Shown here piece by piece: positions 1-64,000 of a stretch of 64,000 bases of DNA (position 1 is its first letter; each line of letters starts with the position of its first letter). Both the position numbers and the translations under genes were made by a program. Under the pieces are notes generated by a model. It saw only the letters and a list, made by a program, of their open reading frames with translations. It was not told the DNA's origin and searched no databases. The stretch is from UHGV virus genome UHGV-0312576. The stretch is one strand, 5' to 3'. The stretch is from a virus.

Positions 1-206
1 TAAATGAATGGAGAAAACATTTACTTGACACTTAGATAATTAATGTTATAATTATCTATAGAGCAAATGGATAAAGTCAATACAGACTCAAAACCTTATC
101 TTAGAGATGCAATCTGACTAATTGCAAATGCCTAAGAACTTACAGTGGAGAGAAGTAGAAGATGGCGGAGAAATAGCATCGTAGCAATACGGTGCTATTT
201 TTCTAC

Positions 207-242
207 ATAAAAAGGATGGAAGAGTAGTTAACTCAACCATCC
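207..242 (-). terminator. Rho-independent terminator candidate downstream of the DUF262 gene
   Basis: Inverted repeat GGATGG..CCATCC around position 214-242, followed on the minus strand by TTTTTAT. Lies just 3' of the gene ending at 251. Confidence 0.4.
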
Positions 243-250
243 ATGATTTA

Positions 251-1372
251 TTAGCAATTCTTAGCCATGTTCTTGAATACTTCCCAACGGGCCTGTACAT
301 TTTCTTTAGCAGCAGATCCGGAACCACAGAGATTCCTGTACTCTTCATTCTGTTCATAGCTATTGAAAAATTCCTTTGAGAGTACCATGTATTTATCTTT
401 TCCACCCTTGTACTTAATCACCTTGCACATACCAGCAACAAACATCGGGATAGAGGTCTTTTTTAGATTTGGAATCTTTTCTGTAATTCTCCTATTAATA
501 GAGTCAGCAGCGTTGATAATTAAGTCAATTACTTCCTGTTTGTTTTCTTGCTCATCAAACCATGTAATGAACGCCTGAATATCCTCATTCCTAAATCCAA
601 ATTCATGCTCTTTACTGTAACCAGATACTAACATCATGATTTCGAGAATGAGATTACGGTCCTCACTGTTCTTAAAAATGCCGGCGCTGAAAATTCTTTC
701 CCATAGATTTGGCATTTTCTTTTCTTTCATGACTGGCTTTCCGTCTTTCATAATGACTTCACCAGCACGATTTTTCTTTTCAACTTCATAAGTATATCCA
801 TCAGCGTTTAATATGCTTAAAATCTGACCATACAATTCATCACTAATATTCACAGAGTTTTTCTGTGCGTTAGTGAGAGGTCTACCAGAATTCTTGCGTC
901 TAAATAGTTCAGTGATTTCTCTATTAGTTGCCTCATGGTAGAAGTCGATGGGCAATTCATAATAACTAAGTTTGCTCTTTATTTCTTCGTCCAGTTCTTC
1001 AAACTTCTTTCCCCATAATGATTCTGATGGATAGAATGTTTTTCCTTCAATAGTAAAGGGGACATCATCTAACCTTTTTGATAAACGATACTCACCATTT
1101 ACAAAATCGGCAAAATTGGTTATACGCTGAACGCCATCAATGACAGCATTATTTAATTTAATAACATCGCCAGTTGTTTCATCAACCATACTAACGACGA
1201 TTGTAACAGGGTCGATTAGGTATTCACGCAACACACTATCAATCAATTCTGTTTTCTGTAGTGCATTCCACTGTCCAGAAGGACGCTGAAGCGGATGCTT
1301 AAAATTATACTTACCGTTCTTAACTTCTTTAGCCAAAGTAGGAAGACCACGACGTTTTGATTCTGACCTCAT
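251..1372 (-). CDS. DUF262 / ParB-like nuclease superfamily protein (GmrSD N-terminal-domain-like), without an HNH/DUF1524 domain
   Basis: 373-aa ORF. N-terminal 'FKHPLQRPSGQW..LIDSVL..IDPVTI..VIDGVQRITNF' matches the DUF262 pattern (IPxFQRxxxW ... DGQQR). No nuclease module at the C-terminus. Confidence 0.6.
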   Translation of the reverse strand: MRSESKRRGLPTLAKEVKNGKYNFKHPLQRPSGQWNALQKTELIDSVLREYLIDPVTIVVSMVDETTGDVIKLNNAVIDGVQRITNFADFVNGEYRLSKRLDDVPFTIEGKTFYPSESLWGKKFEELDEEIKSKLSYYELPIDFYHEATNREITELFRRKNSGRPLTNAQKNSVNISDELYGQILSILNADGYTYEVEKKNRAGEVIMKDGKPVMKEKKMPNLWERIFSAGIFKNSEDRNLILEIMMLVSGYSKEHEFGFRNEDIQAFITWFDEQENKQEVIDLIINAADSINRRITEKIPNLKKTSIPMFVAGMCKVIKYKGGKDKYMVLSKEFFNSYEQNEEYRNLCGSGSAAKENVQARWEVFKNMAKNC

Positions 1373-1457
1373 ATTTATACCTCCATAAAAAATATCGTTA
1401 GTATTTTCTATTTCAGTATAGTCTATATATAAAAATATAGCAAGAAATTCTTGATGT

Positions 1458-1889
1458 TTATTTTATCTTTAGACCGACTTTTCTCAGATTTATTTTTAAC
1501 AACTCAATCAGATTTTCATTACACCATTCAATATATGTAGACCAAAAATCTGGTGTAGATGTTTGATAATAATTAGCTCCATGCTGACTATTTGAGGCCC
1601 AGGTTACAACTTGCATTGCATTAAAATTGTTTTTATAATGCATACCTTCTACATCAATATATATTTCTGCCGAATTATTGGATAACAGTTGACCTGTGGC
1701 TGAATTTAGAAAAGCTTCGGTACGTTCATATACATTTGGATAAAATTCAGGATCTTTGTAATATTGCTCATCAATACATTTGGTAAGTTGCTTTTTTGCT
1801 TCTTCAACAGTGGCTTTTATGGCCTTATCACATAATACCTGCATATAATTCTTTAACTCCACAGGCGTCCTAAATAATTTACTCGCCAT
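1458..1889 (-). CDS. hypothetical protein (143 aa)
   Basis: Track ORF 1458..1913. Trimmed to the MASKLF start, which has an AAGAGG RBS 9 nt upstream. No recognisable motif. Confidence 0.5.
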   Translation of the reverse strand: MASKLFRTPVELKNYMQVLCDKAIKATVEEAKKQLTKCIDEQYYKDPEFYPNVYERTEAFLNSATGQLLSNNSAEIYIDVEGMHYKNNFNAMQVVTWASNSQHGANYYQTSTPDFWSTYIEWCNENLIELLKINLRKVGLKIK

Positions 1890-2358
1890 CACAATACCTC
1901 TTGGGCATAACAAAGTAATGGCCTATAATCCAATAATACGGTCGTGGTTCTTCGTGAAATAGATAATAATTATATGCATCGGCTACGAGTATCCCGAGTA
2001 TCGTAATGATAATCCATACTATTGAAAACGGCAAACATATCACACCGTCATAATTAAATGGCATATTGGAGTAGTCCCACATTAGAGGATGATTTAGAAC
2101 TTTCAGCGCTTCACCGACAAACAGCTCAAAGCTAGTTACAATAGCTGACCCAATAAAACCTTGTAGAATTAAGTCAAGATTCCAAGATATTTTGTTGTTA
2201 ATCTGATCAAAGAGCAAGAGGGAGATACCGCCAACGCAACCCATGAGAGGATAACTTACATTTCTATAAGTCACTTCCAATGCAATATATGTACAATATC
2301 CAACCAAAAAAAGTGTAAGTAATTTAGTCAAGATATGTGTCCATTTTCTTTTGTTCAT
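1879..2358 (-). CDS. multi-pass membrane protein
   Basis: Track ORF 1879..2415. Trimmed to MNKRKW, which has an AAAGGGGA RBS. Several hydrophobic helices (LLTLFLVGYCTYIAL, ISLLLF, WIIITILGILVA). Confidence 0.5.
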   Translation of the reverse strand: MNKRKWTHILTKLLTLFLVGYCTYIALEVTYRNVSYPLMGCVGGISLLLFDQINNKISWNLDLILQGFIGSAIVTSFELFVGEALKVLNHPLMWDYSNMPFNYDGVICLPFSIVWIIITILGILVADAYNYYLFHEEPRPYYWIIGHYFVMPKRYCDGE

Positions 2359-2362
2359 ATAC

Positions 2363-2623
2363 TTAATCCCCTTTGATACTGGTCTCACCATTGCGTTCTG
2401 CTTCAGCCTGGTCATGAATAATCTCCGCTAATTTCCCAATAAATTCGTCTTTCAATTCGTTAAGCGGGACATCCTTCAGGACCGTAAACAGATTTGATAG
2501 GAGAGTGGTGATATCCTTCTGTTCTGTGATGAATCTTTCGATAACAGTGTATAATTTGACTTTTAAAGTGATTTCCTTCTTCTTCATGACAATCCAATTT
2601 CTAATCATATATTTTTCCTCCAA
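2363..2623 (-). CDS. hypothetical protein (86 aa)
   Basis: Compact ORF packed tightly between neighbours in the same operon orientation. Confidence 0.45.
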   Translation of the reverse strand: MEEKYMIRNWIVMKKKEITLKVKLYTVIERFITEQKDITTLLSNLFTVLKDVPLNELKDEFIGKLAEIIHDQAEAERNGETSIKGD

Positions 2624-2625
2624 TA

Positions 2626-2988
2626 TTATTTTTTGCTCTTCTTTTCAAGAGCTTTCATTTTCTTTAATTCATCATATGTTATCCAACCGCCGCGTTTTAG
2701 ATTACGACATATAAACACCAAGTTTATATCAGGATATCGATATCTAAATAATTTCCTTTTAAGTAAACTAACTGAATCTGGTTGCCCCTTGATATCGTAC
2801 ACGATAAAAGTTCCATCAGAGTACCAAACATCGTAATCACTAACATACTTTATAGGTAATATCTTTTCTCCACTTTTCATGGTGAATCCATCTTGAAGTA
2901 CATATGTGACCTGGCGCTCAAATTTAGTAATTTCGCCACTTGCAAGCTTAGGCTCGATAACCTCTTTCATAAATTGCATTTCTGTCAA
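2626..2988 (-). CDS. putative PD-(D/E)xK nuclease, Hjc-like Holliday-junction resolvase family
   Basis: 120 aa. Motifs 'KFERQV', 'SDYDVWY' and 'IVYDIKG' fit the E..D..E-x-K arrangement of archaeal-type Hjc resolvases. Motif-level inference only. Confidence 0.4.
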   Translation of the reverse strand: MTEMQFMKEVIEPKLASGEITKFERQVTYVLQDGFTMKSGEKILPIKYVSDYDVWYSDGTFIVYDIKGQPDSVSLLKRKLFRYRYPDINLVFICRNLKRGGWITYDELKKMKALEKKSKK

Positions 2989-3097
2989 TGAATCATATTT
3001 AATTCCTTTGTAAGTTCTTTTTTGCTGTCCCGCTTTACTTATATCTACGTTGTAAAGAGAGCGTTTTCTTGCTGCTATTGTCTATTCACCCCTTTAA

Positions 3098-3136
3098 CAT
3101 AAAAGGAACTCCACCAGATTACCTGACGGAGTTCTT
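3098..3136 (-). terminator. Rho-independent terminator candidate after the antirepressor gene
   Basis: AGGAACTCC..15-nt loop..GGAGTTCTT inverted repeat, with a TTTTA run on the minus strand immediately 3'. Confidence 0.45.
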
Positions 3137-3145
3137 AATTAATGA

Positions 3146-3991
3146 TTATGCTGCAATTCCAAATTCTTTTTTTAGTTTTTCTACTAGATATACTTGACCC
3201 TTGCCAGTAATAAGAGTCTTTGTATAAATACTTGTGCCATATGCAGTATTTTTGGTTACTTCAACAACTTTGAAATAGCCTGACTCTATGTACTTCTGAT
3301 ATGGGTTATTATTCTGCATTAAATATCCATTAAACCTTAACCACTCAAATAACCTGTTTCGACCAATTTTTATATTTTCCTTTTTTACAAGTTTTGCAAA
3401 TTCTCCAACGTCTACAGTATCACTTGACTCTGTTACATGCTTTGCAAATTCGGTATATGGTTTGTCCTCTTCAATTTTTTCAAGTAAGGGAGTGGTAGCG
3501 GATTCAACTTCCAATTGTACCAGTTCTTTGGAAGCAAGAACACCATCTTGACCACCATTATAAATCATTAATAATAGATGTGCTTTTTTATCAGAGTTTA
3601 TTGCTTTACGCATTGCAAAATATTCTCTCCGTAGTTTCTTGCGGATTTTTTTCGACTGTTCTGTTTTCATGAAACCAACAAGCAACATGTAGCCTTGCTC
3701 AGACAGTAAATATATATTAGTTGAATTAGAAATAGACTGTCTGTTCATGAAATTCAATAAAAACTCGGTACTTTGTAAGTACCCACTTTTTAAATCTAAA
3801 ATATCAACCCCAACTTCAAATTCATCTATATTTTCATTTATTAGCTGATTGATTTTCTTTAGTGGTTGCCCATGAATTTCGGAAATGGTTTTTGCTAATA
3901 TCACTTTTTGATTTTCACCAAAACCGCCTTCGATAATAGGTATCTCAATCCCCATAAATATTTGTGTTCCATTATTTTTTAATTCATTCAT
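3146..3991 (-). CDS. phage antirepressor, KilAC (ANT) C-terminal domain with ORF6N-like N-terminal domain
   Basis: C-terminal 'FAKLVKKENIKIGRNRLFEWLRFNGYLMQNNNPYQKYIESGYFKVVE' is the hallmark KilAC motif (...LFxWLRxxGYL...PYQKYIDxGYFKV). Sits downstream of the lysis cassette. Confidence 0.7.
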   Translation of the reverse strand: MNELKNNGTQIFMGIEIPIIEGGFGENQKVILAKTISEIHGQPLKKINQLINENIDEFEVGVDILDLKSGYLQSTEFLLNFMNRQSISNSTNIYLLSEQGYMLLVGFMKTEQSKKIRKKLRREYFAMRKAINSDKKAHLLLMIYNGGQDGVLASKELVQLEVESATTPLLEKIEEDKPYTEFAKHVTESSDTVDVGEFAKLVKKENIKIGRNRLFEWLRFNGYLMQNNNPYQKYIESGYFKVVEVTKNTAYGTSIYTKTLITGKGQVYLVEKLKKEFGIAA

Positions 3992-4651
3992 ACTTTGTAC
4001 CTCAACTTTCTATAATCCCTCTGAATTAGTTAATAGAAGAGTAGTGAGCGCCGTCAGAGGTATTCGGCTTCGACGGGTAATTACTCCGTCTATTCACTAC
4101 TCAAGAAACAGGCTCAATGACTTCCTGCTTTACAGATATAAAAAATACCTGTATCAAACCATTGTCTCTCATACAGATATTCTCTTTTTAAGTTCTGAAA
4201 TATAAAAAGAACCTCAACTGTAGTCAAGGTTCCTTAGAAAATGTGCTTCTAAAGAAGCTTTTAAACAAATGTTCTGAATTGTATAATCTCCCAAGTATAT
4301 TATAATAATCCTGTGGTGGAATGACTATCCAAAAGATAGTTGTAGGAGGGCCAACGAGTAGTCAGTACGGTCGCCAGAAATGGCAGGCGTTAGCCTATAG
4401 ATCTCACTTAAGTACGGTTTTGATAGACTTTTCACATAGATATCAAATAAGTATTGAGGTGAGGTTTTATGGAATTCAGAATAAATTCTGCATTTATGGT
4501 TCTACTAATCGTTTTAGTAGCAATCATCAAGTACGCCTAATATCTGATGAAAGTTGGTGGGATTATTATCATCTTGGTAGTAATGATCATACTATCAGAA
4601 CATGTTCATATATTGTAAAGAGCGGCTTCATAAGAAAACGCTCTTTCATAA

Positions 4652-5161
4652 TTAAAAACCGTTTTTAAGTTTTTCTTTGTACACCTCATTGATTACTTCC
4701 ATTGAGGTTGTAACTTGACCATTGCTTAGATTATGAGCTTCTAATATATTCTCGTATTTCTCATAAATAGATAACACATGGTCAAATTGCTCTTTACTAT
4801 ACTTCCTGCCAGCTGAGATAGCTGAAGCAAAATCAAGGATTTCCCAACGTTGGTCATCTATTTCTTTATCAATAAACATTTTCTTTAAGATTTCCAAATC
4901 TTCTTTAATCGCTTTATCATGACTAATAGATTGTCGTACATCCTCTTCATGCTTGTCCTGTAAGGCATTTAACTTCGTTGAAGTCGCAATCAGTAATTCA
5001 TGGTCTTGATTTTTACGTTGTACCCACTTTAGGGGTCTACCAATAATCTCAGAAAATTTTCCAATGATATTGAACATTGCGATAATACCAGACATTACAA
5101 TAAAAATGCCTATTACTAAAGCTGTTATATCTTGATTAAATAAAGTTTGTATTGCTTCCAT
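4652..5161 (-). CDS. membrane-anchored coiled-coil protein, possibly a lysis accessory or holin-like protein
   Basis: 169 aa. N-terminal TM helix (ITALVIGIFIVMSGIIAMFNIIG) followed by a charged coiled-coil region. Immediately downstream of the endolysin. Confidence 0.5.
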   Translation of the reverse strand: MEAIQTLFNQDITALVIGIFIVMSGIIAMFNIIGKFSEIIGRPLKWVQRKNQDHELLIATSTKLNALQDKHEEDVRQSISHDKAIKEDLEILKKMFIDKEIDDQRWEILDFASAISAGRKYSKEQFDHVLSIYEKYENILEAHNLSNGQVTTSMEVINEVYKEKLKNGF

Positions 5162-5176
5162 TCATAAAAATCCTCC

Positions 5177-6088
5177 TTACTCAACTAAATTATATTTCAT
5201 TAAATCTGGAGAAGGAGTATTCCACTGCGGTTCATAAACGCCACCTTCATTTACCCAATAGTAAATATTCAGATTTGGATCTTTGGATTTTATGTAAGCA
5301 GATTTAGCCATTGAACCATCAGAAGTGAGATAGTATTGATTGCCTTTATACTCAATCCATTGACTGGAATACATATAACAATCTGGTCCGAACCAAAACC
5401 AATTTCCTTCGTATTCATACCAGGCATTTGAGATTGCATGACCAGCCGCATCAAACCAGCTCCAGCGGCCATTAGAGTCCTTATACCAGTCATTCTTTAC
5501 ATAGTCCCCAGTATCTCCAAGATAGAATTTCCATCCTCCATCTTCCTGATACCATCCAGTTTTGTTCTCGCTGCCGTCATCCTGGATGAATCGCTTGACA
5601 CAAACAAGCCCTTTCCTCCAACCACCAGAAGCCCAGGAACTATATCTGCTTTTACAATAAGCATCCATATTCTTATAGGATGGTACGCCGCTGCCATGAC
5701 CACTAATAATCCAGTTTCCGTTAGAATCTTTGTGATGAACCATCTCAACATGACCGATCCGCTTTGGCCTGGATGAGTCAGAACCTGCAAATAGTAACAT
5801 ATCACCAGGTCGCAGAATTTCCGGATTCTGTATAATACCATTCTTTATAATTACTTCTACAAACGTAAACTTGTTAGAATTATACATGCCGGCAGTATTT
5901 AGTACTCCAAAACTGTCACCAGCTTCTTTATAGGAATATGAGATGGAGGAACTACAATCAGAGTAGTAATTTCCATCTTTATATTTTCTGAAGCAGTAAT
6001 CACGTAAATTTTGGTTGTAGAAATTACGACCGATGATAGTAGCATACTTGTCAACTACGTTTTGCCTTCTATGTTTTGATGTTGCCAT
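5177..6088 (-). CDS. endolysin: NlpC/P60-type cysteine peptidase domain plus C-terminal choline-binding/glucan-binding-like repeats
   Basis: Cys in 'SDCSSSISYSY' and His in 'GHVEMVHH' fit an NlpC/P60 or CHAP catalytic dyad. C-terminal region carries repeated GW..DG.W.Y / NxWYY units typical of Gram-positive cell-wall-binding repeats. Confidence 0.75.
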   Translation of the reverse strand: MATSKHRRQNVVDKYATIIGRNFYNQNLRDYCFRKYKDGNYYSDCSSSISYSYKEAGDSFGVLNTAGMYNSNKFTFVEVIIKNGIIQNPEILRPGDMLLFAGSDSSRPKRIGHVEMVHHKDSNGNWIISGHGSGVPSYKNMDAYCKSRYSSWASGGWRKGLVCVKRFIQDDGSENKTGWYQEDGGWKFYLGDTGDYVKNDWYKDSNGRWSWFDAAGHAISNAWYEYEGNWFWFGPDCYMYSSQWIEYKGNQYYLTSDGSMAKSAYIKSKDPNLNIYYWVNEGGVYEPQWNTPSPDLMKYNLVE

Positions 6089-6091
6089 AAA

Positions 6092-6406
6092 TTACTCCTT
6101 CTTATGTTCTGTATCTACGCCAAGAATTTTACCTAATGAGATGACTGATTTACTTACGTAAATTACAATTGCTGAGTTCATGATAAACTGTGGCGTCACT
6201 CCGATAGAAGATAAGTCAGTTGAGTCGAAGCAATATGCAGTCCCAACAAACATACCACATATGATTAGCGCCTTAATAACACCATTTACCAGTTTCTTCA
6301 TATCAAATGATAAGTCTTTTGTTCCGATATTGTAATATAAGCCTGCGCCTATATTCATAAGGATTGCGACTGCCAATATAGGTAGTGTTCTTATGATTTC
6401 ATCCAT
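6092..6406 (-). CDS. holin (LLH/phi-LC3-like small membrane protein)
   Basis: 104 aa with 2-3 hydrophobic helices and a charged C-terminus (EHKKE). Directly upstream of the endolysin. Confidence 0.55.
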   Translation of the reverse strand: MDEIIRTLPILAVAILMNIGAGLYYNIGTKDLSFDMKKLVNGVIKALIICGMFVGTAYCFDSTDLSSIGVTPQFIMNSAIVIYVSKSVISLGKILGVDTEHKKE

Positions 6407-6792
6407 ATATTATCCTTTCTTTGATCCTGGAGAGTAGGAGACTTGACTGGCTATTGCACATACGCTGAGTGTCATGTACTCACAGTTACGTTATCTACTT
6501 TTACGCTCATTATCTTGAACAACCATAAAAAATCTTATTGATTCTTATAAAAATTTTTCAAAGCATCAAACAGTCTGTAATTTTTGTGATACTTCCAAGT
6601 TGTGATTCCATTTTCAGTCTTTATAAAAGTATAAGGAATCCCACATTCCTTCAAATAAAGATACTCTAGCGACCATTGGGTCGAATACTCTTTGTCAAAT
6701 TTTATCTTATTATTGATACCTACACCTCTATTCTATATGGTAAAAAAATAGGGACATAACGTACTTGTGATGGATTACAAGTGGTTATATCC

Positions 6793-7107
6793 CTATTCCT
6801 CATTATCCATCACTAAATTTTCATTATTCTTCTTTTGTATTCGATTTTTAATAGATTCCTTGGCTTTCTCTTTGTCATATTCTTCTTTAGAAACGACGGT
6901 ATAGTTTCCTTTATTAAATTGAATATATGCAAAATGTTTAATTGATTTATTAGTTGGAATCTGAATTTTTTTGTCATCAAATAATACTACAGAAACTTTA
7001 TCGTTTCGAGTAATTACGTTACATTCTTTTATCATATAGACCTCGCAAGAAGAGGGCATGTTACAGCCCTCTTGTATGAATTTATTCGGTTTCGTCTGTA
7101 AGCTCAA
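6793..7107 (-). CDS. hypothetical late protein (104 aa)
   Basis: ORF in the late operon, function unknown. A 385-nt non-coding gap separates it from the holin. Confidence 0.45.
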   Translation of the reverse strand: MSLQTKPNKFIQEGCNMPSSCEVYMIKECNVITRNDKVSVVLFDDKKIQIPTNKSIKHFAYIQFNKGNYTVVSKEEYDKEKAKESIKNRIQKKNNENLVMDNEE

Positions 7108-7849
7108 TCATGTCAAGAACATCACCGTTCTCATCTACCAATGCGTCACAAGTTATTGTGATTTCGGCTGGATCACCGTCAGACGAGAAAGAAAGCTCCA
7201 GATTTCTCTGAGGACTTGCTTTGTAAGCAGTGATTCTCATTGGAACCAATTCGCCGTTTTCGTTCTTATCTAAGGTGGACATCTGAATAAAGAAGTCCTT
7301 TGGAATCTTCTTATTGTTAAAGGATACCTTCTGAACACCAGAAGTCTTTTCCTCTAAATATCCAACAATGTATGAAGTGCCTACAGCAATCTCAGAATCA
7401 GTTGTAGCAGTAAATACTTTATCAGCTAATGTACCTTCAATAGATTTGCCACCAAAATCACCTTCGGCGTAAACGAATACAGTGCCGACAATCGGAGCAT
7501 TGGGAAGTGTTATCTTTCCTGCCTCAGTAGCTGCAATTACTTCCTTTCTTGTCAGAATTGCTTTGGTTTCGATTTCACCATCACTTAACATTGCATACAT
7601 TCTAAATGGATGTACTTGGAATGTCATAGAGATAGTTCCTTCAAGTGGGTTGTCAAATTTAATACATTTTCCACCCTTTTTATTTGCGTATACGGCATCA
7701 CTTGAAAATCCCATAGTAGTAGTGTTACAAAAGTCAGCATACATCCAAGGCTGTTTTGTCTTATAATCTCTAATATCAAGATCACAGCATTGTCTATTCG
7801 CCATATTAATATCTGCCATTAAAATTCCTCCATAAAATAAAAAATCCAC
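7082..7849 (-). CDS. putative major tail/structural protein
   Basis: 255 aa with beta-rich composition and an Ig-like C-terminus. Called from position in the late operon. No tape-measure gene follows. Confidence 0.4.
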   Translation of the reverse strand: MDFLFYGGILMADINMANRQCCDLDIRDYKTKQPWMYADFCNTTTMGFSSDAVYANKKGGKCIKFDNPLEGTISMTFQVHPFRMYAMLSDGEIETKAILTRKEVIAATEAGKITLPNAPIVGTVFVYAEGDFGGKSIEGTLADKVFTATTDSEIAVGTSYIVGYLEEKTSGVQKVSFNNKKIPKDFFIQMSTLDKNENGELVPMRITAYKASPQRNLELSFSSDGDPAEITITCDALVDENGDVLDMIELTDETE

Positions 7850-7874
7850 TGTTTGTACAGTGGTTGGTTTATAG

Positions 7875-8678
7875 TTACATATTGAGTTTTTTAATAAACC
7901 CCATAGGGTTATAATCTGAATACTTTTTGTACGAAAAGGTATTAGCAGCCATCATATCATTAAAATCGTGTTGACGTCCGTTTAAATATTCATTAAACAT
8001 GGATATAAACTGGTAGTATGTCATATCCCAAACATTGAGAATATTGATTCCGACTTTATTATGAGTACAGTATTTACGTATCATATTATCAAGAGTATAA
8101 TTCCCATCCATACTCTTTTTCTTTTTACTTTTTAAAGCATTTTCTCGAAAACGATTAAACATTGTTTGCGCAAGCTTTTCTGTCCCTTTTGCGAATTTGG
8201 GTTTTTCTTCCTCAAAGGAATTCATACTCAATAGACATCTCAATTCGCTACGAAAAGTATCGAAATTATCCTCCCCAATATGTCCAATAATTCGCTTTTG
8301 ATTAGACACGCTAGATTCATTTTTTACTTGATAATAATTAAAGACATCTATGCGATTCATGTCTTGATTGAATTCGATTTCATCCAGTATAAAAAAATTT
8401 ATCATTGAAAAGAGGATACTAGGGTTGTCATAAAGAAGTATTCTGAATAAAGAAATGTCCTCTCTTAGTTTGTCATTTGACCCATCAAAAGTGGTTTTAA
8501 AGGATTTTAAATATGATTCGAGTGTCATATCTAAGATATTTTGAAATAAGGCAAATACTTTAAATGTGATGGTGCGGATGTCTCTTAAGGTAGGACACTT
8601 AACAGTACCTATTCCATCAATGTAAAAAGGCTCATTACACAGATAATCAAAATTTGTATATAAACTTATTACTATCAC
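7875..8678 (-). CDS. hypothetical structural protein (267 aa)
   Basis: ORF in the late operon. Confidence 0.45.
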   Translation of the reverse strand: MIVISLYTNFDYLCNEPFYIDGIGTVKCPTLRDIRTITFKVFALFQNILDMTLESYLKSFKTTFDGSNDKLREDISLFRILLYDNPSILFSMINFFILDEIEFNQDMNRIDVFNYYQVKNESSVSNQKRIIGHIGEDNFDTFRSELRCLLSMNSFEEEKPKFAKGTEKLAQTMFNRFRENALKSKKKKSMDGNYTLDNMIRKYCTHNKVGINILNVWDMTYYQFISMFNEYLNGRQHDFNDMMAANTFSYKKYSDYNPMGFIKKLNM

Positions 8679-9205
8679 CTCTTTGATTTGAAATCTGGAA
8701 TGGTAAAAATCATTTGCCTACCATAGAACTGCTTATTTGATGAACTTATATATGTAGCAGAATCCAAATGAAGTTTTCCTATTCCAAATTTTTGTGAATC
8801 AGACAGTGCTCTTTCAACCGCATCAGCCAAAATATCGGCTTTAGTGCCGAGATAACCTTTCTTAGAATATCTCATACTGCTTTTATTACAATAAGCCCAT
8901 ACAATTATCTTCATGTCCTTTATTGTTCCTGTTGGTATTCTGGGTACATCTACCTCGAAACACAAATATGAGAGCACCTCTGTTTGAGTCTCATCTATAT
9001 AAAGAGTAGGGAAGACTTGCTTATAAACTATCCCATAATCATCGTCATCCTCATCGTTTCCCCAGACTTGTTCTTCTGTATATCCTTTACCAAGTAAAAT
9101 CTCCATAATATCATCTGAATTTAATAAAAGGGGTAAAATGCGATTTTTTACAAGTCCAATATCTTTTAATACTGTTTCTGGCATTAGTACCTCCTTATAA
9201 TCCAT
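8675..9205 (-). CDS. hypothetical structural protein (176 aa)
   Basis: 4-nt overlap with the neighbouring gene suggests translational coupling. Late operon. Confidence 0.45.
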   Translation of the reverse strand: MDYKEVLMPETVLKDIGLVKNRILPLLLNSDDIMEILLGKGYTEEQVWGNDEDDDDYGIVYKQVFPTLYIDETQTEVLSYLCFEVDVPRIPTGTIKDMKIIVWAYCNKSSMRYSKKGYLGTKADILADAVERALSDSQKFGIGKLHLDSATYISSSNKQFYGRQMIFTIPDFKSKR

Positions 9206-10223
9206 CTATAATCGAAATTTCAACTTTGGTAACAATAATATCATCAACAGACACAGATAATAAAAAAGAACAGTCAATTAACTGTTCATCGTCCACTTTC
9301 AATTGTATTCGCTGGCCATCTATCACTTGTTTAACAGTGTACTCACTATCAACTTTCCACTGAAAGTTCTGGTCTATAATTTCATTGCCATCCTGGTCAA
9401 TAAATATAACATTCCATGACTTAGCCCTTCCGCATCGTAGCGTATTACCGCCCGCGATCACAGCCGATAAATCTGTCGTTTCATCTGGAACTGGCGGTTC
9501 TGGCGATGGGGTAGGAGAGTGGTAGTCACAAATCCTCAGTTCCTGATTATCAGTAATCGGATTTAACTCAGTTTTATCTGCTATAAAACTTAGGATACCA
9601 CCATGCGAATCACCGTAGTCATATAAAATATCATCACTGCGGGTAACTTTATATACTTTTGTTGGGGTGGTTTTATGCTTATCAATAAAAACCCGCTTAC
9701 CATCTAATTCCAATACTAGTTCATCATCAGGAAGTAGTAATGCAAATGTATTAGATGATAATGTTATTGTACTATTCCCATTTTCACCCATATCATATTT
9801 TGATGCTGAAGTTCCATTGCACCATCGTTCAATGATGTCACCAGACGAATTTTGCCATCTAAGTTTATATTGGCATAAAACCATTGTGGCTTTTTCGTAG
9901 ATACCGTTAGTTCCTGGATAGCCTGTGATTAACCAATATCTATCTTCAAAATATATATACATTCCGGCTTTTACCGTGCCACAACTGAACAACCCAACTC
10001 GTTCCATAGACTTAAGCTGAGTATCAGCCGTGTTCCCTTGTATAACGCAACGTATTATACTGGAGCTTGAAAGGTCACTATTATAAAGTATTACATTGGA
10101 CGCAATATCTGTTTGAAGCATTTCATAAAAAGCATCATCTTTATAGTCGATGAATGATTCATTCTCGTACCCTCCTGTTATATTTGGCCTTGTATCAGGC
10201 ATTAAAAGATACCATTCCTGCAT
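9195..10223 (-). CDS. hypothetical structural protein (342 aa), possibly a tail/adaptor component
   Basis: ORF in the late operon, with a Pro/Glu/Thr-rich linker (TPSPEPPVPDETTD). Confidence 0.5.
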   Translation of the reverse strand: MQEWYLLMPDTRPNITGGYENESFIDYKDDAFYEMLQTDIASNVILYNSDLSSSSIIRCVIQGNTADTQLKSMERVGLFSCGTVKAGMYIYFEDRYWLITGYPGTNGIYEKATMVLCQYKLRWQNSSGDIIERWCNGTSASKYDMGENGNSTITLSSNTFALLLPDDELVLELDGKRVFIDKHKTTPTKVYKVTRSDDILYDYGDSHGGILSFIADKTELNPITDNQELRICDYHSPTPSPEPPVPDETTDLSAVIAGGNTLRCGRAKSWNVIFIDQDGNEIIDQNFQWKVDSEYTVKQVIDGQRIQLKVDDEQLIDCSFLLSVSVDDIIVTKVEISIIDGL

Positions 10224-10233
10224 TTGAAGCCTC

Positions 10234-10626
10234 CTATATTAGTGCAGTTGGTAATTGATTACCAACCATTTCTCGTGCCTTTTCTCCAACATATTCTAGG
10301 TGCGATTTTTCGGCAGTCTTGGCACCATTGCTTCCATCTATACTTATATCGTTTCCGACTATACTGATTCGCTTATTTGCCAAAGATACTTGTCTCTCTT
10401 GATAATATTCCTTCATAAAGACAGACAGAGTATCCATAATATAACTATCAAGTTCTGTGTCAAATTCTAATAGTTCTTTATCGAAATTCAATGGGTCAAG
10501 TTCAATAGAATATCTTCCTATCGCTTTTTCTAACCAAACCATCTCAAGAGATTCGGGAATTACGTGCTTATCAACAAAGCTTGATTCAAAAAATCTGATA
10601 ATATCAGAAGCCGTTGTGTTTCCCAT
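10234..10626 (-). CDS. hypothetical head-tail joining region protein (130 aa)
   Basis: Small ORF downstream of the major capsid gene. Confidence 0.45.
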   Translation of the reverse strand: MGNTTASDIIRFFESSFVDKHVIPESLEMVWLEKAIGRYSIELDPLNFDKELLEFDTELDSYIMDTLSVFMKEYYQERQVSLANKRISIVGNDISIDGSNGAKTAEKSHLEYVGEKAREMVGNQLPTALI

Positions 10627-10644
10627 CGAATCACCTCATTTCTA

Positions 10645-11139
10645 TCATGGCTTTATTCCTGTGTATTCAATGCAGAAGGCAATCTTGTTATAGTCATTAA
10701 TACCCATATCTTTAACTTCACTCATAAGAAAAGCCATTTCTGCTCTAGTGACAATACTTTTCTTAATATTATCTTCGAAAGCCTTTTGCGTTTTCAAATC
10801 AAAAATTCGCTTGATTTCTTCATTTGTCAGGACATTCTGCTTACTGTTTTCCTGGTCAAAACTTAATTCATTTCTAGTATAATTATCATCAATATACCAT
10901 GTTGCATGACTGCCTAATCCATCAAGTCCAGTTAGTAACTTATTTCCATTCTGTGCCTGCGCAATAATTTCCTCACGAGTTAATAGCACGGTCCCTTTGG
11001 GCGGAATACTAATATCACCTATTGTAGTTTTCCTTTGTGCTCCGGTAGCCCATGTAGCGATGCTTTTCACTGTCACTTTCTTATCTAATCGGATTTCTTC
11101 TTTTTCAGTTGTAACTCCAGCCAAAATACATACCTCCAT
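10645..11139 (-). CDS. hypothetical head-tail joining region protein (164 aa)
   Basis: Small ORF downstream of the major capsid gene. Confidence 0.45.
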   Translation of the reverse strand: MEVCILAGVTTEKEEIRLDKKVTVKSIATWATGAQRKTTIGDISIPPKGTVLLTREEIIAQAQNGNKLLTGLDGLGSHATWYIDDNYTRNELSFDQENSKQNVLTNEEIKRIFDLKTQKAFEDNIKKSIVTRAEMAFLMSEVKDMGINDYNKIAFCIEYTGIKP

Positions 11140-11360
11140 ATCAACTATTTTAAATATTTATCAATTAATCGAATGTTTTACTTGCTTATATAATGCAATT
11201 ACTTTATCTAATTTTTTTGATTTTTCGAACACATAATACCTACATTTTGTATTGCTGTTAACACCAATGTTTAAGTATTTGATATCAAAAGCAGCAATAA
11301 AGTGATACATTTTCTTTGAATAGCAATAAAAGTAATTACTCATTTTTCACCATGATTTAT

Positions 11361-11393
11361 AGTAGGAGAGTGCAAAAGCACCCTCCTATAAAA
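11361..11393 (-). terminator. strong GC-rich hairpin immediately 3' of the major capsid gene (terminator or RNA-stability element)
   Basis: TAGGAGAGTGC-AAAA-GCACCCTCCTA gives a 10/11-bp stem. It abuts the capsid-gene stop at 11394. Confidence 0.4.
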
Positions 11394-12488
11394 TTATATA
11401 GTAGTTAAATTTGTATCTCCGAGCAGTCCGATCATATACTCTCTATTGGGAGCTACTAAGGCACCTACTTCTAAATCGAACCTGGAGATAAGCTGACCAG
11501 TAGTGACCTCTTTACCACTCATGGAAGTAAGTCCACCACGAGTAACAGTGTAAATAGGAGACTGGCCGCCAGTAGGAATTACATAACCAATACCAGTAGG
11601 AAGCATTGTGGAAAAGTTAGTACCATCTGCGTTCAGATGATACAAATCATATTCATTGGGAATTTCAGATAAAACAGAGCCATTATACATACCCATAAGC
11701 CCAGTAGTATGAATCTCATTCATAACTGCTTCAGAAATGCCATTAACAGAAGGGGTGACACCAGTATATCCAGCAAAACCATTAAACTGAGAAATCAGTG
11801 CATAATCACCAGAAATAGTTGGCTTACCAAAACGCCTTACATTGCTGATTACCCCGTCAACACCAGTCTTGGTAAGACCAGCGCCTTCAAAGAAATACTT
11901 CACTCCATCTGCATTCTTAATGGCATTATAGATTGTTTCAATAACGTACTTTGCAGCCTTATTCCTAATCTGCACACGGACCTGATCCTGTAATTCATTT
12001 TCGTCAGACATATCACCAAGTGCTGCTTTTCTATAATCAACAGCATAACCGCCAGAAATAGTAGTAGTAGCGATTGGCTTTCTTTCCTTTCTGATTACAG
12101 GGAAAGTAACATCCTGCCCTAACGCCTGCATGTTGGCGTTGATATTGGCAAATACAGGAATCTCAATTTCGCAAGATTCGTTATATCCGATAGCTTTATA
12201 ATTTCCGTAAATACCCAGAAGCTTGATTTCTTTCATCAGAACAGGCTCCATAGCGAATCTACGAAGTTCATTCAATTCAGAAATGGCCGTGCTGTCACCA
12301 CTGGATGCCTTGGAATTCAGTTCCATAATATACTTCGCAGCAACATCTGCCTTTTTCCCATAAGGAGCTAACTCCTTACCATCCCTCATCGCAGAAAAAA
12401 TCTCAACAACTGCTGATTTGCCATTAATCTTGCCGCTCACAAAATCAGCATCTTTACGTGCATTATTAAGTTCAATAATATAAGACAT
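11394..12488 (-). CDS. major capsid protein (HK97-fold candidate)
   Basis: 364 aa, Gly/Thr/Ala-rich. Lies downstream of the scaffold gene and upstream of the connector genes in the canonical order. No decisive motif. Confidence 0.6.
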   Translation of the reverse strand: MSYIIELNNARKDADFVSGKINGKSAVVEIFSAMRDGKELAPYGKKADVAAKYIMELNSKASSGDSTAISELNELRRFAMEPVLMKEIKLLGIYGNYKAIGYNESCEIEIPVFANINANMQALGQDVTFPVIRKERKPIATTTISGGYAVDYRKAALGDMSDENELQDQVRVQIRNKAAKYVIETIYNAIKNADGVKYFFEGAGLTKTGVDGVISNVRRFGKPTISGDYALISQFNGFAGYTGVTPSVNGISEAVMNEIHTTGLMGMYNGSVLSEIPNEYDLYHLNADGTNFSTMLPTGIGYVIPTGGQSPIYTVTRGGLTSMSGKEVTTGQLISRFDLEVGALVAPNREYMIGLLGDTNLTTI

Positions 12489-12507
12489 ACTCTTTATCCT
12501 CCTTCAA

Positions 12508-12936
12508 TTAAGCGTTGGTTGTGGTGTATTCAACAAGAGCACCAACCTTTTTACCACAAGCAACAATGACATCGTTTATTTCGAAATAAGTACCAGTAGC
12601 GTCCGCCTTCACCTCAAGAGTTCCGTCTGCTTTTGAAACGAGCTTATCGCCCTTTGCATATGTAGAAGGTAATGGATATCCATAGATTTCAAATTTCTTA
12701 ATCTTAGTTAAATCACCTACCCTAACATGGGAACCCTTGGAAATTACATACTCAGGCATGTCTGCATCATCACCAACTTCAATATTCATAATTGCTTTAG
12801 TTGCAGTTGCCGCAGGTGTAAATTTTTCTGCATCAACGCTGCCGAATGTACCATTATTCATCGCTGTATCAATAACTGCATCCTCAAACGGATATTCACC
12901 GTGCTCAATCTGGCCAATACTGTTAAATTTAATCAT
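12508..12936 (-). CDS. hypothetical head protein (142 aa), possibly a decoration or scaffold-associated protein
   Basis: Small ORF between the scaffold and major capsid genes. Confidence 0.45.
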   Translation of the reverse strand: MIKFNSIGQIEHGEYPFEDAVIDTAMNNGTFGSVDAEKFTPAATATKAIMNIEVGDDADMPEYVISKGSHVRVGDLTKIKKFEIYGYPLPSTYAKGDKLVSKADGTLEVKADATGTYFEINDVIVACGKKVGALVEYTTTNA

Positions 12937-12955
12937 TCCAATAATCCTCCCTTAA

Positions 12956-14140
12956 TTAAAAAATGTTGATGTCTTCATCTGATACAGAATCTTCTATACT
13001 CATTTCCGAAAAGATATCTTCAACATCAACTTTGTTATTCTTGTTACTATTCTGTTCTGCAATTCTAAGCTCTTCTGCCTTTGAAGCCTGTCCGATTCCG
13101 GCGTAGATTTTAGATAAAATATTTTCTACATTTCCTTCAATCGGGTTTTCATTAAAGGAATTAATTTCAACCTCGGCATATTTGCGTTCATCATCGGTAA
13201 AACCGGAAATAGCAGTGTTTAGTTCTCCTAGTCTAGCTTTAGCCTTTAGTTCACCCAATTCCTTTTCAAGCGCCTCACGTTCTGCCCAATAAGATTCACA
13301 CTCTTTCTTTAAATCATCCAATGCTTTCTGTACCTGTTCAACAGTTGCATTTAACTCAACTATTTTTGCATCCTTATCAGTAATTAAAGACTCCTTTTCT
13401 GAAAGCTGCTCATTGAGTTCTGAAATCTGGGTTGTAAATTCCTTTTCTTTGCTATTAAGCTCTGAAATAGTAGTCTGAATTGCAGACTTGACTTCATTCA
13501 TATCAAATTCCATATTTGATTTTTCCTCCTTATTTCCTTTTGAATTATTTAGTTCTAATAGTGTAGAAGATGGGTCTGCCGGATTAATAACCATATCCCA
13601 GCCAGAATGGATGTATTCTGTTGGAATCCTACCTTTCTCTATCCATCCCTTTTTATAGATGATTTCCTTATTGTTTTTTGTCCTGAAAATTTCAATACTT
13701 CCATCTATAGAACCGCCATTTTGTAATTGTTCATGTAAAGAACTTACAAACGCAGGGTAGCACATCTCATCAAGAGTTCCTTTAGCGCAAACACAGCGCT
13801 TGACCTCTCCATTTATTACAACATCATCTATATATCCTTCCGTGCAATGTCCAACAACAGTGGCATTTTCAAATACTGGTAATCCATCAGATATACCAGT
13901 GTCCCCATGTCCGGATATCATTGTTCTGTCCTCATCAATAAACTCAACACGAACGCTCATATCTTTGATACTGTCAAGCGTATTAGCGGCATATTCCTCA
14001 AGAAATGTAATTCCATTCTTGTTATATTTAGTTCCGACATCATCTACTACACAATCAGGAGGTTGTAACTCGTATAATGTAGCTACAAACGGCCTTCGAC
14101 CATTTTTATATTGTTCAGACGATAATTCAAAAACAGCCAT
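12956..14140 (-). CDS. scaffolding protein with a ~200-aa N-terminal domain, possibly a prohead protease-scaffold fusion
   Basis: C-terminal half is a long coiled coil (ELNSKEKEFTTQISELNEQLSEKESL...). Start trimmed to MAVFEL, which has a GGAAGGAGG RBS. Confidence 0.5.
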   Translation of the reverse strand: MAVFELSSEQYKNGRRPFVATLYELQPPDCVVDDVGTKYNKNGITFLEEYAANTLDSIKDMSVRVEFIDEDRTMISGHGDTGISDGLPVFENATVVGHCTEGYIDDVVINGEVKRCVCAKGTLDEMCYPAFVSSLHEQLQNGGSIDGSIEIFRTKNNKEIIYKKGWIEKGRIPTEYIHSGWDMVINPADPSSTLLELNNSKGNKEEKSNMEFDMNEVKSAIQTTISELNSKEKEFTTQISELNEQLSEKESLITDKDAKIVELNATVEQVQKALDDLKKECESYWAEREALEKELGELKAKARLGELNTAISGFTDDERKYAEVEINSFNENPIEGNVENILSKIYAGIGQASKAEELRIAEQNSNKNNKVDVEDIFSEMSIEDSVSDEDINIF

Positions 14141-14201
14141 TTCGACCTCCTTCCTATAATAAAAAAGAACCAATTAAATTTTGGCTCCCTAATATATATC
14201 A

Positions 14202-15869
14202 TTATTTTGTTGATGGTTTTGGCTGCGCATTGCTGCCATTTGCTTTTGTTTGAAGCGTTGATGGGTTGCTGGAGTCCGGATTTTCTGGACGCCCGCCATC
14301 CTTATCATCTTTAGATAAAGTATGACTTGTTAGATGTGGTTTATATTTATCAAATATCTTATTTTCAACCTCTTCGTCAAGTATGTTAAAATAAACATCT
14401 GGATTCACTCCAGTTGCAGCAATAAGGAATGTATATGAGCCGCCAGCTTCCAAATAGAGATTTTTCATCATATCAAAGAACTTCTGCCTATTTACTAATG
14501 ATGTTGGTAAATAGTATACTTCTACCTTATTACGCTTATCCTGAATAATATTTTCATTTATTACATAATTCAATTCATTCTGAAGTTCTTGTATCCATGT
14601 GTATATTTGTGCATTAATAAGCTCCAGATTGTTTTCTTGCGATGAATAGTTGCCTGATCCTGAACCATTAAGGAGAGAACTAGCCATACCCAAATCCAAA
14701 GCAATTTTGTCTGTTAGATTAGCTTCGTTTTTTTCGTCAAAGATATCAGTTGTACCCACATCGAGTGCATCAATTTTTGTGCCAGCTGATACTGTAAAGA
14801 AAGAAGTACCACCACGGTTATTTTTATTTAAAACTGCGCTTTTTACTTTATCATGCTGATCCTGCTGTTGAGTTTTAGTAAGAGCACAACTTCCTTTATC
14901 TTTACCTTCAGGCAATGTTTGATAGATTATTTTGTTATTAAGTTCTCTTAGTACATTCCTTTTTGTATCGACAAATTCATCCTGATACAATATGTCGGCG
15001 ATAGCCGCTATTGCAAGTGGGCGCCCCCAAGGTTCACTTGTCTTGCATTTTATCTTATGTGCGATAGTATGTTTGTTGTCTAACACAATCCAATTGCTGG
15101 ATGATTTATTGCCTTTCTCCCAGGAAGTGTAAGCGTTTCTGATTTCAGTAGGATACTTTTTGAGTTTTCTTTTTTTATCTTCATGAGTAGTACATTGCTC
15201 ATCAAAATATCGTAAATTGAAAGCTAAGACATATCTGCTGTTTTTCCTTCCTACGATTTTACAATAATCATATGGCAGCGGAACCAGTGATGCGTTTAGT
15301 CCTAAATCGCATATCTCTACAATGTTTTCTACATCGTAATCAGTCATGGCCCGTGTAAAATCATTTACTGAATTTGTTGTTTCAAAGTAATAAAAGCAAA
15401 TTCCTTCATTCATATCAGTAAATAAAGCATCTCTGATAAACTGCTTATCATTAATTCGTTCAAGTGTTGATAACATCAAATCCTTATTCTTATTTAATCT
15501 TGATTTACCAAATAGACGTTTTTTCCCATATACAACCCGATCTAAACACGGCATGGATACCATATAGTCAATCGCATTTGTAACAACACCTTCACTGTTA
15601 TATACAAACATTGCCAACTTTCGTGTTATGGCATGATTTGTTATTGGGTCCTTTACGATACTTCTGATTTCTTCTGGAGTAAATGTAGAGTAGATATTGC
15701 AACCGAAAAAAGAATCTAAATCATTAATTGGAACAGTACCAAAATAACTATTGAATTCATAATCTTTACTGGGAATACTGGAAGAATTGTTTTCAGATAT
15801 GTTACTCGAATTTGTATCAGTTTTATTCTTGGGAGGGCGACCCCTCTTGCGTTTTATTTCCTCTGGCAT
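14202..15869 (-). CDS. portal protein (called from position)
   Basis: 555 aa, immediately downstream of the large terminase. N-terminal KRKRGRPPK basic/AT-hook-like tail. Confidence 0.5.
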   Translation of the reverse strand: MPEEIKRKRGRPPKNKTDTNSSNISENNSSSIPSKDYEFNSYFGTVPINDLDSFFGCNIYSTFTPEEIRSIVKDPITNHAITRKLAMFVYNSEGVVTNAIDYMVSMPCLDRVVYGKKRLFGKSRLNKNKDLMLSTLERINDKQFIRDALFTDMNEGICFYYFETTNSVNDFTRAMTDYDVENIVEICDLGLNASLVPLPYDYCKIVGRKNSRYVLAFNLRYFDEQCTTHEDKKRKLKKYPTEIRNAYTSWEKGNKSSSNWIVLDNKHTIAHKIKCKTSEPWGRPLAIAAIADILYQDEFVDTKRNVLRELNNKIIYQTLPEGKDKGSCALTKTQQQDQHDKVKSAVLNKNNRGGTSFFTVSAGTKIDALDVGTTDIFDEKNEANLTDKIALDLGMASSLLNGSGSGNYSSQENNLELINAQIYTWIQELQNELNYVINENIIQDKRNKVEVYYLPTSLVNRQKFFDMMKNLYLEAGGSYTFLIAATGVNPDVYFNILDEEVENKIFDKYKPHLTSHTLSKDDKDGGRPENPDSSNPSTLQTKANGSNAQPKPSTK

Positions 15870-15884
15870 GTGTCGCCTCCTTTG

Positions 15885-17693
15885 TTAGTTTATTAAAGTT
15901 GTGTAATCATAATCATTAGAAGAACCAAGTAAATCCAATTCTAACTGATCAATAAAATACGAACCATAAGAAAAACTGGTATATCTATCTTTACGGTTAC
16001 TGCCTTGTTCAAAAATTTTAATAATATTAGTTTGGGGAAGCTTTTCATATTGTAAGTCAGCGCATTCGCTAATCATCGCTTGTGTTTCTAAGAATGGTTT
16101 TTCCAATTCTATCTGAGTGTTCTCATCAAAGGCTTCTATATAATCTCTGTTATTATTTAAAATATCTTCTTTTGCAACATTATAATTGATTAAAAAGTCG
16201 ATGCGATTCTCAACAAGAGCTTTTCTGAAATTAATTGCAATGTCGCTATTAAGTGTTTGCGTTGCATTGATTAGATATATACAAGCTTTGGCATTAGGAT
16301 CCTGGCAAGCATTAGCGTATTTATCATCATTCATACATTTTAGTGGAGGGTATTCAACACCACGCTCTTCGTCGTATAATACCTTTTGCAAAGAAAATAC
16401 TATTTGCCCTCCGCCATTTCTAGCATCAACTACAATATAATCACCATCAAAATCCTCATAAAGCTGTCGAATTCTAATTGCCTGCTTTGTCGTATCACCA
16501 ATTTGATTTGATTCAATATATGGGTATAGTCTGCGATAACCTTTCTTTATTTCTATAACATTATTATCATTTTCGTAAGTGATGGATTCTGGAATGGCAC
16601 GGATACAACTATAAACAGAGTTATCATTTTGACTTCCAGGAACAAAAGCTATATCATTTGATATTACTCTAATTTCATTATCTTGTTTGGTAATAAAGTA
16701 CTTATTTTTTTTATTACTCTTAAAATCAATGGCTGTTCTTGGATAAAATACCTGTTTTAATCTTTGACAATTCATTAACATTGAATATGTGAAATATGAG
16801 GATATAGAATCTTTTACTCTCAAATTTAAAAACTCAATTTTCCATGTCGTAGGATCTTGTTTTTTCTTTTCTCTTATCATGTACTTCATGGTTTTTAAAT
16901 TGTGTTTTAAGGTTATACTTTCATCAAATGCTAAGAATATAGAACCATCTCTTTTTATCATTCCATTAAAAGCCTGATCTACAATTTTCCACATCCAATG
17001 TCCATTATCTAACCAACTTGAACTTATATATATATCTATAGGCTCTTCTTGCAAAACTTTATTTTCGGTATAATAACTATTGAGCATATATTGTGGGTTG
17101 CGTGGCGTTTGGAATGGTGAAATAATAGAGCCATCAACCTTTTCTTTGATTTGTCTAAATTCTTCCCTAGCAGTTGCATTACTTCTAAGTCCGCGGGCGT
17201 TCTCGTTAGCTACAAAAACACTTATTTTAGAACCGTTTTTAAACTTCACATATATGTCGTTGTCACTTGTACTCCAGGTTAATATCTCATTCCTTAGCGG
17301 CTTACTCCATTCACATAACTCATCAATTATCTTTTCTGAAACAATTAATTTTGCTTGCTTTTTTGTGGAACTACCTATTCTAAACTTAGTTCCTGGGTAT
17401 AAAATACATCTGCAACAAGCATATAATGCTACAATAAAAGATTTCGCATCATTTCGACTTGCAACTATACAGATAAAATTTGAAATACCCATTAAATATA
17501 TTGATATTAATTGATACTCATGGAGTTTCAACCTCAAATAATCTAGTACAAATCGATGCATATTTTTACGCCAAAATGTACACCAAGCAATTACATATAA
17601 AACATTCTGTTGATTGCTAAGAAAATGAGTTGAAGGAAATTTTTTGTATAGACTTAATTGGTTTTTATCTGCTGAATCTGAAATCCTATTCAT
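15885..17693 (-). CDS. terL: terminase large subunit
   Basis: 602 aa. Deviant Walker A 'VASRNDAKSF', Walker B 'FLAFDES', and a C-terminal nuclease-like region. Follows a small-terminase-like ORF. Confidence 0.7.
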   Translation of the reverse strand: MNRISDSADKNQLSLYKKFPSTHFLSNQQNVLYVIAWCTFWRKNMHRFVLDYLRLKLHEYQLISIYLMGISNFICIVASRNDAKSFIVALYACCRCILYPGTKFRIGSSTKKQAKLIVSEKIIDELCEWSKPLRNEILTWSTSDNDIYVKFKNGSKISVFVANENARGLRSNATAREEFRQIKEKVDGSIISPFQTPRNPQYMLNSYYTENKVLQEEPIDIYISSSWLDNGHWMWKIVDQAFNGMIKRDGSIFLAFDESITLKHNLKTMKYMIREKKKQDPTTWKIEFLNLRVKDSISSYFTYSMLMNCQRLKQVFYPRTAIDFKSNKKNKYFITKQDNEIRVISNDIAFVPGSQNDNSVYSCIRAIPESITYENDNNVIEIKKGYRRLYPYIESNQIGDTTKQAIRIRQLYEDFDGDYIVVDARNGGGQIVFSLQKVLYDEERGVEYPPLKCMNDDKYANACQDPNAKACIYLINATQTLNSDIAINFRKALVENRIDFLINYNVAKEDILNNNRDYIEAFDENTQIELEKPFLETQAMISECADLQYEKLPQTNIIKIFEQGSNRKDRYTSFSYGSYFIDQLELDLLGSSNDYDYTTLIN

Positions 17694-18711
17694 CTAAGTC
17701 ACCCAACTCATCATCTATATCTTCATTTTCAATATCAGGAACATAATATTCCTTGTCTCTGGTTGTGCTTCCGGTAATGATATTTTCAATTGGTCTTGTA
17801 ATATGACGATCAATATAATCACCCAACTTGTCCCAATCATCATATAGTTTTTTGTCCATATAGAATTCTTCAGGTGTGAACTGTGAGATGATTCCTAATG
17901 TAACACCAATAGCTTCATCATTACTAGAATCCTTTTCTTCTACAGTTTTTAAACCAGCGTTAGTAAAGGTCTTAGAGTATTGTCCAACCAAACTACTATA
18001 TTCTTTAGAGTCACCAGCTTGCAATGCACGTATCATTAGCATATTTAGACTACAAAGAGATTTAATAAAAATTTCTTGGTTATTGTCAGCGTTAGGATTA
18101 TTCTTTTTAAGCATTCTGTAATGCTCGTCCAAATTTTTATAATCTAATTCAGTAAATCCCACACCCCATCTGTCAACGGCAGAGGCAGTAATTGATAGCT
18201 CTTTGACCTTTACATCATCTTTTGATTGGACAGTTTCGTGTTGCCTGTTTTCATAATCATATTTCATGGAATCAAAATATGTTTTTCTTCCACCAACATT
18301 AAGATTCTTCTTTGCAGCATAATTAGAAATTCTTGATCTATCAGATGATATTTCCCTCGCGCATTTTAATGGCTCAATATCGTAAACCCAGTCCACTTGT
18401 TGACAAAAATGTTCTATAGCGTGTTCTTCATTGTTAGAATAGAAAGCAGTAAGTAATATCATATATTTATCAGTACATTCTTTGCACCATGGAAGAAATC
18501 CGTCATTCGCTTGAAACAATGGACTATTTGACTTCTGAAAATTAGTCTTCTGTTGAGAGTTGAACCCCTTTCCACAACAGTAACATTTATATTTATGCTT
18601 TGTTGGGTCAAACTGCTCAGCTGACCGTGGAATCTTAAATTTTACTGAAGGGTCTATTATTTTGGGTGAGTTCATGGACTCACGTATTAATTCTTCTTTT
18701 GTTTGAGCCAA
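17686..18711 (-). CDS. putative small terminase subunit / DNA-binding protein with a CxxC..CxxC zinc motif (called from position)
   Basis: 341 aa, TTG start. Contains 'CYCCGKG...CKEC'. Immediately upstream of terL. Confidence 0.3.
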   Translation of the reverse strand: MAQTKEELIRESMNSPKIIDPSVKFKIPRSAEQFDPTKHKYKCYCCGKGFNSQQKTNFQKSNSPLFQANDGFLPWCKECTDKYMILLTAFYSNNEEHAIEHFCQQVDWVYDIEPLKCAREISSDRSRISNYAAKKNLNVGGRKTYFDSMKYDYENRQHETVQSKDDVKVKELSITASAVDRWGVGFTELDYKNLDEHYRMLKKNNPNADNNQEIFIKSLCSLNMLMIRALQAGDSKEYSSLVGQYSKTFTNAGLKTVEEKDSSNDEAIGVTLGIISQFTPEEFYMDKKLYDDWDKLGDYIDRHITRPIENIITGSTTRDKEYYVPDIENEDIDDELGDLDE

Positions 18712-18776
18712 ATGCTCACCACCTTTCTGATTTATATTAACAAGACACTCGCTATTGGAGCAGCAGTATCATAAAC

Positions 18777-18849
18777 ACGCCCCGCAGGATTCGAACCTGC
18801 ATAAACTCGATTAAAAGTCTAGTGCCATACCATTAGGCGACAGACCCAT
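18777..18849 (-). tRNA. tRNA-like element with Lys (UUU) anticodon and intact D and T arms, but a non-pairing acceptor stem (pseudo-tRNA or att-associated)
   Basis: Minus strand reads GGGTCTG TC GCC..GGC A CTAGA CTTTTAA TCGAG TTTAT GCAGG TTCGAAT CCTGC GGGGCGT G. U8, A14, GG and the TΨC loop are present. Acceptor stem is at best 3 Watson-Crick pairs plus 3 G-U wobbles, with 2 clear mismatches, and the anticodon stem has one mismatch. Confidence 0.4.
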
Positions 18850-19038
18850 GAAAAATAGGAGAGTAGTAGCCCTCCATAATTACTGGTTCGCACTAACGTA
18901 GCGAGGCACGAACATCCCCACACTTACAATGGCAGTGGTCAGCCTACAATCCGGGATGTCGGTGGGATTGAATTTTCTTAAATGTCTATGAATATTTGTT
19001 ATTCTGTGTTATATTTATGAAAAGACATGGAGGATGAT

Positions 19039-19653
19039 ATGGAAGGAATCTATGAGATTATTAAAGTAATCATTCCTGTAATAATCACAGGATTTGTAAC
19101 TTATTGGGTAACTAAATATAACAGATGTCCCACTGATAAAATAGAAATAGCGTATAATAGAATTTACTACCCTTTATTACAAGTGATAAAAAACTCTGAA
19201 GGGAAAAATTATGAACTAATTCTTGAGGAAACTAAAAAACGACTGCAAAAATATAATAAATATGCCAGCAGAACAACAATAGCAGCATGTAAACTGTTAG
19301 AAGATAATATTGACAGCAAAAATGCAAAAAATTGGTTACGGTTGTTAGAAGATGATATCTACAAATATAACAGTAAGTTTAGAAGAATGTTAGGATATCC
19401 CGAACCAATGTTTATTTTTATGTATAAGTATTTGTCTAACTATAATAAGGCACTGTTTACTTTTTACGTATCGATTAGTATATGTGTTTTAGCAATATAT
19501 GCATACGGAATATTAGAAGCATTTCCTGCCTTTACGAAGGTACTATTATATATCATTATTATAGGATTCATTATATTGTGTATAAGTGTTTATATGATAG
19601 CATATTACAATATTAAATATACATTACAAAAGTTAATAAAACCTAAAAAGTAA
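19039..19653 (+). CDS. membrane protein (multi-TM), a moron-like gene beside the integrase
   Basis: Lies on the strand opposite its neighbours. GGAGG RBS before the MEGIYE start. Hydrophobic N- and C-terminal helices. Confidence 0.5.
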   Translation: MEGIYEIIKVIIPVIITGFVTYWVTKYNRCPTDKIEIAYNRIYYPLLQVIKNSEGKNYELILEETKKRLQKYNKYASRTTIAACKLLEDNIDSKNAKNWLRLLEDDIYKYNSKFRRMLGYPEPMFIFMYKYLSNYNKALFTFYVSISICVLAIYAYGILEAFPAFTKVLLYIIIIGFIILCISVYMIAYYNIKYTLQKLIKPKK

Positions 19654-19722
19654 GGCAAATGATTTTTTGTTAAAGAGGTATAAATTGATCAATATGAGCT
19701 TTAAATGGGGGAATCTAACTGA

Positions 19723-20757
19723 TTAGACAAACGCTTCATCGGACTCATCATCAGCATCATTTTTGATAATGTAGTGATTCTTGGTGGTACTAACATCTTC
19801 ATGGCCCAAAAGCTTTTGAGCAACTTCCGCTGATTTATGTTCATATACAACGAGATTGGTAGCTCTGCTTTCACGGAATAAATGCGGATGGCAACGCCTA
19901 TTTACAATTTCTGTAAACAAACCACTACACCAGTCATTGAAAATACCTTCTCCGACCTGACGCGTATTACCATCCTTTGTTTTAACAACAAACATATAGG
20001 GACAATCATCTTCACCACGGATTTCAAGCCATTTTTTTAACCAGCTCATAGCGTCTTCACCAAATTTAAGCTTTCTAGGCTTACCAACAACAGATTTTCC
20101 TTTGCAACGAATAGTATGAGTTAGATACTGTTTTGAGATGGCTGAAGTCTCCTTGCCATTTTCATCAATAATTTTGATTGCTTTTTCTTTCGCAGGATAA
20201 TCAACAACCTCTTTTAAAAGTTGTCTTGCTTCGGCACGTCGGCAACCTGTACTATAAGAGAATACTAAATAAGCCAGTTTTTGCCACTCTTCACGATGCT
20301 CTAATTCCTGGCATAAATTTAAGTACTCATCAGGAGTAAGAGGTACTTTTTCATGAACGTATCCAGTTTGAACGACTTTTAATCCAACAGTGAAATTTCG
20401 AAACGTAGGGTACTCTTCTTCATACATCATCATTACATAATTACAGAACGTGCTTACACATGATTTTTTAAACCGAATTGCAGAGTCGGATAATCCACGA
20501 TTTGTAAGCCAGTTCAAATATTTCTGAAATTCTTTCTTCTTGATTTGGGTAAAATCCTTATCTTTTAAGTTTTCTTTTACCCAAACAAAAAATACACGTA
20601 ATCCGGAGCGGTAAGCTGGCCGAGTTTTCGCAGAAAGGTCGGCTTGATTATCAAGATAGTCTTGCACCATATCTCTGTTAAATTTGTTGACTGTTTTCCA
20701 TAACTCATCTGTGATTTCTTCTGATCTATCTGCTATTTTTCCATCCAATAATCCCAC
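19723..20757 (-). CDS. int: tyrosine integrase (phage integrase family)
   Basis: Catalytic residues in 'GCRRAE', 'HLFRESRAT', 'LLGHEDVSTTKNHY' give the R..HxxR..Y arrangement. N-terminal SAM-like domain is present. Confidence 0.85.
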   Translation of the reverse strand: MGLLDGKIADRSEEITDELWKTVNKFNRDMVQDYLDNQADLSAKTRPAYRSGLRVFFVWVKENLKDKDFTQIKKKEFQKYLNWLTNRGLSDSAIRFKKSCVSTFCNYVMMMYEEEYPTFRNFTVGLKVVQTGYVHEKVPLTPDEYLNLCQELEHREEWQKLAYLVFSYSTGCRRAEARQLLKEVVDYPAKEKAIKIIDENGKETSAISKQYLTHTIRCKGKSVVGKPRKLKFGEDAMSWLKKWLEIRGEDDCPYMFVVKTKDGNTRQVGEGIFNDWCSGLFTEIVNRRCHPHLFRESRATNLVVYEHKSAEVAQKLLGHEDVSTTKNHYIIKNDADDESDEAFV

Positions 20758-20984
20758 TTCCTTTCATAATAGAATGATAAAGAGCACCATGAGATTTGAC
20801 CCTCACGGTGCCTATAATATTTACTGAATTTTCTCCAGCAATTCTCGTACTGTAATCTCTTCACCGATAGACACACATTGCGCCAGTCGATAGGAGAGTA
20901 CATCAATCAATATTTCTACCTCATCAGAGGTTAGATCTATGGTCTTAACTACTTCGTCGTACAAATAAATCACCACCAGTCAAG

Positions 20985-21266
20985 TTAACTCAGCTCTTTT
21001 ACGCTTTTAGTAATTTTAAAGCAAATTTCTCTATGTGCAGGTTTTACCCATTCCTTTTTATCTCCGAGAGCTGATACGCCCTTTCGCTCTGGAACATCCT
21101 TAACTTTGAAACTTCCCAGGCCAGGGAGAATAACCTTATCGGCATTATTACTTTCAAGTTTTTCAATAACAACATCTGCATAAGCAGCTAATACCGTTTC
21201 AACATCCTTTGCCTTTAATGTTTCTAATTTTTCAACAATTGCCGCAACAACTTCATTTCTGTTCAT
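20985..21266 (-). CDS. HU/IHF-family DNA-binding protein
   Basis: 93 aa. 'LPGLGSFKVKDVPERKGVSALGDKKEWVKPAHREICFKITKSVKE' matches the HU arm region (GFGSFEVRERAARTGRNP...). Confidence 0.75.
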   Translation of the reverse strand: MNRNEVVAAIVEKLETLKAKDVETVLAAYADVVIEKLESNNADKVILPGLGSFKVKDVPERKGVSALGDKKEWVKPAHREICFKITKSVKELS

Positions 21267-21587
21267 GTATTACAAATCTCCTTATATTTTCTGTTTTTGC
21301 AGTAGGAGAGCAGTGGGCTCCCAAACATATTGATCATTTATCTTAATGGTGCTATTATAATAGTCGTGGATTTCTCCACATTCTAGGTCATCAGTTTTTC
21401 CAAAGATGTAGTTTTATTCTAGGAAAGGCAGGTGATGCGCATGTTTAGCCCAAATAAACCTGTGCACGTTAATGCCTACAAACGTTACCGTTTGAATAGA
21501 TGGGAAAAAGTTTGTGAGCATTGGCGTAGTCTTCCTACTCGTTAGGAGATAAAACTTGTTCATCTTGAAGTCAGGATCAAACTCTCA

Positions 21588-21830
21588 TTATTTCTGCATT
21601 TCTTGATGGCTGATGACCTTTTTATTCAGAACTTTAATAATTCCCAATTCAATCATATATTGCGTTTCCGCATCAAGTACAGATTGTATAATTTCTTCGG
21701 ATAGACCAGTTTTATCCATGATATACTGAACAGTCTTTTCAAAATCCATCACTATATTAGTATCCATGTATTCTCCTTTGATATAAATATCCGACCCCAT
21801 AGGCAAAGGACTTCTAAGCCTTACGACCAA
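21588..21830 (-). CDS. hypothetical protein (80 aa)
   Basis: Small ORF in the replication module. Confidence 0.4.
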   Translation of the reverse strand: MVVRLRSPLPMGSDIYIKGEYMDTNIVMDFEKTVQYIMDKTGLSEEIIQSVLDAETQYMIELGIIKVLNKKVISHQEMQK

Positions 21831-21886
21831 CTCCCATTCAGGAACCCAGCCTTATCCTTCACGAGTCGGATAAATAAAAAATTGCG

Positions 21887-23134
21887 TTAATTCAAAATAA
21901 TCTTATGTGTTTCGTCATGTCCATAAAGTTCATGAAATCCATATATCTTGACAGAAGGTTTACTTCCCTTCATCAATGAATCAGAATAAGGATCGCTTCC
22001 GACGAATGATGGAGCAACAAGTATCTCTGCATCATTACAACAGCCTTCACAGCTTGTAAGTTCTTTTCCAGAGTGATAATGCCCCAAAATTACATAGTCA
22101 GCAAATGAGCGCCTAAGCATTGATAGATCCTTCAATGATGATTCAATATTCTTGATCTGATGTCCATGTATTGCGATGATTTCAAAGCCTAAAATCGGTA
22201 TTTCGATATATTGTTTACCTTCTTCAGCTAAGTAAATATTAATTCTCGTATTATCCCTGCATAAATCCTTGATGTAATTGCCGATAAGGTATTCAAGGTC
22301 TTCATCCATCATCTCATTGGCCTTGCTGCCAAGAACACGTAACTGTGTATGATTTGCCATAGGCGTATGATAATACTCAATAGTTGTGTATGCTGACAAC
22401 GTATTAAGGAACATTGCAAACAACCTGCTAATATCCACAGTCGCTTTAACTATGGTGCTATCATTTATCCGCAAATCGTTAAGGCGGAGGACTCCCTGGA
22501 TCATGTCCCCTAATGAAACAATATGTAATTTGGAAATATGCTTATCCTCAATGAAAGTAATACACTTATTCGTAAGACACTCAAATCGCTCTTTTGCAAT
22601 TTCTGGGGAATATTCATTGTTTTCACTTACAAATTTTGCTCCATAATGTACGTCGGCTATAGATAAAAGGTATTCATGCTCGTAATCATCTGACACATAC
22701 TCTAATAGTGGATTAAATTCAGGTAATGGAAGTGATTCGCACAAACTACCTACATATTCGAAATACATCTGGTGCCGCGATTCGTTCCTATCAACACGGT
22801 TCCGCTCTACATTTGCAGTCTGTAATTTAATGCGCTCTTTACGCATCTCAGAAAGCTTTTTATCTAATTCGTTTTCTTGGGAATATTTTACAGGATTTGA
22901 ATAGATTTTATTTTTCAGATATGCAGTTCTGAATGGTCCACCAAAAATAGTACCACTGGCTTTTCGAACACTATCACTTGAAAGTGGAATATTGTATTTA
23001 TCTTTAATTTCTGACCAGTCTAAATCTTTAACACCATCTGATTTTAAATCAATATCTTCACAGGCTGCTTCGTAAGATTCTGGCGTTAGACCAACCTTTT
23101 TAAGTTCTTCCTCAAAATTAATCAGTATGCCCAC
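21887..23134 (-). CDS. calcineurin-like metallophosphoesterase (Mre11/SbcD-like)
   Basis: Motifs 'VSLGDMIQG', 'IAIHGHQI' and 'ILGHYHSG' fit the GD / GNH / GHxH phosphoesterase signature. The N-terminal ~130 aa is non-catalytic. Confidence 0.6.
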   Translation of the reverse strand: MGILINFEEELKKVGLTPESYEAACEDIDLKSDGVKDLDWSEIKDKYNIPLSSDSVRKASGTIFGGPFRTAYLKNKIYSNPVKYSQENELDKKLSEMRKERIKLQTANVERNRVDRNESRHQMYFEYVGSLCESLPLPEFNPLLEYVSDDYEHEYLLSIADVHYGAKFVSENNEYSPEIAKERFECLTNKCITFIEDKHISKLHIVSLGDMIQGVLRLNDLRINDSTIVKATVDISRLFAMFLNTLSAYTTIEYYHTPMANHTQLRVLGSKANEMMDEDLEYLIGNYIKDLCRDNTRINIYLAEEGKQYIEIPILGFEIIAIHGHQIKNIESSLKDLSMLRRSFADYVILGHYHSGKELTSCEGCCNDAEILVAPSFVGSDPYSDSLMKGSKPSVKIYGFHELYGHDETHKIILN

Positions 23135-23140
23135 CGCCTT

Positions 23141-23413
23141 TTAATCTTCATCAGTTGGAATTACGTCAAGATCTTCGGCGCTCTTTAACTGTACTCCAAA
23201 TTCAATAGGCTGATTTTTGAAAACATTCAGTAAATCAGATACTTTTACATCCTGCTCAATATCATTTTCGTCAGTATAGGTAATAGTGGCTCCATCTTCA
23301 GAGAGAACCCCCTTTACACTCAATTTATCAGTAATACTTCTTTTGAAATTCAACTTTGATTTCATTATTGTCTCCTTATTCATTATTAAGATACTTAGAT
23401 AAAATATTATCAA
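23141..23413 (-). CDS. hypothetical protein (90 aa)
   Basis: Small ORF. Confidence 0.4.
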   Translation of the reverse strand: MIIFYLSILIMNKETIMKSKLNFKRSITDKLSVKGVLSEDGATITYTDENDIEQDVKVSDLLNVFKNQPIEFGVQLKSAEDLDVIPTDED

Positions 23414-23513
23414 TATTATTGAAATTCCAATATTTATTTTGAATTTCTAATCTATATTCATCGTGTGTTTTTCTTCTTGGCATTCACAAACAAAATCATC
23501 CTTTCGTTCTTCT

Positions 23514-23771
23514 CTATTTACGAAATCCTATTTTATGTTTGCAATCCTCAAAATCGTCATAAGTCTCATTGGGAACTTCAAATCCTATACAACTAGTATT
23601 TATTGGCTCATTTTCGTTCTGCAAATCCTGCAATTCAGAATTTATTTTAATTACATGACAACTCAAGAGCCCTTTTGGAATTTCCAGTGCTACTTGGATA
23701 ATCTCAGTCAATGATTCCAATATTGGGATAGCACAAATGACTGTTAGAATTCCTAAAATGTATTTTTTCAT
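23514..23771 (-). CDS. small secreted protein with an N-terminal signal peptide
   Basis: 'MKKYILGILTVICAIPILES' is a signal-peptide-like N-terminus. An AAAGGA RBS lies upstream. Confidence 0.45.
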   Translation of the reverse strand: MKKYILGILTVICAIPILESLTEIIQVALEIPKGLLSCHVIKINSELQDLQNENEPINTSCIGFEVPNETYDDFEDCKHKIGFRK

Positions 23772-23786
23772 AGATTTTCCTTTTCT

Positions 23787-25235
23787 TTATAATGGAATAA
23801 TCATATCCCGTTCTGAACACGTCACTTTATATGTTTTATTATTTTTTGATATTTCTTCTTTCAAATATTTTCTTAGACAATTCTTGGACTCAATAGAACC
23901 ATGGACCAGAATTAATTGATTCGTCCTCAAATTGCTTCCGTATTTTAGCAAATCATTAAAATTGGCATGAGATGAAAACGACTGCATTACAAAGCAGTCT
24001 GCTTTATTTGGTACAGGCTTTTTATTTATATTTATTGTTTTGTGGGATTTTCCATTCTTGATTCTATAACTAAGATAAGATTCATCATCTCCGACATATC
24101 CAGAAAAGCAAATCATAGAATTAATGTCTCGTAGGTATTTATCTAAATAGGAGAGTACCCTACCATTAGTACAAAATCCAGATGATGAAATACAGATTTT
24201 TGGAGTTGAATCTAAAACGCATGTTTGTGAATCCGACTTTTCTCTGATATATTTAACATTTTTCCAATTGTAAACTCTATTCCAGAGGTCTAAATAATCA
24301 TTCTGTAATACCTGACCATAATCAAAGCATATATCACATGTAAGCATAGAATCTACAATAATTGGAGTCGTGAAATTTTCATCGTCGCCAAACAGAAGGA
24401 ATAGTGTGGTTAACAGTTCTTGAGAACGGCTAAAACTGAATGCCGGTAGTACAAGTGTGCCATGTCGTTCTAATACTGTATCTATAGCAACTCGTAAATG
24501 CTCTACATCGAATTCACGAGTTTTCTTTGATATTCTTGTGTTTAGTCCGTAAGTGGACTCCATGATAATTAAATCGTTATAAAATGTTGGCACTTCCGTA
24601 TTCTCAACATAATGATTTTTTGTTTCCAGAGCACCAATGTCAGAAGTATATAGTAATTTTCTCTTTTTAATTCCATCATTCAAAATAAGCTGTAATTGAG
24701 CAGCCCCAACGCAATGAGAGTTTTTTAACCACTGAAAGCTTACTACATCATCCAATTGAAACAAAGTATCGTACTGATTATATACCGTATAGAATTTGAA
24801 GGTATTATAGACATCATCTTCACTGTATATTGGTGAGTAATCCCTACCATACCGTTTGGATAACACTCTGGCTTCATCTGCTAGAATGAAGACACAATTT
24901 AGCAGTAGGTGTTTTGAGATGATTGATGTGGGATATGTCATTATGATTTTTCCAGTAAACCCTTCTTTTACAAGGCGAGGCAATAAGCCTATATGGTCGA
25001 TATGACAATGCCCAACGAATACATAATCAATTTCTTCTGGTTTAAATTTAAACTTTTCTGTATTTACTTTATAAGATTCAAGATAATCATTGTTCTGGTA
25101 CAATCCAGCTTCAAGTAAAATCTGCTTGTTGGCAAATTTTATAAGTGTCATGCTGCCAGTGACATCTTCAGCATTGTTTCCGACAAACATAATTCCGTCA
25201 GATTTTAATTTTAATCTTCCGATGGCCATAACCAC
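23787..25235 (-). CDS. metallo-beta-lactamase-fold beta-CASP family nuclease
   Basis: 'HCHIDHIG' is the HxHxDH motif. The downstream 'FSSHA' matches the beta-CASP motif with its conserved His. Confidence 0.7.
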   Translation of the reverse strand: MVMAIGRLKLKSDGIMFVGNNAEDVTGSMTLIKFANKQILLEAGLYQNNDYLESYKVNTEKFKFKPEEIDYVFVGHCHIDHIGLLPRLVKEGFTGKIIMTYPTSIISKHLLLNCVFILADEARVLSKRYGRDYSPIYSEDDVYNTFKFYTVYNQYDTLFQLDDVVSFQWLKNSHCVGAAQLQLILNDGIKKRKLLYTSDIGALETKNHYVENTEVPTFYNDLIIMESTYGLNTRISKKTREFDVEHLRVAIDTVLERHGTLVLPAFSFSRSQELLTTLFLLFGDDENFTTPIIVDSMLTCDICFDYGQVLQNDYLDLWNRVYNWKNVKYIREKSDSQTCVLDSTPKICISSSGFCTNGRVLSYLDKYLRDINSMICFSGYVGDDESYLSYRIKNGKSHKTININKKPVPNKADCFVMQSFSSHANFNDLLKYGSNLRTNQLILVHGSIESKNCLRKYLKEEISKNNKTYKVTCSERDMIIPL

Positions 25236-25476
25236 CTTCCACGTTTATTTCGTCACTTGACGATAGTATTCTTTCGATATGTATTTAAACACCATAATAC
25301 CTTGCGATCTTCAACAGCCCAATACTTTTTGCATCTTGACTTGTGGGTTTTAGATGATATTTTTACAAATTCATCTAAACCTCTGGATCTCAACATATCC
25401 GCTTCATTTCTTGTAATTTGAAAAATAGTTAGTTCACTTCTTTCATTTTTTATTTCCCCTTTACGGAGATAGTAGT

Positions 25477-25551
25477 TGCGGGAATGGGATTTGAACCCAC
25501 CTGATTACTGGTTATGAGCCAGCCGACTGTCCACTGGTACGAGCATCCCGC
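25477..25551 (-). tRNA. tRNA-Met (CAU); the D-arm pairs poorly
   Basis: Acceptor GCGGGA / TCCCGC. Anticodon stem GCTGG / CCAGT with loop CTCATAA. T-arm TGGG-TTCAAAT-CCCA. Confidence 0.6.
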
Positions 25552-25569
25552 TTTAACTGCATAGTAAAG

Positions 25570-25644
25570 TACAGGAAATGGAATTCGAACCCATAGATCA
25601 CAGAGATTTTGAAACTCCGGCATATGCCATTCTGCTATTCCTGT
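25570..25644 (-). tRNA. tRNA with an atypical 9-nt anticodon loop; anticodon ambiguous (CAA or UCA)
   Basis: Perfect 7-bp acceptor stem ACAGGAA / TTCCTGT. T-arm ATGGG-TTCGAAT-TCCAT. Anticodon stem CGGAG / CTCTG encloses TTTCAAAAT. Confidence 0.55.
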
Positions 25645-25648
25645 ATAA

Positions 25649-25732
25649 TACCTCTGGTGGGAGTCGAACCCACATGTGTCATTGACCCCCAGATCCTTAG
25701 TCTGGTGCATAATCCATTTCTGCTACAGAGGC
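25649..25732 (-). tRNA. type II tRNA-Leu-like (AAG anticodon, 15-nt variable arm)
   Basis: Acceptor GCCTCTG / CAGAGGT. Anticodon stem CCAGA / TCTGG with loop CTAAGGA, G37. T-arm GTGGG-TTCGACT-CCCAC. Confidence 0.55.
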
Positions 25733-25736
25733 TTAG

Positions 25737-25818
25737 TGTGCCTAAAGGGATTAGAACCCTTATTCCATATGGAAGCGGGGCTTAAACCCGCTGCGTATAC
25801 CATTTTCGCCATAGGCAC
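25737..25818 (-). tRNA. tRNA-Leu (UAA), type II
   Basis: Acceptor GTGCCTA / TAGGCAC. Anticodon stem GCGGG / CCCGC with loop TTTAAGC. Variable arm TTCCAT/ATGGAA is a perfect hairpin. T-arm AAGGG-TTCTAAT-CCCTT. Confidence 0.7.
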
Positions 25819-26196
25819 ATAAAAAATACAACACTAATAGCGATGCCATTCTAAAAATAGCACCGCCACCAGTTTAAACTTGACAATATGATAAAGTATC
25901 ACCTGGTTCCTAGTTTATCATTTGACAAATGCCTCTCGGCCAAGCCCTCATATTTCAGAGGGCTAAATTTAAAATAATACACGTGTTGCGTACTTATATT
26001 CCGCATATGCAATCATAGCGGAGAGGGTATTCATGTTGATATTGTGACGAAACACACGCAAATTTACTTCTTTACACTAACGCAAAGTTCTCATTGCTCA
26101 CTTTCCCCTCATTAGTTCACATTAGTAAAACTCAAAAAACAGCGTAAAATCAACGTTTGTAGGATGTTAAAAAAATTAAGTCTGCACGAAAATTGG

Positions 26197-28812
26197 CTAT
26201 TTTTCACAATTTTTGCTAAAACACTTTAGCAAATTTGATGAATTTACATCATATAAAACTTTAATTAATATGGACTTATTTTTATTTAAAGTTGAAGATA
26301 TATTATTTTTGTTTCGTTTCGTTCCAGGTAAGATTTTAAAACTTCTATCAATTATCCATGAAAACAGTCCTAAATAATTACGAGATACATTTATCTGCTT
26401 TATGTCATTTACAAGATTATCAAAATCTTTTCTAAGAAGAAAATGCTCGTCTACATCAGTTGATGTGTTGTAGTTGAATAATTGAATTGAGTATTTAGCA
26501 ATCCATTCTTCTACCTTGCGGCAAGTACGGATGTTATTTTTAAGCTCAAACTTGTGAAAGAAATAACTCATTGGAAGGGTGGTAGTAGTATTGTGAAACT
26601 CAGACAAATCGAGAGAAGATAGATAATTCATTGGACAACATAATTCCTTGTTAATACGAGATTTGTTAAAATCTTTCCGTATTATCCCCCAAAATTCAGG
26701 ATAACCGTTTTCATTAATGTTCATGTCACGTCTAATTCTTTGTATTTCGTTCGTTAAATCGATATCAAAACGTCTCTTCGCATTATCTATTGCAACCTGA
26801 GCGAGCACAGATAGTATACATACATAGTTAATATATTTTTGATCAGAGAAATTACAAGCGTAAGTCTGAGCTATTTGCGCGAGGTTACTAGACTCTCCAA
26901 TATCAAGTTGAGAATTCGCCAATCCAGAATCAATTTTTGCGTAATCGTCCATTGTTCTTCTATAGCAATTCTTGTCTTTTGGAATATTATTAACGATAGT
27001 AGGGTAATTAAGATAACACAAACGGGCGTGCTCAACAATATCTGTTTGATTTGTAGTGTAGCCGCTATCAGAATCCTGATCCGCACCATTGTTTCTGTCT
27101 TGAAAATCTGTTCCGATCATATTAACGGCAATACACTGTCTGCCAAGAGAAAAGTATTTATTCAAATTTTTGTGGTACACATTGTGCATATATGTAAGAT
27201 TATTCTTGCTATTAAACGGACTTCGAAAGAAAGCAAGATATTCTCCACTATTGAACCGTTCTGTATAACATTGAATTGTCCCATTCTCTACGAAAAACGT
27301 ATCATCCTCATCTACCGATTCTGATTTTCCAGTTGCAGCATACAACAACATTGCATATGGAGAACCGACAATTACTAGATTTTCTGCGTTTTGAAGAAGC
27401 TTTCCGCTTTTCATGTTTAAAACATAGACCTTTATTATATCTATCTTTCTTCTTCTAAAATAAGAACTACGCAAAAAATCACGATTCTGCTCACATAGCG
27501 CTATTAATACCTCGTAATCATTTGAGAAATTCTTGTTTTTTTCGAGATATTCAAGAAATGCGTCATCATCTTGCTTCAGCTTATTGATATATTCAACACT
27601 TTCTTTAACAACGTTCTCCATAATGTCTTTATCAAGAGAGTTCACCATCTGATAACTCATTCGTTGTACATCCCCGAGCTTGCTTTCATGAGCGGTTTTA
27701 ACAATCCCAAACATACAGTTGTTTTCATAAACCTTTTCGCACCAGTAATCGTAAGATATGTTAAATTTTAACCACTTCATTGAATTATCAGTTGTAATTA
27801 CTTCAATGTCTTTTACATAATGTATATTTCCAAACATATCCTCTACAGTAGCAGATAAATAATCATCCCCAAAGTAATCTTTGAAGAACTTCTGAATATT
27901 CGTATTAAACGCTGCCATTTTGCAAAAATGATGACGTAATAAAATATATCCATTCCCCCATTCAGGGAAAATGCTACTATCAATCAATGCCTGGCCGTCA
28001 AAAAGAGTGTTCTTCAGGGTGTAGTCCTCAAGATACTTTGCAACGCAATGACGATTCTCATCAGTTTCAACACTAATCACATTCGTCTTGAAAGTTCTGT
28101 CTACGTCTTTTAATATTAAAATGTTCTTGGGATTAATTTTAATTTTACCGACAATAGCACTAGATATGAGAGGAGTATATGCACTGATTTCAACAATGGG
28201 AGCATTATTCTTTGGTATCTTTATTCCCATGTATAAAAATTTAATTGCTTTTTTATATAAACGATCACAGATGAACATACAAGAACCCTTTTTGGCCTTG
28301 CCAGTACTACGATATAACATTTTGTAATTTATATGCTCTGTTTTAACAATATCTCCATTCTTCTTACGAGATATGTATTCAACAGTAACACCATCATTGT
28401 AAAATATTCTCCTGATATCATCTTTACTATATTTTTGATATTTTTCTTTGTTCTTTATCGCTTCTTGATGCAGCATTGCTAGTCTACGACGTTTATTTCG
28501 TTTTTTCTTAATAACGGTTGGATATCCGTAACTTTTAGCAATCTTATATTCTAGTCTGGCTTTCATACTGATTTTTTTTAAATGTTCCATTTCATCGTCA
28601 AATGACCTAGAACCAAAATTGAATTCCAAACAAATAATATCTCTAGTAGATTCCTCATTCCATACTTTTAGCCCATTCTCCAACAGATAATCACTAAATA
28701 GACTATTTGTGAACAGTGCTTCCTTGTACTCGTAATGGTCACGTACTCCATTGTTATATTCAAAGAGAGTGCTGGCCTCGATGTTTTTAATTTTAATTCC
28801 AAAGTCGCTCAT
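26197..28812 (-). CDS. large hypothetical protein (871 aa), possibly replication-associated
   Basis: Long uninterrupted ORF between the tRNA cluster and dCMP deaminase. I found no convincing polymerase, primase or helicase motif. Confidence 0.6.
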   Translation of the reverse strand: MSDFGIKIKNIEASTLFEYNNGVRDHYEYKEALFTNSLFSDYLLENGLKVWNEESTRDIICLEFNFGSRSFDDEMEHLKKISMKARLEYKIAKSYGYPTVIKKKRNKRRRLAMLHQEAIKNKEKYQKYSKDDIRRIFYNDGVTVEYISRKKNGDIVKTEHINYKMLYRSTGKAKKGSCMFICDRLYKKAIKFLYMGIKIPKNNAPIVEISAYTPLISSAIVGKIKINPKNILILKDVDRTFKTNVISVETDENRHCVAKYLEDYTLKNTLFDGQALIDSSIFPEWGNGYILLRHHFCKMAAFNTNIQKFFKDYFGDDYLSATVEDMFGNIHYVKDIEVITTDNSMKWLKFNISYDYWCEKVYENNCMFGIVKTAHESKLGDVQRMSYQMVNSLDKDIMENVVKESVEYINKLKQDDDAFLEYLEKNKNFSNDYEVLIALCEQNRDFLRSSYFRRRKIDIIKVYVLNMKSGKLLQNAENLVIVGSPYAMLLYAATGKSESVDEDDTFFVENGTIQCYTERFNSGEYLAFFRSPFNSKNNLTYMHNVYHKNLNKYFSLGRQCIAVNMIGTDFQDRNNGADQDSDSGYTTNQTDIVEHARLCYLNYPTIVNNIPKDKNCYRRTMDDYAKIDSGLANSQLDIGESSNLAQIAQTYACNFSDQKYINYVCILSVLAQVAIDNAKRRFDIDLTNEIQRIRRDMNINENGYPEFWGIIRKDFNKSRINKELCCPMNYLSSLDLSEFHNTTTTLPMSYFFHKFELKNNIRTCRKVEEWIAKYSIQLFNYNTSTDVDEHFLLRKDFDNLVNDIKQINVSRNYLGLFSWIIDRSFKILPGTKRNKNNISSTLNKNKSILIKVLYDVNSSNLLKCFSKNCEK

Positions 28813-28990
28813 TATGTATTCACATCACATCCTTTATAAGTATTAATTATTACTACAAGTTTTCGTTTCATTTTTATCAGGCGAACAAGTTATCACTTAT
28901 TCTCAAATTGGGTCTAATTTTGAAACGTAAATATTGAGTTTTAACTTTGCCGAGATTGTTCTTCTCTATATTTCTTTAATTTCACAGACT

Positions 28991-29419
28991 CTAATTTTTG
29001 ATCTCTATTTTCTCAAAAACATATCCTTCATTAGTTGTGTAGTATATCTGCCTAATGCCTAAATCCCTAATAGCAGCTATGCAAGACGCACACGGCCTGG
29101 ATAACCCAAAGTCCTGATCCTTACGAGTCCGATAAACATATAGCTTTACCTTGGCAAAATTTATATCAAGGTTACGGATCACGTTGAGACAATGTATTTC
29201 GGCGTGCATTTTAGGAAGATACTTACTATCGCTATAGCGTATCGTCCGGAACTGATTATAGTATTGTTGTCTGGGATGTGTCTTGTGGGTGTTACACCCG
29301 ATGGCGATGATATTACCTTGATAGACTGCAATGCAGCCGACGTGGGTTTTATTGAAATCAGAGATGAGAGCGGCCTGATGTGCCTTTTCAAAGTACCTAT
29401 AGTCTGACTTACTGAGCAT
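28991..29419 (-). CDS. dCMP / cytidine deaminase (ComEB-like zinc deaminase)
   Basis: 'HAEIHCL' and 'PCASCIAAI' form the H-A-E ... PCxxC zinc-binding deaminase signature. Confidence 0.8.
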   Translation of the reverse strand: MLSKSDYRYFEKAHQAALISDFNKTHVGCIAVYQGNIIAIGCNTHKTHPRQQYYNQFRTIRYSDSKYLPKMHAEIHCLNVIRNLDINFAKVKLYVYRTRKDQDFGLSRPCASCIAAIRDLGIRQIYYTTNEGYVFEKIEIKN

Positions 29420-29744
29420 TCAGACATTCCCTCTCGTATAAATCGTTGCCCTTATCAAAACACTTCATCTGATACACATAGCGGTCTATGTAATACTGAA
29501 AGAATCCCTCAATAAGTAACTTGGTAAAGTATTTAGCGATATCAGTCTTTATGGTTTCATATGTGGAATCGAATACAATATCAGTAGCCTTGTGGATTTG
29601 GTCCCACATGCCGACATTAACCTGTCTTAAATAGAATGACACTAAATATTTCCCAGAATCCTTATTGAAAATATACTCGGCTTTTACTTTGTAATCATTT
29701 TCTAAATCGAATTCTATAGATGGTACATTTTTATATCTGATCAT
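29409..29744 (-). CDS. hypothetical protein (111 aa)
   Basis: ORF sharing an operon with the deaminase gene. Confidence 0.45.
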   Translation of the reverse strand: MIRYKNVPSIEFDLENDYKVKAEYIFNKDSGKYLVSFYLRQVNVGMWDQIHKATDIVFDSTYETIKTDIAKYFTKLLIEGFFQYYIDRYVYQMKCFDKGNDLYERECLNAQ

Positions 29745-29994
29745 TTTATTACCTCTTTCTGTTTTCTGCTAATTCTCTATTCCTTTTACATTGATGGTCG
29801 AATCGTATGTCCTTTGCAATTTTATCTGCGATTTCTACTAATGTTGAGTGTCCGTCAAAACTCCAGGTTGTAATTTCTCCTCCATATGTACTATGGTCGA
29901 TTGGGGTATATATGCTTTTCATCTAATAATCGTGTTCTCCTTACTGTTAAATTATTTGTGATCATAATCCTCACTCCTTTTGTGGTGTGATTGG

Positions 29995-39554: not shown

Positions 39555-39755
39555 TTAATCAAAATATCCAAGGGTTTCTTGAAAAATAGATTCCAATTTC
39601 TCTTTAAGAACATGTTTGTCTGTCTTGTAGGCATCGATTTCAACAGTTACCTTAAGGCCAGGGAATTCAATTTCATTCTCTGGTTTATTATTACGTAAAG
39701 TCATTCCTTCCTCATCAAATACAAATTTTTGTGGTATTACTTGTGTTTTGGTCAT
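39555..39755 (-). CDS. small ORF (66 aa) tightly linked upstream of the RSH gene; candidate partner (antitoxin or regulator)
   Basis: Its stop codon lies 17 nt before the RSH start, with the RSH RBS between them. No recognisable motif. Confidence 0.45.
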   Translation of the reverse strand: MTKTQVIPQKFVFDEEGMTLRNNKPENEIEFPGLKVTVEIDAYKTDKHVLKEKLESIFQETLGYFD

Positions 39756-39886
39756 GCTTATAGCTTCCTTTCTTTTGATTTAAGTGATATATAGTTATTC
39801 TCCATCCAAAACTTCACTTTCCAGATAATTCATAAATTACGTTTTACAAATACCACACATACTAATCACAAAGGAAGGTGATGAAA

Positions 39887-40666
39887 ATGGCGGTAGCTCA
39901 GAAAAGTGCTATATCTGTGGGTGTGTTATATATTCCGTCCGATTTATACAAGACAACCAGGGATATTAGTATTTCGTTTAATCAACTTTGCAAGGACTCT
40001 CATGAACGGATTAAATATAAGAAATATTGCCCATCTTGTAATAAGGAGATAAAGTCTAACGATGATATCATTAAGGGGTATGAGTACGAGAAAGGGCGTT
40101 ATGTGGTATTCACTCAGGATGAATTGGATAAGCTGAAGACTGAAAAAGATAGGACAGTCCATATAGATCATACGGCCAAGATGTCTGAGATTGATAGCAT
40201 CTACTTTGACAAGAACTACTATATGATTCCGGAGCCAGGTGCAGAGAAATCATATGAACTGTTTCGCCAGGCATTGCTGAGCCTGAAACTGGTAGCGGTC
40301 GCCAAGACTGTGTTAGGTACTAAGCAGGAACTCTTGGTATTGTATCCTACTAAGGAATGTATTATTGCCAAGATATTATTTTACAAAGAAGAAATTCAGG
40401 AGTTACCAAAGCCAATACCAAAAGTAGAGATAAAGAAGGAAGAATTGGATTTGGCAAAGCTGATGGTTAAATCTCTGGAGAAGAAATTTGATATATCAGC
40501 ATACCATGATGAATATCAGCAACGGCTGCGAGAGGCCATAACAGCTAAGATTAATGGTAAAGAGATTGTGGCTACAGATAATGTAACCCATGAAATGATA
40601 GATCCTATGGAGGCTATGAAGCAGGTAATAGAAATGCTGCAAAATGGTAAAGTTGGTACAGCATAA
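39887..40666 (+). CDS. ku: Ku protein (bacterial NHEJ DNA-end-binding protein)
   Basis: 'AISVGVLYIPSDLYKTT', 'KYKKYCPSCN' and 'YHDEYQ' line up with bacterial Ku (AISFGLVNVPVKVYSAT...RYKRVCEACG...YHDTYQ). AAGGAAGG RBS. Start trimmed from the track's GTG. Confidence 0.85.
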   Translation: MAVAQKSAISVGVLYIPSDLYKTTRDISISFNQLCKDSHERIKYKKYCPSCNKEIKSNDDIIKGYEYEKGRYVVFTQDELDKLKTEKDRTVHIDHTAKMSEIDSIYFDKNYYMIPEPGAEKSYELFRQALLSLKLVAVAKTVLGTKQELLVLYPTKECIIAKILFYKEEIQELPKPIPKVEIKKEELDLAKLMVKSLEKKFDISAYHDEYQQRLREAITAKINGKEIVATDNVTHEMIDPMEAMKQVIEMLQNGKVGTA

Positions 40667-41601
40667 TGGATATATTTGATAAAAAGGGTATCAAACCAAT
40701 GCTGATTGCAGAGATGGTAGATCCGTTTGACTCAGATGATTATATCTATGAACTGAAGCTGGATGGGATGCGCTGCATAGCGTATTTTAATGATAGTAGC
40801 GTGGATTTTCGTAATAAGAGGGATTTTAAATTACTTCCAAGATTCCAGGAATTAAAGGATATCTACAAAAATATTAAGCATAAATGCATCCTTGATGGAG
40901 AGCTGGCCGTTATAGTGAATGGTGTTCCTGTTTTTAGTATTTTGCAACGTAGGTCTATACTGAATGATCCATTTAAGATAGAGTTGGCGTCTAAAATGAA
41001 TCCTGCTATATTTGTTGCCTTTGATGTCATATATTTTGATGGGGATGTAGTTGTTGATAAACCGCTTATAGAACGTAAGAAATTGTTGGAAGAATGTTTT
41101 GCTGAAGAGAGTAGTAAGATTGCATATAGCAGATATATTGAAGAACATGGCATAAAACTTTTTGAACTGGCAAAGCAGCAACATTTAGAGGGTATTGTTG
41201 CCAAAAAGAAGGATAGTTTATACTGGTTTGGTAAAGAAACACGGGACTGGGTTAAAATCAAGGTTATGACCGATGAGGATTTTGTGCTGTGTGGATATAT
41301 TCTAAAACCAAATAATATGACCAGCTTTGTTATAGGCCAGTATGATGGCAGTGAATTAGTTTATAAGGGGCATATTACTCTTGGTGCAAGTCTGAGGAAG
41401 CTTAATGAATACAAATACAGTATAATCAACCATTCGCCGTTTGAACATACACCTCCAGGAAATGAGAAGGCGGTATGGTTGGCTCCGGAGTTGGTCTGCA
41501 TTGTAGAGTATATGCCAGATGAGTCAATAGAGCGTCGGCAAGCGGTTCTGAAGGGAATAAGAGATGATAAGCTGCCGATGGAGTGCCAGGTAGGGGAGTA
41601 G
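40666..41601 (+). CDS. ATP-dependent DNA ligase, LigD ligase-domain-like
   Basis: 'YELKLDGMRCIAYF' is the KxDG adenylation motif I. Its start overlaps the Ku stop (TAATG), indicating translational coupling. Confidence 0.8.
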   Translation: MDIFDKKGIKPMLIAEMVDPFDSDDYIYELKLDGMRCIAYFNDSSVDFRNKRDFKLLPRFQELKDIYKNIKHKCILDGELAVIVNGVPVFSILQRRSILNDPFKIELASKMNPAIFVAFDVIYFDGDVVVDKPLIERKKLLEECFAEESSKIAYSRYIEEHGIKLFELAKQQHLEGIVAKKKDSLYWFGKETRDWVKIKVMTDEDFVLCGYILKPNNMTSFVIGQYDGSELVYKGHITLGASLRKLNEYKYSIINHSPFEHTPPGNEKAVWLAPELVCIVEYMPDESIERRQAVLKGIRDDKLPMECQVGE

Positions 41602-41636
41602 GGATGCTCCCCTTTTTGACATACAAAAGCCTGATG

Positions 41637-42347
41637 TTATTTGCATTTTCTTGCTACATAAGTAACTACCTTTGTATACAGATGACTAATTATTGAATCC
41701 CGTGGAATATCATATTCTTGTTTGCTAACAGAATACTTTAATATATTCCATCCACTAAAAATATCATTTAAATATTCCTGTATTTTTCCAGTTGAAAGGT
41801 TTACTTCAAATTGTGCGTCTAAGTTTTCTTGTGTATCTAAATTTATTTCTTTAATATCAGAATTTATTACTAAACAGACAATACCATCTTTTCGCAATCC
41901 ATTTTTGATTTCAAACAATTTTTTAATAAATGATTGTTCAGTGTCAATATGTTCTAATGCAGATATTGCCATAATAAAATCAAAGGCATTAACACTAATA
42001 TCATATTCTTCAATAGATTTTACAATTCCAATAATGTGTGAACTCACATTATGTTCTTTAGCGTTTTGACGGAGTTTTTCAATTGCAACTTCCAATAAAT
42101 CAACACATTCTACAGTACAATTTATGTTTTTATATTTTTCCGCAATGTAAATACAGTTACGACCAATACCACACCCCAAGTCCAATACTTGAAGCTTATC
42201 GTATCCGTTAAATAAAGGGCATATATCCTGTACTGTTTTTATGGGTTTACGTAACCAAGTGTTTGATTGATATAGTTTTTCATTAGTATATATCGCAACA
42301 TGTGACATTTTCTCATTCGCTCGAATATGTGCTAATCTTTCATCCAA
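41637..42347 (-). CDS. SAM-dependent methyltransferase, TehB-like
   Basis: 'VLDLGCGIGRNCIYIA' motif I plus a downstream 'FDFIMAISALEHI', resembling TehB. Confidence 0.6.
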   Translation of the reverse strand: MDERLAHIRANEKMSHVAIYTNEKLYQSNTWLRKPIKTVQDICPLFNGYDKLQVLDLGCGIGRNCIYIAEKYKNINCTVECVDLLEVAIEKLRQNAKEHNVSSHIIGIVKSIEEYDISVNAFDFIMAISALEHIDTEQSFIKKLFEIKNGLRKDGIVCLVINSDIKEINLDTQENLDAQFEVNLSTGKIQEYLNDIFSGWNILKYSVSKQEYDIPRDSIISHLYTKVVTYVARKCK

Positions 42348-42359
42348 TTTTATTCACCT

Positions 42360-43400
42360 CAATAAATATATCTGTTTGATACCCAAACTTTGACTAATTA
42401 TAGCATGTATTTGTGTACATGAAAACGATAAGTTCGGTGAGGAGATTCGGAAGTGAGGAGATTTCATTGAAATACAAGGGATTTTTGAGATTTTGTGGTG
42501 TGATTTAGGATGAGTGAGAGGTGTTATTTCCTTATATAAAGGTCGAGTTCGGGAAAGTGCTTGATTTATAGGGAGTTTTAGGGGGGAGGAGAGTGATTTT
42601 GCAGTATTTTGGGGCGAAAATAAATTATCTGAAAATTTAGTTTTCGTTGTAAATGCGTTGTTTTACCGAACTCGATACCGAACGTGCTTTGAGTAAATAT
42701 GTAAATTGTGTGGACGTTTGGTACAATTATAAGGGGTGTTTTGGGTGCCAGAAAGTGAAAATTTTAAGGTTATGTGTGGGTGGAACAGATAGGGGCATTT
42801 GGTGAAAATGGGATTAACTGGGAAATGTAAACATACCCCCACCTATGGTATAGACAGCAAAAACCCTTGATAAATAAGGGCAAAATCAAAAATGCGTACT
42901 TTTGTTATTAGTACGCATTGTAAATGATTTCCAACTATGTGATATAGTATTGATTACTATAAATATTGCGTTGTAAAAACAACAAAATATATCGAACTGT
43001 ATACTTGTTTAAACAAGGCTGAAATTGTCTGACAATAACATGTTTAAACAAGTTCGACACAACGCTGTTTCGACAACATAACTGGCATGGTCAATACTTC
43101 AAAATCTATCACTATCAACCATGCCAGTCGTTCCTGGATATGTTACACCTACATCAATACACACCCAATAAATCAATCTACAATCCAATACCCCACACAA
43201 CGTACCACAATCAAATCCTAGCCATTTAACATCCACACTCTAACGACTATCCACCCACATCACAAACCAGCCTTAAAACGTCTCACAATGTGTCACATCG
43301 TTCCTGGCTCCATTACAAAATCCTATCCCTACATTATAATGTCCACAATCTAATCACATATGCCCATATAGCGCACCACAACGGCCCACAATCCATTTTA
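42360..43400. promoter_or_regulatory. ~1 kb non-coding control region: strand-asymmetric arms, palindromes and CACAAT repeats (candidate ori/pac/operator region)
   Basis: No ORF of 60 aa or more. Plus strand is G+T-rich and C-poor up to ~42900, then A+C-rich and G-poor from ~43100. Contains the 14-bp palindrome CTTGTTTAAACAAG plus a near copy, the hairpin ACTGGCATGGT..ACCATGCCAGT, the hairpin ATGCGTACT..AGTACGCAT, and GTGAGGAGATT direct repeats. Confidence 0.5.
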
Positions 43401-43405
43401 CGCTA

Positions 43406-43627
43406 TCAGTCAATATCAATATATAGGTTACATCCAATAGCCTTACATAATGTGTATATAATATTGATTCCAGGATTAGGAGTCCTACCAGCTAATAAAT
43501 TACTAACTGTCTGACGTGACCATCCTGTAATATTGCAAATATCTTTTTGGCGCAATCCTTTGTCAATCATTATGTGTTTAATTTGTTTCATAATATCATT
43601 AACATTGCCACTGTATTCTAGTTTCAT
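43406..43627 (-). CDS. HTH XRE-family (cI-like) transcriptional regulator
   Basis: 'IKHIMIDKGLRQKDICNITGWSRQTVSNLLAGRT' is an HTH_3 motif. Start trimmed to MKLEYS, with a GGAGGA RBS. Transcribed divergently from the plus-strand early genes. Confidence 0.6.
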   Translation of the reverse strand: MKLEYSGNVNDIMKQIKHIMIDKGLRQKDICNITGWSRQTVSNLLAGRTPNPGINIIYTLCKAIGCNLYIDID

Positions 43628-43859
43628 TCTATCCTCCAAATGGGTAGTATTATAGTATAACATATCCACACATTGTATTGCAATGACAAAACATTGTTGA
43701 TTTTTACAAAAATATTATAGCATAATTTGTGCACTATTTTCGCAAGAAAAGTATTGTAATAACAATACAAGTATGCTATATTATAAGTGTCCCAAGGGAC
43801 AGGGCGCAAGCCCTACAACATAATAGCAACAATCGGCACCTTGATAATTGAATAGACTT

Positions 43860-43882
43860 TACACTCCCAACATGGTATAATC
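43860..43882 (+). promoter_or_regulatory. candidate early promoter with extended -10 (TGgTATAAT)
   Basis: 'catggtataat' lies about 45 nt upstream of the first plus-strand gene. Upstream palindromes (CATTGTATTGCAATG, AACATTGTT, GTCCCAAGGGAC, AGGGCGCAAGCCCT) may be operators. Confidence 0.35.
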
Positions 43883-43922
43883 AATCCATATCAACCCGAC
43901 AACGTGGGAAGGTGGTGAGACA

Positions 43923-44192
43923 ATGACAGACAGCGAGTTATTACAAGCGATATACAGCGACATGCAAGAGTTAAAACAGCGCGTGACTGGTATCGAGATA
44001 ACGCTTGAAAACGAAACCAATAAAAACATTAAGCTACTGGCTGAAAACCATGGAAACTTGATTGACAAGCTAAATCAAGCCATTAAAGTATCTGATAAGA
44101 CGGCAATATATGAGATCCAAGTTAATATCCTTACTAGTAAGGTAGAGAAACTCGAAAAGGAAATGGCTGAATTAAAGAATCGGATAGCATAG
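43923..44192 (+). CDS. small coiled-coil protein (paralogue family member 1)
   Basis: 89 aa with a GGAAGGTGGTGAG RBS. Similar to 44830..45120 ('ITLENETNKNIKLLAENHGNL' vs 'LTVENEISKKIDIIGEGHDFL'). Confidence 0.5.
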   Translation: MTDSELLQAIYSDMQELKQRVTGIEITLENETNKNIKLLAENHGNLIDKLNQAIKVSDKTAIYEIQVNILTSKVEKLEKEMAELKNRIA

Positions 44193-44205
44193 TGGGAGGG
44201 ATTTT

Positions 44206-44397
44206 GTGACAGACAATGAGTTATTACTTGCTCTATCAGACATGTTAGAAACAAAATTACAGCCAATAAAGGACGACATCCAATGTTTATATAAGTTAAT
44301 ATCACAGACTGAGCGTGAAATTAACTGCATCGTCCGTTTGATGGATCTATCATCCAAGGTTAATGAATTGGAAAAGAAAGTAAACGATTTAAAATAA
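44206..44397 (+). CDS. small coiled-coil protein (related family member 2)
   Basis: 63 aa. Starts MTDNELLLAL, like member 1 (MTDSELLQAI). Confidence 0.45.
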   Translation: MTDNELLLALSDMLETKLQPIKDDIQCLYKLISQTEREINCIVRLMDLSSKVNELEKKVNDLK

Positions 44398-44526
44398 CCA
44401 TACAGAGTGTAAAGCCTATTGAATTATTAAGGGGTTTACACTCTTTTTAATTGGAGTACATACGTTGTCAAGTAGGTGGGAGGTGTGATATAATTTCCTT
44501 ATTATAATAAGGCAGGTATATGATAT

Positions 44527-44745
44527 ATGACAGATATACGTACTAATCAAGAGCTCTTGCAGGTAGTAAATAAGATAATAAAAGACTCTGGTATTAAAAA
44601 GACTGCACTAGCTCAAAAGATAGGACTATCAAGGCAAGGACTTGATAACCTGTTAAAAAAGCAATCTTTTTCAATTGACGATGCAAATCGTATATTAAAT
44701 GTATTGCATTATACTGTAACAGCAAAAATGGACGAAATAAAATAG
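44527..44745 (+). CDS. HTH DNA-binding protein (Cro/excisionase-like small regulator)
   Basis: 'IKKTALAQKIGLSRQGLDNLLKK' is an HTH motif. Confidence 0.55.
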   Translation: MTDIRTNQELLQVVNKIIKDSGIKKTALAQKIGLSRQGLDNLLKKQSFSIDDANRILNVLHYTVTAKMDEIK

Positions 44746-44769
44746 TTTACAAAAACGCAATAAAACACT

Positions 44770-44798
44770 TGACATTCTATCGGCATAGCGTTATACTT
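44770..44798 (+). promoter_or_regulatory. sigma70-like promoter
   Basis: TTGACA - 17 nt - TATACT, upstream of the 44830 gene. Confidence 0.5.
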
Positions 44799-44829
44799 GA
44801 TTCAAGAGTTAAGGAAAGGAGAAAACAGC

Positions 44830-45120
44830 ATGACAGAAACAGAAAAACTCATTCTTGAAAAACTGGACGAATTAGGACAGGGATTAAAGGAAGTAAATGA
44901 ACGTACTACAAGGATTGAGGAAAGAACTACTCGCATTGAATTAACCGTTGAAAACGAGATTAGCAAGAAAATCGACATTATCGGTGAGGGTCATGATTTC
45001 CTTAAACAGCGTCTTGATGAAGCCCTTCAGATGGAAAAGAAACGCGAAAGCATGGAACTTGAATTAATCAATCTCCGCATGGAAATTAAGAAAATCAAAG
45101 AGCATTTAGACATTGCATAA
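44830..45120 (+). CDS. small coiled-coil protein (paralogue family member 3)
   Basis: Start trimmed to MTETEKL, with an AAGGAAAGGAG RBS. Tandem 'ERTTRIEERTTRIE' repeat. Confidence 0.5.
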   Translation: MTETEKLILEKLDELGQGLKEVNERTTRIEERTTRIELTVENEISKKIDIIGEGHDFLKQRLDEALQMEKKRESMELELINLRMEIKKIKEHLDIA

Positions 45121-46252
45121 TGACAGAGGAATTGACGGTGTAGCCGTGGGGAATTCAGTTTCCCAATTCCATTCGCCGTAACAAACGGTGACAATAGACG
45201 TAACTACAACGTACTATAAAAAATCGTAGGACAGATACTGCTATCTAAGTAAGTAGCAGCGTATAGGTCAAAACGATAGCTAGTGATCTTAATACCTGCC
45301 CATAAGGTAATTCGGACAATCGAGTAGGGGAAGTTCCGAAAGTGTCGTAACGTGAAACCTTATAGAGAGGGGGCGGAAAGTACCTCTTACAATAGAAAAG
45401 GGGCGGAGCTACTAACTCCACCCAATTCACGGGAACACATTGATATGTGAACCTCTCATTCGCAATTTGAGGATATCACATTTCAACGATTCTGTCAATT
45501 CTGACAGAAAAATTCCCTAAAACAAATTGAGCGCATTTTCTCATTCTGTATTTTTGACTACGGAACGTGTATTAAAGTCGCTCAAAAAAAAGAGAACTAA
45601 TAATGTGTGATATGGTGGTGTGCCTATCACATGGCAAACAAGACAGGTTTTAGAGACTGTACAAGAGGTTAAAGAAATCATAGTTGATTATTTAACACAT
45701 TCTCTAAATAGAGAAAACGGAACGAGATAAGCGCCGTAAAACTGCTATCCGTGTTAGCCGAAACACGCTGGTGACATCCGGGACGATATTAGGTAATCAG
45801 TTAAATATTATCAGATGTTACGCGAATAACCAACGCAAAAATCGGACTACCCAATAAGGGATAGACAACTACATATAAAAGTTTTGGATTATTTAAAGTA
45901 AATAGTCCAACGGTGTGGCCGTGGTAAGCTGTAACCGTGATGATAGACTTTTTCTATCATATGGATAATATCGTAGTCTTTTCAATAATTAGCGCGCTAG
46001 AGGATGGAGCGGGTGAAAATGGGGATGTGATACCATATCATAATAGGAAAGTAAACCATTGTGGACAAAAGCTAATGTTAAAGTCTAAACAGCCGTAGAG
46101 AATGAACGGCAGACGAAAGACGAAAAACTTACATATTACAGGTAGTCAATCACGACTGCTTTTTATTATTTACCATGCAAAGAATACAATCAACTTGTTT
46201 GCATGGATAAGTGATAAAGAGAATATCAACGATAAGAAGTGGAGGGAACACA

Positions 46253-46417
46253 ATGAATGGTACAAAAGTAATTTATGGTTACAAGGATCTTGATCATGCA
46301 ATCATGTGTACAGTAAAGGATCTGATCTTTAAAGGTATGGATATCTTAATAGTAGCAGAATGTGCAGGCGGTACAATCACGGCACCGGTTGAAATGTTTC
46401 AGTGGATGGAGGTATAA
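46253..46417 (+). CDS. small hypothetical protein (54 aa)
   Basis: GGAGGG RBS 7 nt before the ATG. Lies at the right edge of the ORF-poor island. Confidence 0.3.
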   Translation: MNGTKVIYGYKDLDHAIMCTVKDLIFKGMDILIVAECAGGTITAPVEMFQWMEV

Positions 46418-46974
46418 GCCGTGTGCAGTGCGGGATGGTTCAGAACTGGAAGTATATTCCGGAACCTGGAGTGAATGTCTAAACTATTGCCGTCAGCGGA
46501 ATTGGAAGTGGATTGCACCTCATTGGGCATTAGAATTCACTACATATCCGGTCTTATAGTTCTAAATCAATATTTCAAGGGAGGCAAGCATGAAAAAATA
46601 TTTAGTATCATTTATGAAAAATGGAGAACTTTTTGAAACAATAGTAACGGCTAATAATTCATTTGATGCGAGAGAATGTATATCAATTAAATACGAAATT
46701 CCAATGAATTTTGAAATTGGAAATAATGAAGATGAAAAAAATCATGTAAGTGCGGTAATTAAACTATAAAATCAATGAAATATCACATTTGTAACACCAG
46801 AGAGGAAGAATAACAAATGGAAAGAAAGTTTTATGACCCTGAATATGACAGAATAGTTGATGAATCAGTACCTAAAAAACAATATGCATGGTTCAGTGCG
46901 CAGTCGTGGTTTCATCAATCCTATGATGACTTTTTAGCAGAAAATTTCACAGTCATTGAATAAAGGGGCACTAT

Positions 46975-47181
46975 ATGAAAGATAGACAAATTGAGCACAA
47001 AGTTATCAATGGCCTATTAAAACAAGGATATCAGCCAGATAAAGCTGTTTTAGAGGACATACGGAAAACTATAGTGAGGGAATCCATAGACAAATATCAT
47101 CCGTACTACATCCTGGGATTAGTCTGTGACTATGGCTTTTATTTGGGCGTAAAGGGTACACAATTTGAGGTCCCATTATAG
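46975..47181 (+). CDS. hypothetical protein (68 aa)
   Basis: Small ORF. Neighbouring unlisted ORFs of 48-59 aa (approximately 46580-46759, 46817-46963 and 47604-47783) also carry RBSs. Confidence 0.4.
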   Translation: MKDRQIEHKVINGLLKQGYQPDKAVLEDIRKTIVRESIDKYHPYYILGLVCDYGFYLGVKGTQFEVPL

Positions 47182-47209
47182 AATATATACGCAAGGAAGG
47201 GTGGGAGAA

Positions 47210-47386
47210 ATGAAAACTATAACTACAATTTTAATCACGGCAGCAATTACGGCGCTCATTACAGCGTCTATTTTAATGCACAAATCTAATTATCTCAATA
47301 TGTCCAATGTGACAGACTTTAGAGTCACAGATACGGGGCTAATGCTCTATACAGAGGATGGCGCAGGATGGTACTGGGAACGATAA
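47210..47386 (+). CDS. small membrane protein
   Basis: AGGAAGGGTGGGAG RBS. 'ILITAAITALITASIL' is a TM helix. Confidence 0.4.
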   Translation: MKTITTILITAAITALITASILMHKSNYLNMSNVTDFRVTDTGLMLYTEDGAGWYWER

Positions 47387-47797
47387 TTAGGGCATATACA
47401 CGTCACAGTGTATATGCTCATTTGCTTATGGGAGAGATACATAATGGATTTTGTAACAGCATTATTGATATTGGCCAGAGGTTATGTAGTCAGACTTGCC
47501 CATGATATTATGGGAGATTAAAAGAGGTATTTCTTTGGGAATATCTCTTTTTTAGTGGAATGAAATAGAGAATACATATAACGAAAGGGAACAAGGTGAG
47601 ACTATGGCTTATAAAAGGAAAACAGTTGATAGATGGGACATATTAGGTAATTGTGGCTATGGATGGGAAGTTGAAAATTCCGAATACACAAGAGAAGACG
47701 CAAAGCGAAGCTTGAAAGAATATAGGGAAAACTGCAATTACCCTATTAAGATGGAAAAGCACAGAGAAAAAATTGAAGAATAAGAAAGGTTAAAACG

Positions 47798-48319
47798 GTG
47801 GAGATTATGACAAGAGAAATTACAACAATTTTAGAAGCAAGTAGAGAATGGGTTGGAACTTTTAATGCTTTTCCTTTGGAAATGATAACAAAACTATTTA
47901 ATATAGACGTTGATGGTTGGAGAGAAATTACCCCTATTTCAAAAGGTTGTAGAGTATGGAGTAATAAAAATCAGGAGATGGGTTATATAAAAGAGATAAA
48001 AGAAAATGAAGATAGGGAAGAAATTGCAGTTATTGAACTTGACAATGGAGAAAAAGTTGAGGAATTAAAAGAAGATTTAAGCAGAGAAGAAGATGATTAC
48101 TTTCCTATGTGGGGGACAATGTGGCAGTTTTCCGATTCTTGTGATAATTGGTGGCTTGAAAATCATCTTAATGAAATGGCCGATTGTGGCTTTAGGATTT
48201 ATGAATCAGATGAATTTGGCTACTTCTTCGGAATAGATGGTGCCGGATATGATTTTTATGAAGCACACTGGATTCCTTTATACAATAAGCGTGGTTTACA
48301 ATGGCATACAACCGTATAA
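47798..48319 (+). CDS. acidic hypothetical protein (173 aa), Trp-rich C-terminal domain
   Basis: GTG start. Acidic middle region (EENEDREE..EELKEDLSREEDD) and C-terminal 'YFFGIDGAGYDFYEAHWIPLY'. Confidence 0.55.
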   Translation: MEIMTREITTILEASREWVGTFNAFPLEMITKLFNIDVDGWREITPISKGCRVWSNKNQEMGYIKEIKENEDREEIAVIELDNGEKVEELKEDLSREEDDYFPMWGTMWQFSDSCDNWWLENHLNEMADCGFRIYESDEFGYFFGIDGAGYDFYEAHWIPLYNKRGLQWHTTV

Positions 48320-48344
48320 ATACGAAAAGAAAGGCGGTACATAT

Positions 48345-48533
48345 ATGAAAGAATGGAACGGGAAACCCGTTAAGAAGTGGAATAGCGCTATGGACCAGAA
48401 CGGGAACAAGGTTGGCAAAATTTTCTATGAGGACGGCACAACGGAGATTGTCAGAGGTGGAAACGCTGCACAGTTACCATGGACAAGTGATAAAAACTAT
48501 AAGTCACTGTCTGGACTATATGGGAGCAAATAG
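48345..48533 (+). CDS. hypothetical protein (62 aa)
   Basis: Internal start with an AAAGGCGG RBS. I read one nucleotide differently from the ORF track at ~48480, so coordinates follow the track. Confidence 0.45.
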   Translation: MKEWNGKPVKKWNSAMDQNGNKVGKIFYEDGTTEIVRGGNAAQLPWTSDKNYKSLSGLYGSK

Positions 48534-48546
48534 GGAGGATAGTATT

Positions 48547-48819
48547 ATGTATGGAATGAAAGAGATAGGGAAATACAATGTTGATTATGAAGGCTTGTCT
48601 TATGATGGAAAAATTCCTTATCAAATGGTTATCATTGCTGAGTTTGATGGAGATAAGGAACTATCAAGGAAAAGGTTTTATTTTAGAGATAATATTGGAT
48701 TAAATAGATTTTATATTATGCCACCATTAGGAACGGAAGAACAGATTGAGGATATTTTACAATATCCTGATAATTCAAAGATCAGAGTATATAATCAGAT
48801 GGTCATTGAAAGAGAATGA
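48547..48819 (+). CDS. hypothetical protein (90 aa)
   Basis: GGGAGG RBS before the MYGMKE start. Confidence 0.5.
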   Translation: MYGMKEIGKYNVDYEGLSYDGKIPYQMVIIAEFDGDKELSRKRFYFRDNIGLNRFYIMPPLGTEEQIEDILQYPDNSKIRVYNQMVIERE

Positions 48820-49095
48820 AAGGTAGATTTCCAGAGGAGTAAAAAAATGGTCTATCAATGGGAATTAGATAAAATTAAAGAATGGAGCACGGAAACAATC
48901 AAAAATTATATATGGTCGGCTGTCAGTGTTGGTCAGCCTGTGCCGGGATGTATATCTGTAGAGGCATTAAGGCAGGAACTTGTAAGCAGAGGGGAAAAAC
49001 CGAAGGGTTATCATAATACATAACAGAATATCGAATAACTGAAGGAAGGTTTAGCAGCCTTCCTTTTATAATACGGAAAATTGGAGGATAAAATT

Positions 49096-49512
49096 ATGTT
49101 AAATATAGCAAAGTTTCAGAACAATTTCAAAGTGACTATTCAAGGCGGAATCAAAATGGTTAACGAGTGGACTAAAGAAGGAGAGGGGAAATTTTGTCAG
49201 TACTCCGGTATGGAATATTATAATGGGAACTTTGATGTAGATATTCATGCTATTAATAGAATTGGTGAGCTGTTACTTGCATATATCAATAAATGCAATT
49301 ATTCAGACTTCAAAGAATCCGATTTATCTATTATAGATAATAGAGTTTCTTGGAGCCAAATAGAAGACGCCGATTGTAATATTTTGGATACAACGGAGGA
49401 ACAAGAGCGGGAAGAAAAGTGTTACATATGCGATTATACCGTATTCGTATCCATCAACGGTATTGAACTAGAAGAATACGATTTAAGAGAAATGCTACCA
49501 AAGGCAAATTAA
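49096..49512 (+). CDS. hypothetical protein (138 aa)
   Basis: GGAGGA RBS before MLNIAKF. Confidence 0.55.
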   Translation: MLNIAKFQNNFKVTIQGGIKMVNEWTKEGEGKFCQYSGMEYYNGNFDVDIHAINRIGELLLAYINKCNYSDFKESDLSIIDNRVSWSQIEDADCNILDTTEEQEREEKCYICDYTVFVSINGIELEEYDLREMLPKAN

Positions 49513-49624
49513 ACCCGAAGAAATTGTGATTTTTTGTGAACAGTTAGAAGGCATTACGGAGAATACATACCGTAGTGCCTTTTATAGTGTCCATAATCGG
49601 CAAAATCATAGGAGGGTAAGGAAT

Positions 49625-49900
49625 ATGTTAAAGGAGATTAAAACAAGCTGCTATGAGCCGTTATATACGCTCACAGAAGCGGAAAAGATTATTGATTTGC
49701 AGAGGTCCAGGAGAAGTAAGAATCAAAAACGAGTAAGTATTTGCTTTTTCAAACAAAGAGCATGTGGTGCTCTAATGATTGTTTTTGGTTGTGTGGTTGC
49801 AGTTATTGACAACACGGCGGGAATGGCTGCTATTGTCTGCATTGCGATAGGTATTGGGCTTGTTATCACTCGCCAGATTGTAATGATGTTTAGGAGGTAA
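49625..49900 (+). CDS. small membrane protein (91 aa)
   Basis: GGAGGG RBS before MLKEIK. C-terminal TM helix 'ALMIVFGCVVAVI...IVCIAIGIGLVI'. Confidence 0.45.
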   Translation: MLKEIKTSCYEPLYTLTEAEKIIDLQRSRRSKNQKRVSICFFKQRACGALMIVFGCVVAVIDNTAGMAAIVCIAIGIGLVITRQIVMMFRR

Positions 49901-50003
49901 CGAGACTATGATTACGGAAATTATTATCACCGGAGTTTGAGGAATATCTGAAGGATAAGAAATGCATACAGTAATTATTATAATCAAATGGAGAGATAAC
50001 ACC

Positions 50004-50252
50004 ATGGATAAGTATTATAGAGCCAGAGTTAGAGCAAGATGGGGTATTGATGAAGTAATGCTATGCGGATATACGTTCCAAGAAGCAATTAAGAGGTTTT
50101 CTAAAGACTGTATTGAATCGGATGATACAGGGTACTTTTTTGATTTGGGGAATGCTGATATAAGCAGTATGGAAGATAACGAACATATTTACTATGTGGA
50201 TGATTTGCGTGGAAAATATGCGATAGAGATTGAGTCATTTGAGGTGAACTAA
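50004..50252 (+). CDS. hypothetical protein (82 aa)
   Basis: GGAGAG RBS before MDKYY. Confidence 0.5.
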   Translation: MDKYYRARVRARWGIDEVMLCGYTFQEAIKRFSKDCIESDDTGYFFDLGNADISSMEDNEHIYYVDDLRGKYAIEIESFEVN

Positions 50253-50290
50253 CAAAAAGCAATTTCATTTGAAGGATGGAGGCAAATATT

Positions 50291-50788
50291 ATGACGATGC
50301 AAGAATGTATTTTGACAAAACTTTTAGATTGTGGTAGTGCTGATTTATCACTTCTTGAAGACATAAATTATGATTTAGATGAAATTCTGGACGGTCTTAT
50401 GAAAAATGGAGATTTGAGCATAAATAGTCTGTTTAGGGAAGTGTTCAGAACTGGGGCAATGGAATTAAAAGAAGAATTTGAATTGCAGAAAGATTATATA
50501 GAAGAGAGGATAAAAGAGGAGCTAGAAGAAGTAAGGAAAGAATGCATTGAGTACGGATTGATGACAGAGGAACAAATTGAAGAAGATCAAGATTATATAA
50601 AACTTGTTACTGACTTGGAATTGTTACATAGTGATGAGTTAAATCCAGAAGAGGATATTGAATGTTACTGCAACTATATGGACACTCATGTTTTTCTGAA
50701 ACATATTGATTTTTATAGAAAGTGGATGGAGTCAGAAGTTAATGATATCGAAGATAAAATGGGGTGGGAATTTAAAAACATAGCGTAA
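50291..50788 (+). CDS. highly acidic hypothetical protein (DNA-mimic-like composition)
   Basis: GGATGGAGG RBS. Very D/E-rich (EEFELQKDYIEERIKEELEEVRKE...EEQIEEDQDY). Confidence 0.55.
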   Translation: MTMQECILTKLLDCGSADLSLLEDINYDLDEILDGLMKNGDLSINSLFREVFRTGAMELKEEFELQKDYIEERIKEELEEVRKECIEYGLMTEEQIEEDQDYIKLVTDLELLHSDELNPEEDIECYCNYMDTHVFLKHIDFYRKWMESEVNDIEDKMGWEFKNIA

Positions 50789-50829
50789 GAAATTCACATT
50801 TCAAGCCTATTTCATGGAGGAGATACATA

Positions 50830-51051
50830 ATGGATATAAATAAATTCTGCGTTAATGATAAGACATGTGGAAGTTGTTGGGGAACTCTAGTTGCTTTTGA
50901 CAAACTGGAAGAACTTATTTCTTATGAAAACTGCAAAATGGAATTTCAGCAAAGGTTGTATGAATGGAACGGCAAATTATATCTTTGGTTTAAAGATATG
51001 AGCAAAGATCCTGACGGGCTTACAGGTGATAATTATTTTATAGAAATATAA
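50830..51051 (+). CDS. hypothetical protein (73 aa)
   Basis: GGAGGAG RBS. Confidence 0.45.
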   Translation: MDINKFCVNDKTCGSCWGTLVAFDKLEELISYENCKMEFQQRLYEWNGKLYLWFKDMSKDPDGLTGDNYFIEI

Positions 51052-51152
51052 ATATAAAGTAGGGAAGTTTCATAGTGGGAAGACTTATGTGGCTATGATG
51101 GGACTAATAAGCGTTGGATGCATCAAAGTTTAGTGAAAAACAGGAGCAAAAT

Positions 51153-51374
51153 ATGAGTTATTACAAGAATTGGAAGTGTTATAGTTATGGTCTTTGGGGT
51201 AGTACACAAGAATTTGAATATCAGACTCTTAAAGAATATTTTGATATTGACGGAAGTGATGTGGCTTTTTGTAAAAAAGATATTTTAGAATATAAAGCCA
51301 ATAATTATTATCAAATAGAAGCAGGTGGGAAGCTTAATGGAAAAGCGTATGGGTTTGTAATTATGCTTAAATAA
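51153..51374 (+). CDS. hypothetical protein (73 aa)
   Basis: Internal start MSYYKNW with a CAGGAGC RBS. Confidence 0.45.
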   Translation: MSYYKNWKCYSYGLWGSTQEFEYQTLKEYFDIDGSDVAFCKKDILEYKANNYYQIEAGGKLNGKAYGFVIMLK

Positions 51375-51397
51375 AGAACAAAGGGAGTTAGAAGATT

Positions 51398-51727
51398 ATG
51401 AAAACAGTTAGATGTTATAGAAAATATGGAGAATTAAAAAAAGAAATATCCTCTGGTCACTATGATATATCTATGGATTCTGTGGGACAGTTAATAAATT
51501 ATCCACTTGGATATAGCACAGACATTACGATAAGGGATTATGACGGAACTATGTGCATTGATTATGATGTATACAAAAACGATGAACATGGAAAGGTTCT
51601 CGAATACCTTGACGGTGGGAAGGTTTGTGATGTTTCCCAAATGCCTTTTACAGATAAAGGATTTTGGAGATTAATTAAAAGGAATATAAAAGATCATTTA
51701 AAACTACATAGAATATTGTTCCAATAA
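51398..51727 (+). CDS. hypothetical protein (109 aa)
   Basis: AAGGGAG RBS. Confidence 0.5.
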   Translation: MKTVRCYRKYGELKKEISSGHYDISMDSVGQLINYPLGYSTDITIRDYDGTMCIDYDVYKNDEHGKVLEYLDGGKVCDVSQMPFTDKGFWRLIKRNIKDHLKLHRILFQ

Positions 51728-51759
51728 CTTATCAATTAAATAGTGAAAGGGGTTACATA

Positions 51760-51948
51760 GTGGCACGGGTAAAATATATGAACAAAGAACAGAAGAAGCA
51801 ATACAATCTTTCACAGTATCCTAATTTTTCTGTGACTGGAAGTATTTATGGAATGAAGAAACTGTATTGCGGTATGGACGCACTTTTAGTAAGAAGTGGT
51901 TCATGGATTTATCGTGTGCCGGAGAGCGTTTATAATGTAGCACATTGA
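51760..51948 (+). CDS. hypothetical protein (62 aa)
   Basis: Small ORF with a GAAAGGGG RBS. Confidence 0.4.
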   Translation: MARVKYMNKEQKKQYNLSQYPNFSVTGSIYGMKKLYCGMDALLVRSGSWIYRVPESVYNVAH

Positions 51949-51962
51949 ATGGAGGAAATAAC

Positions 51963-52226
51963 ATGACAGATTGGACATTAGAAATGATTGAGGAAGTAGA
52001 AAAACTTAATGTTAATACACCATACGGACAGATTATTGATGCAGACACTATTTTAGTAGATGCATTACAAACAAATGATTTTGAGCTTTCAGGTATCGCT
52101 CAAGATATATTCAATATTTACAAAGAAAGTCAAGATAAGCCATCTGTAAAGAAAATATTTTATGAATTTGTGGGAGTGGAATTTGACGAATATCTTATGA
52201 AATGTCAAAAGGAAATAAGCAGATGA
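51963..52226 (+). CDS. hypothetical protein (87 aa)
   Basis: AATGGAGGAAA RBS before MTDWTL. Confidence 0.5.
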   Translation: MTDWTLEMIEEVEKLNVNTPYGQIIDADTILVDALQTNDFELSGIAQDIFNIYKESQDKPSVKKIFYEFVGVEFDEYLMKCQKEISR

Positions 52227-52279
52227 ATCAATGATTTGATGGGAGAATATAAGGTTATAAAATTTTTGGAGGATGGATT

Positions 52280-52546
52280 ATGTTTATAGAACTGTATTGC
52301 AAAAAGGCATTTGAAGATTTGCTGGGACATTTCGTAGTTGGAGATATTTATAGTGGCAACCTTGATATTAGAGATGAATCCATGTTCAAGTTTCACCTCA
52401 ATTGGATATTGAGACATGTAAATAACGGAGATTTTAAAATTGTTGCTCCTTGGAAATATACAAAAGCACATATTAATCAAGATTTAATAAATAACAGATA
52501 TGTAGTTCCTTTGATTGAATATTGTGAAGCATTTTATAACAAATGA
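52280..52546 (+). CDS. hypothetical protein (88 aa)
   Basis: TTGGAGGATGG RBS. Confidence 0.5.
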   Translation: MFIELYCKKAFEDLLGHFVVGDIYSGNLDIRDESMFKFHLNWILRHVNNGDFKIVAPWKYTKAHINQDLINNRYVVPLIEYCEAFYNK

Positions 52547-52584
52547 AATGTACCATTCAGGGTATAGGAAGCGAGGGAAGAATT

Positions 52585-52764
52585 ATGAGTAAGGAAGAAA
52601 AAATTGAATTAAGTTTCACTGATGATATTGGATATACAGCATTTTCAGTATATAGAACGTGGTATGAAAAACAACATTTAACAAATGCGGAAAAGTTATA
52701 TCACTTGGCATGTGCTGATGATGAAAGTGATTTAATAGATTGTACAGGAAAATACTACGAATGA
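52585..52764 (+). CDS. hypothetical protein (59 aa)
   Basis: GCGAGGGAAG RBS before MSKEEK. Confidence 0.4.
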   Translation: MSKEEKIELSFTDDIGYTAFSVYRTWYEKQHLTNAEKLYHLACADDESDLIDCTGKYYE

Positions 52765-52819
52765 TGTCTTTCATCATTTTATTAAATAAGGAGACGGTTA
52801 AAGAACGGAGAGATGCAAT

Positions 52820-53011
52820 ATGAATGAATTTCATTTAGAATTGGAATTTAATACCGACACAGATAATGTTGGTTTCCTATCAATATCACAAGTTGGATTA
52901 AAGAAAGGTAAGAAATATAGAGAGAAACAAAAGTCTTATTACACAGAAAATTTGAACAAACAATTTATTGTTGATTCGGTAGAAAACTTTGTGAATGAGA
53001 AGTTGTCGTAA
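52820..53011 (+). CDS. hypothetical protein (63 aa)
   Basis: ACGGAGAG RBS. Confidence 0.4.
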   Translation: MNEFHLELEFNTDTDNVGFLSISQVGLKKGKKYREKQKSYYTENLNKQFIVDSVENFVNEKLS

Positions 53012-53046
53012 TAGGAAATGCACGTTTACAGAGTGGAGGTGCATAA

Positions 53047-53271
53047 ATGAGAAGTCCAATGAGCAGCAACTTGGTATGTTTAATAGAACAAGCCATTGAT
53101 GATTGTTACTTCAAAGGTGAGGGACGTGTTAATGATGAGAAAGGGTTATCTATTTATGCTGAGTGGACAGATAGTAAAAATGAAGGATATTCAGTCATGT
53201 TAATTACCATAAAGGAAAATGGCATTGTGAGATTTTCATATTGTGATTATGGAACACAATGTGCTAATTGA
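53047..53271 (+). CDS. hypothetical protein (74 aa)
   Basis: GTGGAGGTG RBS. Confidence 0.45.
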   Translation: MRSPMSSNLVCLIEQAIDDCYFKGEGRVNDEKGLSIYAEWTDSKNEGYSVMLITIKENGIVRFSYCDYGTQCAN

Positions 53272-53303
53272 GAGTAAGGGTTTTAGAAAGGAAGCGACGG
53301 AAT

Positions 53304-53486
53304 ATGAAAGATTATTTGATTATTTTGAATATGGGAAAAGACTATAAACTCCCTTTACATTTAAAATCCCATAACCACGCGGAGGCTCTCTTGAAGGCAA
53401 GTGAGTTTTGTGTAACTGAGGGATACTACCCAATGGGTATAGATGTAATCTTATTGCACAGCAATATAGGTATTATAGAAATTTAG
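53304..53486 (+). CDS. hypothetical protein (60 aa)
   Basis: GAAAGGAAG RBS before MKDYLI. Confidence 0.4.
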   Translation: MKDYLIILNMGKDYKLPLHLKSHNHAEALLKASEFCVTEGYYPMGIDVILLHSNIGIIEI

Positions 53487-53633
53487 CAATGATGGTGGTG
53501 GCAATCAGAGAATATATATCTGGTTGCTTTTATTTTTGCTCAGAAAGGGAATTAGTATGATGACATATATTTACTGTGCAATAATTGAATTGGAAAACAA
53601 GAGTATATAGAGAAAAGAGAGGTGGAACCTATA

Positions 53634-53981
53634 ATGAAATTTTATCATGAATCAGTTGGTGAATGCGTAAACCAGGTTTATGAAATAAATGCAGACACCT
53701 GGGAAGATGCCAAAAAGAAGGCTTTCAATGATATGGCCGTTGGGGACTATATTGCAATGTGTGATGAAAATGCGGTAAAAGAATGCGATAACTGGAGAGA
53801 TTATCATTACATAGATGAGGAAATGTGCGAGAAATATGCACGATTAGGGAAGGGATGCTGGGCAACTTATTTGAATTCTGATATTGAATACTGGGAAGAA
53901 CGTGTTTATTCATTTTCAGATGCTCCAGACACATATTTAGATAGTAACGGTGACGTGTTTGACGATTGGAAACACGTTTAA
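53634..53981 (+). CDS. hypothetical protein (115 aa), acidic and Cys/Trp-containing
   Basis: GAGAGGTGG RBS before MKFYHE. Confidence 0.5.
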   Translation: MKFYHESVGECVNQVYEINADTWEDAKKKAFNDMAVGDYIAMCDENAVKECDNWRDYHYIDEEMCEKYARLGKGCWATYLNSDIEYWEERVYSFSDAPDTYLDSNGDVFDDWKHV

Positions 53982-54013
53982 AATATACTTTTCGAGCGAA
54001 GAAGGAGAGAAAT

Positions 54014-54232
54014 ATGTACAAAGTAAAATATACAGACAGTACGGGAAACAACGATAGTATTCAAGATTATTTAACTAAGAAAGAAGCTATAGAAGCGATT
54101 GATTACGAGTTAGATGAAGTGAAGGAATATTTTAAAGGGAGAAACTACGACTATGGAGAATCGGGGAATAAAACAGAAATATGGGATAAAGATGGAAGTG
54201 AGTATGCTTGTTGGGAAATAATTCAAAAATAG
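54014..54232 (+). CDS. hypothetical protein (72 aa)
   Basis: GAAGGAGAG RBS before MYKVKY. Confidence 0.45.
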   Translation: MYKVKYTDSTGNNDSIQDYLTKKEAIEAIDYELDEVKEYFKGRNYDYGESGNKTEIWDKDGSEYACWEIIQK

Positions 54233-54567
54233 AAAAAAATATTGAAAGTTAATCTATAGAGAAGAAATCTGGCACTGGTTTGAGGAAGCATTTAATGTGA
54301 GTGTTGCAGAGGATTTAATGGGCATGTAAACGGAGAATTACATAGTATCAAGAAAAGATGGAGGAAACAAAATGAGCTATAAAAATCTTAAGCCAGAAGA
54401 GGTAATAGAACGGATTCAGGATTTACAGGACTATTTGATGGGAAAACGACAAGAACCAAAATTCCCTTGTTCTGAAATTCTCGGAGCATTAGAATATGCA
54501 AAAGAAACCGTAAGTGTTTTGAAGAGAGCATGAAATACATGTTTGCTGGGAAGGTGAGGATAAAATT

Positions 54568-55158
54568 ATGAATAGAAAATATGACATGAGAATTTGTAAA
54601 TGCGGAAGAATACATATGATTCCGACTGAGAAAATTGAAAAAGCATTGGAAGATAATAAAAATCTTCTTCTTATCTGTGCCGGATGTGGAGCTGCTACAT
54701 TAATAGGGGCAGATATACAGCCGGATTGGGATGAACCAGACAAGGATTGCTATATGATGTATGCCAGTGATTTTTCAAGCTATAAGGATGTGAGCATTAA
54801 TGTATTAGATTTTGATAAGACAGAAGATTTAAAAGGGATTGAAGAAATCTATTACAGTCACGGTCAGAAAGTTCCTATGATGACGGGACAGTATGCAACT
54901 GACTATTTTAATGGGAGATTTTCTGATAGGTGGTATCCAGACTTTTACAAAATTCAGAGAAAAGATATAACAGTTGAAGAAATAATGAAGTTTATTGACG
55001 AATATAAGCATGATAGAACTACTGTAAATATGGACTGGTTTATCAAACAGACGCCAGAGGACATGTTGTTTGAGATTTCCTGTTATATGATTGATGGGTT
55101 TGACTGGAGTGGCACAAAATTTGAAAACGGATGGAATAGTAAACAAAAGGAGAGTTGA
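54568..55158 (+). CDS. zinc-ribbon-containing hypothetical protein (196 aa)
   Basis: N-terminal 'CKCGRIH...CAGCG' (Cx2C...Cx2C). AAGGTGAGG RBS. Confidence 0.55.
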   Translation: MNRKYDMRICKCGRIHMIPTEKIEKALEDNKNLLLICAGCGAATLIGADIQPDWDEPDKDCYMMYASDFSSYKDVSINVLDFDKTEDLKGIEEIYYSHGQKVPMMTGQYATDYFNGRFSDRWYPDFYKIQRKDITVEEIMKFIDEYKHDRTTVNMDWFIKQTPEDMLFEISCYMIDGFDWSGTKFENGWNSKQKES

Positions 55159-55162
55159 GTAT

Positions 55163-55690
55163 ATGTTATCTTTGAAGCAGTCAAATATTATCAAAGAACA
55201 GTTACGACAGGAGAACGCTCATGAATTTGTTGAAAACCTAATCATGAGCTATGCGACGGATACAAACAGAATCGGAGAGCTGCTTGCCTTGATTCCTCGA
55301 ATTGCGGATCGGCAGCTTCAGATTAAACAGAAACAGATTCAGGAATACGTCTTTGCATATAACCTGTTACTTGGAGAAAGACTCAGATGTAAATCTAAAG
55401 CCGGGAAAGTATATAGGCCGGAATTTACAACACTTCTATATGGTTGTAAGGCGCACTTTCCGAATAGCTCCGGTGACGGAGGAAGTCAGGTAGAACAAGA
55501 ATTCTTTTCTGAGTTCATTGAGATTGTAAAGAACAAGGATGGGTTTGACTACGAAAAAGAAGAAGACTGGGAGTGGATTTGTAACACGGCGGATTGCAGG
55601 GAATGGATGCTAGAGGTTATTAAACGGTATATTGATGTTGATTTTGTTGAACCAGAAGTGAGGGTAAGGAGCTACAGAGGAAGGAGATAA
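55163..55690 (+). CDS. hypothetical protein (175 aa)
   Basis: AAAAGGAGAG RBS before MLSLKQ. Confidence 0.5.
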   Translation: MLSLKQSNIIKEQLRQENAHEFVENLIMSYATDTNRIGELLALIPRIADRQLQIKQKQIQEYVFAYNLLLGERLRCKSKAGKVYRPEFTTLLYGCKAHFPNSSGDGGSQVEQEFFSEFIEIVKNKDGFDYEKEEDWEWICNTADCREWMLEVIKRYIDVDFVEPEVRVRSYRGRR

Positions 55691-55695
55691 ATGAT

Positions 55696-55881
55696 ATGCC
55701 GATATTTGAATTTTGGTTAGGAACCGAAGATACGGACAGATTGTTTTCTGTTAAGGCAGCACAGGGTAAGACAGATTTGACTGCTAACGATTTTGCACAG
55801 GAATTGTTAGAGAATGAATTACATAGGCTTCACCCTGGTGTGGTGAGATATGACGAAAATGGAGAGGAAATCAGAAGATGA
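55696..55881 (+). CDS. hypothetical protein (61 aa)
   Basis: AGGAAGGAG RBS. Confidence 0.4.
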   Translation: MPIFEFWLGTEDTDRLFSVKAAQGKTDLTANDFAQELLENELHRLHPGVVRYDENGEEIRR

Positions 55882-56080
55882 ATTAGAAGAGGTACAGAGG
55901 CCGGGAGGAGGACGATTAATGCAGAGTGAGTTTAATAAAGGTGCCGCGTATGCAAGAGATTGCATTTTAGCCAAAACTATGGAGAGATGCATGCGCAATT
56001 TAAAGGATAAAACACAAGTTTATAAGGGAGAGGTAAAAGTATGTTTGGAGTATATTTTAATAGATATGATAATGAATTAG
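55850..56080 (+). CDS. hypothetical protein (76 aa)
   Basis: Overlaps its neighbours by a few codons. Uncertain. Confidence 0.4.
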   Translation: MTKMERKSEDELEEVQRPGGGRLMQSEFNKGAAYARDCILAKTMERCMRNLKDKTQVYKGEVKVCLEYILIDMIMN

Positions 56081-56307
56081 AAATTTATAAAATTTTTTCA
56101 GATGGAAGCCGTAGAAAAGTTGCGATATTATATGAAAAGAACGATTTTGTTCATGTTGATATAAGGGCAAATAATTTCCTTTGTGTTATAGCATTGGAAA
56201 ATAAATACGGCTTTTTTAGTCATAACATGAACGGTGTAAGTTTGAACGTATTATATTCGGATTGTATTGATAAGGGGATGAAAGATTTGGGTGATAATGA
56301 AAACTGA
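56041..56307 (+). CDS. hypothetical protein (88 aa)
   Basis: AAGGGAGAGG RBS. Confidence 0.45.
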   Translation: MFGVYFNRYDNELEIYKIFSDGSRRKVAILYEKNDFVHVDIRANNFLCVIALENKYGFFSHNMNGVSLNVLYSDCIDKGMKDLGDNEN

Positions 56308-56390
56308 TGAAACATAGGTTTCTAGGCAGCTTACAATAATGTAGGCTGTTTATGTTTGTGATATTACAACTTATGAAGGAGGAGAAAGAG

Positions 56391-56648
56391 ATGATCCGAG
56401 AAATATATGAGGGCGATTTTCGACCTGTGGACAATATGGGAATGTCGGAGGAATATCAGGAGAAGCGTCAGGCTGCTTATGAGTTGGGCAAACAATTTAT
56501 GGATAAGCTTGAACCAGATGATATGGATGTGCTTTCAAAGATTCTGGAAGCGCATATGGAAGTGTTGGTAGCTGGAATGAAGGAAGGATATATCGCTGGA
56601 TTCAGTGATGGGATTAGGCTTGTAATAGAGGCTGTGAGTAGGAAATAG
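56391..56648 (+). CDS. hypothetical protein (85 aa)
   Basis: GAAGGAGGAG RBS before MIREIY. Confidence 0.45.
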   Translation: MIREIYEGDFRPVDNMGMSEEYQEKRQAAYELGKQFMDKLEPDDMDVLSKILEAHMEVLVAGMKEGYIAGFSDGIRLVIEAVSRK

Positions 56649-56709
56649 TTTGTGATTTACTTTGAATTTTGGTATAATACATGTTATTGAAACAGTGTTT
56701 AAGGAAAGG

Positions 56710-56952
56710 ATGGTACAAAATATGGAACTGATTGCATCAATTATTCTTATAGCTATAACATGGGCTGTTATAAAGGCTCCAAGTCATGAAGCACACAATC
56801 GGCTGTGTCCACCAGGGAAGAGGTTGGATTACACTCAGATGGGCGTTGATCGGTCGAATGGTATGTCACAGAGAGATATTGATATTAAGACAAATAACGG
56901 AGGGTACGATGTCCCTAATAATATTCATACGACTCCGGCGAAAAAGAGGTAG
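56710..56952 (+). CDS. small membrane protein (80 aa)
   Basis: TM helix 'LIASIILIAITWAVI'. Confidence 0.4.
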   Translation: MVQNMELIASIILIAITWAVIKAPSHEAHNRLCPPGKRLDYTQMGVDRSNGMSQRDIDIKTNNGGYDVPNNIHTTPAKKR

Positions 56953-57214
56953 GTTACAATAGAGGCCACTGGATGAAAATCTGGTGGCTTTTATGATGGA
57001 AAAATTGTATAATGGGAGTGAAATATGTCATGAACAGGAATGTTTATAATATTATAGCAGCTTTTGAGAGTAATGGCAGGAAGATGTTAATTATCTGAAT
57101 GAGTGGGGCTACATGCATAATGCCTGAAGAAGAATATAATCGTATTATTATTACTGAGAGGAAATATTTTAGTGAAGAGAAAATAGCATAATGATAGTTG
57201 ATAGGAGGGCATAT

Positions 57215-57781
57215 ATGCCTGGATATATGGTTTACTGGCCAAAGGATCGAGTAGAAGAGATAAAAAGGGCTGGAGATGTAGGACCTATTAAAGTGGTTTT
57301 GGGTAGTATACATTTACGAATGCCAACGATTGTTTCAATCAAAGAAGGGGATGTTGTCTTTCCAGTAACACTAATAGATAAACATTTATACATAATGGCT
57401 CGTCTACCTGTAGAGCATCGTGAAGGAGCTTATGATTACCTTGTGCGCGAGTTGGGAAATCAGTGTAGTGCATTAGTTCCTGATGGGGTGGATTGGGATC
57501 TATATTATCAAACTCCATTTAAACCGTATTTGGAGCATCAGAGGCCATTCAACTGTTGCTCTGAATGGGCTGTTTGGGGAGAACAAGGCTCTAGTATTGA
57601 ACCTCGCCAGTTACCAGATGAGCTTTTATCTGAGTTGCGATTCGGATATCCTAAAAGCAAAGAAAAAGGACTGCGTTTTGATAAAAATGGTAATATACCG
57701 TCGTCTTGCTTGTGCTCTACTAGACGTTTGAGTTCAGAAACGTTTGAGATATTCGAGGCATTATTTAAAGATAGGCAATAG
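57215..57781 (+). CDS. hypothetical protein (188 aa), GC-richer moron-like gene
   Basis: GATAGGAGGG RBS before MPGYMV. No recognisable motif. Confidence 0.5.
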   Translation: MPGYMVYWPKDRVEEIKRAGDVGPIKVVLGSIHLRMPTIVSIKEGDVVFPVTLIDKHLYIMARLPVEHREGAYDYLVRELGNQCSALVPDGVDWDLYYQTPFKPYLEHQRPFNCCSEWAVWGEQGSSIEPRQLPDELLSELRFGYPKSKEKGLRFDKNGNIPSSCLCSTRRLSSETFEIFEALFKDRQ

Positions 57782-57821
57782 GTAAAGAAAGGATTATTTC
57801 ATGGGAGGAATATAGAAGCAT

Positions 57822-58100
57822 ATGGAAAAAATTGCGATGGGACACTTAAACAATAAGGTTTTATATTATTATATTCACATTAACAAAGAGAACCCCCAAA
57901 ATGTTAATATCTATATGGCACAACCTGGAGAATCGTTAGACTACAATGAAGAACCACTCACAGAAAATGTGGAACCGGAACATGTAGCAGAAATTATAAG
58001 TACTGTAGATGCAGATATGCGCGGAGACAATCAAGAACAATGCGTTTTTGTTAAAGTGTATGACACAAAGAAAAAGAAGTTTGTTCAGATATTAAAATAG
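57822..58100 (+). CDS. hypothetical protein (92 aa)
   Basis: Small ORF. Confidence 0.45.
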   Translation: MEKIAMGHLNNKVLYYYIHINKENPQNVNIYMAQPGESLDYNEEPLTENVEPEHVAEIISTVDADMRGDNQEQCVFVKVYDTKKKKFVQILK

Positions 58101-58411
58101 CAGGAAATGATTGATGTGCGAGATGTGATACACCAGTGCAAGGACATACATATAAGACCAAAAAAGATTGAATTATTAGATTAATAGGAAAAGAGTGAGT
58201 ATATATTGATAAAGAATTGCAAAACGTGTAGATGGGCAGGATGTAAGAACTATGGCAAAAATATGGGGTCTTGTGAGCGCTACATTCCATCCTTGGAAGA
58301 AGAAAAAAGAGAAAAAGACATTAGATTATCACTTATATCTGAAGTGATTAATGAAAGTGATATACCAGAAGAAATACGTTGAAATAATAGATTCAAGGGA
58401 GATAAAATAAA

Positions 58412-58663
58412 ATGAATAACAATATGAAATGGTGTGTATGTAAATTTTATTATTCTACAAAGAATACAATTACAGAATGCGAATCGAAAGAAGAAGCAAT
58501 GAGGTTTGCCAATGATGGAAAGCAAAAAGCAATGGATGATGAATCGGTAGTAAGATATTTTGTTGCATTATTGAATAAGACAGAAGACGGATATGAAAGA
58601 GATCCCAAACATCCTAGCGCTTTGAACTTTTATGAGATGATAGATGTTTTAAAAGAGAAGTAG
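58412..58663 (+). CDS. hypothetical protein (83 aa)
   Basis: GGGAGATAAAATAAA-ATG. Confidence 0.45.
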   Translation: MNNNMKWCVCKFYYSTKNTITECESKEEAMRFANDGKQKAMDDESVVRYFVALLNKTEDGYERDPKHPSALNFYEMIDVLKEK

Positions 58664-58697
58664 CATGAAATTTGAGTTTACAGGGAGGAAATTTTAG

Positions 58698-59003
58698 ATG
58701 ATTAAGGAGTTTGTGAATTACATTAGTTCAAAAGAAGCATCAGATGATACTATAAAAGATTATCAGTTAGCATTGAATAAAATTGAAAGTGACTGTAATC
58801 AGGATCTAAATAACATTTCGCAGGATACTTTAAAAGAATACATCCACAGAATGAAAAGTGCTGGTCTGACTCTGACAACTGTAAAGCATAGATTTTATAT
58901 ACTATTGGCCTACTATAAATGGGCAGTTGCCAGTAAATATATTGATGTAAATCCTGTTGAAGGAATTATGAGTGAAGTTGATAAGTGGTATGCAATGGCA
59001 TAA
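58698..59003 (+). CDS. stand-alone phage-integrase N-terminal SAM-like (core-binding) domain protein
   Basis: 101 aa. 'TIKDYQLALNKI...LKEYIHRMKSAGLTLTTVKHRFYILLAYYKWAV' matches the Phage_int_SAM fold. No catalytic domain attached. Confidence 0.5.
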   Translation: MIKEFVNYISSKEASDDTIKDYQLALNKIESDCNQDLNNISQDTLKEYIHRMKSAGLTLTTVKHRFYILLAYYKWAVASKYIDVNPVEGIMSEVDKWYAMA

Positions 59004-59039
59004 AATCTAAGTTTCTTCAAATATGATGATTGGAGGATT

Positions 59040-59480
59040 ATGAACGAGAATATATTTAATAAGCCAGAAAAACCATTTTTATTATTGGCAGAAGATAGTG
59101 AACATTCTATCAGCTATCATTGGCTGGAGTCAGAGGAAGAATTACAAGAAGTAGCATTAGAATTAAAAGATGGGGGATGTAGAATTATTGAGGCTATTGA
59201 AATCGGCAGTTGTCGGAATGTAGAAATTAAACCAGACTATCTGGTGGATGATTTTATTGAGGAAATAAACTCAGCTTATGATAAAGCCAATGAATTAAAG
59301 TTTGATAGTGTTATTTTGTCAATAGACACTGATGCAGAAGAAACATATCATATTAATGATACTCCAGATGGATTCCAGTGTGATGAATTTGATTACTATT
59401 TTGACGATTTGGATTCTATTGCAGAGGCTTTGTTCGTTGAAAGAATGGTAGGAAAACCTGTAGAAATAAGGATTGAATAA
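59040..59480 (+). CDS. highly acidic hypothetical protein (146 aa), DNA-mimic-like composition
   Basis: D/E-rich throughout (DDFIEEINSAYD...DTDAEETYHINDTPDGFQCDEFDYYFDDLDS). Confidence 0.5.
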   Translation: MNENIFNKPEKPFLLLAEDSEHSISYHWLESEEELQEVALELKDGGCRIIEAIEIGSCRNVEIKPDYLVDDFIEEINSAYDKANELKFDSVILSIDTDAEETYHINDTPDGFQCDEFDYYFDDLDSIAEALFVERMVGKPVEIRIE

Positions 59481-59517
59481 CAGGATAAAATTAGATATTC
59501 GTTAGGAGGTAATTGGC

Positions 59518-59832
59518 ATGGGAAAGAAAGGGTATAGCAGACCAGGATTCTTTGGGGGAATTAATCACTATGATGAAAATGGACATAAGGTTGGACATAG
59601 CACCCCTGGACTATTCGGTGGGATGAATCATTATGACGAAAATGGAAATAAGACAGGATATAGTCATAGTGGTTTCCTGGGTGGCACAAATCATTATGAT
59701 TCAGATGGTCATAAGACAGGACATAGTACTCCTGGAGTGTTTGGTGGAGTAAACCATTACGATGAGTACGGTAAAAAGAAAGGTGAGAGCCTGAATGGAT
59801 TTTTCGGAGGCTGGAACCATTATGATAAGTAA
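59518..59832 (+). CDS. Gly/His-rich tandem-repeat protein (five ~19-aa G-[YH]-S-x-[PS]-G-x-F-G-G-x-N-H-Y-D-E-N-G-x-K repeats)
   Basis: 104 aa. Repeats GHSTPGLFGGMNHYDENGNKT, GYSHSGFLGGTNHYDSDGHKT, GHSTPGVFGGVNHYDEYGKKK and so on, encoded as 57-nt units that have diverged at synonymous sites. GGAGG RBS. Confidence 0.6.
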   Translation: MGKKGYSRPGFFGGINHYDENGHKVGHSTPGLFGGMNHYDENGNKTGYSHSGFLGGTNHYDSDGHKTGHSTPGVFGGVNHYDEYGKKKGESLNGFFGGWNHYDK

Positions 59833-59944
59833 TTGATAGAGGACTGGATTATCAAATCTTCTGTTGTTATAAAAACATACGTAGGAATCCTTTTTGGATA
59901 CCTACGTTTTTTAGTGCAAAAAAATAAAAAAGGAGAATATTATT

Positions 59945-60886
59945 ATGAAATCAATGGAACAAAGTAATTTACAAGCTAAAAAGATGGTGGTAGGTATGTC
60001 TAAAGATAAAATGATTGAAAAAATGAGGAAAATTAATTCCTCTCGTAATGATAATACCGACAGCCGTAAAAACGCATTGAAAATTCTTATGGGAGGTATT
60101 CCTATAGGCGACAAAGTGTTTGTCATTGTTCCGGTGGAAGATTTACATATTGATAAAGCATATCAGCGCCCAGTACAGAGTCATGTTAAAACTCTTGCAC
60201 AGGAGTGGGATGATATGAAGTGTGACCCGCTTAAAATTAATTATAGAAGCGATGGGAATTTATATGTATGGGATGGACAGCACAGACTTGTTGCTTTGAA
60301 AATGATGTGTATTGATTACGTGTTATGTGTTATAACAGTAGGTCTTTCACAATCGGATGAAGCTGCATTATTTGGGTGCCAAGGTGATAGTTTAAAGAAA
60401 CCTGATCCATATGATATTTTTAAAGCTCATGTCTGCGCAGGTGAGGCGATTGATACTGCGATTAAAGATTTGTGTGACAAATGGGGATTAATTGTAAATA
60501 GAAATAACAAAAGGGCTGGAAATTTATCATGTCTTACGCTTACAAGAGAAATTTTTAGGCGGGGACACGGAGAACACCTTGATTGGGTATTAGAATTGTT
60601 ACATGAGGCGAACTGGAATGAATTTACCAAAGCACATTGCCATAGAATAATTAATGCTTTGTATGAAATTAAAAAATCAGATGATGACGATAATAAATTT
60701 ATACAAAGAAAACTAATAACATATCTTAGAAAAACGAACCCAGATGATTTGCTTGTAAATGCAACAATACAATATCCACAATTTCAAGATGAGAGTAAAA
60801 AAATAAAATTATTTTTGCTAGATGTGGTAAATAGAATAACATCTAAAAATGGTATTTTCGAAAATCAAGATAGATTTATTGCATAA
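59945..60886 (+). CDS. ParB-like nuclease domain protein, paralogue of 30808..31635
   Basis: 'VPVEDLHIDKAYQRP' and 'CDPLKINYRSDGNLYVWDGQHRLVALKMM', with the DGQHR core motif. AAAAAGGAGAA RBS. Confidence 0.6.
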   Translation: MKSMEQSNLQAKKMVVGMSKDKMIEKMRKINSSRNDNTDSRKNALKILMGGIPIGDKVFVIVPVEDLHIDKAYQRPVQSHVKTLAQEWDDMKCDPLKINYRSDGNLYVWDGQHRLVALKMMCIDYVLCVITVGLSQSDEAALFGCQGDSLKKPDPYDIFKAHVCAGEAIDTAIKDLCDKWGLIVNRNNKRAGNLSCLTLTREIFRRGHGEHLDWVLELLHEANWNEFTKAHCHRIINALYEIKKSDDDDNKFIQRKLITYLRKTNPDDLLVNATIQYPQFQDESKKIKLFLLDVVNRITSKNGIFENQDRFIA

Positions 60887-60954
60887 GTACATATTGCTTG
60901 GTCGGTAGTGGTCAAACGCTGCCGGCTGATTTCTTAATAGATGGAGGTAGGATT

Positions 60955-61773
60955 ATGGCACAGGCGGCATTAGAAGATAATCACAAAGCAGAAATTATTA
61001 AACTCCCTGTTGAATATCAAGAGGACGTTGCACAGACGGCTCCAGAGACCCATAAAACAAAAAGAAGGACTACCATGGAGTGTCTTTACAACGAGAACGA
61101 AATAAGAGCTGTTTATAGTGTTTTTATGCGTCGAATTGAAGAAGCGGATACATTTGCCAAGGAAAGGGCTGCTAGACGCAACTTGACCATGTTTGCTTGT
61201 GCAATTGAGATCGGTTTACGTGGTGGAGATTTTTGTTCTCTAAAGTGGAGTGACATTGTTAATTCTGACTGGACATTTAATTTGGGAGCAGAATTCGTTC
61301 CACAGAAAACAAGCAAATTTGGAAAGCATATTGACCTAACTTGGGGATTGGGGTTTGAACAGGCGATGAGTGCGTGGCTGGCTTGGAAGAATACCTACAT
61401 CAGACAACAGAATATGGATGACTATATTTTTACAGCTCAAAAACCGCACAAGGATAGGAGGACTGGTGAGATGAGGATGCATATTGACCCTAAAGCTTGG
61501 TATAAAATTGTTGAAGCAGCAAGAAAAGAAGCTGGGATTAAACAGAAAATTGGAACTCATGGACTTAGAAAAACAATGGCTAATCAGTATATCAAACTCT
61601 CAGAGGATAAGTCTGAGGCGCTTCTTGATGTGTCGGAACAGTTTGGACATTCTGATGTCCGGATAACACGTAAGTATGCCTGTATCCAGCGAGAGAAAAT
61701 TAGACAGACAAAGCAAAGAATGGTCTGTTTAACAGAAGGATTGTATGATAAAATGGAGGAAGGTCATAAGTGA
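60955..61773 (+). CDS. tyrosine recombinase, catalytic domain only (no SAM-like N-domain)
   Basis: 'RRNLTMFACAIEIGLRGGD' supplies the R. 'HGLRKTMANQY' is the HxLR motif. 'FGHSDVRITRKYA' carries the catalytic Y. GGAGG RBS before MAQAAL. Confidence 0.75.
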   Translation: MAQAALEDNHKAEIIKLPVEYQEDVAQTAPETHKTKRRTTMECLYNENEIRAVYSVFMRRIEEADTFAKERAARRNLTMFACAIEIGLRGGDFCSLKWSDIVNSDWTFNLGAEFVPQKTSKFGKHIDLTWGLGFEQAMSAWLAWKNTYIRQQNMDDYIFTAQKPHKDRRTGEMRMHIDPKAWYKIVEAARKEAGIKQKIGTHGLRKTMANQYIKLSEDKSEALLDVSEQFGHSDVRITRKYACIQREKIRQTKQRMVCLTEGLYDKMEEGHK

Positions 61774-61966
61774 CTATAAGATTCGAGAGGAAAAATTAAA
61801 TTATGGAGAAATATATGAATAAGCCAGTTGAGTATAACTGGACCGAAGAAGATATAATTTCAGAATATAAGGCACTTGAAGATAAGAAGAAGGTAGCGAA
61901 AATATACTGCATAACGACAAAACAGGTTAATGAGATTCTGAAATCAAGAGGGATGTGTGATTTACA

Positions 61967-62269
61967 GTGATGAAAGGTAACAAGAGCTGGAAAGTTATGG
62001 AGAAAGTTAAAATTGACGATTGTGGATATGGGAATTGTTGTCCGGAATGTGGAAGTGTAAAAATCACAAGGCACGAGCAAAGGAATTTGGAAGTGAATAT
62101 CAATGTGGTTACAAAAAAACCTTATATAATTCACAATGGAAAGATGAAATATATGTCCAATCGAGATAAAGCAATTCACTTCGATAATGCTGATATGTCT
62201 GGTGGAGGCGGTTGCTGGAGTTACGAGTGTCGTAAGTGTGGATGGGTGAGCGATACATTTACTGAGTAA
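61967..62269 (+). CDS. zinc-ribbon protein (100 aa)
   Basis: 'CCPECG...CRKCG'. A 51-aa HTH-like ORF (~61804-61960) precedes it. Confidence 0.45.
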   Translation: MMKGNKSWKVMEKVKIDDCGYGNCCPECGSVKITRHEQRNLEVNINVVTKKPYIIHNGKMKYMSNRDKAIHFDNADMSGGGGCWSYECRKCGWVSDTFTE

Positions 62270-62311
62270 ACTAAATCAGAAGAAAGATTGATTTCAAGTG
62301 AGGATATAATT

Positions 62312-62542
62312 ATGAAGTGGAAATGGAAATATTTTATTGTTCTTTGCACTGATGACTGTTATGGTGATTTTGTAGAAAGTGCTGAGGAGGGAGAAGGATT
62401 ACTCGTATGTAACGATGTTGCAGTTGCAATATCATTTTCATCAACAGATGAATTGATAAAGTGGGTAAACGAAAATACAAGTTTAAAAGTAGAAAATGGT
62501 GATTATAAAATTGAGGGACAATATCTACCTTGTGAGTTGTAA
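62312..62542 (+). CDS. hypothetical protein (76 aa)
   Basis: AGTGAGGA RBS before MKWKWK. Confidence 0.45.
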   Translation: MKWKWKYFIVLCTDDCYGDFVESAEEGEGLLVCNDVAVAISFSSTDELIKWVNENTSLKVENGDYKIEGQYLPCEL

Positions 62543-62567
62543 TTAATGAAAACTTGGTTGTGTTTGA

Positions 62568-62792
62568 ATGGATATATATATGGAAGTTAAGGTAAGGGAT
62601 TTTATAGAAAAATGGACAGGGGATTATATAGTAGAAAATGAGAATGGTGCAGTCTATGGAACAGGAGGCCCTGATGGTAATTCACTCACAGAAGATATAT
62701 TAAATAAAGATATTGTTGATATTAGACTGGAAAGATCAATGTGGACTACAAAGAGTGGCGATATCATCTTGATTATTAAAGATAATCAGTAG
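62568..62792 (+). CDS. hypothetical protein (74 aa)
   Basis: Small ORF. Confidence 0.4.
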   Translation: MDIYMEVKVRDFIEKWTGDYIVENENGAVYGTGGPDGNSLTEDILNKDIVDIRLERSMWTTKSGDIILIIKDNQ

Positions 62793-63171
62793 AAAACTTG
62801 ATTTTAACATGAACTATGGAGAAATATATGATTGACATAAACCCTGATTTACCATTACCAGACAATTTGAAGGTAAAATACGAGGAGTGTTTGGCTAAAA
62901 TAATTTAAATGTAGAAATTGCGGGTTGAATTTTGTTGCTTATAGTCAATCTGATCAATGTCCTGTTTGTAATAGTGATAATGTAATGGAAAAGAAAGCTA
63001 TAAATGATATGGTAAATATTAGATACAATTCAGAACAGAAAAAATAACTAGTTGAGGAGGAATGAGGGTGTTTGAAATTATGAAAATGGGAGTCCACATA
63101 CATGTCCTGTAGGTGTTTTCTACCTTGATAGATGCCTACAGGGTGTGAATAATATCAAGGAGGACTCCATT

Positions 63172-63417
63172 ATGGGAAACGCGCAGAGAGGAAGAGAATA
63201 TCGGAGGTATGTAAGGAATAAGACAATATTAAGAAAAAAGTGTATCAGTCATTTAATATACGGGTTTGATTGGTATAATCATGATGGAAAGTATGCAAAG
63301 GGCAAGATTCATTGCGGCTGTGGTCTGTGTAAATATGGCAGGAAGTATGGCTTGCCTACGATTAAAGATATGAGGGAAGAATCAAGAATAAAGTCATTGT
63401 TATATGGGGCCGATTGA
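63172..63417 (+). CDS. hypothetical Cys/His-containing protein (81 aa)
   Basis: CAAGGAGGA RBS before MGNAQR. Contains 'HCGCGLCKYG'. Confidence 0.45.
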   Translation: MGNAQRGREYRRYVRNKTILRKKCISHLIYGFDWYNHDGKYAKGKIHCGCGLCKYGRKYGLPTIKDMREESRIKSLLYGAD

Positions 63418-63475
63418 TGCATAATTCCGGAATACATGGCAAATATAATTATATTATCTTTTTTAGGGAGAGTTT

Positions 63476-63736
63476 ATGAGGCCTATTTTAAAATCATATA
63501 GATTAACACATGATAATAAGGAATTATATGCTTATGTAGAAAAGCTGAAGGCACAAGGATGGCAATATAATATATCTGAGGGCGGTTGTATTTCACCAGA
63601 TAGGTCAACAATTTTTGTGGATTTTCGTGATCCGTATTATGGACAATTGATGTGTCGTTCTGGCGCGAAGCAGAATGAATATGAAAATATTGTAAATATG
63701 TTTATGGAATCAGGAGATTTTGTTGAGATAAAATAA
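63476..63736 (+). CDS. hypothetical protein (86 aa)
   Basis: GGGAGAG RBS. Confidence 0.45.
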   Translation: MRPILKSYRLTHDNKELYAYVEKLKAQGWQYNISEGGCISPDRSTIFVDFRDPYYGQLMCRSGAKQNEYENIVNMFMESGDFVEIK

Positions 63737-63774
63737 TTATGCGAGCATAAGAAATAACTATTTGATGTGATAAT

Positions 63775-64000
63775 TAAAATTGGTAATAAAAGGACTGAAA
63801 TTCGTCAGTCCTTTTTTGTACGATGGAAGGTTGGATCATTAGTACGACCTACTAAATAGTCAATTGAAACTTGAAAATAGTCAGCAATTTTAATTACCAT
63901 ATCAAGACTAGGCTTTCGCTGTTCATTTTCAAAATTGCTAATAGTACCACGTGTTGTACTGAGATCTTTACTTAATTGTTCCATTGTGAGATTCTTACTT
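63775..64000 (-). CDS. HTH XRE-family regulator, 5'-truncated by the window edge
   Basis: Minus-strand translation '...NLTMEQLSKDLSTTRGTISNFENEQRKPSLDMVIKIADYFQVSIDYLVGRTN...' is a classic HTH_3 motif. The frame stays open to position 64000. Coordinates approximate. Confidence 0.5.
63793..63817. terminator. bidirectional Rho-independent terminator
   Basis: GGACTGA-AATTCG-TCAGTCC gives a perfect 7-bp stem. Flanked by an A-run on the left and a T-run on the right. Confidence 0.55.

What the first reader, a model, noticed from the sequence alone, without database searches (positions are those of the whole stretch)
39887..41601. Translationally coupled Ku plus ATP-dependent ligase (minimal NHEJ) pair on a phage
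The Ku homologue has a near-textbook N-terminus and core (AISVGVLYIPSDLYKTT, YHDEYQ). A KxDG ligase (LigD ligase-domain-like) follows, with the TAATG stop and start overlapping. Phage-borne Ku is known in a few mycobacteriophages that rely on host LigD. A phage carrying both halves of NHEJ is uncommon. It may serve genome circularisation or repair in hosts that lack NHEJ, or protection of ends from host nucleases. The ligase has no obvious polymerase or phosphoesterase domain.
Basis: partly seen in the sequence, partly recalled or inferred. Interest (0 to 1): 0.65.

Follow-up and report, generated by a model that had tools for sequence, protein, structure and literature searches.

The report
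Ku–ligase repair cassette on a prophage
A large prophage of the human gut bacterium Enterocloster bolteae carries an intact two-gene DNA end-joining kit (Ku plus its own ligase) of the type found on related bacterial chromosomes; no catalogued phage was found with both genes, but it looks like optional cargo rather than a new mechanism.

Summary
Window 39887-40666 encodes a bacterial-type Ku (TIGR02772, 233 bits against a cutoff of 150). Window 40666-41601 encodes a 311-aa ATP-dependent ligase with all six nucleotidyltransferase motifs (K31 in KLDG) and no polymerase or phosphoesterase domain. The Ku stop and the ligase start overlap (TAATG).

The setting is a phage. The window is part of an SPbeta-like temperate phage, with terminase, portal, recombinases and antirepressors. 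Its Ku and ligase proteins are identical to Enterocloster bolteae 90B8 proteins.

The pair is not a phage invention. All 80 closest bacterial Ku genes, mostly Lachnospiraceae, have the same ligase-only partner directly downstream. In 81 of 87 distinct cassettes the genes share the same 1-nt overlap, and a sigma-G-type -10 box usually sits upstream. Homology to a chromosomal copy (95%/85%) is confined to 39818-41601.

Intact phage copies are under strong purifying selection (dN/dS 0.02-0.09). Four related phage contigs carry decayed copies. No GenBank phage record matched both genes. At least three unrelated gut prophage lineages carry such cassettes.

Best reading: a functional, horizontally shared NHEJ cassette carried as accessory prophage cargo. 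A role in the phage's own infection cycle is not excluded.

The parts
39818..39886 (+). 5' edge of the transferable module, with its leader. It holds a sigma-G-type -10-like box CATACTA (39858-39864) and the Shine-Dalgarno AGGTGAT (39876-39882). No convincing -35 was found.
   Evidence: Homology to L001 and to the chromosomal copy L012 starts exactly at 39818. CATA[ACT]TA lies at -42..-20 in 44 of 97 distinct cassette upstream regions, against 1.6 in shuffles. The window scores 9 of 11 against GHATR-N17/18-CATNHTA, with only 2 of 5 matches in the -35 part. No sigma-70-like site was found here.
39887..40666 (+). Ku gene (259 aa): a bacterial-type DNA end-binding protein with a short C-terminus and no Lys-rich tail.
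   Evidence: PF02735 8.7e-39. TIGR02772 233 bits, above the cutoff of 150. phrog_4873. PDB 9vnq 3.2e-40. dN/dS is 0.015-0.04 among intact phage and chromosomal copies.
40664..40668 (+). TAATG junction: the Ku stop TAA and the ligase ATG share one base, giving translational coupling.
   Evidence: Read directly from the sequence. The same 1-nt overlap occurs in 81 of 87 distinct cassettes.
40666..41601 (+). ATP-dependent DNA ligase (311 aa) made of NTase and OB domains only (LigD LIG-domain type). Motifs: I K31LDG, III LDGE 76-79, IIIa FVAFD 116-120, IV EGIVAKK 175-181, V WVKIK 195-199, VI RQAVLKGIRDDK 291-302.
   Evidence: PF01068 6.4e-30 and PF04679 2.4e-10. TIGR02779 is the best hit at 194 bits, below its cutoff of 227.75. 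Full-length alignment to 1VS0, 7e-21. Motif positions. dN/dS is 0.05-0.095.
40756..40767 (+). Motif I KLDG; K31 is the predicted adenylation lysine.
   Evidence: It aligns with the KWDG motif of the M. tuberculosis LigD ligase domain.
41593..41617 (+). Terminator-like hairpin GGGGAG-N8-CTCCCC followed by TTTTT. It overlaps the ligase stop codon and marks the 3' edge of the module.
   Evidence: RNA fold of 41586-41630 gives -18.7 kcal/mol. Homology to L001 ends at 41617 and to L012 at 41601. The simple terminator scan did not flag it.

Best explanation
This is a functional, self-contained two-gene NHEJ cassette of the Ku plus ligase-only kind that is standard in Lachnospiraceae and Clostridia. 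It was exchanged horizontally as a unit of about 1.8 kb (window 39818-41617). An SPbeta-like temperate phage of Enterocloster bolteae carries it as accessory cargo.

Inferred mechanism, from family knowledge: a Ku homodimer ring threads onto double-strand ends and protects and bridges them. It recruits the co-translated ligase, which self-adenylates on K31 and seals compatible or blunt ends. With no POL or PE domain, there is no end remodelling.

The cassette sits at the divergent junction next to the immunity region (HTH genes at 43.4-44.7 kb), among other optional cargo: a PDC-S33 RelA/SpoT candidate defence gene and a SAM methyltransferase. It brings its own leader, with a forespore sigma-G-type -10 box, and its own terminator.

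I therefore think it most likely acts in the lysogen. There it would repair breaks in the single non-replicating chromosome (prophage included) of spores or stationary cells, as B. subtilis YkoV/YkoU do. I think it less likely to be a required step of phage infection.

Shown here: the gene identities, the intact motifs, the coupling, the phage residence, the host-type architecture, the purifying selection, and the loss in relatives.

Inferred: the biochemical activity, the time of expression, and who benefits.
For: Identity.

Phage residence:
- Terminase (35% identical to SPbeta YonF), portal, recombinases and antirepressors are present.
- Synteny holds on both sides in L001, L004, L008-L010, L092-L097 and L138.
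- The exact proteins equal E. bolteae 90B8 ENZ38104.1 and ENZ38103.1. They occur on contigs up to about 1 Mb and in 697 index blocks.

Host-type cassette:
- 80 of 80 closest genomic Ku genes have the roughly 310-aa ligase directly downstream.
- 81 of 87 distinct cassettes share the 1-nt stop/start overlap.
- The flanks are not conserved and no POL-domain neighbour was found.
- The 'lig-no-pol' NHEJ class is already recognised in Firmicutes (PMC7719229 supplement).

Module transfer:
- Homology to the chromosomal copy in [Clostridium] clostridioforme AGR2157 (Ku 95%, ligase 85%, flanked by housekeeping-type ORFs that I read as aromatic amino-acid synthesis genes, not family-scanned) is limited to 39818-41601.
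- Phage-borne cassettes are polyphyletic among bacterial ones.

Functional constraint: dN/dS is 0.015-0.04 for Ku and 0.05-0.095 for the ligase, at dS 0.3-2.1.

Accessory status:
- L004 and L008 share a ligase deletion (aa 124-253) and have different Ku lesions.
- L009 and L010 lack everything from Ku codon 118 to the ligase end.
- The closest GenBank relative by terminase, MT835469.1, gave no Ku hit.

Cargo neighbourhood: PDC-S33 at 7.8e-121. The methyltransferase and the RelA/SpoT gene are each absent from some relatives.

Promoter:
- A sigma-G-like GHATR-N17/18-CATNHTA motif scores at least 10 of 11 in 45 of 90 loci, against 5% of shuffles.
- The -10 box is enriched 27-fold over shuffles.
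- B. subtilis ykoVU belongs to the sigma-G/SpoVT forespore regulon (PMC3656841).

Other prophages carry such cassettes at classic cargo positions: after the lysis genes, or next to integrases.
Against: - There is no expression or biochemical evidence.
- The window family keeps only the -10-like box. The -35 does not match, so forespore expression of this copy is conjecture.
- The cassette is kept at the same locus across phage relatives whose Ku ranges from 79% to 99% identity, under strong purifying selection. That fits a benefit to the phage itself equally well.
- Decayed copies could simply mean that those phages rely on host NHEJ.
- Whether E. bolteae has a chromosomal Ku/ligase of its own was not determined.
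- In the Konateibacter prophage the cassette lies between packaging and tail genes, which is not a typical moron position.
- GC content does not mark the cassette as foreign (0.375 against about 0.35).
Confidence: 0.5

Rival explanations
1. The pair serves the phage's own infection cycle. Ku caps the incoming or cleaved linear genome against host exonucleases. The phage's own ligase then circularises it or reseals restriction or CRISPR cuts. This would make the phage independent of host LigD, an autonomous version of the Corndog/Omega strategy.
For: - Mycobacteriophage Ku is the precedent. 52 GenBank mycobacteriophages carry Ku alone, for example WXIN with no ligase nearby.
- SPbeta-like and rhizobial phages carry LigD-like ligases alone, so each half is independently useful to phages.
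- The cassette is retained at one locus across a diverged phage family under strong purifying selection.
- It lies on the same strand as the rightward early genes.
- L004 and L008 share the ligase deletion but have different Ku lesions. This suggests Ku is not kept once its own ligase is lost, so the two work as a phage-borne pair.
Against: - Four related phage contigs have inactivated cassettes, and one deletion allele is seen in both an isolate genome and a metagenome (L009, L010).
- The cassette is separated from the early operon by an oppositely oriented methyltransferase gene, about 1 kb of ORF-poor DNA and the HTH gene.
- It carries the host cassette's leader and terminator rather than lying inside a phage operon.
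- Genome termini and packaging mode are unknown.
- Bacteria of the host's family commonly have the same cassette.
Confidence: 0.3
2. The cassette is a prophage-encoded defence or superinfection-exclusion function. Error-prone end joining in the lysogen would mis-join cos ends or breaks of incoming phages, or help the lysogen survive phage- or defence-inflicted DNA damage.
For: - It lies beside a candidate defence gene (PDC-S33, 7.8e-121), and the window also has a GmrSD_N/NsnA-like protein.
- A 2026 study reports that mycobacterial NHEJ limits phage SWU1 through imperfect repair at cos sites (PMC12848934).
Against: - Neither Ku nor the ligase matches any PADLOC model.
- The same cassette sits in ordinary chromosomal contexts in most genomes, with no conserved neighbours.
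- Adjacency to one defence candidate is weak evidence, and that gene is absent in L001, L092 and L138.
Confidence: 0.08
3. The pair is host chromosomal DNA that merely abuts a prophage, or is a decaying passenger with no function.
For: Many IMG/VR 'viral' contigs from isolate genomes include host flanks, and several Ku loci lie near contig ends. Decayed copies exist in relatives.
Against: - There are about 39 kb of phage genes to the left. To the right are about 22 kb of small phage-type genes, one of which has homologues in Faecalibacterium and Alicyclobacillus phages.
- Both flanks are syntenic in many viral and metagenomic contigs.
- Both ORFs are intact, with all catalytic motifs and dN/dS well below 1.
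Confidence: 0.03

Closest known systems
Chromosomal 'non-conventional' NHEJ cassette of Firmicutes: Ku plus a LIG-only ligase. Example: Clostridium saccharolyticum WM1 WP_013274226 and WP_013274227, classed 'Yes-NHEJ-lig-no-pol' in PMC7719229.
   Same: The gene order, sizes, ligase-only architecture, 1-nt stop/start overlap and upstream CATACTA box are the same. Identity is 52-70% for Ku and 43-62% for the ligase across Lachnospiraceae, and 95%/85% to the AGR2157 chromosomal copy.
   Different: This copy resides inside an SPbeta-like prophage instead of the chromosome. The usual -35 element is not recognisable.
Bacillus subtilis YkoV (Ku) / YkoU (LigD), forespore sigma-G/SpoVT regulon
   Same: Both are a Ku-then-ligase operon in a spore-forming Firmicute. 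This Ku is closely similar to a solved 227-residue bacterial Ku (PDB 9vnq, 3.2e-40; organism not shown by the tool). A sigma-G-type promoter signature is seen on most cassettes of this family.
   Different: YkoU has a fused polymerase (POL) domain, and the ligase here has none. Expression timing here is untested.
Mycobacteriophage Ku (Corndog cluster O, Omega cluster J; Pitcher et al. 2006, from my own knowledge; Omegavirus WXIN checked here)
   Same: In both, a Ku homologue is encoded by a temperate or large siphophage genome.
   Different: Those phages carry Ku alone and depend on host LigD. Their Ku is only 25-31% identical and has no adjacent ligase. Here a cognate ligase is translationally coupled to Ku.
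Phage LigD-like ligases without Ku: SPbeta YoqV and relatives; Rhizobium and Sinorhizobium phages (PPF1, phiLM21)
   Same: They are ATP-dependent LigD-type ligases on temperate phages. SPbeta-like phages are the structural relatives of this phage.
   Different: Identity is only 26-33%. SPbeta-type hits cover only the NTase part (residues 9-229). No Ku hit was found in those records. The window ligase derives from the bacterial Ku-linked cassette, not from the YoqV lineage.
Phage Mu Gam (Ku-like end-binding protein that promotes NHEJ with E. coli LigA; cited in PMC8136500)
   Same: Both are phage-encoded proteins that bind DNA ends.
   Different: Gam is a distant, smaller homologue that works with the host NAD-dependent ligase. 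It was not compared here by sequence.

Membership tests
Bacterial Ku (TIGR02772 / PF02735) | Matches the family HMMs above curated cutoffs over the full core | tested here: met
   TIGR02772 scores 233.3 bits against a cutoff of 150, covering profile positions 4-257 of 259. PF02735 scores 133.8 bits against 25.
Bacterial Ku (TIGR02772 / PF02735) | Single-domain protein of about 260-300 aa, similar to solved bacterial Ku homodimers | tested here: met
   The protein is 259 aa. It matches 9vnq at 3.2e-40 and 8v53 and 9i91 at 3e-31.
Bacterial Ku (TIGR02772 / PF02735) | Operonic linkage to an ATP-dependent ligase | tested here: met
   The ligase starts within the Ku stop codon. The same linkage holds in 80 of 80 genomic relatives.
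Bacterial Ku (TIGR02772 / PF02735) | Binds DNA ends as a ring and stimulates its ligase | not testable with these tools
   This needs EMSA and end-joining assays.
ATP-dependent DNA ligase, LigD ligase-domain type | NTase and OB domains above Pfam gathering scores | tested here: met
   PF01068 scores 104.8 bits against 26.2. PF04679 scores 41.1 bits against 27.5.
ATP-dependent DNA ligase, LigD ligase-domain type | Motifs I, III, IIIa, IV, V and VI, with the adenylation lysine in KxDG | tested here: met
   The motifs are K31LDG, LDGE 76-79, FVAFD 116-120, EGIVAKK 175-181, WVKIK 195-199 and RQAVLKGIRDDK 291-302. The protein aligns to 1VS0.
ATP-dependent DNA ligase, LigD ligase-domain type | Reaches the curated cutoff of the NHEJ ligase-domain equivalog TIGR02779 | tested here: not met
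   The score is 194.1 bits against a cutoff of 227.75. It is still the best-scoring NCBIfam model, and the alignment is full length. The protein therefore belongs to a divergent Ku-linked LIG-only clade, not a strict equivalog.
Canonical multidomain LigD (LIG + POL + PE) | Polymerase/primase (POL) and phosphoesterase (PE) domains, fused or encoded nearby | tested here: not met
   The 311-aa protein holds only NTase and OB domains. No POL or PE hit was found in 40 window ORFs scanned against Pfam. No conserved POL neighbour was found at the bacterial loci. Only 64 kb of the phage is visible.
Phage-exploited NHEJ of the Corndog/Omega type | Ku encoded by a phage genome | tested here: met
   
Phage-exploited NHEJ of the Corndog/Omega type | Short cos overhangs and a requirement for NHEJ to circularise the genome | not testable with these tools
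   The genome termini are not in the window. This needs virion DNA end mapping and genetics. Decayed copies in relatives argue against a strict requirement.
Prophage accessory cargo (moron) | Variable presence among otherwise syntenic relatives | tested here: met
   The cassette is intact in the window, L001, L092-L097 and L138. It is decayed or deleted in L004 and L008-L010. It is absent from MT835469.1.
Prophage accessory cargo (moron) | Own promoter and terminator, transcribed independently of the flanking phage operons | tested here: inconclusive
   The cassette has a terminator-like hairpin and a conserved -10-like box, and both neighbours are oppositely oriented. No convincing -35 was found, and there are no expression data.

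The most novel reading that the evidence does not exclude
This would be a bacterial virus with a complete, autonomous NHEJ system that it uses for itself. Its own Ku would cap the ends of the large SPbeta-like genome on entry or after restriction or CRISPR cleavage, and its own ligase would reseal them, independently of host LigD. That would extend the Ku-only strategy of mycobacteriophages to a self-sufficient one. The shared ligase deletion followed by independent Ku decay in L004 and L008 hints that the two genes are useful to the phage only as a pair.
Probability: 0.25. Interest if true: 0.65.

Novelty: new member of a known kind. Interest (0 to 1): 0.4.

Why it matters
Phage-borne Ku has been known since the mycobacteriophage work, and phage LigD-like ligases are annotated in SPbeta-like and rhizobial phages. 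I found no report or GenBank phage record with both genes together.

Three points follow from this work:
- Temperate phages of gut Clostridia repeatedly pick up and move the whole host NHEJ cassette. This offers one route for the patchy, horizontally transferred distribution of NHEJ in Firmicutes.
- A common human-gut prophage of E. bolteae may alter its host's double-strand-break repair. That bears on spore or stationary-phase survival, on mutagenic repair, and on the outcome of CRISPR or restriction cleavage.
- The intact and decayed alleles in related phages form a natural series for testing whether phage-borne NHEJ benefits the phage or the lysogen.

The Ku plus 311-aa ligase pair is also a compact candidate NHEJ module for genome engineering in anaerobes.

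Tried and rejected
1. POL or PE partner. I scanned 40 window ORFs against Pfam and clustered the neighbours of the 79 GTDB genome loci L013-L091. Nothing turned up.

2. Full sigma-G promoter in the window. Only the -10 box matches. The conserved upstream TTCATAA lies 23 nt away, which is the wrong spacing. I therefore do not claim forespore expression for this copy.

3. Sigma-70 promoter and terminator scan. It found no promoter-like site in the 131-nt divergent intergenic region and reported no terminator. I found the hairpin at 41593-41617 by direct folding.

4. Repeats flanking the module. The only candidate is a 25-nt, 76% inverted repeat (39809-39833 and 42620-42644). I judged it chance.

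5. MT838252.1, the only non-mycobacterial GenBank 'phage' hit for Ku. It is a high-GC fragment with no ligase next to Ku and no phage genes evident. I dismissed it as a precedent.

6. Naming hosts of the 67-85% Ku clusters through cluster look-ups returned no names.

7. A YonO-like RNA polymerase in the window. Relatives L092 and L138 have a PF05183 protein at the syntenic position. The window's 871-aa ORF has no Pfam hit and no tblastn similarity to them, so I make no claim.

8. Rfam found only tRNAs.

9. Literature searches for a phage with Ku plus a ligase found none in the held library. Absence from that library is not proof of absence.

10. A literature search for the SPbeta packaging mode was uninformative.
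Full report
**1. What is in the sequence**

Two same-strand ORFs fill window 39887-41601.

The first ORF runs from ATG 39887 to TAA 40664-40666 and encodes 259 aa. Gene callers prefer the in-frame ATG at 39881. The AGGTGAT ribosome-binding site at 39876-39882 and the homologues favour 39887. This protein is a bacterial Ku:
- Pfam PF02735 scores 8.7e-39.
- NCBIfam equivalog TIGR02772 scores 233 bits against a cutoff of 150.
- It matches PHROG 4873, 'Ku-like DNA end binding'.
- It matches solved bacterial Ku structures at 3e-40.

The second ORF runs from ATG 40666 to TAG 41601 and encodes 311 aa. It is an ATP-dependent DNA ligase made only of a nucleotidyltransferase domain and an OB domain:
- PF01068 scores 6.4e-30 and PF04679 scores 2.4e-10.
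- Its best NCBIfam model is the NHEJ ligase domain TIGR02779, at 3.1e-57. The score of 194 bits is below that model's curated cutoff of 227.75.
- It aligns end to end with the M. tuberculosis LigD ligase domain 1VS0 at 7e-21.
- All six motifs are present: K31LDG, LDGE, FVAFD, EGIVAKK, WVKIK and RQAVLKGIRDDK.

The Ku stop codon and the ligase start codon share one base (TAATG). A GC-rich hairpin followed by TTTTT overlaps the ligase stop codon (41593-41617, -18.7 kcal/mol).

**2. The setting is a phage**

To the left of the pair, on the minus strand, lie:
- a portal gene (phrog_2739, 4.8e-59) and a terminase,
- head and tail genes and an exonuclease,
- three tRNA-Leu genes,
- a tyrosine recombinase,
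- KilAC and P22_AR_N antirepressors.

To the right lies a CI/Cro-like pair of HTH genes. After it come about 20 kb of small plus-strand genes, one of which has homologues in Faecalibacterium and Alicyclobacillus phages.

The terminase is 35% identical to SPbeta YonF over 92% of its length. It is 76% identical to that of a 176-kb faecal phage record. The element is therefore an SPbeta-like large temperate siphophage.

The exact Ku and ligase proteins are those of Enterocloster bolteae 90B8 (ENZ38104.1 and ENZ38103.1, the latter also WP_002572395.1). They are also seen in a virome TPA record, on hundreds of contigs up to about 1 Mb, and in 697 index blocks. Five metagenomic contigs reproduce the same local gene order with Ku 100% and ligase 99-100% identical. 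This is a common human-gut prophage.

**3. The pair is the ordinary host cassette, not a phage construction**

I scanned one genome per GTDB species. All 80 best Ku relatives (52-95% identity; almost all Lachnospiraceae or other Clostridia) have the same roughly 310-aa ligase immediately downstream.

Among 87 distinct cassettes, 81 have the same 1-nt stop/start overlap (TAATG 47, TGATG 32, TAGTG 2). The flanking genes are not conserved, and no LigD polymerase-domain gene accompanies the cassette. This matches the 'Ku + LIG, no POL' class already catalogued for Firmicutes, for example C. saccharolyticum WM1 (PMC7719229 supplement).

The cassettes also share an upstream signature:
- CATA[ACT]TA lies 20-42 nt before the start codon in 44 of 97 distinct upstream regions, against 1.6 expected from shuffles.
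- The full forespore sigma-G pattern GHATR-N17/18-CATNHTA scores at least 10 of 11 in 45 of 90 loci, against 5% of shuffles.
- The consensus itself is from my own knowledge. B. subtilis ykoV-ykoU is documented as part of the sigma-G/SpoVT forespore regulon (PMC3656841).
- The window keeps CATACTA (39858-39864) and the leader, but has no convincing -35.

**4. Origin and mobility**

The closest copy outside the phage family is in [Clostridium] clostridioforme AGR2157 (Ku 95%, ligase 85%). There it lies downstream of housekeeping-type ORFs that I read as aroA, prephenate dehydrogenase and DAHP synthase (by eye, not family-scanned), which indicates a chromosomal context.

Nucleotide homology between the window and that copy, and between the window and phage L001 whose flanks differ, begins at 39818. 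It ends at 41601 and 41617 respectively. This defines a module of about 1.8 kb with its own leader and terminator.

Ku genes 79-85% identical occur in several settings:
- at the same locus of a more distant SPbeta-like relative (L138),
- after the holin and endolysin genes at the end of another prophage (L134, L135),
- beside genes for a LexA-like protein and a Y-family polymerase (L136, L137).

A profile scan of IMG/VR found 34 Ku loci, 27 of them with the ligase directly downstream. Two examples were checked:
- The Konateibacter massiliensis cassette lies between terminase/portal genes and tail genes of a distantly related prophage (terminase 31% identical).
- The L117 group is flanked by integrase genes, with an endolysin gene about 5 kb upstream.

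These phage-borne cassettes have different nearest bacterial relatives. Capture by phages has therefore happened several times.

By contrast, among 50,697 GenBank phage records Ku matched 53 (52 mycobacteriophages) and the ligase matched 42 (SPbeta-like Bacillus phages, rhizobial phages and a few others). No record matched both. Omegavirus WXIN has Ku with no ligase nearby. The single non-mycobacterial Ku hit is a high-GC fragment with no adjacent ligase. I found no paper in the held library describing a phage with both genes. PMC8136500 reports 11 Ku-encoding phages and does not mention ligases.

**5. Selection and loss**

Among intact copies (window, L001, L092, L012), dN/dS is 0.015-0.04 for Ku and 0.05-0.095 for the ligase. 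Synonymous divergence in these comparisons is 0.3-2.1. Both genes have therefore been kept functional.

Four contigs of the same phage family, syntenic on both sides, carry wrecks:
- L004 has a Ku frameshift near codon 172 and an in-frame ligase deletion of residues 124-253, which removes motifs IV and V.
- L008 has the same ligase deletion and a different Ku lesion, a 98-nt deletion.
- L009 (from an isolate genome) and L010 (from a metagenome) share a deletion from Ku codon 118 to the last codons of the ligase.

The cassette is therefore dispensable for at least some members of the family. The shared ligase deletion with independent Ku lesions suggests that Ku is not maintained once its own ligase is gone. 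This is an inference from only two lineages.

**6. How it most likely works**

By homology, Ku dimers bind and bridge double-strand ends and recruit the ligase. The ligase adenylates K31 and seals ends that need no polymerase or nuclease processing. Translational coupling would keep the two proteins co-expressed.

Who benefits is not shown. I favour accessory cargo acting in the lysogen (confidence about 0.5), for these reasons:
- The cassette travels with its own host-type leader and terminator.
- It points against both of its neighbours.
- It lies beside the immunity region among other optional genes. One is a RelA/SpoT-domain protein matching the PADLOC candidate PDC-S33 at 7.8e-121. Another is a TehB-like SAM methyltransferase. 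Each is missing from some relatives.
- It is lost in some relatives.
- It occupies classic cargo positions in other prophages.

The natural role would be repair of the single, non-replicating chromosome, prophage included, in spores or stationary cells, as in B. subtilis.

The main rival (about 0.3) is use by the phage itself: end protection, circularisation, or resealing of restriction or CRISPR cuts without needing host LigD. Long retention at one locus under purifying selection fits this reading as well. The decayed relatives and the non-operonic placement count against it.

A defence or superinfection-exclusion role (about 0.08) is suggested only by the neighbourhood and by a recent mycobacterial study (PMC12848934).

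The idea that the pair is merely adjacent host DNA is contradicted by the two-sided phage synteny.

**7. Comparison with known systems and novelty**

In mechanism and in family membership this is the known Firmicute Ku + LIG-only cassette. It is not a canonical multidomain LigD, because POL and PE domains are absent, and it falls below the strict TIGR02779 equivalog cutoff.

It resembles the mycobacteriophage Ku strategy only in being phage-borne. It differs in bringing its own ligase. It is not derived from the SPbeta YoqV ligase lineage, to which it is about 30% identical over the NTase domain only.

I rate it a new member of a known kind. The genes themselves were already deposited and correctly named. 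What is new is the recognition that a widespread gut prophage, and several other uncultivated prophages, carry the complete pair.

Interest is moderate. It is a clean, testable case for asking what NHEJ does for a temperate phage or its lysogen, and a plausible vehicle for the patchy spread of NHEJ in Clostridia. It is not a new mechanism.

**8. Limits**

- The prophage ends, genome termini, expression and activity are untested.
- E. bolteae's own NHEJ status could not be determined.
- Counts across loci include related sequences. The promoter consensus matches are signatures, not evidence of function.

Noticed in passing
window 38435-39643 (-), with the 66-aa ORF 39555-39755 (-): A RelA/SpoT-domain protein (PF04607, 6.7e-21) matches the PADLOC phage-defence candidate PDC-S33 at 7.8e-121. 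A small ORF precedes it. The gene is divergent from Ku and is absent from relatives L001, L092 and L138. It may be a toxSAS-type prophage defence gene.
   Followed up: partly
window 34310-35596 (-): A 428-aa transposase (phrog_2199) sits in a local GC peak (0.47 against about 0.34). The insertion is absent at this spot in L093-L095. L096 and L097 have IS110-family genes or fragments there, so this is an insertion-sequence polymorphism inside the prophage.
   Followed up: partly
window 41637-42347 (-): A TehB-like SAM methyltransferase is convergent with the ligase. It is present in the window and in L092-L097 but missing from L001, L004 and L008-L010. It gives only a weak PADLOC 'mad2' hit (3.4e-17). 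It is probably separate cargo and not part of the NHEJ pair.
   Followed up: partly
window 42348-43405: About 1 kb between the methyltransferase gene and the HTH repressor-like gene (43406-43669) has no ORF of 60 aa or more. It gave no Rfam match, and its function is unknown.
   Followed up: partly
window 25569-25818 (-) and 18784-18838 (-): There is a cluster of three tRNA-Leu genes (anticodons CAA, AAG, TAA). A partial tRNA-like Rfam match lies near the tyrosine recombinase gene at 19723-20757 and may be an old attachment-site remnant.
   Followed up: no
window 251-1372 (-): A GmrSD_N-domain protein also matches PADLOC NsnA (5.3e-17). It is another candidate defence gene on the same prophage.
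   Followed up: no
bacterial loci L013-L091, about 20-60 nt upstream of Ku: Most Lachnospiraceae Ku-ligase cassettes carry a sigma-G/sigma-F-like promoter signature (GCATA/GTATA/GAATA, then 17-18 nt, then CATACTA-like). This suggests forespore expression of NHEJ across this family, as in B. subtilis.
   Followed up: partly
L092 807-3083 and L138 1-2253 (syntenic with window 26197-28812): The relatives encode a PF05183 (RdRP-family) protein at this position. From my own knowledge, this is the family of SPbeta's YonO RNA polymerase. The window's 871-aa ORF at the same position has no Pfam hit and no tblastn similarity to them, which suggests replacement or extreme divergence.
   Followed up: partly
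L136 and L137, 3170-5815: In another context an 83%-identical Ku-ligase pair lies divergent from genes for a LexA-like repressor, DUF3837 and a Y-family polymerase. This looks like a small DNA-damage island.
   Followed up: no

What the first reader, a model, noticed from the sequence alone, without database searches (positions are those of the whole stretch)
42360..43400. 1 kb ORF-free region with mirror-image strand composition, perfect palindromes and CACAAT repeats
Between the methyltransferase and the cI-like repressor there is no ORF of 60 aa or more. The plus strand is G+T-rich and almost C-free for about 500 nt, then flips to A+C-rich and G-poor. The flip point sits near two copies of the 14-bp palindrome CTTGTTTAAACAAG, an 11-bp-stem hairpin (ACTGGCATGGT...ACCATGCCAGT) and a 9-bp-stem hairpin (ATGCGTACT...AGTACGCAT). 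At least five CACAAT(C) repeats lie in the right arm and GTGAGGAGATT repeats in the left. This looks like a replication origin, a packaging site, or a large operator or ncRNA locus. It is not simple spacer DNA.
Basis: seen in the sequence. Interest (0 to 1): 0.6.

Follow-up and report, generated by a model that had tools for sequence, protein, structure and literature searches.

The report
Conserved non-coding phage boundary module
A 1-kb gene-free stretch beside the repressor gene of a gut Lachnospiraceae phage is a conserved, selected non-coding module, most likely a two-way transcription stop-and-control region rather than a replication origin or packaging site, though its role is not proven.

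Summary
Window 42421-43411 has no coding signal. Its left arm is G+T-rich (C 9%, and 6% in 42421-42617) and its right arm is A+C-rich (G 8%).

It is a discrete module with sharp ends. I found 13 copies in related human-gut phage contigs. The flanking genes differ between copies: cargo genes on the left and repressor alleles on the right.

The left arm and the terminators evolve about 3 times slower than neighbouring synonymous sites. The right arm is weakly constrained.

The core holds two tandem intrinsic terminators (T1 on the minus strand, T2 bidirectional). A leftward promoter-like site overlapped by a palindrome is conserved in all 12 aligned copies.

RNA read outward from the core is the most C-over-G-rich RNA in the whole 64 kb in each direction, and it is almost structure-free. 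That is the signature of Rho loading sites in Bacillota.

Best reading (about 0.4): this is an immunity-region transcription boundary and control module, with intrinsic terminators backed by Rho traps and a regulated leftward promoter.

- Replication origin: about 0.2.
- Convergent non-coding RNAs: about 0.15.
- Packaging or termini site: unlikely.

The region matches no Rfam family. No experiment was possible.

The parts
42421..43411 (.). Whole conserved non-coding module. Its ends are sharp: the left end is TTCGGTGAGGAG.. and the right end is ..CTATCAGTC, which includes the stop codon of the minus-strand HTH gene.
   Evidence: nhmmer and MAFFT on 12-13 copies. Flanks differ between copies.
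42421..42860 (.). Left arm. The plus strand is G+T-rich (C 9%). Its length is fixed at 419-433 nt across copies and it is under purifying selection.
   Evidence: K = 0.20-0.24 against a neighbour dS of 0.55-0.71. Composition is the same in all copies. No codon periodicity.
42433..42461 (+). Two direct repeats, TTCGG(N1-3)GTGAGGAGA. L044 has three such units.
42397..42425 (-). P1, a promoter-like site TTTTCA-17-TGnTATAAT facing the cargo slot (the methyltransferase in this window). The -35 sits in the conserved left edge of the module.
   Evidence: 11/12 match with extended -10 in the six copies scored (win, L001, L038, L041, L043, L045). At least two different cargos sit behind it: the methyltransferase here and a 142-aa ORF in L038.
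42421..42617 (-). Leader downstream of P2. As minus-strand RNA it is C 34.5% and G 6% and nearly unstructured. It is the top excess-C tract of the window for leftward RNA.
42624..42653 (-). P2, a promoter-like site TTTACA-18-GA(T/C)AAT, kept in all 12 aligned copies.
42623..42637 (.). Palindrome AATT(A/G)TCTGAAAATT overlapping the -10 of P2. It matches the CodY box AATTTTCWGAAAATT at 14 of 15 positions and is the only site in the 64 kb with 2 or fewer mismatches. A sister palindrome lies at 43023-43037.
42775..42846 (.). Nearly invariant 70-nt block (TGGGTGGAA..GGGGCATTTGGTGAAAATGGGATTAACTGGGAAATGTAAAC..CCCCCACC). Its role is unknown.
   Evidence: It has no match in 185,579 representative genomes.
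42863..42881 (-). T1, an intrinsic terminator for leftward transcripts (stem plus UUUUUG).
   Evidence: In L006 the hairpin is still formable despite sequence changes, judged by eye from the alignment. Folding.
42891..42919 (.). T2, a 10-bp-stem hairpin with an A-tract upstream and a T-tract downstream, so it can terminate in both directions. The plus-strand T-tract is better in relatives.
   Evidence: One compensatory U-A to A-U pair.
42970..42983 (.). Invariant palindrome GTTGTAAAAACAAC. The same GTTGTAAA half-site overlaps the -35 of P2 (42646-42653).
42992..43056 (.). Clade-specific nested palindrome. It runs from TCGAAC through CTTGTTTAAACAAG (43004-43017), ATTGTCTGACAAT (43024-43036) and CATGTTTAAACAAG (43039-43052) to GTTCGA. 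In clade B other palindromes take its place.
   Evidence: Centre K = 0.79, equal to or above dS.
43081..43128 (.). Hairpin with an 11-bp perfect stem (16 nt at 88%). It is absent or disrupted in L001, L044 and clade B.
43126..43405 (.). Right arm. The plus strand is A+C-rich (C 34%, G 8%). Its length varies from 261 to 416 nt. It consists of two degenerate tandem units (43128-43297 and 43298-43411). It forms the 3' untranslated part of the HTH-gene transcript on the minus strand, and as plus-strand RNA it is the top excess-C tract of the window.
43318..43342 (.). Conserved block AATCCTATCCCTACATTATAATG containing the palindromic ACATTATAATGT, a -10-like hexamer readable on either strand. Minus-strand -35 candidates are TTGACT in L004 and TTGGCT in L006. 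A plus-strand ATTACA is present in the window.
43406..43669 (-). Context: an 87-aa Cro/C1-type HTH gene whose stop codon lies in the last bases of the module.

Best explanation
The region is a transcription boundary and control module of the phage's immunity region. In function it resembles the lambda stretch between the end of the cI-rex transcript and PL/OL-nutL-tL1.

Shown from sequence:
- The minus-strand HTH (repressor-like) gene has no terminator after its stop codon. Its transcript must therefore run about 500 nt through the right arm and centre to two tandem intrinsic terminators, T2 and then T1.
- T2 can also stop rightward transcripts.
- About 210 nt beyond T1 sits a conserved leftward promoter-like site, P2, overlapped by a palindromic operator-like site. 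It is followed by a 200-nt leader and a second promoter, P1, that faces a slot holding different cargo genes.
- RNA read outward from the terminator core is long (200-280 nt), very C-rich, G-poor and almost unstructured. This holds leftward through the left arm and rightward through the right arm.

Inferred:
- These outward tracts act as Rho loading sites. Transcripts that escape the hairpins would be killed before they reach the anti-repressor and cargo genes on the left, or run antisense into the repressor gene on the right.
- P2 transcripts would be attenuated unless the phage relieves termination.
- The clustered short motifs (AGTTCGG, GTTGTAAA, AATTGTCnGACAATT) would be binding sites for regulators common to all these phages or to the host. 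This would explain the strong sequence conservation of the left arm.
For: - The module is discrete and conserved in 13 copies, while flanking cargo and repressor alleles vary.
- Left arm K = 0.20-0.24 and T1/T2 K = 0.15-0.23, against a neighbour dS of 0.55-0.71. Meanwhile the adjacent Ku-ligase genes are truncated or split in L004, L006, L007 and L040.
- T1 and T2 have stems followed by U tracts, with z-scores of -3.8 to -4.2. T2 shows one compensatory pair.
- P2 is kept in all 12 aligned copies and is overlapped by an invariant-type palindrome. P1 is shared by copies carrying different cargo.
- The strongest skew (0.70, C 6%) coincides exactly with the leader downstream of P2.
- The arms are the number 1 excess-C tracts of the 64 kb in each reading direction: 0.31 and 0.29 per nt, about 3 sd above the mean.
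- As RNA the outward tracts fold at only -4 to -6 kcal/mol per 150 nt.
- The composition is kept in every copy, and also in non-homologous insertions of the right arm (G 4-12%).
- In B. subtilis, stretches over 150 nt with C above G are the main determinant of Rho termination, and purine-rich sense strands reflect Rho avoidance (PMC13323073). Rut sites there are unstructured and pyrimidine-rich, and they curb antisense RNA (PMC12350095).
- The phage's own genes are 55-60% purine on the sense strand.
- AGTTCG occurs 5 times in the element and once in the other 63 kb, on both strands. This suggests DNA-level sites.
Against: - Nothing was measured. Promoters, terminators and Rho dependence are all predictions.
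- Whether the host encodes Rho was not tested.
- By base pairing, the same composition can be read as inward RNA selected to evade Rho. Sequence alone cannot say which strand was selected.
- Rut sites are usually not conserved at the sequence level. The roughly 70-nt invariant block at 42775-42846 and the overall constraint on the left arm are only explained by postulating unknown binding proteins.
- P2 has an 18-nt spacer and a weak -10 (GACAAT) in most copies.
- In clade B there is no cargo downstream of P2.
- Excess C of similar size (0.23-0.25) occurs antisense to ordinary early genes.
Confidence: 0.4

Rival explanations
1. It is a replication origin, lytic or plasmid-type. Short G-rich motifs would be arranged in mirror orientation (TGTGG on the left, CCACA on the right; CGTTGT on the left, ACAACG on the right) around a palindromic centre that is melted. 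An initiator or helicase would bind them, as at SaPI or SF3-helicase origins.
For: - Several families of short repeats are present, some mirrored about the centre.
- The right arm is a degenerate tandem duplication.
- The centre keeps palindromes although its sequence is replaced between clades.
- The left arm is conserved without RNA structure, which fits protein binding.
- The element lies about 3 kb from the gene-orientation switch.
Against: - The repeats are irregularly spaced and of low copy number. There is no tandem iteron array.
- The centre is not AT-rich relative to the genome: 0.32 against 0.35.
- The cumulative skew minimum is at 39.9 kb, and the local flip has terminus polarity.
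- No initiator gene is adjacent. DnaA boxes are not enriched window-wide: 299 matches against 288 expected.
- The centre evolves at or above the neutral rate.
- Conserved terminators and promoters suggest a role in transcription.
Confidence: 0.2
2. The arms are two convergent long non-coding RNAs, or 3' UTR-derived RNAs. Their G+U-rich, C-poor composition was selected so that untranslated RNA escapes Rho and reaches the shared terminators. The RNAs then act in trans or in cis, for example as sponges or regulators.
For: - The right arm is necessarily transcribed as the 3' UTR of the HTH gene.
- In clade B the left arm follows the ligase stop by about 10 nt, with no T-tract on the ligase hairpin.
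- Sense-strand G over C is a phage-wide property.
- Several one-sided changes keep G-U or A-U pairs in predicted helices.
Against: - No conserved plus-strand promoter precedes the left arm. In the window, Ku-ligase has its own strong terminator at 41593-41618.
- Folding is no better than shuffles, with z from +0.5 to -1.5.
- Covariation is inconclusive: 2 double changes, and 99.1% of cells paired against 98.6% in shuffles.
- There is no Rfam match and no complementary target within the window.
Confidence: 0.15
3. It is a site of a programmed double-strand break, or the virion DNA ends. Flanking GT-rich, Chi-like tracts would be oriented so that the 3'-ended strands at the break resist AddAB and load RecA. 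This would fit the neighbouring Ku and ligase genes.
For: - On both sides the G+T-rich strand runs 5' to 3' towards the centre, which is the orientation Chi needs.
- Ku and an ATP-dependent ligase lie 0.8-2.5 kb away.
- Palindromes sit at the centre.
Against: - Terminase and portal are 25 kb away.
- The element is internal and intact in every contig, including isolate-derived ones. No contig ends there.
- Ku-ligase decays in several relatives while the element stays intact. More distant Ku-ligase loci lack the element.
- The centre is not conserved.
- The host Chi sequence is unknown, so this could not be tested.
Confidence: 0.05
4. It is mostly decaying, non-functional DNA. The arms would be remnants of former convergent genes that keep their ancestral sense-strand skew, with only the terminators functional.
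For: - The centre (K = 0.79) and right arm (K = 0.36-0.43, with many indels) evolve near the neutral rate.
- The skew direction matches the phage's sense-strand rule.
Against: - The left arm evolves about 3 times slower than dS and keeps its length.
- The skew exceeds that of any gene. On the G-rich strand it is T>A, not A>T as in genes.
- There is no protein similarity to any ORF of the fetched loci, and only one overlapping called protein in 5.8 billion.
Confidence: 0.07

Closest known systems
Lambda immunity-region layout: end of the cI-rexAB transcript, then OL/PL, nutL and the Rho-dependent terminator tL1 (from established knowledge)
   Same: A repressor-type gene is transcribed leftward and its transcript is terminated. 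A regulated leftward promoter follows, whose leader is a candidate Rho-dependent attenuator ahead of accessory and anti-repressor genes.
   Different: - There is no sequence relationship.
- The operator-like sites here do not co-vary with the adjacent repressor allele.
- About 500 nt of non-coding RNA lies between the repressor stop and the terminators.
- No N- or Q-like antiterminator has been identified.
- The rightward C-rich tract has no lambda counterpart.
Rho utilisation (rut) tracts and Rho suppression of antisense RNA in Bacillota (PMC13323073, PMC12350095)
   Same: The outward tracts are over 150 nt with C far above G, pyrimidine-rich and unstructured. They sit where RNA would be untranslated or antisense.
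   Different: - Known rut sites are not conserved modules with invariant blocks.
- A mirrored pair flanking a bidirectional intrinsic terminator has not, to my knowledge, been described as a unit.
- Rho dependence is untested here.
Bidirectional intrinsic terminators between convergent genes
   Same: T2 is a hairpin flanked by an A-tract and a T-tract, placed between converging transcription units.
   Different: It is embedded in a 1-kb non-coding module, with a second unidirectional terminator and long skewed flanks.
Origins with mirrored initiator sites around a meltable centre (SaPI ori, SV40 or papillomavirus ori). Recalled from memory; the papers found were not read.
   Same: Short motifs are oriented in mirror image on the two sides of a palindromic centre.
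   Different: - There are no regular iteron arrays.
- The centre is not AT-rich or conserved.
- No initiator gene is adjacent.
- Promoters and terminators are the conserved features.
CodY box AATTTTCWGAAAATT of low-GC Gram-positive bacteria (from established knowledge)
   Same: 42623-42637 matches at 14 of 15 positions and overlaps a promoter -10, the usual position for repression.
   Different: - A nearly identical palindrome in the centre (AATTGTCTGACAATT) suggests a dedicated operator family instead.
- CodY in the host was not checked.

Membership tests
Rho-dependent terminator / rut tract (Bacillota type) | Stretch of more than 150 nt with C well above G in the RNA | tested here: met
   Leftward RNA of 42421-42617 is C 34.5% and G 6%. 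Rightward RNA of 43126-43405 is C 34% and G 8%. Both rank first in the window for excess C in their direction. Criterion taken from PMC13323073.
Rho-dependent terminator / rut tract (Bacillota type) | RNA lacks stable secondary structure and is untranslated | tested here: met
   MFE is -4 to -6 kcal/mol per 150 nt. No coding signal.
Rho-dependent terminator / rut tract (Bacillota type) | Termination depends on Rho in vivo or in vitro, and the host encodes Rho | not testable with these tools
   No expression data are available and host rho was not looked up. The purine-rich sense strands of the phage genes (55-60%) are only indirect support.
Intrinsic (Rho-independent) terminator | GC-containing stem-loop followed by a U tract, conserved in relatives | tested here: met
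   T1 at 42863-42881. T2 at 42891-42919 with U tracts on both strands. One compensatory pair in T2.
Structured non-coding RNA (any Rfam family or a new one) | Match to a covariance model, or covariation and folding energy beyond chance | tested here: not met
   Rfam returned only RAGATH-30 at E = 0.42 and 22 bits, against 59.5 needed. Folding z ranged from +0.5 to -1.9. The covariation test had no power: 2 double changes.
Iteron-type replication origin | Tandem, regularly spaced iterons next to an AT-rich unwinding element | tested here: not met
   The repeats are short and irregularly spaced. Centre GC is 0.32 against a window value of about 0.35.
Iteron-type replication origin | Adjacent or overlapping initiator gene, and position at the skew minimum | tested here: not met
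   The neighbours are a methyltransferase and a small HTH protein. The cumulative skew minimum is at about 39.9 kb.
pac/cos packaging site or genome terminus | Next to the terminase genes and/or at the ends of assembled genomes | tested here: not met
   Terminase and portal lie at 14.2-17.7 kb. The element is internal in all contigs.
attP site | Core identical to a host sequence; integrase adjacent; split in lysogens | tested here: not met
   The invariant block has 0 matches in 185,579 representative genomes. The integrases are at 19.7 and 60.9 kb. The element is intact in isolate-derived contigs.
Protein-coding gene(s) | Open frame with third-position excess of substitutions | tested here: not met
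   Phase counts are 16/24/13 and 19/17/20, against 29/7/85 in the ligase. L038 has stops in the longest shared frame.
Operator array of the adjacent HTH repressor | Repeats shared with the divergent promoter region, co-varying with the repressor allele | tested here: not met
   The switch-region repeats (TATTATAGCATA-type, 43648-43784) are absent from the element. Centre type and repressor allele assort independently.

The most novel reading that the evidence does not exclude
The roughly 430-nt left arm, which is unstructured, extremely strand-skewed, more strongly conserved than the flanking genes and absent from Rfam, may be a new kind of cis-element. One possibility is a dedicated bidirectional 'Rho-trap' insulator that phages use to isolate the lysogeny transcript from anti-repressor and defence cargo. 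Another is a new origin type built from mirrored G-rich sites.
Probability: 0.2. Interest if true: 0.65.

Novelty: new variant of a known kind. Interest (0 to 1): 0.45.

Why it matters
If the reading is right, this would show that temperate phages of gut Firmicutes package a compact two-way insulator. It would combine intrinsic terminators with mirrored Rho-loading tracts, placed between the repressor transcript and a hot spot for cargo and defence genes. That would be a natural, portable example of the recently described link between strand composition and Rho in Bacillota. It could also be useful as a genetic part. The module is also a sequence landmark for a cargo-insertion slot in a family of large Lachnospiraceae phages that has no relative in the reference phage or plasmid collections searched.

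Tried and rejected
- **blastn against phage and plasmid collections.** No match.
- **Rfam, E-value and gathering modes.** Nothing.
- **Methyltransferase as a probe for relatives.** None found.
- **An 18-mer DNA probe.** It gave three chance loci, L033-L035.
- **Skew profiles of more distant Ku-ligase loci (L002, L005, L009).** No similar mirrored tract next to Ku-ligase there.
- **DnaA boxes.** Not enriched window-wide: 299 matches against 288 expected.
- **Global hairpin between the arms.** The inter-arm inverted matches are not collinear. They reflect the repeated TGTGG/CCACA motif.
- **attP or host-derived core.** The invariant block is absent from representative genomes.
- **Small-protein and type I toxin ideas.** Short frames are not conserved (L006 and L038 break them) and there is no codon periodicity.
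- **Pseudogene remnant.** No protein similarity.
- **5'-3' pairing of the HTH mRNA with 43135-43148 (13 of 14 positions).** Not conserved in L004, which carries the same repressor. It falls within chance expectation.
- **Antisense targets of the arms elsewhere in the window.** None.
- **LexA box, dif/Xer, sigma-54 and telomere-resolution resemblances.** I considered these by eye from memory and dropped them, because the full site architecture is missing.
- **CodY in Lachnospiraceae, by literature search.** Uninformative.
Full report
**Observation**

Between the minus-strand SAM-methyltransferase gene (41637-42347) and a minus-strand 87-aa Cro/C1-type HTH gene (43406-43669), no ORF reaches 60 aa.

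- The plus strand has GC skew +0.69 at 42400-42599 and -0.68 at 43100-43299.
- 200-nt peaks are +0.71 and -0.73, against a window mean of 0.03 and sd of 0.25. The ten most extreme keto-skew windows of the 64 kb all fall in the right arm.
- The hairpins at 42891-42919 and 43081-43128 and the repeat GTGAGGAGATT x2 are real.
- Two details are overstated. Only one of the two 14-mers is a perfect palindrome, and CACAAT occurs four times, not five.
- C is 9% in the left arm, and 6% in its first 197 nt, so it is not near zero.
- The size of the GC skew is not unique. Early genes at 47-63 kb reach +0.69 on their sense strand.

**Setting**

The window is part of a large temperate phage.
- Portal and terminase lie at 14-18 kb, integrases at 19.7 and 60.9 kb, and a ParB-like gene at 59.9 kb.
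- Genes run leftward up to about 39.6 kb and mostly rightward after that.
- Left of the finding lie an anti-repressor-like gene, a RelA/SpoT-domain gene, Ku and an ATP-dependent ligase.
- Relatives of the Ku protein come from Lachnospiraceae genomes, and the related contigs are from human-gut metagenomes.
- Nothing similar exists in the phage or plasmid reference collections searched.

**A discrete, conserved module**

Using Ku as a probe and then a conserved DNA block, I collected 12 distinct copies, and later a 13th.

- In all copies the left arm, centre and right arm occur together.
- Conservation starts abruptly at about 42421 and ends at 43411, inside the stop codon of the HTH gene.
- Outside these ends the genes differ.
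  - On the left, the ligase abuts the module directly, or the slot holds different minus-strand cargo: a methyltransferase, an MscS-like protein, C_GCAxxG and TPR proteins.
  - On the right there are at least three different repressor alleles.
- Ku-ligase is truncated or split in four relatives, while the module stays intact.

**Selection**

Between the window and clade B, synonymous divergence of the neighbouring genes is 0.55-0.71.

| Part | Divergence (K) | Note |
|---|---|---|
| Left arm | 0.20-0.24 | Length fixed at 419-433 nt |
| Terminators T1/T2 | 0.15-0.23 | |
| Right arm | 0.36-0.43 | Many indels; length 261-416 nt |
| Centre | 0.79 | |

- The functional core is therefore the left arm and the terminators. 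The palindromic centre, different in the two clades, is the least constrained part.
- Substitutions show no codon periodicity, and one copy has stops in the longest shared frame. The region is non-coding.
- The base composition is the same in every copy. It is also kept in non-homologous insertions of the right arm.

**Anatomy**

- *Terminators.* T1 (42863-42881) is a minus-strand intrinsic terminator. T2 (42891-42919) has an A-tract before it and a T-tract after it, so it can work in both directions. T2 carries one compensatory base-pair change. From the alignment, T1 in L006 looks still able to form a hairpin despite sequence changes.
- *Path of the HTH transcript.* No terminator lies between the HTH stop codon and T2. 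The HTH transcript must therefore cross the right arm and centre.
- *Promoter P2.* A leftward promoter-like site, TTTACA-18-GA(T/C)AAT at 42653-42624, is present in all 12 aligned copies.
- *Operator-like palindrome.* P2's -10 is overlapped by AATT(A/G)TCTGAAAATT. This is the only site in 64 kb within two mismatches of the CodY box. It differs by one base from a second palindrome at the centre.
- *Promoter P1.* A second leftward promoter-like site (42425-42397, extended -10) faces the cargo slot. It is shared by copies with different cargo.
- *Plus strand.* No conserved plus-strand promoter precedes the left arm. In the window, Ku-ligase has its own terminator at 41593-41618.
- *Short motifs.*
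  - AGTTCG occurs 5 times in the element against once in the other 63 kb, on both strands.
  - CGTTGT/ACAACG and TGTGG/CCACA lie in mirror orientation.
  - GTTGTAAA half-sites overlap the -35 of P2 and form the invariant palindrome at 42970-42983.
- *Right arm.* It is a degenerate tandem duplication.
- *HTH operators.* The repeats of the HTH gene's own promoter region are absent from the module, and centre type does not follow repressor allele.

**RNA or DNA?**

- There is no Rfam match.
- The G-rich strands fold no better than shuffles. The covariation test has no power with two clades.
- The C-rich strands as RNA are almost structure-free, at -4 to -6 kcal/mol per 150 nt.
- The strongest skew (0.70) coincides with the 197 nt downstream of P2.
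- Scanning the whole window for excess C over G in 150-nt windows, the right arm ranks first for rightward RNA (0.31) and the left arm first for leftward RNA (0.29).
- In B. subtilis, stretches over 150 nt with C above G are the main predictor of Rho termination. Purine-rich sense strands reflect avoidance of Rho, which leaves antisense RNA Rho-sensitive (PMC13323073). Rut sites there are unstructured and pyrimidine-rich (PMC12350095).
- The phage's own genes are 55-60% purine on the sense strand.

**Interpretation**

The most economical reading is a transcription boundary and control module.
- The repressor-type transcript is ended by two hairpin terminators.
- Whatever escapes in either direction enters a long Rho-loading tract. 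This happens before it reaches the cargo and anti-repressor genes on the left, or runs antisense into the repressor gene on the right.
- A regulated leftward promoter with a Rho-prone leader starts the next unit.
- The mirror-image composition then follows from the two outward-facing tracts.

What is shown: the conservation, the boundaries, the terminator and promoter sequence features, and the composition ranking.

What is inferred: Rho action, promoter activity, and protein binding to the motifs.

What this reading does not explain is why the left arm, especially 42775-42846, is nearly invariant.

**Rivals**

- *Replication origin with mirrored sites.* It remains possible. It lacks regular iterons, an AT-rich centre, an adjacent initiator and the right skew position.
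- *Convergent non-coding RNAs.* These would need a plus-strand promoter that I cannot find, and there is no structure signal.
- *DNA-end or packaging site with Chi-like flanks.* This fits the strand orientation and the Ku-ligase neighbours. But the element is internal in all contigs, far from terminase, and independent of Ku-ligase.
- *Neutral decay.* This may hold for the centre and much of the right arm, but not for the left arm.

**Verdict**

This is a real, conserved, non-coding module of moderate interest. Its parts are of known kinds (terminators, a promoter with an operator, rut-like tracts), but the arrangement has not, to my knowledge, been described. Its function is unproven.

Noticed in passing
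window 45130-45930: A second stretch without convincing ORFs on the sense (plus) strand. Part of it (45389-45603) is conserved at 77-80% in relatives. It has no Rfam match at gathering score.
   Followed up: partly
window 39878-41601; L004, L006, L007, L040: The phage carries Ku and an ATP-dependent (LigD-like) ligase as an operon with its own terminator. In several relatives these genes are split, internally deleted or truncated. They appear to be dispensable cargo in decay.
   Followed up: partly
window 38435-39643 and 37412-38308: A 402-aa RelA/SpoT-domain protein (phrog_4773), possibly a toxic small alarmone synthetase of the fused toxin-antitoxin kind, sits next to a P22-type anti-repressor gene. 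With the methyltransferase slot, this looks like an accessory or defence island beside the immunity region.
   Followed up: no
window 47000-63500: Early genes have an unusually strong sense-strand bias (GC skew 0.35 on average with peaks of 0.6-0.69; 60% purine). This is far stronger than in the late genes (skew 0.15; 55% purine).
   Followed up: partly
window 25569-25818 and 18784-18838: Three tandem tRNA-Leu genes (anticodons CAA, AAG, TAA) lie at 25569-25818. A partial tRNA-like match lies between the terminase region and an integrase, and may mark an attachment site.
   Followed up: no
window 34000-35600: A transposase gene (428 aa, phrog_2199) sits in a patch of 47% GC, against 35% for the window. 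It is probably an inserted IS element.
   Followed up: no
window 43053-43059 and 43069-43075: Two exact TTCGACA heptamers lie 16 nt apart, next to the central palindrome. TTCGACA is the reverse of the Spo0A box TGTCGAA. They account for 2 of the 5 such heptamers in the window and are present only in type-A centres.
   Followed up: partly
window 43648-43790: The divergent promoter region of the HTH gene has its own repeat set (TATTATAGCATA-type x3 and a 23-nt inverted pair). These are likely the operators of the genetic switch.
   Followed up: no
window-wide: ATTGTGG lies on the plus strand 11 times and on the minus strand 4 times, and 3 of those 4 are in the right arm. This is a possible polar motif, but the numbers are small.
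   Followed up: no
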